33,629 nt of DNA from a virus (lineage: Duplodnaviria > Caudoviricetes), in the IMG/VR virus record IMGVR_UViG_3300027697_000051, positions 1 to 33,629 of that record; one strand, 5' to 3'. Made by a program: the position numbers and the translations under genes. Positions 1 through 33,629 of this stretch are shown in pieces; within the stretch, counting starts at the first letter, position 1, and each line of letters begins with the position of its first letter. A model generated the notes under the pieces. It ran no database searches. It saw nothing but the letters and a program-made list of their open reading frames with translations, and had not been told where the DNA came from.

Positions 1-2233
<2,233 letters not shown>

Positions 2234-2237
<4 letters not shown>

Positions 2238-2914
2238 CTAAAGTATCCACTAATCTGAGGCGAGATGTATTGTTGTGCAGTTTCGACGTTCTGCATCGCG
2301 GCTATTTCATACGCTTCGTCAGCCATTGGCTTCAATCCAGCAACTTTATCTGGAGACCAAATGACAGCTAAGCGTAAAGCGAGACCATACGCAAAAGCTT
2401 CCAACCAAATTGGCGGGATATCGACTTCTTGCGTGCCATTCATATTGGCGTCCTGAATGCGCATAACTTTGTAGTATTTTAAACTCGTCTGCGATCCATC
2501 AGGAACAGGCCAAAGCGTAACAGTTGGCGACAATAACCTGTCAAACCAGAAAGTCGTTGGAAAGCCTTGTTGAGCTTTATTTGGATATGACGCGTATTCT
2601 GTGCGGCTTACAGGAAGAATAATGCGATCGATCGCCGGGCTTCCGTATTCAATATACGCGTCAAGCATGACAACAGTATTGGCGTCGACGTTATAAGTCT
2701 CAGTGCCTTGAACAAGCGGAACAGTAACAAGCGTGACTTGCCAAAGATTGACGCCCTGATTGCTCCAACGCGTCAGCATCATGTTTGTCGCTGTGCGAGC
2801 GGCGTCTAAATGCTCTTGTAATAATGCAGTAGGACGCACACCAATTAACTGATACGCGTATAAAGTGATCTCGCCAAGAGACGGATTAAACGTGTAGGTT
2901 CCGCTCGTGGACAT
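2234..2914 (-). CDS. Putative head-tail adaptor / tail tubular protein
   Basis: 226 aa; GxPT...RLL..TVTLWPVPD...Y.LA..LA pattern typical of podovirus-like adaptor proteins; lies downstream of the capsid genes; AGGAG RBS. Confidence 0.6.
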
Positions 2915-2939
2915 AGTTTCTCCTACTAATTTTTAATTA

Positions 2940-3596
2940 TTAAATAGGGCCGTTGCTTGATTGCAGGAATGTTACAGTAGCTGAACCGCTTCCGCTATTA
3001 AGCAAAACGCGCGCATATCTTGGCGCGTAAGCAATATAACCAGATTTTGCCGTAGCTTCAGAAACAAGATTTGCGTCTAAAGCGTCAAGCCACGTTACAG
3101 CGCCAATCGCAACAGGACTAAAAGGATCGTTTGGATCTTCTAGCGTCGTTTGCACGCTGTAATTTACCGTGCCGCTAACATCACCCTGAACAGTGATCTG
3201 CCCAGGAGCGAAGTCATCAAAGCGAACCCAGCGAGATCCAGCAACGCCATTTGTGCCTACAGTCACGCCACTAACGCTGGTTGCTGCGCTTGCAGCGACG
3301 CGCGTAACAGTAACGAAATCTAGAGTTGTAGCGACTGAGCTGCCGCTTGTGCCTTGAACGGTTTCAGAGATTGACTGCCCGTTGAACCAAGTGCCGTAAA
3401 CCGTAAACGTGACGGCGCTATCATTGCCGACATTGGTTATTAAAATCTGGCGCGGCTCATCAAGGATAGCAACGCCGCCAGTAACAAGTGAACCGTTAAG
3501 CGTTAAGTTCGCTGCTCCAGCTGTTGTCTGATTTAATGCAATATTGTTGGCTGATGCCGAAGCAAGAGGGCCGACGGTAACAGTAAGAGCTTGCAT
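2940..3596 (-). CDS. Putative virion structural protein (beta-rich, Thr/Ala/Ser/Gly-rich)
   Basis: 218 aa ORF in the structural operon, TGATG coupling. Confidence 0.6.
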   Translation of the reverse strand: MQALTVTVGPLASASANNIALNQTTAGAANLTLNGSLVTGGVAILDEPRQILITNVGNDSAVTFTVYGTWFNGQSISETVQGTSGSSVATTLDFVTVTRVAASAATSVSGVTVGTNGVAGSRWVRFDDFAPGQITVQGDVSGTVNYSVQTTLEDPNDPFSPVAIGAVTWLDALDANLVSEATAKSGYIAYAPRYARVLLNSGSGSATVTFLQSSNGPI

Positions 3597-3769
3597 CAGC
3601 GTTTTCCTTTTGTCTTTCCAACGCGCGCGGCGGCGACATTATCAACCAAATTTGGATAAGGCCGTCCGGCGGCTCTTGCCCTGGCTTTGGCTATCTTAAC
3701 ACCTTTTGCGCTTAAAGCCTTGTGCTTTGCGTCTTTCGGCGCATCTTTTTCCCAAAACGGCTTGCTCAT
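3596..3769 (-). CDS. Small basic protein (RPYPNLVDN motif)
   Basis: Start reassigned to ATG 3769 (TGATG overlap with upstream gene); Lys/Arg-rich. Confidence 0.65.
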   Translation of the reverse strand: MSKPFWEKDAPKDAKHKALSAKGVKIAKARARAAGRPYPNLVDNVAAARVGKTKGKR

Positions 3770-4038
3770 CAACAGTCCCATTTTCTGAGTGATTTATTGA
3801 TGCGACTATTTGGATCTGCGGCTTTTGCAGAGCCGGTTAATTTCTTTTTCATACCAGTCATACGACTACAAAATGAAGAACGGCGACCAGCTGCTTTATC
3901 ACTTTTTGCTGCCTGTTCTTTTGAAACTGGCGGCTTTAAATTATGGCCTTCAGCCTTTGCTGATGCGCGGCCCTTAGCGTTTAAGCCGCCTTCAGGGTTT
4001 TTGCCTTCCTTACGCGTCCAAGCAGGAGATTTAGCCAT
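3769..4038 (-). CDS. Small basic phage protein, DUF6321-like
   Basis: MAKSPAWTRKEGKNPEGGLNAKGRAS...RRSSFCSRM...SRINKSLRKWDC; GGAG RBS before ATG 4038. Confidence 0.7.
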   Translation of the reverse strand: MAKSPAWTRKEGKNPEGGLNAKGRASAKAEGHNLKPPVSKEQAAKSDKAAGRRSSFCSRMTGMKKKLTGSAKAADPNSRINKSLRKWDC

Positions 4039-4048
4039 GTCTTTCTCC

Positions 4049-4083
4049 AAAAAACCGACGGAACTCTTAAAAAAGTTCCGTCG
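4049..4083 (-). terminator. Intrinsic terminator
   Basis: 10-bp stem CGACGGAACT/AGTTCCGTCG followed by T6 on the minus strand. Confidence 0.7.
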
Positions 4084-4100
4084 ACTTCGCAACAGACAAC

Positions 4101-4310
4101 TCAATAATGAGAAGCCTTACCGCGTGGCGTGCCAGCTTTAGCTGACGAAAATACGCCGCCGCCTGAAGCGCGAGCAGGCTTTTTGCCCTTTGCAGCTTCA
4201 GACATTACAGCTTTGCCGCCTTTTTTCATGCAGCCGCCGCCCTTTTTAAAGCCGTCGGTCTTGTCTTCAGCTTCTTTAATTGTGCTGGCTTTGCCTTTGT
4301 AAGCACCCAT
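4101..4310 (-). CDS. Small Lys/Gly-rich protein with three xxGG motifs (putative internal head protein)
   Basis: FKKGGG, MKKGGKA, RASGGGV; AGGAG RBS. Confidence 0.65.
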   Translation of the reverse strand: MGAYKGKASTIKEAEDKTDGFKKGGGCMKKGGKAVMSEAAKGKKPARASGGGVFSSAKAGTPRGKASHY

Positions 4311-4325
4311 TTTTCTCTCCTATGC

Positions 4326-4784
4326 TTAAGCGTTGTTTGCTTGGATGTATGTGACGATGAGCTTGCCAGCGCCAGGCGTAGCACTTGGAGCGCCGCTATC
4401 AACCCAGATAGCAACATCAGATGTGCCAACATCCTGCCAAACGCCAGTGCGCGTAGCATCAGTGCCTGGATTAAGAGAAAGCAAGCCGACAGCATTCGCA
4501 TTCGTCGCAGCAACTAACTCAGTAGCAGTTGATGACGTTCCAACGCTTAATGTGTAAGTCGTCGTCGCGCTCGACCATGCAACATCAACAAGAACGTCAA
4601 TGCTAACAATCGTGCTGTTTGCAGGAATTGTAATTGCAGTCTGTGCTGATGTCGTTGACTGAACAATGTCAGCCGATTGAGCCATGAGGCAAAAACCAAC
4701 ATTCTTGATTGAGCCAACTGTGGTGCCAGTGGTATCAAGAACGTCGCCAGCCTTTATTGGACCGGTAAACGTAGTCGTTCCCAT
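4326..4784 (-). CDS. Putative capsid decoration / minor head protein
   Basis: MGTTTFTGPIKAG... beta-rich; AAGGAG RBS at 4793-4798; first structural gene after MCP apart from the nuclease. Confidence 0.6.
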   Translation of the reverse strand: MGTTTFTGPIKAGDVLDTTGTTVGSIKNVGFCLMAQSADIVQSTTSAQTAITIPANSTIVSIDVLVDVAWSSATTTYTLSVGTSSTATELVAATNANAVGLLSLNPGTDATRTGVWQDVGTSDVAIWVDSGAPSATPGAGKLIVTYIQANNA

Positions 4785-4798
4785 TAAATTCACTCCTT

Positions 4799-4867
4799 CT
4801 GCACAAGGTTTAATTACGTCGTCTGTGCAGCGTCCGCTTGGCCGGTCGACGTAACTGGATTGCCAAG
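4799..4867 (-). ncRNA. Candidate multi-pseudoknot cis-regulatory RNA abutting the RBS of the 4784 gene
   Basis: Three interleaved perfect helices: CTTGGC/GCCAAG, TTACGTCG/CGACGTAA, CTGCACA/TGTGCAG. Confidence 0.55.
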
Positions 4868-5566
4868 ATCTACATTATCAACGTGTTTATCAAGATAAGC
4901 AATCGCTGATAATAAGATTGTTTTGTCTTCTTTAAACTTTCCTATTCCTTGGTTACAAGCTTCACAAAGAAGACCGCGAACCTTACCTGTTGTGTGGCAA
5001 TGATCTACAGCCAAAGCTTTAATGTTGCCGTTTCTATTGCCACCTGACTCACTACCGCAAATTGCACACTTGCCATTTTGAGCCATATACATCTGACTAT
5101 ACTCTAGCAGAGATATACCATATTTGCGTTGCAAATCTTTATCGGCATAGTCTGTTTTGTATATACGTCGATGCTCTTTGTAATATTCAGGACTATGACT
5201 ATCTATCCTATTTGGATGAGCCACGGTCGCTAAACTTTGGCTTAAAGATAGATTGTCAGCTTTTAAATTTAACGGGTTATTATCGTTAAATTTAATTCTT
5301 CCATTAGGCCATTCCCCATTTATTAAAACCCAAGCTATACGCGCTGAAGGAATGTTTTGATTTCCTATGCGAATATAACCGTATGATACAGGGTTGCCTT
5401 CTTTGTCTTTACGGGTTGCCTTTACACAACCTGCAATCTCGCCTGCGTAAACATTCTTTGCTGGCGATTTAGACCAATAAACAGCCCCAGTATCTGGGTC
5501 GTAAGAAAGAAATTCTTTGACTAAATCAACGGATATGTCTTCAACTTTTGGCATTTCAGTCTCCAT
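4814..5566 (-). CDS. Free-standing homing-type endonuclease: degenerate HNH-like N-terminal domain plus endonuclease VII-like C-terminal domain
   Basis: YGISLLEY...QNGKCAICG...LAVDHCHTTGKVRGLLCEACNQGIG is the EndoVII signature; AT-rich relative to flanks; has its own promoter. Confidence 0.85.
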   Translation of the reverse strand: METEMPKVEDISVDLVKEFLSYDPDTGAVYWSKSPAKNVYAGEIAGCVKATRKDKEGNPVSYGYIRIGNQNIPSARIAWVLINGEWPNGRIKFNDNNPLNLKADNLSLSQSLATVAHPNRIDSHSPEYYKEHRRIYKTDYADKDLQRKYGISLLEYSQMYMAQNGKCAICGSESGGNRNGNIKALAVDHCHTTGKVRGLLCEACNQGIGKFKEDKTILLSAIAYLDKHVDNVDLGNPVTSTGQADAAQTT

Positions 5567-5584
5567 AAGATCACTAACAAACGT

Positions 5585-5613
5585 AATATACGTCTTTAAT
5601 AACCTTATGTCAA
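5585..5613 (-). promoter_or_regulatory. Sigma70-type promoter for the endonuclease gene
   Basis: TTGACA (5613-5608), 17 bp, TATATT (5590-5585). Confidence 0.7.
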
Positions 5614-5671
5614 ACCATAACCTTTTAGTATTGACAACCGTATCTTTTAATCGTAACTTCCTAATTAAGCC

Positions 5672-5699
5672 TACCGCCCACTTTGATTGGTGGGCGGTA
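5672..5699 (-). terminator. Stem-loop downstream of major capsid gene
   Basis: 10-bp stem TACCGCCCAC/GTGGGCGGTA; weak U-tract. Confidence 0.5.
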
Positions 5700-5713
5700 A
5701 GTTATTGACTTCA

Positions 5714-6628
5714 TTAAGAAGTTGGGAAACTGCCGTAGATGCTACGGAAGTTATAATACCCAAACGAATACCGCTCATAACCTTTAACAAGAAGGTTATC
5801 GGTTACGAAATCCACCTGGAGATCACTTTCGAACTTCACGCGTTCCATGTAAGACAAGCCATCAATGTTGGTTAGCAAGAACCAAGCATAAGCAGAGGTC
5901 AAGAAGTCGTTGACCATGTAGCCTTCTGGCAAGCCGCCAGCCGTCATCATGATCGCATTGACATCATTGTCCGCTGTGCCTGGGCGCAATTCGGTCTTTG
6001 TCAGACGAATTGCAACTGGCTCCAACTGTGGCGGAACAACAAGACGACGACCGCGAGCGAAGATCTTTAGACCAGCTTGATCTTTGAAATTCGTTCTGAT
6101 CGAAATCATGCCATTCAACAGCGTGCTTTCGTTGAGATCGACATCAACCGTAGGACGGTTAGCAACAGTGCCGCCGTCGATTGGATGGTCGGTCGCGCAG
6201 AGAGCTTTGCCGTCACCGCCGATTGACGCGTTATACGTCGTGGCAGTGTTAAGCACGTTCGCGCCATAGATTTCTTTGGTCTGATGGAAGCTTTCAATCA
6301 GGCCAAGGTTTGACGGCATAAACTGTGACTTATACAGATTGTCGTCGATTGCTTTACGCGTAATCGCATAGCCCAGAGCAATTTCAGTGTGCTCTTGGTT
6401 ATAGACGTAGCGTTCGCCAGCATTGTTGTCGAATGCGGTCTGACCGCCTTCTGTCTTCAGCTGAGCGAGACCCAGAAAGCGCATTTCAGCTGTGCGCTCA
6501 AGAGCCATTTTACTGTCGTGCTTCGTGAAGATCTTGTCGTATTGCGACGGGATCTGCTCGTATTTGCCTTCAATCCCACGGAGACCGGGGAGGAGAAGGT
6601 CTTTGATGGCAGAGAGATTAACAGCCAT
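5714..6628 (-). CDS. Major capsid protein (HK97 fold, Mu gpT-like family)
   Basis: 304 aa; LLLPGL..., IALGYAITRKAIDDNLY, LVVPPQLE, ERYSFG..NFRSIYGS; position after scaffold and decoration genes. Confidence 0.88.
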   Translation of the reverse strand: MAVNLSAIKDLLLPGLRGIEGKYEQIPSQYDKIFTKHDSKMALERTAEMRFLGLAQLKTEGGQTAFDNNAGERYVYNQEHTEIALGYAITRKAIDDNLYKSQFMPSNLGLIESFHQTKEIYGANVLNTATTYNASIGGDGKALCATDHPIDGGTVANRPTVDVDLNESTLLNGMISIRTNFKDQAGLKIFARGRRLVVPPQLEPVAIRLTKTELRPGTADNDVNAIMMTAGGLPEGYMVNDFLTSAYAWFLLTNIDGLSYMERVKFESDLQVDFVTDNLLVKGYERYSFGYYNFRSIYGSFPTS

Positions 6629-6641
6629 TGGTCCTTACTCC

Positions 6642-7226
6642 TTAGATTGTGACAAGCGTCTTGGTTGAGACGTTCAAGAAGCCAACAATAACGTAATTGG
6701 CATTCGAGGCCGTATCAGTGCCATTTGAGCCTGGCGGTTCAGTGACAAGTCCGATGACGCGGAATGGAGCCGTCGAAGACGTTCCAAGCGTTTCAACATA
6801 CATGCCAGAGATGCCGTTTGCCGTATTGCCGCTAGAACCGCCAGCAAGCGAGATCGAAGCGCCAACGCCTGCCTGCGTCACGTTAGTGGTGCTGCCAGCT
6901 TGCACAAGGAAGCGAGCATTAGGATCGTTGACAACGTAGGCGTAGACAGAGCCGTTATTGTCTGAACCTGGCCAATAGTTTGACCAAACAGTGCGCTTCT
7001 GAGAAACCGAAAGATATTTACAGCCCTGAAAAACACCAGCCAGCTGTGTCGTCGGCGCGTCACCCGCGCGTGTGATAAAGCCATTGGCGTCCTGAAGGAC
7101 AGCATCGCCGTAGAAAATAGGCGTCGTATAGTCGGATTTGATCAGCATCTCGACCTGTTCATAGGTCGGGGCAGAACCGTTCCCGCTATACTGACGAAAA
7201 CCGAAAGGCGCAAACGTATTCGCCAT
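6642..7226 (-). CDS. Putative capsid cement/decoration protein
   Basis: MANTFAPFGFR..., IFYGD.V, GVFQGC.Y, V.DP...F; immediately upstream of MCP. Confidence 0.6.
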   Translation of the reverse strand: MANTFAPFGFRQYSGNGSAPTYEQVEMLIKSDYTTPIFYGDAVLQDANGFITRAGDAPTTQLAGVFQGCKYLSVSQKRTVWSNYWPGSDNNGSVYAYVVNDPNARFLVQAGSTTNVTQAGVGASISLAGGSSGNTANGISGMYVETLGTSSTAPFRVIGLVTEPPGSNGTDTASNANYVIVGFLNVSTKTLVTI

Positions 7227-7234
7227 GACGGGTT

Positions 7235-7314
7235 CTCCTTATATAGGAGGCTCATCATCGCGCGCCGGGGCGATTATAGAACCGGAAAAGATTAATGCCT
7301 CACGCCGGGGAGGC
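7235..7314 (-). promoter_or_regulatory. Structured 5' leader: twin hairpins with CCCGGCGY loops plus SD-sequestering hairpin
   Basis: GCCTC-CCCGGCGT-GAGGC, ATCGC-CCCGGCGC-GCGAT, CTCCT-ATATA-AGGAG. Confidence 0.6.
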
Positions 7315-7340
7315 CCAGGCCATCAATGTGGCTTGTCGTC

Positions 7341-7369
7341 ATTATCTCAATTTATAAACAAAATGTAAA
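7341..7369 (-). promoter_or_regulatory. Sigma70-type promoter for capsid genes
   Basis: TTTACA (7369-7364), 17 bp, GATAAT (7346-7341), directly after a terminator. Confidence 0.6.
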
Positions 7370-7393
7370 GGCCCGCACGAGGCGGGCCCTTTT
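7367..7393. terminator. Intrinsic terminator, possibly bidirectional
   Basis: GGCCCGC-ACGAG-GCGGGCC stem flanked by A and T runs. Confidence 0.65.
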
Positions 7394-7397
7394 ATTA

Positions 7398-7961
7398 TCA
7401 ATCTTCTGGTATTGGCATGGGCTCGTAGCCCTTTTTAATTGTCGGTCTCACGCGCGCGTGATCTCGCGTCATCGTGCCTTCAGGCGTTCCCGCAAGCTGT
7501 GCCTCTTTATGCGCAACTTGTAAGCGGGCCTTACGTCTTTCGGCGTCAACGCGCTCTTGGACAATCTCCGTTGGGCATTCCATGAGGATCATGCCCTTGC
7601 GCGTAATGATTTGCATTTGTGTGTTTTGCGGCATCATATTTGGATGACGCGAAACAGGAACAGCAGTCCATCCAGAGCGCGCAAGCTGCACTTGATAAGC
7701 TGGGTCTTCTGCGCCGTATGTGGTGTGACGCTTCCACTCATACGTCCAACCATCAGGGATGATGTCCAGCGGCACATAGAAGTCATCAATGCCGTCAACA
7801 ACTTCTCCGTTGCTGTGCTCACGCAACTGAGCCGCACGCTGTGCAGCGCGAGCCTTTGGATCATCTTCTCTCATGGGTGGCCTTATTACTTCTGGCGTTT
7901 CTTTGACGGCAGAAGCCGCCTTAGAAAACATGCCCTTCTTCGATACAATAGGCGTATTCAT
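7398..7961 (-). CDS. Conserved head-module hypothetical protein
   Basis: 187 aa; PDGWTYEWKR...GW..VP...GMILM; GGAG RBS. Confidence 0.7.
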   Translation of the reverse strand: MNTPIVSKKGMFSKAASAVKETPEVIRPPMREDDPKARAAQRAAQLREHSNGEVVDGIDDFYVPLDIIPDGWTYEWKRHTTYGAEDPAYQVQLARSGWTAVPVSRHPNMMPQNTQMQIITRKGMILMECPTEIVQERVDAERRKARLQVAHKEAQLAGTPEGTMTRDHARVRPTIKKGYEPMPIPED

Positions 7962-7974
7962 AATCTAATCTCCA

Positions 7975-8898
7975 TTAACGTCCGATTTTGCCTTCTTTTT
8001 GAAGCGCAACCATATGCTTTGCGTATTCATTTTCAGTCATGCCAAGCATTTGCGCTGTATCCGCCTGCTCTCGCGTTAAGCGAACAACATTTGATCGTTG
8101 ATTGCTGCGCGATACAGGAGCTGGCGGAGGCTGGGGAGCCCGCTTAGGAGCGGGCGCAGCAGCTTCTGATGCAGGCTCAGGAGCTTCACGCTTACGCAAG
8201 CCAAGACGGCTTTCAACAAACGCAAAATATTCATCAGTATCAGTTGTAATGCCTTCATCAATAGCATCTTCATGAGCACGAAACATGCGTCGGATCTCAC
8301 GCTCGCTTGATAAGTTAGACTTATTCTCTCTCAACCAAGCAGCAGAACGTGGTGACGTGTTTTGAGCCATTTGCTCTATTGCATCAGCAGGCGTTGGTGG
8401 AACAGGACGCACGGGTTGACGTTGCGCAGCCTCTTCTGCTTCTTTCATTGCTTGTTTCATGGCAGTTTCGCCACGCTTTAGCTCTGCAAGCTGCTGAGAG
8501 TTTACTGTTATTGCGTCAATTAACTCCGCAGTCTTATCTGCGTCGCCAACAATCGTCGCTTCCTTATAAGCAGCCTTTAATGCGTCGCTTCTATCTTTAA
8601 GCGTCTCTATTGCATTAACGACAAGCTGATAATTTGCGTCTTTTACATCATTATTTGCGCGCTCAGCACGCAAATTTGATTGATAAGCCTGCTTTTCAGC
8701 TTCAATACGCGCCTGTTTTTCTGCTTCAAGACGTCTTTTTAACTCTTGAATGCCTTCTTCTGGCTCAATAATAGAAGTTTTTTCTATTTCAGGAGCCGCT
8801 TCAGCCTTTTCTTCTACAATTTCTACTTCAGGCTCGTCTTTTTTCTCTAATTTTGGCTCATCTAAGACAACTTCAACGTGATCTTCTTCTTCAGACAT
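7975..8898 (-). CDS. Putative capsid scaffolding protein
   Basis: Acidic N-terminus, long coiled coil, Pro-rich linker, C-terminal VRLTREQ...LGMT..EYAK; lies upstream of MCP. Confidence 0.6.
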   Translation of the reverse strand: MSEEEDHVEVVLDEPKLEKKDEPEVEIVEEKAEAAPEIEKTSIIEPEEGIQELKRRLEAEKQARIEAEKQAYQSNLRAERANNDVKDANYQLVVNAIETLKDRSDALKAAYKEATIVGDADKTAELIDAITVNSQQLAELKRGETAMKQAMKEAEEAAQRQPVRPVPPTPADAIEQMAQNTSPRSAAWLRENKSNLSSEREIRRMFRAHEDAIDEGITTDTDEYFAFVESRLGLRKREAPEPASEAAAPAPKRAPQPPPAPVSRSNQRSNVVRLTREQADTAQMLGMTENEYAKHMVALQKEGKIGR

Positions 8899-8910
8899 CA
8901 ATTTTCTCCA

Positions 8911-9303
8911 TTACCATGCAGTATCTGGCGTCGGAATGCGCATTTTTACTTGCGTATCGGACAGCATTCGGCACAAAACACCATTAATTGTGATGCTCCA
9001 GCCATCTGACGGGCGATAAACAAGCCAATCATGCAAGTTAAAGCTTGCATTATTAAACCATTGACCGCTGTCATCTTGAAAAGCAGCTGGACCCATGCCT
9101 ACAAGAAGGCCAACTTTGCCTTGGAACTTATCTTCTTCAGCATATTTATCAGTTAAATACAGGCCGCTTTTTGTTTTTGTCGGGCGCACATAGACGGCGA
9201 CAAGGATTTGATTATTGAAAAGCTCGACTTGCGAAAGATCGCCAATCTCATCAAGCAATTTTTGTTTTGGATCACCATCGTGAGCCATGATTAGTGCAGA
9301 CAT
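8911..9303 (-). CDS. GroES/Cpn10-like co-chaperonin
   Basis: NNQILV...TKTKSGLYL (mobile loop) ...GLLVGMGPAAF...GWSITINGVLCRML. Confidence 0.8.
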   Translation of the reverse strand: MSALIMAHDGDPKQKLLDEIGDLSQVELFNNQILVAVYVRPTKTKSGLYLTDKYAEEDKFQGKVGLLVGMGPAAFQDDSGQWFNNASFNLHDWLVYRPSDGWSITINGVLCRMLSDTQVKMRIPTPDTAW

Positions 9304-9312
9304 TGTTTCCCC

Positions 9313-9528
9313 TTATTGTTCGCGCGGTTTGCCGTCGCATATTGCTGATGCTTCGGCCATTAAATCGATTGCAGTGCGCAAACCTGCAATCTTACCAGCA
9401 ACGAATTTATATTCGTTGAAGTTCTCTACAAATCCTAATGCAAGATTGTCTTTCATTCGGTTGATCTCAATTTCAATCAATTGCTCAAGCTCGTGAGCAA
9501 ACATATGGCTACGCGTCAACGTTCCCAC
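9313..9528 (-). CDS. Small conserved hypothetical protein
   Basis: 71 aa helical (EYKFVAGKIAGLRTA); GTG start with AAGGGGG RBS. Confidence 0.7.
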   Translation of the reverse strand: MGTLTRSHMFAHELEQLIEIEINRMKDNLALGFVENFNEYKFVAGKIAGLRTAIDLMAEASAICDGKPREQ

Positions 9529-9534
9529 AACCCA

Positions 9535-9598
9535 CCCCCTTGGGCTCCCCTTGTGATTTATCAGGACTGGACGCCATAAGGGGGATGACGCCCAGTCC
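9535..9598 (-). promoter_or_regulatory. 14-bp hairpin whose loop (CCCCCUU) is complementary to the downstream SD (AAGGGGG); H-type pseudoknot candidate
   Basis: Stem GGACTGGGCGTCAT/ATGGCGTCCAGTCC with two G-U pairs that only work on the minus strand. Confidence 0.55.
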
Positions 9599-9609
9599 CT
9601 ACGCAGTAA

Positions 9610-10728
9610 TTACTTACCGCGACCTTTTTGCGCTTTAGCGATGTCTGTCTTCTGCAAACGACCCTCGCCATTAGCCGCACCAGCAGTCATGTCCTTGTAG
9701 GACTTGGCTACCTTAGAAATACGTCCGCCATCTTTTTTAGCAGGCGCATCTTTGTGTAACTTAGCAATATCGGTCTTTTGAAGGCGACCCTCACCAGATC
9801 CTGAACCAGCTTCCATATCCTTGTAGGATTTGGCAATCTTTGTGATGCGACCACCGGCCTTGCGCTCAGGAGGCATAGGACCACGAGGTGGCATTGCTGG
9901 AGGCATAGCGCCAGGAGGCATAGGCGGCATTGCCGGAGGAGCGCCAGCAGCTGGCGGCATTGGCATAGGCATTGGCGGAGCTGGCGGAGGAGCCATTACA
10001 TCAGCCGGAGGCATTTGCTGCCCTTTGCCCGTGGCAATAACAATATTGATGTTTGTCTTGCCTTTGCCAGCTGACTTCTTGCTAGCCTTTTTCATGCCAG
10101 CCATATCAAGCGTAGCGCCGCCTGTAGCGCGAGCCGTGCGTCCGCCCTTCTTATAAGGCGACATCATGCGATCGAGCTTGTCAGTGTCGCTGCTTTTCAT
10201 CTTGCGATAATCAACGGCGATGTTCTTTGATGGATCAGGCATGCCTTCCTGCTGCTTTTGAGCAGGCGAGCGATAGCCCGTAAGCTTGTTTAACTTCTCA
10301 GCTAAACCACCGCCTTCAGCTTTGCCGCCGCGCTTATAATGCTGGGCCGCTTCGCGCTTTGGCTTAATCTTCATCGCGCCAATTGTTTTAGGTGTGGATA
10401 ACGTTTCTTCAGCTGAAGGGATTTTGCCGCCATCTTTGCGAGCAACTTTGCCGCCTTTTTTCATGCCGCCAATGTGCTTCACGCCTTCGCGGTCTTCATT
10501 TGCGACCTTCATATTCTTATTGGCCATCTGCGTGCCAATGTTGCCGGTGACCTTGCCGCCAGACTTATACGCGCGACGCGACAGCGGGCGCATGCCCGTC
10601 TTGGCTTCAGCGTTCAGCGGTTCAGCTGGGCTCCAATCAGAGCTATCAACCTTAGTATCTTTTTCGCTCGCCAAGCGGCGGGCTTTAGACTTCAAAGCCT
10701 CGCGGGCTTTCTTGGCAAAATCAGACAT
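9610..10728 (-). CDS. Basic low-complexity protein with about nine xxGG motifs (putative internal head/core protein)
   Basis: Lys-rich, Pro/Met-rich tract, duplicated C-terminal unit GGRI.K.AKSYKDM.AG...GEGRLQKTDIAK. Confidence 0.75.
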   Translation of the reverse strand: MSDFAKKAREALKSKARRLASEKDTKVDSSDWSPAEPLNAEAKTGMRPLSRRAYKSGGKVTGNIGTQMANKNMKVANEDREGVKHIGGMKKGGKVARKDGGKIPSAEETLSTPKTIGAMKIKPKREAAQHYKRGGKAEGGGLAEKLNKLTGYRSPAQKQQEGMPDPSKNIAVDYRKMKSSDTDKLDRMMSPYKKGGRTARATGGATLDMAGMKKASKKSAGKGKTNINIVIATGKGQQMPPADVMAPPPAPPMPMPMPPAAGAPPAMPPMPPGAMPPAMPPRGPMPPERKAGGRITKIAKSYKDMEAGSGSGEGRLQKTDIAKLHKDAPAKKDGGRISKVAKSYKDMTAGAANGEGRLQKTDIAKAQKGRGK

Positions 10729-10764
10729 TCTTTTTCTCCGGCCAGATAAATAAGCGGCGTCCCG

Positions 10765-13700
10765 CTATGCCCGCGCGTGCGGGAGGTTAGATACTACATC
10801 AAGAGCGCGACTAATGACAGCGCCGCCGTCTTGATAAAGCGGCATTTCTGCTTTTACCAAGCCACGCTCGACGACATCCTTCGGCGAAAGACCCGTGATG
10901 CGAGACGTGCGCTCAATTGCTTCATTGACGTTCTGGATCATTGGTTGCGCTTTATAACCGCCTTTTGTTCTAAGATCTTTTCCTCCAGCCCATGCAACTT
11001 CCTGGAAGTAACGCGGATCAACATTGAATTGACGCGCAAGATCATGAAGCGATCCTTCGTAATGACCATAGGTTCTATCAGTTGGATTAGACATCTTTGG
11101 ATCATACATGCGCGACATCTGCTCATCGATTGTTGCGCCATGCGGTATGCCAAGGAAGTTGTAAGCGAAATTATAACGCTTTGGATTGTCGTGACCGATA
11201 CCCTGGCCTTCTAAAATCATCTTACGAAATTGGTCCATGTTTGAACCGGCGAAACGCCCGCCGACAGGAAACGGAAAGTTATAAGTTTGCTCAGGAACTT
11301 TCTCGCCCGTGTTTTTTAAAACGTTTCCGTAATGCGCCATCATTAAATTTGTTGTCGGATCAGCGCCGCCTGTTGTCGCTGCCATTGCATCCGCAAAACG
11401 TTCTTTGAAAAGCTCGCGACCGCGCTCAGGCCCATAATTATTGATAAACTCTTTTTCTAGCTGACCCATAAGATACCAGTCGCCAGCTTGGCGTGCTTGG
11501 CCAAGACCGCGCTCATACGCGCCAGTCAATCGCTCAATTGCTTCTGGCGAACGTGCGTGCGCTTCATACTTTGCTTGCGTGTCTGGCTTTGCTTTTCTGA
11601 TATCAAGCGTCGATGTGTATTCAGGATAATTTAACGGATCAACATCAAAGCGTGCTTCAGGATCAAAGTATGGTTTGAAGTCGCCTTTGTTAATTGCTTT
11701 CTGTGCTGCTTGGCGCGCTTTAAGAACAAGCTCGCCTTCTGGGCTCAGCGTCTTTTCAAGATATGGCTTGCCTGTAACCTTGTCGATCGCAGGAACTGGC
11801 TCACCTGGTTCTGCGTAACGCCTAGATGCACCAGGGAATAATTCATCAAGCGGACGAATAATTGCAGGAGCTGAAGGTTCTTCTTTAGCAATATTAGCCG
11901 CAGCTTTTATTGCTTTAGCAATTACACCGCCCTTGTCGTATCCAAGGCGGTTCTGGCTAAGTTGATGCGTGTTTGAGAAAAGCGGCGCAACAGAATATGT
12001 CCAAAGCGCAAGCCTGCGGAAAAACTGTTCGTCGTCAGCGCGTGGTATGTTTTTCACGGGGCCTCCATCAGCGAACAAGTGCTCGCCAAAATCCTTTGAA
12101 ACTCTCTCGCCTCTTCTCTCAAACGGAGCTGCGTAAGTTGATACGTCTTTGATGCCCATATCGCGCAGGATAGGGCTAACATCTTTATATACTGCTTCTG
12201 GAACAACAGCTCCCGCAAATTCGTCAAAGCCAACAGCGCGCTGTGGTTTCCCTTCAAAATACATTGCAGGCATTTTGCGGATATTTTCTAAATGACCTAT
12301 TGCAGCGTTAATGTCTTCTTGCGGAGCTTCTGGATAAAAGTGCCGCCACTCATCCATATTTCTAGATCCAAGCGCCTCGCCAAAATACCCTTGTGCATTT
12401 GAAGTATCGTAAGGTAATTTTTCATTTGCATGCCAATGGAGAAGGTTTGCTAATCTTTCATGCTCATTTTCAAGAGCCTCTGCTTTTTCCTTCCACTCAT
12501 GCATTGGAACGATATTGTCTCTTGCTCTTTTTATTTCTTCAAAATTTTTAAATGCAGGAGCTTGCTCAGCCATTATAACACCAAGCTCTTTTGTCCTGTC
12601 TGTGGTATCTCCTCTCCAAAATTCTCCGCCAATTATTGGTCTGCTTTGCATATGATCAAGAACGTTTTCTAATGTTACAGGCACAACTTTATCTCGTGCG
12701 TCGCTGTAAAATGTCCCTTCTTTTTTACCTTCAATATAAGGAAATCTTGGCGTAAAAGCATCTTGACGGAATATTGGGTTTTCAAAAGATGGTTCAGCTA
12801 AATGCTTGCGACCAACAAACGTAATATTTCCAAAGTTAGAATTATCTAACAGTGGTTTTGTAATAGCCAAACTTGGGCTTGGGAACGCGCCTAATTCCTT
12901 TAATTGCGGCAATACATAATCTGATACGCCATGTATAACGCCCATCTTTTCTGATGGCGCAATTACACGAGCCGCAGCCTGCAATGCTTTAGCAATCGCT
13001 CCGCCTTTGTCGTAATGAGGGACTTCGCCACCATCTGCGCGGCGGATATCTGGATTAAGCGGGTCAAATGTTCCAATGTTTCCTGTTGCAGATTTTATCT
13101 GCCGTGGATCTGTGGCGATATAAACATTTTGATGCTCAAATTCTCGCGTGCTTCCTTTTGGAATAATAACGCTGTCGTATCCTTGATCTTTTATCCAATG
13201 ATGCAATTTCTCATAGGCTTCTGGAGCAGGTTTATAATATTTTTTTCTAGGCGTTGACTGGAAAGCATCAACTACTGTTGGTCCTATTTCTTTAGCCTTG
13301 CCTAACAGATCGTCAAAAGTGGCCGACATTGGTTTTTGTATATTAAGATAAACAGGATAAATTGCGCCTTCGTCAGACGAATAAAGCCCCGCTCCTCGTT
13401 CGCCAGGATTGTCTGAGAACCATGAGCCAATTGTATCTACCCATTGAGGTCTTTTAACTTGAGTGACCGACGCCATGCGGTCGAACTCATTAAAGTCACC
13501 AAGACTTCTGTCTCCACGATCCCAGACTACTGTCCCGTGATAGAGCCTGCGAGGATCGCCCGCTTCATCAACTGCTTTGCTGCCGGAAAACCATTTTTTA
13601 AAGTTTGGATTTTCTAACAAGTGCAATGCTTTTTTGACTACTTCTCCGCCTTCTGCGCGTCTACTGCGGATATATTCATCAACATTAACGCCTTCAGCTG

Positions 13701-15954
13701 GCGGCTCTGCCATCGTCCAGTCAGGCATCACGCCCGTCTTTTGATCGGCATAATATGTATCAGCGCCTTTTGCTGCGCGATTGCGCTCTGCCATATCGCC
13801 AAAGTTCACCCAGCTATTTTGCCCGCGCGTCTCTGACGTTAACGCTGGACGAGCTTCTGGCGAGAACATGCGCTTGTGCAATTGGAATGCGCGCTCTTCA
13901 CCAGGCGCGCGGAAGAACGGATTGCCTGGACCAAAATGCCCATAAAGATCGTGGATCACGCGGAAGGCGTCGTTAACAACGGCGTCTTCCTTGTCGCCTA
14001 TGCGTCCAGCGCCTTTTAGAAGCACGTTGGATGCGTTAATGCCACCGGTGCTGCCAAAGCCAGCTTCAGTTGGATAAACGAACAGGCGGCCTCTATTAAC
14101 GAGGTCCTCATAACCAAGAGCTGGGCTTGCCGCATACGGATCAGCCTGACCTGGCTTCAGGAATTTAATGTCGAGCCCCAGATCTTTAGCGGCTCTGTAT
14201 TGCTGCATCGTCTCATCAGCAAGAGCCTGGAACGCGCGCTTAACAATTGGATCTTGCGGATCATGCCGCATGACGTCGTATTCTTGCGCAACGCGTTTTG
14301 AGAACTCAGGGTTTAATGGCGTAACGTCTGCACCATGCGCTTCTCCTGCAAAGCGGCGCGCAATGCTTTCGATCTCAGGTATTGGTCGGCTTTCTACTTT
14401 GCCAATGCCGGGCAAGTTAACAAGCTCAGGAAAGCCTTTGCGTGGCGCGTATCCTGATCCTGGTGCCATCAGCTTGCCAAGAAACTTGGCAATTGCGCCA
14501 CCTTTGTCGTAGCCTTCTACGTCGCCGCCTTTTGAGTAGCGGCGCGTGATGTCGACAAGGTTAGGGTCGAACATGACATAGTTGCGTGAGCCGCTGCCTG
14601 CCCCGCGTGACATACGATCTAAATATTTAATGCCAGGGATACCCAACCTTTTTGCAGTTTCAGTCGCGCCTTCATAATTAAATTGATGAGGAGCAAGAGA
14701 TTGATAAAAAGTCTCGCCACTTGGTATTTCACCCTCACGCATGTCGCTTAATAAATCCGACAATGCTTCTTTTGATGTATATTTATTCTTATTAAAATAA
14801 GACATCATATCCGATAAATCGGTCGGCTCGTCGCTTTCCCAAGCGCGAGCGAAGTCTGTTTCTTCTGCTCTTCTTTGAGCCTCCAGCTGCTTTGAAAAAT
14901 CCATAAGCTTCTGTTCGCCGCCCATCTCATCAACATATTGATTGAGGCCGCGAATAATATGCGGTTGATTGGTAACTGGCTTGTCCCAATCAATAAGATG
15001 TTCTGGATTTGCATGAAGATTGACTTCATACATATGACCAGCAACTTCAGGATTTGTATTTACGATATTGCGCGCTTCCATAAGTCTTTGCGCGCCTTCG
15101 TAAGATCCGCCAGATTGCAGTGATGTATTCGCCCTATTGCGCAGCTCAGCAAGAGCAGCATCTCTATCGCCTCTTGTCGCGTGCAATACTCTTGCTGCAA
15201 TATCCTCTGGACGATCACCGCGACCATACGGCGATAAAGCTTCTCTGTAAGCGTGAGCAACTTCTGGGTTCTCAGCAAAATACAACCCGTGCCCATATGC
15301 TTGAGCGCCTTCGCCCGTTCCTATTTTACTAATATCAAACCGATCGAACTTGTGCGGGCTTCCATGATACGCGCGTATTGCTTTCAACGCTCGATCAACA
15401 ACGCCTGCTTGTGCTTCTTCTGGTAAAAGCGCAGCGCCAGCAACTGCCGCAGCTTTTGCCGCGCGGCCCATGCCAGGCAATGCCAGTGCCGCATTAACGA
15501 CATCCTCTGCGCCACGGTCTTTTGATGCAAGGCCTCTTGCGGCATTAGCAAGATCATACGCCATCAGACCCTGGCCAGCATACGGAATGCTATAAGCGGC
15601 GAGATGGCCAAGCTCCTTAGCGCCCTCTTGCCACGCGCGCACGTTCTCTCGATCGTATTGCGGAAGCTGCGGTTCGTCTTTGTTCAATTGATGACGAATA
15701 AACTCTGACGCAGAAGACGCGGGTCGATCGCGATTTACCTCTAATGCTTGCGCGGCAGTAGGCGCAGCATACTTCTCAACAACTGGCGATGGCCTGTAAG
15801 TATCACCGTATAATTGCTCTTGGACAAAATCATGCGCGCGCTGCGTGTCTTCAGGAACTCCGCCATCAGCCATTACTTGTCGCCCAACATTGGGCAAGTA
15901 GTGTGTGGGATATTGGTCTGCGAGGAGCTTTGCTTTGCGCGGTCGCTTTGCCAT
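10765..15954 (-). CDS. Large polyvalent protein with ADP-ribosyltransferase-like, zincin-like and other modules (putative packaged/ejected effector)
   Basis: 1729 aa directly after portal; YHGSPHKFDRF...GLYF; FKKWFSGSKAVD...YHGT...YPVYL...GYDSVI...QIKSATGN.GTFDP; HDLYGH...GEE; modules separated by xxGG linkers. Confidence 0.8.
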   Translation of the reverse strand: MAKRPRKAKLLADQYPTHYLPNVGRQVMADGGVPEDTQRAHDFVQEQLYGDTYRPSPVVEKYAAPTAAQALEVNRDRPASSASEFIRHQLNKDEPQLPQYDRENVRAWQEGAKELGHLAAYSIPYAGQGLMAYDLANAARGLASKDRGAEDVVNAALALPGMGRAAKAAAVAGAALLPEEAQAGVVDRALKAIRAYHGSPHKFDRFDISKIGTGEGAQAYGHGLYFAENPEVAHAYREALSPYGRGDRPEDIAARVLHATRGDRDAALAELRNRANTSLQSGGSYEGAQRLMEARNIVNTNPEVAGHMYEVNLHANPEHLIDWDKPVTNQPHIIRGLNQYVDEMGGEQKLMDFSKQLEAQRRAEETDFARAWESDEPTDLSDMMSYFNKNKYTSKEALSDLLSDMREGEIPSGETFYQSLAPHQFNYEGATETAKRLGIPGIKYLDRMSRGAGSGSRNYVMFDPNLVDITRRYSKGGDVEGYDKGGAIAKFLGKLMAPGSGYAPRKGFPELVNLPGIGKVESRPIPEIESIARRFAGEAHGADVTPLNPEFSKRVAQEYDVMRHDPQDPIVKRAFQALADETMQQYRAAKDLGLDIKFLKPGQADPYAASPALGYEDLVNRGRLFVYPTEAGFGSTGGINASNVLLKGAGRIGDKEDAVVNDAFRVIHDLYGHFGPGNPFFRAPGEERAFQLHKRMFSPEARPALTSETRGQNSWVNFGDMAERNRAAKGADTYYADQKTGVMPDWTMAEPPAEGVNVDEYIRSRRAEGGEVVKKALHLLENPNFKKWFSGSKAVDEAGDPRRLYHGTVVWDRGDRSLGDFNEFDRMASVTQVKRPQWVDTIGSWFSDNPGERGAGLYSSDEGAIYPVYLNIQKPMSATFDDLLGKAKEIGPTVVDAFQSTPRKKYYKPAPEAYEKLHHWIKDQGYDSVIIPKGSTREFEHQNVYIATDPRQIKSATGNIGTFDPLNPDIRRADGGEVPHYDKGGAIAKALQAAARVIAPSEKMGVIHGVSDYVLPQLKELGAFPSPSLAITKPLLDNSNFGNITFVGRKHLAEPSFENPIFRQDAFTPRFPYIEGKKEGTFYSDARDKVVPVTLENVLDHMQSRPIIGGEFWRGDTTDRTKELGVIMAEQAPAFKNFEEIKRARDNIVPMHEWKEKAEALENEHERLANLLHWHANEKLPYDTSNAQGYFGEALGSRNMDEWRHFYPEAPQEDINAAIGHLENIRKMPAMYFEGKPQRAVGFDEFAGAVVPEAVYKDVSPILRDMGIKDVSTYAAPFERRGERVSKDFGEHLFADGGPVKNIPRADDEQFFRRLALWTYSVAPLFSNTHQLSQNRLGYDKGGVIAKAIKAAANIAKEEPSAPAIIRPLDELFPGASRRYAEPGEPVPAIDKVTGKPYLEKTLSPEGELVLKARQAAQKAINKGDFKPYFDPEARFDVDPLNYPEYTSTLDIRKAKPDTQAKYEAHARSPEAIERLTGAYERGLGQARQAGDWYLMGQLEKEFINNYGPERGRELFKERFADAMAATTGGADPTTNLMMAHYGNVLKNTGEKVPEQTYNFPFPVGGRFAGSNMDQFRKMILEGQGIGHDNPKRYNFAYNFLGIPHGATIDEQMSRMYDPKMSNPTDRTYGHYEGSLHDLARQFNVDPRYFQEVAWAGGKDLRTKGGYKAQPMIQNVNEAIERTSRITGLSPKDVVERGLVKAEMPLYQDGGAVISRALDVVSNLPHARA

Positions 15955-18329
15955 TACATTACCTCACCCGGCGGTGGATCTTCTTTGCTCTTCAGCGTTC
16001 TCAATGTCTCAGGGTCGATGACCTTGGTCATTTCTTTAAAGCCACCTGGCGTTTTCAATACATCTTGCGCAAGCTTAACGGCAGCAATGCGCTCGCTGCT
16101 TTCGCGATCCTTGCGCCGGTTCCAGTTATCAAGCTCATTGTCTTTTTCGTTCATGCGCTCGATTTGCAATCTGCTTGTAATATCCATTTTCTTCATTTGA
16201 AGATCAGCTTCTTGCTGCTGCATCTCCGCCTTCTTGATCTGCAAATCAATCAGCTTATTTTGATCAATCGGCGTGCCTTCGGGCGATCCTTCAGACTGGA
16301 TCTTGGCTTGCGTTTCAGCGATCTTTGCCTGCGCCAACATCTGCTTCGTATCAGCGTCCTGCTTCTTGATTTGCAACTCCGCCATCTTGGCTTGCGCTTC
16401 TGGTGGCGGAACTGGCGGAGCTGGAGCCGCAATAAACTGCTCTGGATTACTCCAGCCCATTGCACGCAACGCAGCTTTGTCAATTGCGACCGCATCAAAC
16501 ATGCCAGGGTTTGCCTGCTGCAATTGCTTCAACGCCATGATCTTCATCACGCGCTGCGTATGGCTTGCGGTGTTTGGATCTGCCTGTGGCACAAGCTCAT
16601 AATCATTAACTGCCTGGTTAAAGATCTGCTCGTTCCATTGCAGAGATGGGCCTTTTAGTTTTTTCCAGAAGCTATCTGGGTGCTCGCGGAAGCAACGCAC
16701 TAGCAACTGAAACTCATCAGCTTGCGAAGCATGCATGCGCTTGTGAACGGCGTTCATGACCTTTGTTGCCTGGTCAATCAGCGCCAACGTCGTTCCGACC
16801 GGCGCGTCCTGGCGTCCCTCGCCAACATTCAATTCGCTCGTTCCGCCAACGCGCTGACCGGCTTCGACAATGTTTTGCGTTAGATTGAAGAGCGCCTGTC
16901 CTGGCTCTTTGTATGGCAATGGCATGATGGCTTGGTTGATGGGCATGCCACCTGTCTTGACCAATGCTCCGCCTCCCGGAGGAACGCGGAATAGGTTCGT
17001 GTTCTGACGGGCACCCGTATCCGCCATGAGGAACCCTGGGAAGTTGGCATACATGCCAGCATCCAGCATCTCGCGCCACGCGGCAGTAACCGCGTTTGTG
17101 GTATTACCCAGAATATGAAGTAAACCAATATCGTAAAAACCCATACCGGGCACAAAAGTATATTTGACAAAATTGTTCCGCGCTTCAGGCAGCTCGTTGC
17201 CTTCGTCTCCGGTTGGCTCATCGTAGTTTCTCACGATCGAGAGAACCTCTCTCGAAGAAACGTCGATTGTAACACGATACGGGATTTCTAGCCCCGTGAT
17301 TTTGCCTTTGTATTTGTGCTCCAGGCCAGGGACATCGAGTTCGCAATAGACTTCGTAGATCTCGCGATCGCGATCGTCAGGATTGCGGGCCTCGATAGAT
17401 ACGCCTTGCTGATCAGCCTTCTCGCGCTGGACAGCGTCATGCTGCTCCATGCGCGGCGTCGAGAGATCGATGTCGCGGTAGACGCCAAGGATCTGCAAGC
17501 GTTTAACCGTCGACGACCGCATGAAGACGCGATGCGTGACGCGCTTTGCGTCCTCTAACGTCGTGGCCGCGTTATTGACGATGAGATCGTCCGCATCCAC
17601 CGTTTCGCTGACCGGGCGACCGCGTAAGGGGCAGAAATAGACCTTTTTGAAAGCCGTTCCGCCGAAACCCAGCATAAACAGCATCCGGTCAGTATCAGGA
17701 TAGTATTCCTTGGCGACCGCTGTGAGGTAGGCATTGAGATCTTTTTCCAAGGCTTCAGCAAGAAAGTCCTGCTGCATGGTTGTGCCGACACTGTCGACGC
17801 GCACTTTGACCGGCCCGTCTGTCGGCAGCATTTCGCTGCGGCTGTTGGCCTGGAAGCGGAGCACCGCCTCAAGCAGCAATGGATGGCGGACGCGGCTCAT
17901 GCCGTCGACCGGCGCGCCGTCTGCTGCGCCTTGCAGCTGTGGCAGCTCGATCTTCAAGCCCAGGAGCTTGATGCCCTGAGCGCGATCCTCGATCCAGTCC
18001 TGGCGGCTATCAAGATCGTCCTGCACGCCGCGCAATAGGTCGTCGGCGATCATGTTCAAAGAGCCCTGGTCAATGTCTTCGACCAGATTGCCAAACCAAT
18101 TTGCGGCGCGCTCTGCGTCTGACGCCTCGTCGACCGGGCGTCCATCAAGAGAGATACTGACGGAGCCGTCTTCGTGCTCGATGCGCACGATATTGCCTTT
18201 GTCGTCTGTCTGGTGCTTGGGCGCGCCTTCTTCGATCTCAACCATGACGTCTTCAGCAGACGCGAGACCCTCCGGGGGCTCCTCCTGCTGCATGCGGATG
18301 TTTGGTGAAAGCCCCGGTGTCATTGGCAT
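15954..18329 (-). CDS. Portal protein
   Basis: 791 aa; HPLLLEAVLRFQA, GTAFKKVYF, GFYDIGLLH, PVGTTLALI; follows terminase. Confidence 0.85.
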   Translation of the reverse strand: MPMTPGLSPNIRMQQEEPPEGLASAEDVMVEIEEGAPKHQTDDKGNIVRIEHEDGSVSISLDGRPVDEASDAERAANWFGNLVEDIDQGSLNMIADDLLRGVQDDLDSRQDWIEDRAQGIKLLGLKIELPQLQGAADGAPVDGMSRVRHPLLLEAVLRFQANSRSEMLPTDGPVKVRVDSVGTTMQQDFLAEALEKDLNAYLTAVAKEYYPDTDRMLFMLGFGGTAFKKVYFCPLRGRPVSETVDADDLIVNNAATTLEDAKRVTHRVFMRSSTVKRLQILGVYRDIDLSTPRMEQHDAVQREKADQQGVSIEARNPDDRDREIYEVYCELDVPGLEHKYKGKITGLEIPYRVTIDVSSREVLSIVRNYDEPTGDEGNELPEARNNFVKYTFVPGMGFYDIGLLHILGNTTNAVTAAWREMLDAGMYANFPGFLMADTGARQNTNLFRVPPGGGALVKTGGMPINQAIMPLPYKEPGQALFNLTQNIVEAGQRVGGTSELNVGEGRQDAPVGTTLALIDQATKVMNAVHKRMHASQADEFQLLVRCFREHPDSFWKKLKGPSLQWNEQIFNQAVNDYELVPQADPNTASHTQRVMKIMALKQLQQANPGMFDAVAIDKAALRAMGWSNPEQFIAAPAPPVPPPEAQAKMAELQIKKQDADTKQMLAQAKIAETQAKIQSEGSPEGTPIDQNKLIDLQIKKAEMQQQEADLQMKKMDITSRLQIERMNEKDNELDNWNRRKDRESSERIAAVKLAQDVLKTPGGFKEMTKVIDPETLRTLKSKEDPPPGEVM

Positions 18330-18331
18330 GT

Positions 18332-18547
18332 TTAATCGCCTTGTTCTGCTAACAGCTTCTCAATGTCCTTAACGAAACGGTCAAGCCCCTCGCGCGCGGC
18401 CATATTATCATCTCTGGCGGCAATCTCATAGACGCGGACATAATCATGCGGGGACTTGCCCCAGACCTCAACCCGGAACCGACTAAGTTCCTTTGAAACG
18501 GGCGACGCCTGATGGATGACGTCGACAATGGCATTAGCGAAAATCAT
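18332..18547 (-). CDS. Small hypothetical protein
   Basis: Start reassigned to ATG 18547 (MIFANAIVDV...) to avoid overlap with terminase. Confidence 0.6.
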   Translation of the reverse strand: MIFANAIVDVIHQASPVSKELSRFRVEVWGKSPHDYVRVYEIAARDDNMAAREGLDRFVKDIEKLLAEQGD

Positions 18548-18560
18548 TCTGATCTCTTTG

Positions 18561-20198
18561 CTATACTGGATAGAGCGGAGGCGGCGCAGCGCCGTGATGC
18601 ACCCTACTTTGATCGAGTTCCGCCGTCCACTCGCTGCCTCTGACGAGCAGTCCAATGTCGCGCAGATGGCGCAGCGCCATGCTTGTCGTGTCGACAAGAT
18701 CGTCATGCTTTCCTTTGGGGAACTGCGCTGCTTGGTTTATGACGAGATCTGCGAAAGATCTGTTAGGGGCATAGATTAGTCCTTCAGAGAATAAATGCTG
18801 AATGGAATAAAGGCGCGCCAACTTATCCTGCCCCTTTGGATCTACGAGCTGAACGCCAAAATCATCGTAACCATAAACCCGACGCAGCTCTTGCGCAACG
18901 CTGTATCCGCTTGCCTTGTTTTCAACGAGCAGCTTGTCGACGCCGTAATCAAGCATGGTCTCGCGCACGCGCTCCACAAGCTCATGCAGCTCCAGGCGTT
19001 CCGACCACGCGTTCATGAGCATGCACTTGGGATGCTCTTTCGTGTAGGTTCTTTCTAGCTGAGCCATCGCGCCGTCAGGCGAATAGGAGCGCGTCACTTG
19101 CGCGGTCTGATCGCCGCCAGACCAGACGCCCCAAACCGTCATCGCGCTTGGATCGTTTTCTGTCTTGGTTGTGTAGGCAGTATCGAGCGACGCCAGGATG
19201 TAATCAAACGGCGGGAAGTTTGGATGCTTCCATTCCTGCCAGAAGTCACGCTGGATAATGCCGCCTCCACGCGGCTCTGGTGACTGCTGGAACTGAGCCG
19301 CTGTCGCCCACTTGCCCATGATCTCTTCATCACGCTCGACAACGTCAATCGGAAAGCGATCGGGGAACAAAAGCTCGCCTTCTCTTTTACGAGGATCTGC
19401 AAGCCCAAGCATTGATGGCTCAGCTCGCGCAGGATCATAGCGCATAGGAAGCATCAGGTAATCGTAAGGCAGCTGCCTACTGATGATCGACCCAATGATG
19501 TCGTCTTCCGCCAACCTTTGCTGGATGACAATGATGGCGGACTTTTTCGGCGACACAAGGCGCGTTGGTATTGCTTCAAAGAACTGCTGATTGGTTGTGT
19601 CGCGTATTTGTTGCGACGCTGCGTCAGAGACCGACAATAAATCGTCGCATATAATTCTATCAGCACGGGCACCAGTTATTGAGTTGATGGCGCAGCACTG
19701 GCGAAAGCCCATCGCCGTGTTCTCGAACTTCTGTTTCTGGTTCTGATCTTTCTGCAAGACGACATGCGGCCAACGATCTTTATACCAATCGCTCTCCACA
19801 AGCCTGCGCATTTTAATGCCGTCGCGTATCGCAAGCTCCTGACTGTGCGACACACAGATGTATCGCAAGTTAGGCTTGTTCATTGGGCCCCATTCATACG
19901 CAGGCAGGAAAACATTCACCATAAGCGATTTCATCGATCCCGGCGGGACCGCAATCATCAGGCGGTTATATAAAGATCCGTCATCGAACTCGACGCCTTC
20001 GCTCAAAGCCATCAAGTGTTCCGCAATGTAATCGATATGCCAGCCGTGAACGTATTCCGCTCCGTCTCCTGGCTCGATGATATGCCACGAAAGTCTGATG
20101 AAGTTGACCAGGTCTTTGCAGTCTTCGCGATCAAGCTCAATCAGCTGCTGCTCAACGTCTATCGTTGTCTGATGATCAAGTTTAAGCAGCGCGCCCAT
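18561..20198 (-). CDS. terL: Terminase large subunit
   Basis: GWHID, LMIAVPPGSMKS (Walker A variant), TGARADRIICDD (Walker B), IQQRL, SLDTA, VENKASG, FPKGKHDDLVDT nuclease motif. Confidence 0.95.
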   Translation of the reverse strand: MGALLKLDHQTTIDVEQQLIELDREDCKDLVNFIRLSWHIIEPGDGAEYVHGWHIDYIAEHLMALSEGVEFDDGSLYNRLMIAVPPGSMKSLMVNVFLPAYEWGPMNKPNLRYICVSHSQELAIRDGIKMRRLVESDWYKDRWPHVVLQKDQNQKQKFENTAMGFRQCCAINSITGARADRIICDDLLSVSDAASQQIRDTTNQQFFEAIPTRLVSPKKSAIIVIQQRLAEDDIIGSIISRQLPYDYLMLPMRYDPARAEPSMLGLADPRKREGELLFPDRFPIDVVERDEEIMGKWATAAQFQQSPEPRGGGIIQRDFWQEWKHPNFPPFDYILASLDTAYTTKTENDPSAMTVWGVWSGGDQTAQVTRSYSPDGAMAQLERTYTKEHPKCMLMNAWSERLELHELVERVRETMLDYGVDKLLVENKASGYSVAQELRRVYGYDDFGVQLVDPKGQDKLARLYSIQHLFSEGLIYAPNRSFADLVINQAAQFPKGKHDDLVDTTSMALRHLRDIGLLVRGSEWTAELDQSRVHHGAAPPPLYPV

Positions 20199-20200
20199 TG

Positions 20201-20776
20201 TTACACCCAGAAACTATCAGGCTCGCCTGCGTCTCCGATCCATCCCGTCGGAAACGTATTGAAGGCGATATATGTTCCTTTGGCTGTCGCGCGATGCGCA
20301 AGCAATGACGAAAACAAAAACAAATAACCTTTGTCCGTTCCTATGCTGCACATTGGCATGTTGGCGGCGTTTGGCGAATAAGTCGGAATGTAGAGATGCC
20401 CGCCATCCTGCGGCTTGAAGAACTCGATGACGTCTTCAGCGTTCTTGTCCGCGTCGAGAAAGAACATGCCAGAGACGTAGCTATTGTTTCGGCGCATGAT
20501 GTGTTCGTCGCGCGCGCTCGAAGACCAAGACATTGTCAAACGCAAGCTGACTTCATTGCGAGGCGCAATGACGTTGCGCATGTATCGATCCAGCTCGTTG
20601 CAAATGAACTCGCGCAGATCTTTCATAACGTCTGCATCAAGAACGTTTATGCCGCGCGCGCCTATTGACCCTATTGCGTGATCGATTTCTGCTTGCGTGA
20701 CGTCGCGCTGAAGACAAACGGCGACGACGCGCTCAGGGAATAAATTGTATAAGCGCGCGCCTTCAAAATCATCCAT
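20201..20776 (-). CDS. 2OG-Fe(II) oxygenase-like protein (TIGR02466-type), apparently degenerate active site
   Basis: LFP, SW, NSYVSGMFFL, GYLFLFSSLLAH, IAFNTF pattern. Confidence 0.65.
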   Translation of the reverse strand: MDDFEGARLYNLFPERVVAVCLQRDVTQAEIDHAIGSIGARGINVLDADVMKDLREFICNELDRYMRNVIAPRNEVSLRLTMSWSSSARDEHIMRRNNSYVSGMFFLDADKNAEDVIEFFKPQDGGHLYIPTYSPNAANMPMCSIGTDKGYLFLFSSLLAHRATAKGTYIAFNTFPTGWIGDAGEPDSFWV

Positions 20777-20777
20777 A

Positions 20778-21038
20778 TCAATTACCCGGTCCGCTCACCC
20801 ATGTTGTGTGACCATGTTCATCAGCATATTTAAGCCCAGCGATAATAGCTGTGCTGAACTTACCCAAAAGATCAAATGCCTCATCGCGGCCAAACATATC
20901 GTTTATCAAGATCTGAACAGAAATGCTCGCGAGAACCTGCATCTTGCCTTCTACATCATCGCCCATGTTTTCGTTTAAAATATTTTTTACCTCATCGATG
21001 ACGAACTCCATGAGATCTTCGCGCTCTACTTCTGTCAT
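20778..21038 (-). CDS. Hypothetical protein
   Basis: 86 aa, coupled to neighbours, AAGGAG RBS. Confidence 0.6.
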   Translation of the reverse strand: MTEVEREDLMEFVIDEVKNILNENMGDDVEGKMQVLASISVQILINDMFGRDEAFDLLGKFSTAIIAGLKYADEHGHTTWVSGPGN

Positions 21039-21493
21039 CTCGCTCCTTCTTTCGCCGCCATCAATATGGCGCGCAATGCTTCACGCTGATCTGCGTCAAG
21101 CGTCTTTGCGTCGACGACCTGTGACTGAACTTGCACTGGTCCGCCGTTCGCTCCGGTGACCTGCGTCTCCTTGCGTTCAGTGTAATCTTCGCGGAAACGT
21201 GAAGCAGCTGAGCGATACCAAAGGTTCGCGTTGAAGTCGCGGTTCTTCATGTTTGAACGGGCTTCACGCTCAAACCACGCTTGCTCATACGTCTTGGCCG
21301 CGCGTAAGGCAGTGGAAAAATCTTCGTGGGCGGCGGCCCAATCATAGAGCGACGCCTTATCAACTTCTAAGTCAGCCGCGATCTCTGCGTAGCTGTAACC
21401 TTGCTTTCCAAGCTCGATAATTCGCTCGCAATACTCAGGCTTGTATTTAGTTGGCCGTCCAACTGGACGCTTCACTGTTTCTTTTTCACTCAT
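21035..21493 (-). CDS. terS: Terminase small subunit
   Basis: GRPTKYKPEYCE, HTH (YAEIAADLEVDKASLYDW), TGANGGPVQ tail; upstream of TerL. Confidence 0.8.
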   Translation of the reverse strand: MSEKETVKRPVGRPTKYKPEYCERIIELGKQGYSYAEIAADLEVDKASLYDWAAAHEDFSTALRAAKTYEQAWFEREARSNMKNRDFNANLWYRSAASRFREDYTERKETQVTGANGGPVQVQSQVVDAKTLDADQREALRAILMAAKEGAR

Positions 21494-21553
21494 ATCTCAA
21501 CTCACATAAAAGACCGGGACATTGTAACATATCCCGATCTAATTGTTTACTGA

Positions 21554-21883
21554 TTAAAAGTCATCATCATCTTCGTCATCAAGTGGGGGCAGCGGCGCTT
21601 TTTTTGAAGCTGGAGCGGCAACTGATTTCATCGCTGCCTGACCAAGCGGCGTATCTGCCAGCATGCCCAAAGCTTCCATATAGGTAGCGAGGATCGCTTG
21701 TTCAGTCATGCGCTCTGCGGCATCTTGTTTGCGCAAAGCCAGGACCTTTTTAAGTATCTTAGTATCGAAGCCGTTGCTCTTGGCTTCAGAGAAAACGTCT
21801 TTGATGTCGGAGGCAATGGCTGCCTTTTCTTCCTCAAGTTTCTCGATACGCTGAACGATCGTTTGCAACTGGTTATTGGTCAT
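21554..21883 (-). CDS. GapR/DUF2312-like DNA-binding protein
   Basis: [48 protein letters not shown]...YMEALGM. Confidence 0.88.
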
Positions 21884-22091
21884 TAGTCTCTCCAAGGTAA
21901 TTTGAGATGCATTCGGCCAGATATTTGGCTTTCAGCTGGCAATAGTCGCACTGCTGCTCGCAGGGAGCGGTGTGTTCTCTAAGGGCTATACGTCCATATC
22001 CATCCTGATCTCGATCTGTGCCGACCGTGAATGAACACAGCCCAGCCGCAATAGCATTGATAAGCCCCTCATCCATGTCAAGCTGCCCCAT
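21873..22091 (-). CDS. Hypothetical protein (Cys cluster)
   Basis: 72 aa, PCEQQCDYC; first gene of the leftward operon. Confidence 0.5.
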
Positions 22092-22144
22092 GACCCCAAA
22101 TCAGGAACATGGCTAACGATTTTAAAAAGATCAAATCAAGGCCC

Positions 22145-22173
22145 TTGACCATAGAAGTAACTTCCTGTATGGA
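22145..22173 (+). promoter_or_regulatory. Early promoter with GAAGTAACTTC palindrome in spacer (copy 1)
   Basis: TTGACC, 17-bp spacer containing the palindrome, TATGGA. Confidence 0.65.
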
Positions 22174-22206
22174 TCGAGGTCTAGTGATTTGGATATGGAG
22201 ATTGAT

Positions 22207-22407
22207 ATGACCAAGCTGACGAAGCCTATCCCAGGCAGCCACCTGCACGAATACTCAGACATGCTCATAAAAGAGCTGATCAAGCTTTGGCGGGAACTGC
22301 GACCAGCCTCTGCCGCTCCAGAGGTGTATGACACGCTGATTGACGACGCGTTTAAGGTTTTGGGATATCGCTGCGCTGTTGAATATGTAGAAAAATATGG
22401 AGATTGA
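22207..22407 (+). CDS. Hypothetical protein
   Basis: Starts at the ATG of one 15-mer and stops at the TGA of the next. Confidence 0.65.
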   Translation: MTKLTKPIPGSHLHEYSDMLIKELIKLWRELRPASAAPEVYDTLIDDAFKVLGYRCAVEYVEKYGD

Positions 22408-22408
22408 T

Positions 22409-22762
22409 ATGAACATTGAGAACATTGCACGCATCGAGCGCTCTATCGTCAAGACTATTATCCAGGATGCCCTGGATTTTGGTTACGTTGTCATGCACCA
22501 CAATGGCGAGGAGGCGACGATCACTGTGCATCCAAGCGATGATCGCGAAAAAGCTGTCAGTGATATAATGGACGAAATTCGTCAATGCGACGAAGAGCAG
22601 CTAATTTTTTCAGACCCAAAAGATTGGCCTGGCAAACGCGTTGGTTTTGTTTTTCTAGTTTACGGAAACGATGGCTACGACGTAATATGCGACCACACTG
22701 ATAGTGAAGAGATGGATCAAATCCTTGCAGGCGCAAACGAGCTTGCATCAAAATACGAGTAG
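22409..22762 (+). CDS. Acidic hypothetical protein
   Basis: 15-mer start; GFVFLVYGNDGYDVICDHT. Confidence 0.7.
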   Translation: MNIENIARIERSIVKTIIQDALDFGYVVMHHNGEEATITVHPSDDREKAVSDIMDEIRQCDEEQLIFSDPKDWPGKRVGFVFLVYGNDGYDVICDHTDSEEMDQILAGANELASKYE

Positions 22763-22766
22763 TAAA

Positions 22767-22973
22767 ATGAAACTAACGTCCTTCATGAAAATGCTTCTTG
22801 AATACGAAGAGCTTGGCATGAAGATCACGAGCAATACGGAATTGATCATCATATACGGTCACACCGGCAAGTTGGTTATTCCGTTTGCTCAAATCTATCA
22901 CTGGCGCATAGGAGACTTGAGAAGAAGCTTACGCAATTTAAGAGACAAATCAAAAGACGAGCAGCAAGCATGA
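22767..22973 (+). CDS. Hypothetical protein
   Basis: Fills the gap, ATGA overlap with next gene. Confidence 0.5.
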   Translation: MKLTSFMKMLLEYEELGMKITSNTELIIIYGHTGKLVIPFAQIYHWRIGDLRRSLRNLRDKSKDEQQA

Positions 22974-23203
22974 CACAAGACGAAAACATTTACATTGATC
23001 ATCTAAAATATGTGCGATGTAGATCAATTGGACTAATTAAAGAAGCTGCTGAAAAGCTATGGCGATCTCCAGATAGTATGGAGCACGCGCAGACAATACA
23101 AAACGAGTTGAACAAATATATCCAAGCGCAATTAGAATTAAGCGAAATCACAGATGGAGATCGATATGTTAGTAAAACAACCAACCACACAAAAGAACCC
23201 TGA
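22970..23203 (+). CDS. Hypothetical protein
   Basis: 77 aa helical. Confidence 0.5.
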   Translation: MTQDENIYIDHLKYVRCRSIGLIKEAAEKLWRSPDSMEHAQTIQNELNKYIQAQLELSEITDGDRYVSKTTNHTKEP

Positions 23204-23351
23204 GACGCTTGCTGATCGCATTAATCGCTTGGCCTGGGCGGATGACGTCCAGGATCGGGTAAAGCTCAAGACCATGTTTGGTCAGGCCCGTCGCAGGGCA
23301 AAAGAAAAGCCCGTTACACTGCCCAAGCTATCCTGGATGAAAGACGCTTGA
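23166..23351 (+). CDS. Hypothetical basic protein
   Basis: Variant 15-mer start; ends KPVTLPKLSWMKDA. Confidence 0.6.
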   Translation: MLVKQPTTQKNPETLADRINRLAWADDVQDRVKLKTMFGQARRRAKEKPVTLPKLSWMKDA

Positions 23352-23376
23352 CAGGTAGAAGTAACTTCTATACGAA
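23348..23376 (+). promoter_or_regulatory. Early promoter with TAGAAGTAACTTCTA palindrome (copy 2)
   Basis: TTGACA, 17 bp, TACGAA; 15-bp perfect palindrome at 23356-23370. Confidence 0.7.
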
Positions 23377-23420
23377 GGAGGGGAGCTGATTTGCTCCCCT
23401 TTATTTTTATGGAGATTGAT

Positions 23421-24941
23421 ATGTCAAAATTTGTCGCATCGCCCCAGCAGGCTGCTTTCCTTGACTGGGTCGTCAAAGGCTCAGGCTCATGCGTTCTTGA
23501 GGCTGTCGCTGGAGCTGGCAAGACAACGACGTTAATTGAGGCAGTCGAGCGCACGCAGGGTTCCGTTGCGCTCCTGGCCTATAACCGCAAGATTGCTGAC
23601 GAGATCAAGGCTAAGCTAAAAAAGCGCGGCATTGACTGGAAGAAGGCTAACGCCAATACGGTTCATGGCTTTGGTCTTGGCGCTTACAAAAAAGCTTTCC
23701 CCAAGGTCCAGGTCAACGGCGGCAAGGTTACCGACATCCTCGTGAAGCTTGGCGAGAAGGCTGCCCCACAGCACCCAGTTCGCATGTTCTCCTCGATCGT
23801 TGCGGATCTTGTCTCGCTCGCGAAGCAGCGCGCTCTTGGCGTCTTTGGCTCGATCGATGACACGTCCAAATGGTATGACATCATCGAGCACTTCGACATC
23901 CTGGGTAACGAGGAGGAGGAAGCTCAAAACCGCGTGGCTGAGATCGTCGAGGCTGCTATCGCAGTGCTCAAGCTTTCAAACACCACAACTGATGTCGTCG
24001 ACTTCGATGATATGGTCTACCTGCCTGTCCTCCTGAAGCTCCGCTTCTGGACCTATCCTTGGGTTTTCGTTGACGAGGCTCAGGACACCAACCCAGCTCG
24101 TCGCGCTCTCGTGAAGGCAATCCTGGCTCCAGGCGGTCGCGTTGTGGCTGTCGGCGATCGTCGTCAGGCGATTTACGGATTTACTGGCGCTGACGCCAAT
24201 GCGCTCGATCTGATCAAGGCTGACTTCAATGCCGTCGACATGCCCCTCACGGTGACCTACCGCTGCCCTAAGAGCGTCGTTAAGGTAGCCCACCGCTGGG
24301 TTAGCCACATACAGGCCCACGAAAGCGCTCCAGAGGGCTCCACGAGCGTTATCGTTCGCGATGACATCTTTGACCGCAATGATCTTGATGGCACGGCTGC
24401 GATCCTCTGCCGCAATACCAAGCCGCTTGTGGCTCTGGCTTTCGAGCTGATCCGCTCAAACATCGCTTGCCGGGTAGAGGGCCGCGACATTGGCAAAGGC
24501 CTTGTGAAGCTCGCAACCAAGTGGAAGACGGTTAAGACGCTGCATGGCCTGGAGACGGCTGTCGCCAAATGGTCAGAGGGTCAGATCGTTCGCGCTAAGG
24601 CTAAGGGCAATGGCGCGATGGCTCAGCAGATTGCCGACCAGGCTGCAACGATGCGCGTGATCACTGAGCAATGCCGTAAAGAGGGCAAGGACAGCATCCC
24701 TGCGGTTGTTGAGCATATCAATGGCCTCTTCGAGGATAACGTCGACAACATGCTGGTGCTCTCCACGATCCACAAATCAAAGGGCCGCGAGTGGGAGACC
24801 GTTTACTGGCTGGATCGCGCCAATACGCTTCCTAGCCCATACGCAACGCAGGACTGGCAGCTAGAGCAGGAAAACAATCTCTGCTACGTCGCGGCGACCC
24901 GCGCAAAGGCATCTCTGATCGAAGTAGTGGTCCCTCACTGA
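23421..24941 (+). CDS. UvrD/Rep-like superfamily 1 helicase
   Basis: AVAGAGKTT, LAYN, FVDEAQD, VGDRRQAIYGFTGA, TYRCP, ILCRNT, STIHKSKGREW, YVAATRAK. Confidence 0.93.
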   Translation: MSKFVASPQQAAFLDWVVKGSGSCVLEAVAGAGKTTTLIEAVERTQGSVALLAYNRKIADEIKAKLKKRGIDWKKANANTVHGFGLGAYKKAFPKVQVNGGKVTDILVKLGEKAAPQHPVRMFSSIVADLVSLAKQRALGVFGSIDDTSKWYDIIEHFDILGNEEEEAQNRVAEIVEAAIAVLKLSNTTTDVVDFDDMVYLPVLLKLRFWTYPWVFVDEAQDTNPARRALVKAILAPGGRVVAVGDRRQAIYGFTGADANALDLIKADFNAVDMPLTVTYRCPKSVVKVAHRWVSHIQAHESAPEGSTSVIVRDDIFDRNDLDGTAAILCRNTKPLVALAFELIRSNIACRVEGRDIGKGLVKLATKWKTVKTLHGLETAVAKWSEGQIVRAKAKGNGAMAQQIADQAATMRVITEQCRKEGKDSIPAVVEHINGLFEDNVDNMLVLSTIHKSKGREWETVYWLDRANTLPSPYATQDWQLEQENNLCYVAATRAKASLIEVVVPH

Positions 24942-25020
24942 GGGGCTTGCTCGCATTCTGCGAATGCTCGAAAGAGCTTCGCAGCCACAAAATATTTTTC
25001 ACTTTTTTTATTTGAGGGGG

Positions 25021-25056
25021 TTGTAATAGGAAGTAACTTCTGCTAGAAGTTATTTC
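25021..25056 (+). promoter_or_regulatory. Early promoter with GAAGTAACTTC palindrome (copy 3) and a second variant site GAAGTTATTTC
   Basis: TTGTAA, 17 bp, TAGAAG; palindrome 25030-25040, variant 25046-25056; T-rich upstream tract. Confidence 0.6.
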
Positions 25057-25085
25057 ATTGAAACACACACTGTATGGAGATTGAT

Positions 25086-25367
25086 ATGTCTAACTTCGCT
25101 TCTCTCGCTGACCGCTACGCTCAAATCAAAGCTGAAGCTGACGCTTGGGCTAAAAAGCTCGAAGAACTCAAAACAGAGATCAAAGAGCTTGGCGTCGAAG
25201 AAATCGTCGGCGACCACTTTACTGTCACCGTTGGCTTGTCAGAGCGCTCAACGCTTGACCAGAAAAAAGTCAAAGAGATCCTCACGCCTGCGCAGATCGC
25301 TGCATGCAACAGCGTGGCGCTGATCACCACGATCCGCGTCAAGGCGTCGACCAAGCTCGCGGCCTAA
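25086..25367 (+). CDS. Hypothetical coiled-coil protein
   Basis: 15-mer start; highly biased codon usage. Confidence 0.7.
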   Translation: MSNFASLADRYAQIKAEADAWAKKLEELKTEIKELGVEEIVGDHFTVTVGLSERSTLDQKKVKEILTPAQIAACNSVALITTIRVKASTKLAA

Positions 25368-25564
25368 TGCGCGTCAAACAAAAATTGGCAGCCCTGTATA
25401 TCGCGGGGCTGCCTTTTCTTTTTTCCGGCGACTTGCTTGTCATTGGCGCAATGATTTTTTGCATGGGCGTTTATTTTGACAACGCGACAACAATTTTCTT
25501 TGGCGTGTATGACATGACGCTTGGCGCTGTTTTTGTTCGCAACACAATTAAATATGGAGATTGA
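25367..25564 (+). CDS. Small membrane protein
   Basis: TAATG coupling; hydrophobic segments; stops within the next 15-mer. Confidence 0.55.
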   Translation: MRVKQKLAALYIAGLPFLFSGDLLVIGAMIFCMGVYFDNATTIFFGVYDMTLGAVFVRNTIKYGD

Positions 25565-25565
25565 T

Positions 25566-26006
25566 ATGGGCACGCGCGCAGTATACTCGTTCAAAGATGC
25601 GTATCATAATTTTCACGTCTACAAGCATTGGGATGGATACGAAGAAGGCGCAGCTGAATTTTTAGCAAACGCCTTTCCGTATGCATGGGGCGGCACGCGC
25701 TTTGAGGCAATGGATTTTGCGGCAGCTTTTGTTGCTGGCAATAAGAAGCAAGGCGGCGGTGATGTTTATTTCACCAAAAGCCCATCGCATCACGGTGACT
25801 TATCTTTTGGCTATCAGGTTTATCAAGATAAGAAAAAACAATTGCGCATACGCGCGTATAAATATGGTTGGCTTGGAGCCGATCATAAAAAAACAAGAAC
25901 TAAATTTTATGATGACACGTTAGATAGCTTTATATTTTATTATGGCACGCAGGAAATTGCAGAAAGCCATTCTGCTTTTATTAACGGCAAGAAAGATGGA
26001 GATTGA
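25566..26006 (+). CDS. Hypothetical protein (MGTRA...VYKHWDGY motif)
   Basis: 15-mer start and 15-mer stop; motif typical of small phage early proteins. Confidence 0.7.
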   Translation: MGTRAVYSFKDAYHNFHVYKHWDGYEEGAAEFLANAFPYAWGGTRFEAMDFAAAFVAGNKKQGGGDVYFTKSPSHHGDLSFGYQVYQDKKKQLRIRAYKYGWLGADHKKTRTKFYDDTLDSFIFYYGTQEIAESHSAFINGKKDGD

Positions 26007-26007
26007 T

Positions 26008-26256
26008 ATGTGGCTCGCAGGATACAACATCCCAGGTTATTTGCCAGACGCTGAACCCGTTGAAAGCGCAGACTGGCACGAGGCTCGTGACCATTTGCTT
26101 TGGGTCTTAGATAGTATGGCTGATGAAGGCGACGATGAAGACGCTGATCTTTACAGCAAATTTACTTTTCATTTGTTAGCTATGAAGCCCAACAACAAGA
26201 TTGGCTGGAACGTTGGCAAGTATCACTGGTTCATTGATAAGATCGAAGAATTGTGA
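26008..26256 (+). CDS. Hypothetical protein (GYNIPGYLPD motif)
   Basis: 15-mer start. Confidence 0.65.
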   Translation: MWLAGYNIPGYLPDAEPVESADWHEARDHLLWVLDSMADEGDDEDADLYSKFTFHLLAMKPNNKIGWNVGKYHWFIDKIEEL

Positions 26257-26267
26257 GGGAGATTGAT

Positions 26268-26459
26268 ATGGAACTTTCACTTGAGCCTTGCTGGGAAGTA
26301 AACCCAACGCTGTGGCGTGTATTTTGTCAGATGACAAGGCGAGACATTCTTTGCACGTCTCCTAACTGGACTGAACTCGATGTTTTTAATTATATCGAGA
26401 ATTTCAACAAAGCACTTAACGAGGCACGACCAGGAGCGCGACGACTATGTCCCCTTTAG
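26268..26459 (+). CDS. Hypothetical protein
   Basis: Variant 15-mer start. Confidence 0.55.
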   Translation: MELSLEPCWEVNPTLWRVFCQMTRRDILCTSPNWTELDVFNYIENFNKALNEARPGARRLCPL

Positions 26460-26686
26460 ATCTTAAAAAAGCAATGGCGTTGCAAGGCCTGTCTAACAAT
26501 GACCTTGCAACCATTACAGGTAAGACACCGCGTCAGGTTACGTTTTGGCTATCGGGAACGCATCCAGTTCCACGCCTTGTTGCTATCTTAATTCATGGAC
26601 TTGCGGAGGGAGCAATCGATCGAGACTGGCTGCTCGAAATTGTGTGTTCAGAATTAAAAGAAGAAGCCTCTATGGCTGTCGTTTAA
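26447..26686 (+). CDS. XRE/Cro-like helix-turn-helix protein
   Basis: GLSNNDLATITGKTPRQVTFWLSGTHPVP; AGGAG RBS. Confidence 0.8.
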   Translation: MSPLDLKKAMALQGLSNNDLATITGKTPRQVTFWLSGTHPVPRLVAILIHGLAEGAIDRDWLLEIVCSELKEEASMAVV

Positions 26687-26693
26687 AAGTAAG

Positions 26694-26719
26694 AGGCCCG
26701 GATCTACCGGGCCTTTTTT
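26694..26719 (+). terminator. Intrinsic terminator at the convergence of the two transcription units
   Basis: AGGCCCGG-ATCTA-CCGGGCCT followed by a T run. Confidence 0.8.
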
Positions 26720-26916
26720 ATTTTTACTTCTGGGCGCTCTAAGAAGCGCACACGAGGCAAGGACATTGGGACCTTCCTCTTACCTGGCGCTCCTGCACGC
26801 ATTGTTGACGGATCTGTTTCTATTTCTGCGTGAGCAACAAATTGAGGCGTAGCAAAAACAATTCTTGTGACTGCCTCAATTTTAAACGGCTCTTTATCAA
26901 AAAGGTATTTCGTCAT
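26704..26916 (-). CDS. Hypothetical protein
   Basis: About 70 aa, ends VPMSLPRVRFLERPEVKIKKAR. Confidence 0.5.
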   Translation of the reverse strand: MTKYLFDKEPFKIEAVTRIVFATPQFVAHAEIETDPSTMRAGAPGKRKVPMSLPRVRFLERPEVKIKKAR

Positions 26917-27568
26917 TGAGATCCTCAAAACCTAATACGTCATCGATTGGAGCTTTTACATCAAAGATACCGTCTTCATCAATTCCAGCCATTGCATTAA
27001 ACGGATCGTTTATTTTCATATTTACTTTTACAATTTCAGCCCCTGGGAAGATCTCTTTGGCCGTCAAGACAAAGCTATCAGCTGATATTAATTTGCCAAG
27101 CTCTTCTAATGTGTAAACGATCACATATCTACCGTCATCAATAACACGATCAATAGCGTCAGGCTCTTTGACAATAGCAGCCACAGTTCCATTTTCTAAT
27201 CTCACTTCCCACACTGTCGGATCAATTGGTTTCTTGCCTGTCTCTTGCGCCAGCTTATCTACTTTTCTTAAAGCTTTAATCATGCGCTCAGCTTCGCGCT
27301 TTACGTCCTCTAACTGACCCTCGCATAAAGCTTGCCTGTAAAGATAGCGCTGACGATCGAATTTTTCTCTTGTCGAGACATCAACAAGAAGGCGCAAGCG
27401 ATCTCTGCCCCACTTCTTCTCAAGTTCTATTTGTAAGAGATCAACTTCATCGATCCACTCTTTACCCGCCAGATACATGCCTGGCGTTTGTTGCCAAGGA
27501 AATGTAGGACGCGTTGAGACTGGTATTCCTTTATCTGCTTGCGGTTTCTTTTTTGGTTTGTATGCCAT
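26897..27568 (-). CDS. Hypothetical protein with SSB-like acidic C-terminal tip (DLNDEIPF)
   Basis: 223 aa; start preceded by 15-mer variant. Confidence 0.7.
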   Translation of the reverse strand: MAYKPKKKPQADKGIPVSTRPTFPWQQTPGMYLAGKEWIDEVDLLQIELEKKWGRDRLRLLVDVSTREKFDRQRYLYRQALCEGQLEDVKREAERMIKALRKVDKLAQETGKKPIDPTVWEVRLENGTVAAIVKEPDAIDRVIDDGRYVIVYTLEELGKLISADSFVLTAKEIFPGAEIVKVNMKINDPFNAMAGIDEDGIFDVKAPIDDVLGFEDLNDEIPF

Positions 27569-27569
27569 A

Positions 27570-28100
27570 TCAATCTCCAGTCCGATATATATAAACTCCA
27601 GTTTGGCCGTCTACGTGACCCCACGTTGGCTCGCCAAAAGCCTTTCTTATTTTCTTATCATCCCAGTCATCAACAATATGCTCCTGATACGGATTGCCAA
27701 AGACTGGCTTATACGGAAAGTAAATCACGGGCATGCTGATGACAACAATATTGGCGACAGACCTTAACTTATTAAAAACGTCTAATGCCTCCTCTGCCGT
27801 CATATGCTCCAAGACGTCTCCGGCTATTGCAACATCAAATCTAGGCAGCTTTGAAAAATCAAGTAGCCTGACATCTTCAATGATAATTTCATCATAAAGA
27901 GATTTCAGGCTGTGGCGATCAACATATGGCTCCCATATTTCTATAGCCGTCCATGATGATTGCGGGAACATCCTTGTGTAAGTTCCGGCACCACAACCAA
28001 CGTCTAATATTTTATCATGCGGCAAGTTGCTAAGAATTGACTTAGTGAACTTTCGTCCCTCTGTCGGACCATAAGCCGCGTAGTCTATGTGATGCTTCAT
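27570..28100 (-). CDS. Class I SAM-dependent methyltransferase
   Basis: ILDVGCGAG, AIEIW, FDVAIAGDVLEHM. Confidence 0.85.
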   Translation of the reverse strand: MKHHIDYAAYGPTEGRKFTKSILSNLPHDKILDVGCGAGTYTRMFPQSSWTAIEIWEPYVDRHSLKSLYDEIIIEDVRLLDFSKLPRFDVAIAGDVLEHMTAEEALDVFNKLRSVANIVVISMPVIYFPYKPVFGNPYQEHIVDDWDDKKIRKAFGEPTWGHVDGQTGVYIYRTGD

Positions 28101-28107
28101 ATATCAA

Positions 28108-28842
28108 TTACTCCTTAAAAGGACATCTCTCTCGTTCTTTGTTTCTGTTCATTAAATTCTTTATCGCTCTCCATCCGTAAAAAGACTTCAAAGAATAAAA
28201 CTCTCTATCGATATCTTCTCTGTCAATAAAATGATTTTTTATCTCCAGCCTTCCATCGCTCAAAGGAATAAGATGCATTAAGGGCTGACCCAGTCTGATT
28301 TGCTGCGCCTCTGCTTTCTTTGGCACCAAGATATTAACGTGAGCCGCATTGTTAAAATCAAAAGCAAGAATGCCTGGCGGCATAATGAAGTTCTTTCCCT
28401 CCAAGCTCCACCAAGCTGCGCTGCAATGAAATTGCACGCCGGTCTTTTCTTTAAAGCGCCACGGGTTGACGAGCTTGAGATGCGTATAGTCCCTAAAGCT
28501 TCCGCCTCTTTCATTTAATGTTTGCGTGCTAACTTGCGGACCGGCAGAATAAAAAGCTGTGCATTTTCCGTCTACGTTTTTTAAAACAAAATCTGACCAG
28601 CTCTCGACAATGCATCCTCTTTTATACAGCTCAATAAATCCGTAGCACGTTCTAACGTTTCTATTTCTTGTCGGATGCTGGAAAGTTACAAAATCAAAAT
28701 CAGTTGTTCCGGGCGCAGTGTTTCGCCACCATTGCGGAATGGCTTTTGACGCCTTGACGATCGGCGTGAACTTATACGCGTGATACGCATTGGTAAAACA
28801 ATCCAGATAAATAACTGGCGTTCTGTGAAAGAAGCTAAACAT
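28108..28842 (-). CDS. Hypothetical protein
   Basis: 244 aa; IPQWW, VRTCYGF, KLVNPW, PPGIL, GQPLMHLIP, ERCPF. Confidence 0.65.
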   Translation of the reverse strand: MFSFFHRTPVIYLDCFTNAYHAYKFTPIVKASKAIPQWWRNTAPGTTDFDFVTFQHPTRNRNVRTCYGFIELYKRGCIVESWSDFVLKNVDGKCTAFYSAGPQVSTQTLNERGGSFRDYTHLKLVNPWRFKEKTGVQFHCSAAWWSLEGKNFIMPPGILAFDFNNAAHVNILVPKKAEAQQIRLGQPLMHLIPLSDGRLEIKNHFIDREDIDREFYSLKSFYGWRAIKNLMNRNKERERCPFKE

Positions 28843-29440
28843 TGTAGCGACTAACCTTCGCGCGCCACTGAACGCTTTCTGTGATCTTCTTTGGGTCTTG
28901 CGGATCTTGCGTCAGAAAGCTTGTCGCGACTGGACCAACGCCTAAAGCCATCCAGTATCTGGCTCCCGTCGCAGGCTTGCCATCCCATGATTGAAGATAG
29001 CTAAACTGGATTACGTCAGTGTATGTAACAGCACTAGCAGTAAAAGATGAGAGATGCTGCTCAAAGACCACGATTTGATCGCCGGAACTGTTAGCAGGCG
29101 GCCAGCTTCGGAAAAAGTCAAATTTCGGTTTGTTTTGGTATACACTACCGACATCTTGGAACTCTCCCCATCCTATCGGAGGATTTAATACTACTTTTTT
29201 ATTTTTTGGGTAGTCGTCTCTCCACTCAGCAACCCCAAATCCTGGGTTATATCTATAATACCATTTATTGAGCCAAGTTCCCGCACTATCGTAATTATTG
29301 TAAAGCATGCTGTCGCTTCCGACGTCGTAACTAAAGACGCTCGTAAAAGGAGGCGCGTCTGTCGCCGTGTAGTCGAACCTTCTCAGCTCATGCGTTTTGA
29401 AAAATGGCCAGTAGGCTGGAACAAATAATTTATCCGACAT
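28835..29440 (-). CDS. Hypothetical aromatic-rich beta protein
   Basis: 201 aa, overlaps both neighbours. Confidence 0.65.
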   Translation of the reverse strand: MSDKLFVPAYWPFFKTHELRRFDYTATDAPPFTSVFSYDVGSDSMLYNNYDSAGTWLNKWYYRYNPGFGVAEWRDDYPKNKKVVLNPPIGWGEFQDVGSVYQNKPKFDFFRSWPPANSSGDQIVVFEQHLSSFTASAVTYTDVIQFSYLQSWDGKPATGARYWMALGVGPVATSFLTQDPQDPKKITESVQWRAKVSRYNV

Positions 29441-29654
29441 TTTTTGTATCCTTCAATTTACCCAGCGAGATTTTATTTGCATCGCTTGGCGAGTAGCCCG
29501 CGCGTATTGCTTTCCAATACTTAATCCTAATGCGTGCGCCATCTGTTGATATGCCCAAACGCAAGCCAATCGTTTTGTTGTCGAGACCCTTCTCATGAAG
29601 CTCAAGGGCTCTTTGCGATATTTCCTTACGCCTAAAATTATCTATCTCTGCCAT
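29430..29654 (-). CDS. Small HTH-like protein
   Basis: GLDNKTIGLRLGISTDGAR. Confidence 0.55.
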   Translation of the reverse strand: MAEIDNFRRKEISQRALELHEKGLDNKTIGLRLGISTDGARIRIKYWKAIRAGYSPSDANKISLGKLKDTKNVG

Positions 29655-29655
29655 T

Positions 29656-30060
29656 TTATTCCCCACTCTCCCGAATAGCGGCGGCAATCTCAGCATCTAT
29701 TTCCTCATGCGACATGCTTGGAAAAGCACGAAGCATGTTGATGCGAAAGGCTGCTTTAAGTCTATTCATTGACGCATCTAAACGAACATACGCTTCTTCC
29801 GAATACTCTATGCGAGATACTAACTTTTCAATTGATTTTGCCTGACTACGCAGCATATCTTCGGACAATTTAAGTTCAGCGCGGAGGTCTGTGTTCTCAG
29901 TTAGCAGCCTAGCGTTCATCTCAGCTTGGTTGAAGAACTTCTCATTCTCTGCGCGGAGGCGTTCAATCTGATTGGCTGCGTCATAATACAGGTTTGGCTT
30001 TTCTTTAATAATCACGGCGTTTGCTGCGCGATTAAGCAGCCGTTCTACGATGTCGCTCAT
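29656..30060 (-). CDS. Coiled-coil hypothetical protein
   Basis: MSDIVERL...DAANQIERLRAEN; AAGGAG RBS. Confidence 0.65.
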   Translation of the reverse strand: MSDIVERLLNRAANAVIIKEKPNLYYDAANQIERLRAENEKFFNQAEMNARLLTENTDLRAELKLSEDMLRSQAKSIEKLVSRIEYSEEAYVRLDASMNRLKAAFRINMLRAFPSMSHEEIDAEIAAAIRESGE

Positions 30061-30230
30061 AGCTGCGGCTCCTTCTCCGTCCTGGTCAAAACGCATTTTG
30101 TAACGATGCTTTTGTCGAGCTTCCTCAACTCCACTTTCGCCTTCTCGCAGGCTTGATAGTCGTAGAACGGCACAAAGGTCGCCCCGCCTATGTGGATCAC
30201 AAATAAAACGACTGGCGCTATCGGTATCAC
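30057..30230 (-). CDS. Small hypothetical protein
   Basis: GTG start overlapping upstream TGA; hydrophobic N-terminus, ACEKAK...TKCV. Confidence 0.5.
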   Translation of the reverse strand: MIPIAPVVLFVIHIGGATFVPFYDYQACEKAKVELRKLDKSIVTKCVLTRTEKEPQL

Positions 30231-30586
30231 TGCTTCTTCTCCTTCAATATCGATACGATCCACTCAACGACGCCAGGGTAGCACCGCTCCAGAACCTTGA
30301 TCTGGATGTTGCGCGCCATGCGCCCCTGCGCCTTGTTGTATCCCAACTGGTAGGATCTCTTACGGGTGGCGATTACGCCGTCTCCATCTACCCGATCGCC
30401 ATCCTTCGCGTCCAACAATCGGATCGTCACCCAATCCCCCTCAGACAAACTGGTTAGCTCGTTCAGCTCCCAATCGTCCCACCGGTCGATCGTCACTTCG
30501 TCCGACCGGATTTTGTATCGCCTGCCTCCTAGCTCGCGCCAGTCGACCGCCGTGACCTTTTCCCCTTTTCCCAAATCACCCTCCAT
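30227..30586 (-). CDS. Hypothetical protein (start uncertain)
   Basis: ORF track 30227..30604. Confidence 0.5.
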   Translation of the reverse strand: MEGDLGKGEKVTAVDWRELGGRRYKIRSDEVTIDRWDDWELNELTSLSEGDWVTIRLLDAKDGDRVDGDGVIATRKRSYQLGYNKAQGRMARNIQIKVLERCYPGVVEWIVSILKEKKQ

Positions 30587-30638
30587 CAAACACGCTTTCA
30601 ACAAAGAAAATTTCTGTCAACCAACCAGTAGTTCCTGA

Positions 30639-30879
30639 GCGGGCGCGCGACCCAAAGGGAGCGCCCCGCGAAGACAGATATACTAACGTATATCTGGCGT
30701 TCACTTCCGCTTTTACTTCCGCCCGTAAGTATTTGATTTTGCTTCATATACTTGTTGACCTTCTAATTGGCGGAAGTGATTTGGCGGAAGTGAAATAGTT
30801 GGTTTGTTTTCAAGTAGTTAAGGGCGGAAGTAATTTATTTGGCGGAAGTGAAATTTTCATTTCCGCTTTCACTTCCGCC
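30639..30879. repeat. Probable replication origin: GGCGGAAGT(G/A)A iterons in both orientations, AT-rich core, IHF-like sites, hairpins
   Basis: Direct copies at 30769, 30783, 30823, 30841; inverted at 30701, 30713, 30857 (variant), 30869; immediately downstream of the primase-helicase. Confidence 0.75.
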
Positions 30880-30880
30880 A

Positions 30881-33145
30881 TCATCTGTCGTATTTTTGGC
30901 GCTTAAAATCGGGCAGCCAGTTGCTTCCCAGCTTGTAACTGAGCGTCTTGGTTTTCTTGTTGTCATCCTCGTCAATGATGCGTTTGGCATACCAATCCTC
31001 GATCATGGCTTCGGCGTCATGGGCGTCGATTTTGAAAAGCGCTTTCATGTTTGAGCGGAAATTGCGCGATGTATTCTTTGCCGCACACCACCCTCTGCCC
31101 GCTTCGAAATCGTCCTGAAGCGCGTTCAGGATGTTGAAGCAAAGTTGGCGGTCCCATTTTTTTAGTCCGACGTGGATCTTGTTTGTTTCCTGTTTTCCGC
31201 CGAAGTCGTCTTGCTCAGGCTTAACTGCGTCTTCCAGTGGCTCGTCGATGATCTTCTCAACGATCAGAGAAGCGTGCCCAGAGATCAGCGGGAACTTGTT
31301 TATAGCGAAGTCCCACGTCCAGCCGTCAGCCGCGCTCTTGATCTTCCTGGCGAAGATCTGGCCCTCCATTGCGCCCTCTTCTCTAGAGACAAAGATTGAC
31401 GCGTCTGCCGCACCGTCAAAGACAGTCGAGCCACGCATATTGACGCCTTGGCGGCCCGTGTGATGGACGCCCAGCGTGCAGCAGCTGAAGCGCGCCTTGA
31501 TCTTGTCGCAGGCTCTGATGAAAAGCGTCATGTCCTTTTGCAGGTTCTCGTCAGCGCCTGGCAGGACGCGTGAAACGGTGTCAACCACGATCAGGACAGG
31601 AACCTCCCCCTGAAGGCCTTCAATGGCCTTGTCGACCGTCCTAATGAGTTTATGGACGTCTTCCTCGTTCATGAAGTTCATGCTCTCGTGAAGCAGCCTG
31701 AAGGGCAGTGGAGGGCCATCTAGTCCACGCTTCTCGCACCATGCCTTGATGCGGAACTTCATGTCTGACGTTCCCTCAGAGCTGATGTAGATGACTGGGC
31801 CTGATCGCTCGATCGTCTTGCCCCACCACTCAGGAAGGCCCGCAGCAATGCTGAGCGCCATGTCTAGCGTGATAAAGGTCTTGCAGCATCCTGGCGCGCC
31901 GTAGATGAAGGCTAGGCCATTCTCGATGAAGATATCCTTGATGAGATACTGAGGGTCCGGCAAATCATAAATGTCCTGAATAGTCAGGATCTGAAAGATG
32001 CTGGGGTCCTGCATCATCTTGACGATTTGCTCAGGCCGGAGCCTGAACTCTTCTTCGTCAGATTTTTCAGGCAGAAGGGTGCCTTCTGCGCCTCTTTCTT
32101 CAGCGTGCTCTAGCTGCGCATGCTTAGGCGGCGGACCCGCTTCGGCATATTGCTTGATCTTTGTGTGCCACTTTTTAAGAGACGCATGAACTTTTTCTCT
32201 AAAAAGCGTAATGCCCCGACCCTCGCGCTCTAGAAGATCATGCTTCTCCGCAATCGGGTCGTCGATGCGCGGCTTAACGAGCGAAACATATTGCCGGAAG
32301 AGATCGATCGCGATCGCCTGGAGGCGGTTTGGATCTGGATACGTCGGATCTTTTCTGTATTCGTCCAACATGCGGCCAAAGACCATTTTGGCCATTTGGC
32401 TCTCGCGCCCGTCAGTGATGACGCCGAAGTCGTTCTTGACGATGCCGGTCGTCCCGTTGTTTCCAAGGGGCGGAAGGATCTCATAGTTGCGGGTGGCAGT
32501 TACTTCACCCTGCGGCAAATTGCCGCCATTCTCTAAGACGAGACGATCGATCTCCTGGCATAGCCAATTTGGCGCAACAGAGACTTCGACGTTCCAGGGC
32601 TCTGCGTCTTCATCCCAAAGATAATTTGCGCCGCTGTCGTGTAAGCTGGGAGCTGACACAACAAATCCGCCCCTGCCTCTGATGTCGATCCCTTGCGGTG
32701 TCTTTATTGTTGGCGGCACCCAACCCGGCGGAGCCCTAAAGAAGTAATGCTTTCCGCCGCCACCGGTTGTTGCGCGTGGAGTTTCAGGAAGTATCCCTCC
32801 GGCGTGATCGTCGTGTATGCCCTGCCACCAGATAGCAGGGAACGTGTTTTTGTGCAGGTCGAGGTCGATAACAAATAACCACTGTGAGCACTCGCCGGTA
32901 ACGATGCCCATGTTAATGCGCTTGCAGTAAAGACCATCAGGCCCATACCACTTATTAAATAATTCATCTGTCGTGAGTTCACGCTCATGCTCCGCCCATT
33001 TTACGATTGGTTGTTTGCTGCTTTTTCCTGGCTTTGCTTCTGATGGAAGCATAACAGGAACAACTTGCCACCCAAGCGAGCGATACATGCGCGCCCATTG
33101 CGATGGCGATGAATACTCAACATCAAAATCAAAAGGTATTTCCAT
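30881..33145 (-). CDS. Bifunctional primase-polymerase (Prim-Pol) fused to RepA/AAA_25-type helicase
   Basis: NMGIVTG, FVIDLD, TGGGGKHYFF, GIDIRGRGGFVVSAPSLH; YGAPGCCKT, YISSEG, IVVDTV, VHHTGR, RGST. Confidence 0.9.
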   Translation of the reverse strand: MEIPFDFDVEYSSPSQWARMYRSLGWQVVPVMLPSEAKPGKSSKQPIVKWAEHERELTTDELFNKWYGPDGLYCKRINMGIVTGECSQWLFVIDLDLHKNTFPAIWWQGIHDDHAGGILPETPRATTGGGGKHYFFRAPPGWVPPTIKTPQGIDIRGRGGFVVSAPSLHDSGANYLWDEDAEPWNVEVSVAPNWLCQEIDRLVLENGGNLPQGEVTATRNYEILPPLGNNGTTGIVKNDFGVITDGRESQMAKMVFGRMLDEYRKDPTYPDPNRLQAIAIDLFRQYVSLVKPRIDDPIAEKHDLLEREGRGITLFREKVHASLKKWHTKIKQYAEAGPPPKHAQLEHAEERGAEGTLLPEKSDEEEFRLRPEQIVKMMQDPSIFQILTIQDIYDLPDPQYLIKDIFIENGLAFIYGAPGCCKTFITLDMALSIAAGLPEWWGKTIERSGPVIYISSEGTSDMKFRIKAWCEKRGLDGPPLPFRLLHESMNFMNEEDVHKLIRTVDKAIEGLQGEVPVLIVVDTVSRVLPGADENLQKDMTLFIRACDKIKARFSCCTLGVHHTGRQGVNMRGSTVFDGAADASIFVSREEGAMEGQIFARKIKSAADGWTWDFAINKFPLISGHASLIVEKIIDEPLEDAVKPEQDDFGGKQETNKIHVGLKKWDRQLCFNILNALQDDFEAGRGWCAAKNTSRNFRSNMKALFKIDAHDAEAMIEDWYAKRIIDEDDNKKTKTLSYKLGSNWLPDFKRQKYDR

Positions 33146-33257
33146 TTTCCTACGCCTTTGTTGGCGCAGCGTCACACTATATGTTGCATCAATTTCAATA
33201 TTGACTTATATATCTAGTGCAAACGCATTGCGCGTTACTTCCAATGGTGACTTCCCT

Positions 33258-33287
33258 AGACCCCGATTGCAGTCGGGGTCTTTTTTT
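33258..33287 (+). terminator. GC stem-loop with T7 run on plus strand
   Basis: AGACCCCGA-TTGCAG-TCGGGGTCT followed by a T run; U-tract polarity is opposite to the flanking genes. Confidence 0.55.
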
Positions 33288-33579
33288 ATTTATATCCATC
33301 AACTAGTTTAGATGCATATGATATTTTTTCCATTCTTGAGCAACGATGAGGCAATATAACAAAAGTGCTGCCATTATTGTTTTGCTTAAACATAAACCCA
33401 TAATTACATTCTGTATCATCAACAACTGGTATTAAAACGGGCTCCTCACTAAAGTCTCCGTCCCACCCGGCCCTTCTGGCAGCATACATTGCAAAATTAA
33501 AGCTATTCATAAATTCATTGAAACTAATATTATCAGCGCATGCCAATGTGGCTGAAAACTCAATTAAATCTTTGTGCAA
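33286..33579 (-). CDS. Hypothetical protein (start may lie upstream)
   Basis: GWDGDF...YGFMFKQNNNGSTFV. Confidence 0.55.
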   Translation of the reverse strand: MHKDLIEFSATLACADNISFNEFMNSFNFAMYAARRAGWDGDFSEEPVLIPVVDDTECNYGFMFKQNNNGSTFVILPHRCSRMEKISYASKLVDGYK

Positions 33580-33629
33580 AACTTCATTAACAATTTTAGC
33601 GTCGTATTTAAATTTTTTTTCAATATAAT

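Follow-up and report, generated by a model that had tools for sequence, protein, structure and literature searches.

The 1729-aa protein encoded immediately after the portal gene of an uncultured tailed phage (IMG/VR record IMGVR_UViG_3300027697_000051) is marked at most of its joints and at both of its ends by a short di-glycine motif, [F/Y/R/K/M/H]-[A/K]-x-G-G-x-[V/I]. Judging from gene position and annotation, this is a shared signal confined to predicted internal head proteins, and relatives of the phage gain and lose whole modules at the motif. The placement of the motif, its restriction to certain protein classes and the exchange of modules were observed. Our preferred reading, for which we consider the chances about even, is that the motif is a loading-and-cleavage signal, cut before x-x-G-G, and we predict such cutting for the 1729-aa protein.

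The window (i.e., the whole stretch of DNA analyzed, 33,629 nucleotides) covers the 33.6-kb IMG/VR record, the left two-thirds of which is a minus-strand virion operon; all features described below lie on the minus strand. This operon encodes small and large terminase subunits, an SU10/P22-like portal protein (15954..18329), the 1729-aa protein (10765..15954), a 372-aa basic protein, a GroES-like co-chaperonin (8911..9303), a scaffold-like protein (7975..8901), the major capsid protein (5714..6628), an adaptor, and a collagen-like fibre. The motif is absent from the portal, GroES-like, and major capsid proteins, and occurs in 1 of 69 homologues of the probable scaffold protein, which is so assigned from its position and coiled-coil character. 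The 1729-aa open reading frame is genuine. By capsid and portal proteins, the cultured relatives of this phage are the Pelagibacter phages HTVC023P/027P, the Roseobacter phages CRP-901/902, and the Caulobacter RW-like phages (30-41% identity), and the capsid protein is 89% identical to that of MW202675, a complete 61-kb genome from spring water. Nozzle, GNAT, and internal virion protein genes are annotated in MW202675 and a tape measure annotation is absent, which suggests that the phage is short-tailed. The phage family is very common, with about 1800 stored stretches estimated in IMG/VR from a capsid query. The capsid gene was also found on 20 MAG contigs, which were rejected as a host clue since they look like mis-binned phage and belong to unrelated taxa.

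The 1729-aa protein occupies a variable cargo slot after the portal and is predicted to be internal virion cargo. Its N-terminal leader is closed by the first motif copy (MADGGVP, residues 28-34; 15853..15873), after which a region of Ala-rich, mildly hydrophobic helices (15400..15870) ends in a different junction, PEEAQAG. Module 1 (14539..15399) is ART-PolyVal-like with a large insert, and its Pfam match (PF18760, E 3.9e-5) falls below the cut-off when taken alone. A double motif (YSKGGDV at residue 473 and YDKGGAI at 482; 14491..14538) separates it from module 2 (13657..14508), which is probably zincin-like given an invariant H-D-x-x-G-H and a downstream Glu, and which had no Pfam or PDB match in profile searches. 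The motif RAEGGEV (766; 13639..13659) precedes module 3 (13039..13656), an ART-PolyVal domain above the cut-off (PF18760, E 3.9e-20). It is followed by another double motif (RADGGEV at 972 and YDKGGAI at 981; 12994..13041) and by module 4 (12073..13011), a PBECR5 RNase-like domain, also above the cut-off (PF18814, E 3.2e-11). The motifs FADGGPV (1294) and YDKGGVI (1339) flank a 45-aa spacer (11920..12075) that is common to relatives, with 74% to the related locus L018. Module 5 (10834..11937) belongs to a widespread unnamed family of 564 homologues, with a weak DUF7178 match in 2 of 32 aligned members and no PDB relative in a profile search. The protein ends with a C-terminal tag consisting of YQDGGAV (1707) and a terminal amphipathic helix (10768..10836). 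By Pfam, ART-PolyVal covers residues 796-963, with a weak further match at about 194-238, and PBECR5 begins at about 1007; the motifs lie outside all three. The five modules are plausibly injected counter-defence or takeover enzymes.

This architecture makes the protein a further member of the class of polyvalent proteins (PMC5512222). According to the portion of Iyer et al. (2017) available to us, these are likewise multi-domain proteins encoded beside portal and terminase genes, with ART-PolyVal and PBECR domains. At least two conflict-type domains occur here in one chain (PF18760 twice, PF18814 once), and the gene sits in a portal-terminase/virion module and varies between relatives. In the same text polyvalent proteins are predicted to be packaged, injected, and in some cases processed, and autoproteolysis by MPTase domains is proposed; the available text names no recurring inter-domain motif, whereas here one motif is found in cargo, ejection, and basic proteins. 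A polyvalent protein of phage phi24B has been detected in virions, according to the accessible part of that report (10.64898/2026.04.10.717836).

Nine copies of the motif, described by the pattern [FYRKM]-x-x-G-G-x-[VI], were found at residues 28, 473, 482, 766, 972, 981, 1294, 1339, and 1707, all at the places named in an earlier note on this sequence. MADGGVP misses the strict pattern for want of V/I at +2, leaving 8 strict matches against 0.04 expected (maximum 2 in 5000 shuffles). That note had put the motif at every module boundary, which proved too broad: the first ADP-ribosyltransferase-like module starts at about residue 186, and the joint at about 185 has PEEAQAG and no GG motif, while module 5 contains one further, looser copy, RTKGGYK at 1662, as the tenth. 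Its other statement, that the nine copies fall between modules and near both ends, holds. When the motif was masked in BLAST comparisons with relatives, 30 of 56 match ends fell within 20 aa of a motif (20% expected), no match spanned 766, 972/981, 1294, or 1339, and one spanned 473/482. Because masking may itself stop alignments, the comparison was repeated unmasked and all-against-all for 100 cargo proteins, and 72 of 123 internal match ends were within 20 aa of a motif, versus 14.9 expected.

A census of 241 related, dereplicated loci compared observed with shuffled counts of a broadened pattern and revealed an enrichment of 5-17-fold in the carrier classes. The cargo slot, a class defined by position into which a small number of unrelated ORFs and one near-duplicate of the window's 1729-aa protein also fell, held 289 copies against 22 after shuffling, and 90 of 100 proteins carried the motif. 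As cargo proteins had already been inspected when the pattern was defined, the fair test lies in the other protein classes and in a matrix. The basic repeat protein had 383 copies versus 23 shuffled (52 of 52 proteins), the large ejection protein 112 versus 22 (48/55), the second ejection protein 38 versus 6 (32/33), a doubled-domain protein of the ejection operon 58 versus 5 (31/35), and a 69-aa protein 35 versus 2.5 (23/23). The motif was found in none of 43 portals, 32 terminases (both subunits), 30 capsid proteins, 63 GroES, 50 adaptors, and 35 GNATs. The matrix, trained on 45 cargo C-termini without use of the pattern, found sites in each of the five other carrier classes (243, 21, 33, 64, and 29, where shuffled sequences gave 0.7-8.1) and no site in 11 of 13 control classes (nozzle 2, a 164-aa gene 5). 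The confinement of the motif to predicted internal-virion proteins is supported by both counts. Within the window, the 372-aa basic Pro-rich repeat protein encoded next to the 1729-aa protein (9610..10728) is family-conserved and carries nine copies, and a 69-aa basic protein encoded after the capsid genes (4101..4310) carries three; both sets of copies had been overlooked in the earlier note.

The motif is also separable from the folds that it adjoins. Among stand-alone homologues it is present in 38 of 119 for module 5 and 7 of 120 for module 2, nearly always outside the core; it is appended to the folds and not part of them, and the enzyme modules can do without it. Cargo proteins typically have a short helix and then the motif at their start, and the motif and then an I/V-x-x-A-L helix at their end. 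A helix after the motif had been described as frequent; it is clear at C-termini, but among all 289 cargo copies a simple helix pattern within 13 aa occurs after 33, compared with 94 of 3000 in the background.

On the register of a possible cut, the most direct comparison is with phage T5, in which pb2 is processed to pb2* and pb2C. The accessible text of Linares et al. places the cut after R1127 (PMC10038345), and the sequence there, R1127-A-E-G-G, equals the first five residues of copy 766 (R|AEGG). Intact masses of 121,683 and 9702 Da, obtained without trypsin, are given in the available part of Arnaud et al. (PMC11937500). Our recalculation gives 9701.7 Da for a fragment starting at A1128 and 9387.4 Da for one starting after GG, and only the A1128 start fits. 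The site is disputed by Ayala et al. (PMC11937520), who, in the text available, point to an older estimate of V1148 and note that R1127 is also a trypsin site. T5 has one such site, in a tail protein, with a small domain after it and no V/I at +2, and it is not described as a motif in the portions of these papers available.

The second comparison is the C1 protein gp45 of crAss001, a podovirus-type internal cargo protein with repeated x-A-x-G-G. Nine copies of x-[AK]-x-G-G were counted in gp45 (shuffle mean 2.0; 0 of 1000 shuffles reached 9), two of which lie within a Gly-rich stretch and are probably due to chance; the pattern is absent from 12 other crAss001 virion proteins, and the other cargo proteins gp46, gp47, and gp49 lack the motif. 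In the structure of Bayfield et al. (PMC10172136), as presented in the sections available, two segments of gp45 are resolved, one bound to the portal (residues 425-552) and one in the tail (214-245) at a distance of about 420 A, and the protein is modeled as one intact chain. The portal segment begins, at residue 425, with the Ala in N424|AFGG, and the tail segment is flanked by copies at 206 and 260. The main text and the readable supplement make no mention of gp45 cleavage, and the four gp45 peptide regions quoted in the available text span no motif copy. Residue 425 could be a mere order/disorder boundary. Together, the T5 mass and crAss A425 point to the bond before x-x-G-G and not to the one after GG.

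Lambda gpH, processed to gpH* and gpHC, has FATGG at 733 and YATGG at 778. These copies adjoin the glycine-rich cut region, but the cut estimate of about 690-730 does not pin the motif, and the accessible text states that both site and enzyme are unknown (PMC12617516). The papers on JBD30, Douge, and Xop411 were set aside as further mapped cuts, since their available text maps no cut at the motif, and the JBD30 site proposed at 1066 is there a software prediction.

The likeness of the T5 and crAss sites to the family motif is limited to the core five residues. The core x-A-x-G-G of T5 and lambda is matched identically by RAEGG and similarly by RADGG, FADGG, and MADGG. The family matrix, a sparse one that puts even two YDKGG copies of the 1729-aa protein below zero, gave the T5 site -15.0 and left crAss N424 outside the top ten; the low T5 score follows from the missing +2 V/I and upstream preferences. 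In T5 and crAss, a small domain bearing a G-E pair comes after the motif, whereas the copies in the 1729-aa protein are free-standing; a small GE-containing domain of the T5/lambda type is not found in that protein, and the family's counterpart is a separate ejection-operon gene in relatives. The statement that no characterised phage system has this motif stands in so far as no paper found names it (the open-access literature found does not describe it, and one motif query returned only mavirus and adenovirus), but it needs qualifying in view of the cut mapped at the motif in T5 pb2 and of the copies in lambda gpH and crAss001 gp45.

Cleavage and loading had been named from the start as the pair of alternatives, and they were the right ones. 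Possible, if on the unlikely side, is that the motif serves for docking only: it would bind a virion partner (for example the portal, the inner face of the capsid, or the doubled domain) and load the cargo but stay uncut, and the basic protein with its nine copies would be a multivalent internal scaffold. Docking would suit the terminal placement of the motif: 43 of 82 3'-complete cargo proteins carry a copy in their last 45 aa, and 29 of 30 second ejection proteins carry one 53-56 aa before their end. Some stand-alone module-5 proteins stop 8-9 aa past the motif, which is as compatible with a pure tag as with cutting, and the crAss gp45 segment that sits on the portal wing (425-552) has the motif at its start. 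On the other hand, T5 pb2 is cut exactly at the motif, a 192-kDa chain should need no internal loading tag at each joint, and double copies 9 aa apart are probably easier to understand as redundant cut sites.

The failure to find a protease also speaks for docking: Pfam and PHROG searches returned none above the cut-off among 21 proteins scanned from the window, which is a partial genome. A sub-threshold Peptidase_S21 match (E 0.011) was obtained for the scaffold-like gene, and four small conserved genes showed no invariant catalytic set. A 187-aa gene before the capsid genes was rejected as the protease, having only unnamed look-alikes and no catalytic-type invariants once three cultured relatives were added. 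The leading, though unsupported, candidate for the cutter is the small conserved domain that follows the tape-measure motif and is doubled in the ejection operon; a host protease is the other candidate. The doubled domain is a separate gene in 4 of the 5 relatives examined, among them all 3 near-complete ones, its halves are related (97% probability), and its first half has an invariant R and D and its second half G-E. Models reached pLDDT 83.7 and 81.5; a Foldseek search of the PDB gave nothing at E<=0.001, and VIA reached Z scores of at best 5.0 for the N-terminal pair of helices and 3.0 for the core, so that no solved fold was matched. Profiles link the domain to Caulobacter RW gp66 (E 1e-7 and 4e-10), which in turn matches tape measure families. 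Direct links to lambda (E 0.23), T5 (no match), and crAss (probability 0.2% in hhalign) were not significant, and the doubled-domain profiles did not match the 1729-aa protein. A lead connecting the domain to crAss_CARG1 (Atlas score 0.82) was not borne out, as PF25725 occurred in 0 of 5 genomes and hhalign was negative.

It is improbable that the motif is cut only after injection, by a host protease that frees the enzymes in the cell. This would accord with the lack of a recognised phage protease, with the sharing of the motif by unrelated phages, and with the 'selective host involvement' in T5 tail-protein cleavage named in a cited title, but T5 and lambda, in the accessible accounts, are cut during tail assembly, before infection, and it is hard to see why the basic repeat protein should be cut once injected.

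Still less probable is a recombination seam only (i.e., a relic of gene ends at which short DNA homology shuffles modules, with no function in the protein). The DNA of loci L018 and L036 is 97% identical up to a YAAGG copy, at which L036 is without a module of about 800 nt, and the two diverge and rejoin at two further motif copies; moreover, the three YDKGG copies of the 1729-aa protein form a 26-nt direct repeat at 85%. Against a seam, the GG codons differ between copies while the residues are constant, and the motif is fixed in the non-shuffled ejection and basic repeat proteins and turns up again in T5, lambda, and crAss001. It is more reasonable to regard shuffling as following from the motif.

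In ASFV and adenovirus, pS273R and the adenovirus protease cut polyprotein core precursors after GG at a di-glycine signal, the adenain site being (M/I/L)-x-G-G. A cut of this type, by a pS273R/adenain-like (clan CE) or JAB-type protease, is very improbable here, although a cut after Gly-Gly was the analogy drawn in the earlier note and the invariant GG and large -3 residue do resemble the adenain site: the observed T5 mass is 9702 against 9387 for a cut after GG, T5 pb2 is cut before A-E-G-G and the crAss segment begins two residues before GG, and no such protease family was matched in the window's head genes, nor any clan CE protease among the 21 of its proteins scanned.

Under a loading-and-cleavage signal cut before x-x-G-G, the tags at the ends of the precursor, each a motif with a short amphipathic helix, would direct its loading into the prohead, and during virion assembly it would be cut after the first residue of the motif, leaving x-x-G-G as a new N-terminus. 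The 1729-aa precursor would yield five enzyme modules of 49.1, 31.1, 23.2, 35.3, and 41.1 kDa and five short peptides, with the released modules small enough for portal passage and injection, while the basic repeat protein would be chopped to short DNA-neutralising peptides. In T4 (capsid-targeting sequence and gp21) and phiKZ (gp175), a shared signal on internal head proteins serves for loading and then trimming. The signal described here may resemble these systems in its working, and differs from them in sequence and, so far, in enzyme: T4 gp21 and phiKZ gp175, as encoded prohead proteases, reportedly cut after Glu in a short motif that the trimmed internal head proteins have in common, whereas here the signal is also internal and C-terminal. 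A more tentative and rather doubtful extension is that a single P1|x-x-G-G signal operates across tailed phages, by which the tape measures of T5 and lambda would be trimmed, crAss C1 would be split into capsid and tail pieces, and the cargo slot of an abundant freshwater podovirus family, in which the signal was multiplied, would have become a plug-in polyprotein, with a new-fold peptidase (the small Asp/Glu domain behind the motif) acting in trans.

The present analysis adds the class-by-class census, the exact register from the T5 mass, and the coincidence at crAss A425. Should the cut prove real, it would offer a testable answer to two questions posed in print, namely the site and mechanism of lambda gpH cleavage (PMC12617516) and the presence of crAss001 gp45 in capsid and tail together (PMC10172136). 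It would also provide a short, portable tag with which proteins could be loaded into phage particles, make module boundaries readable from sequence in thousands of unannotated phage proteins, and explain how polyvalent proteins of 200 kDa pass through the portal.

Besides the di-glycine motif, a second type of conserved junction, P-E/D-E/D-A-E/Q-A-G/S, was found in 14 of the 100 cargo proteins, as compared to 2.4 in shuffled sequences. In the large protein this junction lies at amino acids ~179-185 (window 15400-15430). It follows an Ala-rich hydrophobic stretch and precedes the helix that opens the next module, and resembles the A-x-A site of signal peptidases. It may represent a second processing signal. 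An alternative terminal tag, H-P-A-x-x-I-P-G-I/V-H-I, was observed C-terminal to the motif in place of the amphipathic helix, at the C-termini of the cargo proteins of related loci L239, L205, L263, L246, L204, L238, and L248. Within the large protein, two motif copies flank a 45-aa spacer (window 11938-12072; …FFRRLALWTYSVAPLF…) that also occurs in unrelated cargo proteins of loci L007, L018, L036, L076, L192, and L193, behaving as a mobile mini-module would.

The doubled domain of the ejection operon (L082:8103-8684 in a related phage; homologues P0121-P0270) is often found as the C-terminal part of a larger protein, in some cases fused to ART-PolyVal, GNAT, or InPase. Its invariant residues are divided between an R and a D in the first half and G-E in the second, as would be expected of a composite site. 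The large ejection protein of the same locus (L082:9188-12745) carries an SLT domain and a self-cleaving Peptidase_S74 chaperone domain (277-327), the latter directly upstream of the first motif copies.

The 372-aa protein (window 9610-10728) is basic (77 K+R versus 35 D+E), and the lengths of its homologues vary between about 280 and 945 aa. Its C-terminal end is a conserved G-S-G-E-G-R-L-x-K element, present twice in the window copy. Between the cargo genes and the scaffold lies a phage-encoded GroES-like gene (window 8911-9303), retained as far as the cultured phages HTVC023P, CRP-901, and RW. Further along, an HNH/endonuclease VII homing-type gene (window 4814-5566) is inserted 3' of the capsid gene, in a slot that is empty or occupied by other inserts in relatives. 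On the plus strand, a small-gene cluster with a UvrD-like helicase (window 22397-26686) suggests a repeated DNA element at ORF starts, because several of its ORFs open with the peptide M-E-I-D-M. Finally, the domains of two small basic genes, DUF6321 (window 3769-4104) and PHROG 34011 (window 3596-3781), also form the C-terminal ends of longer proteins in phages; one such case is HTVC023P gp43, where the domain follows a motif copy. These domains are possibly further cargo tags.
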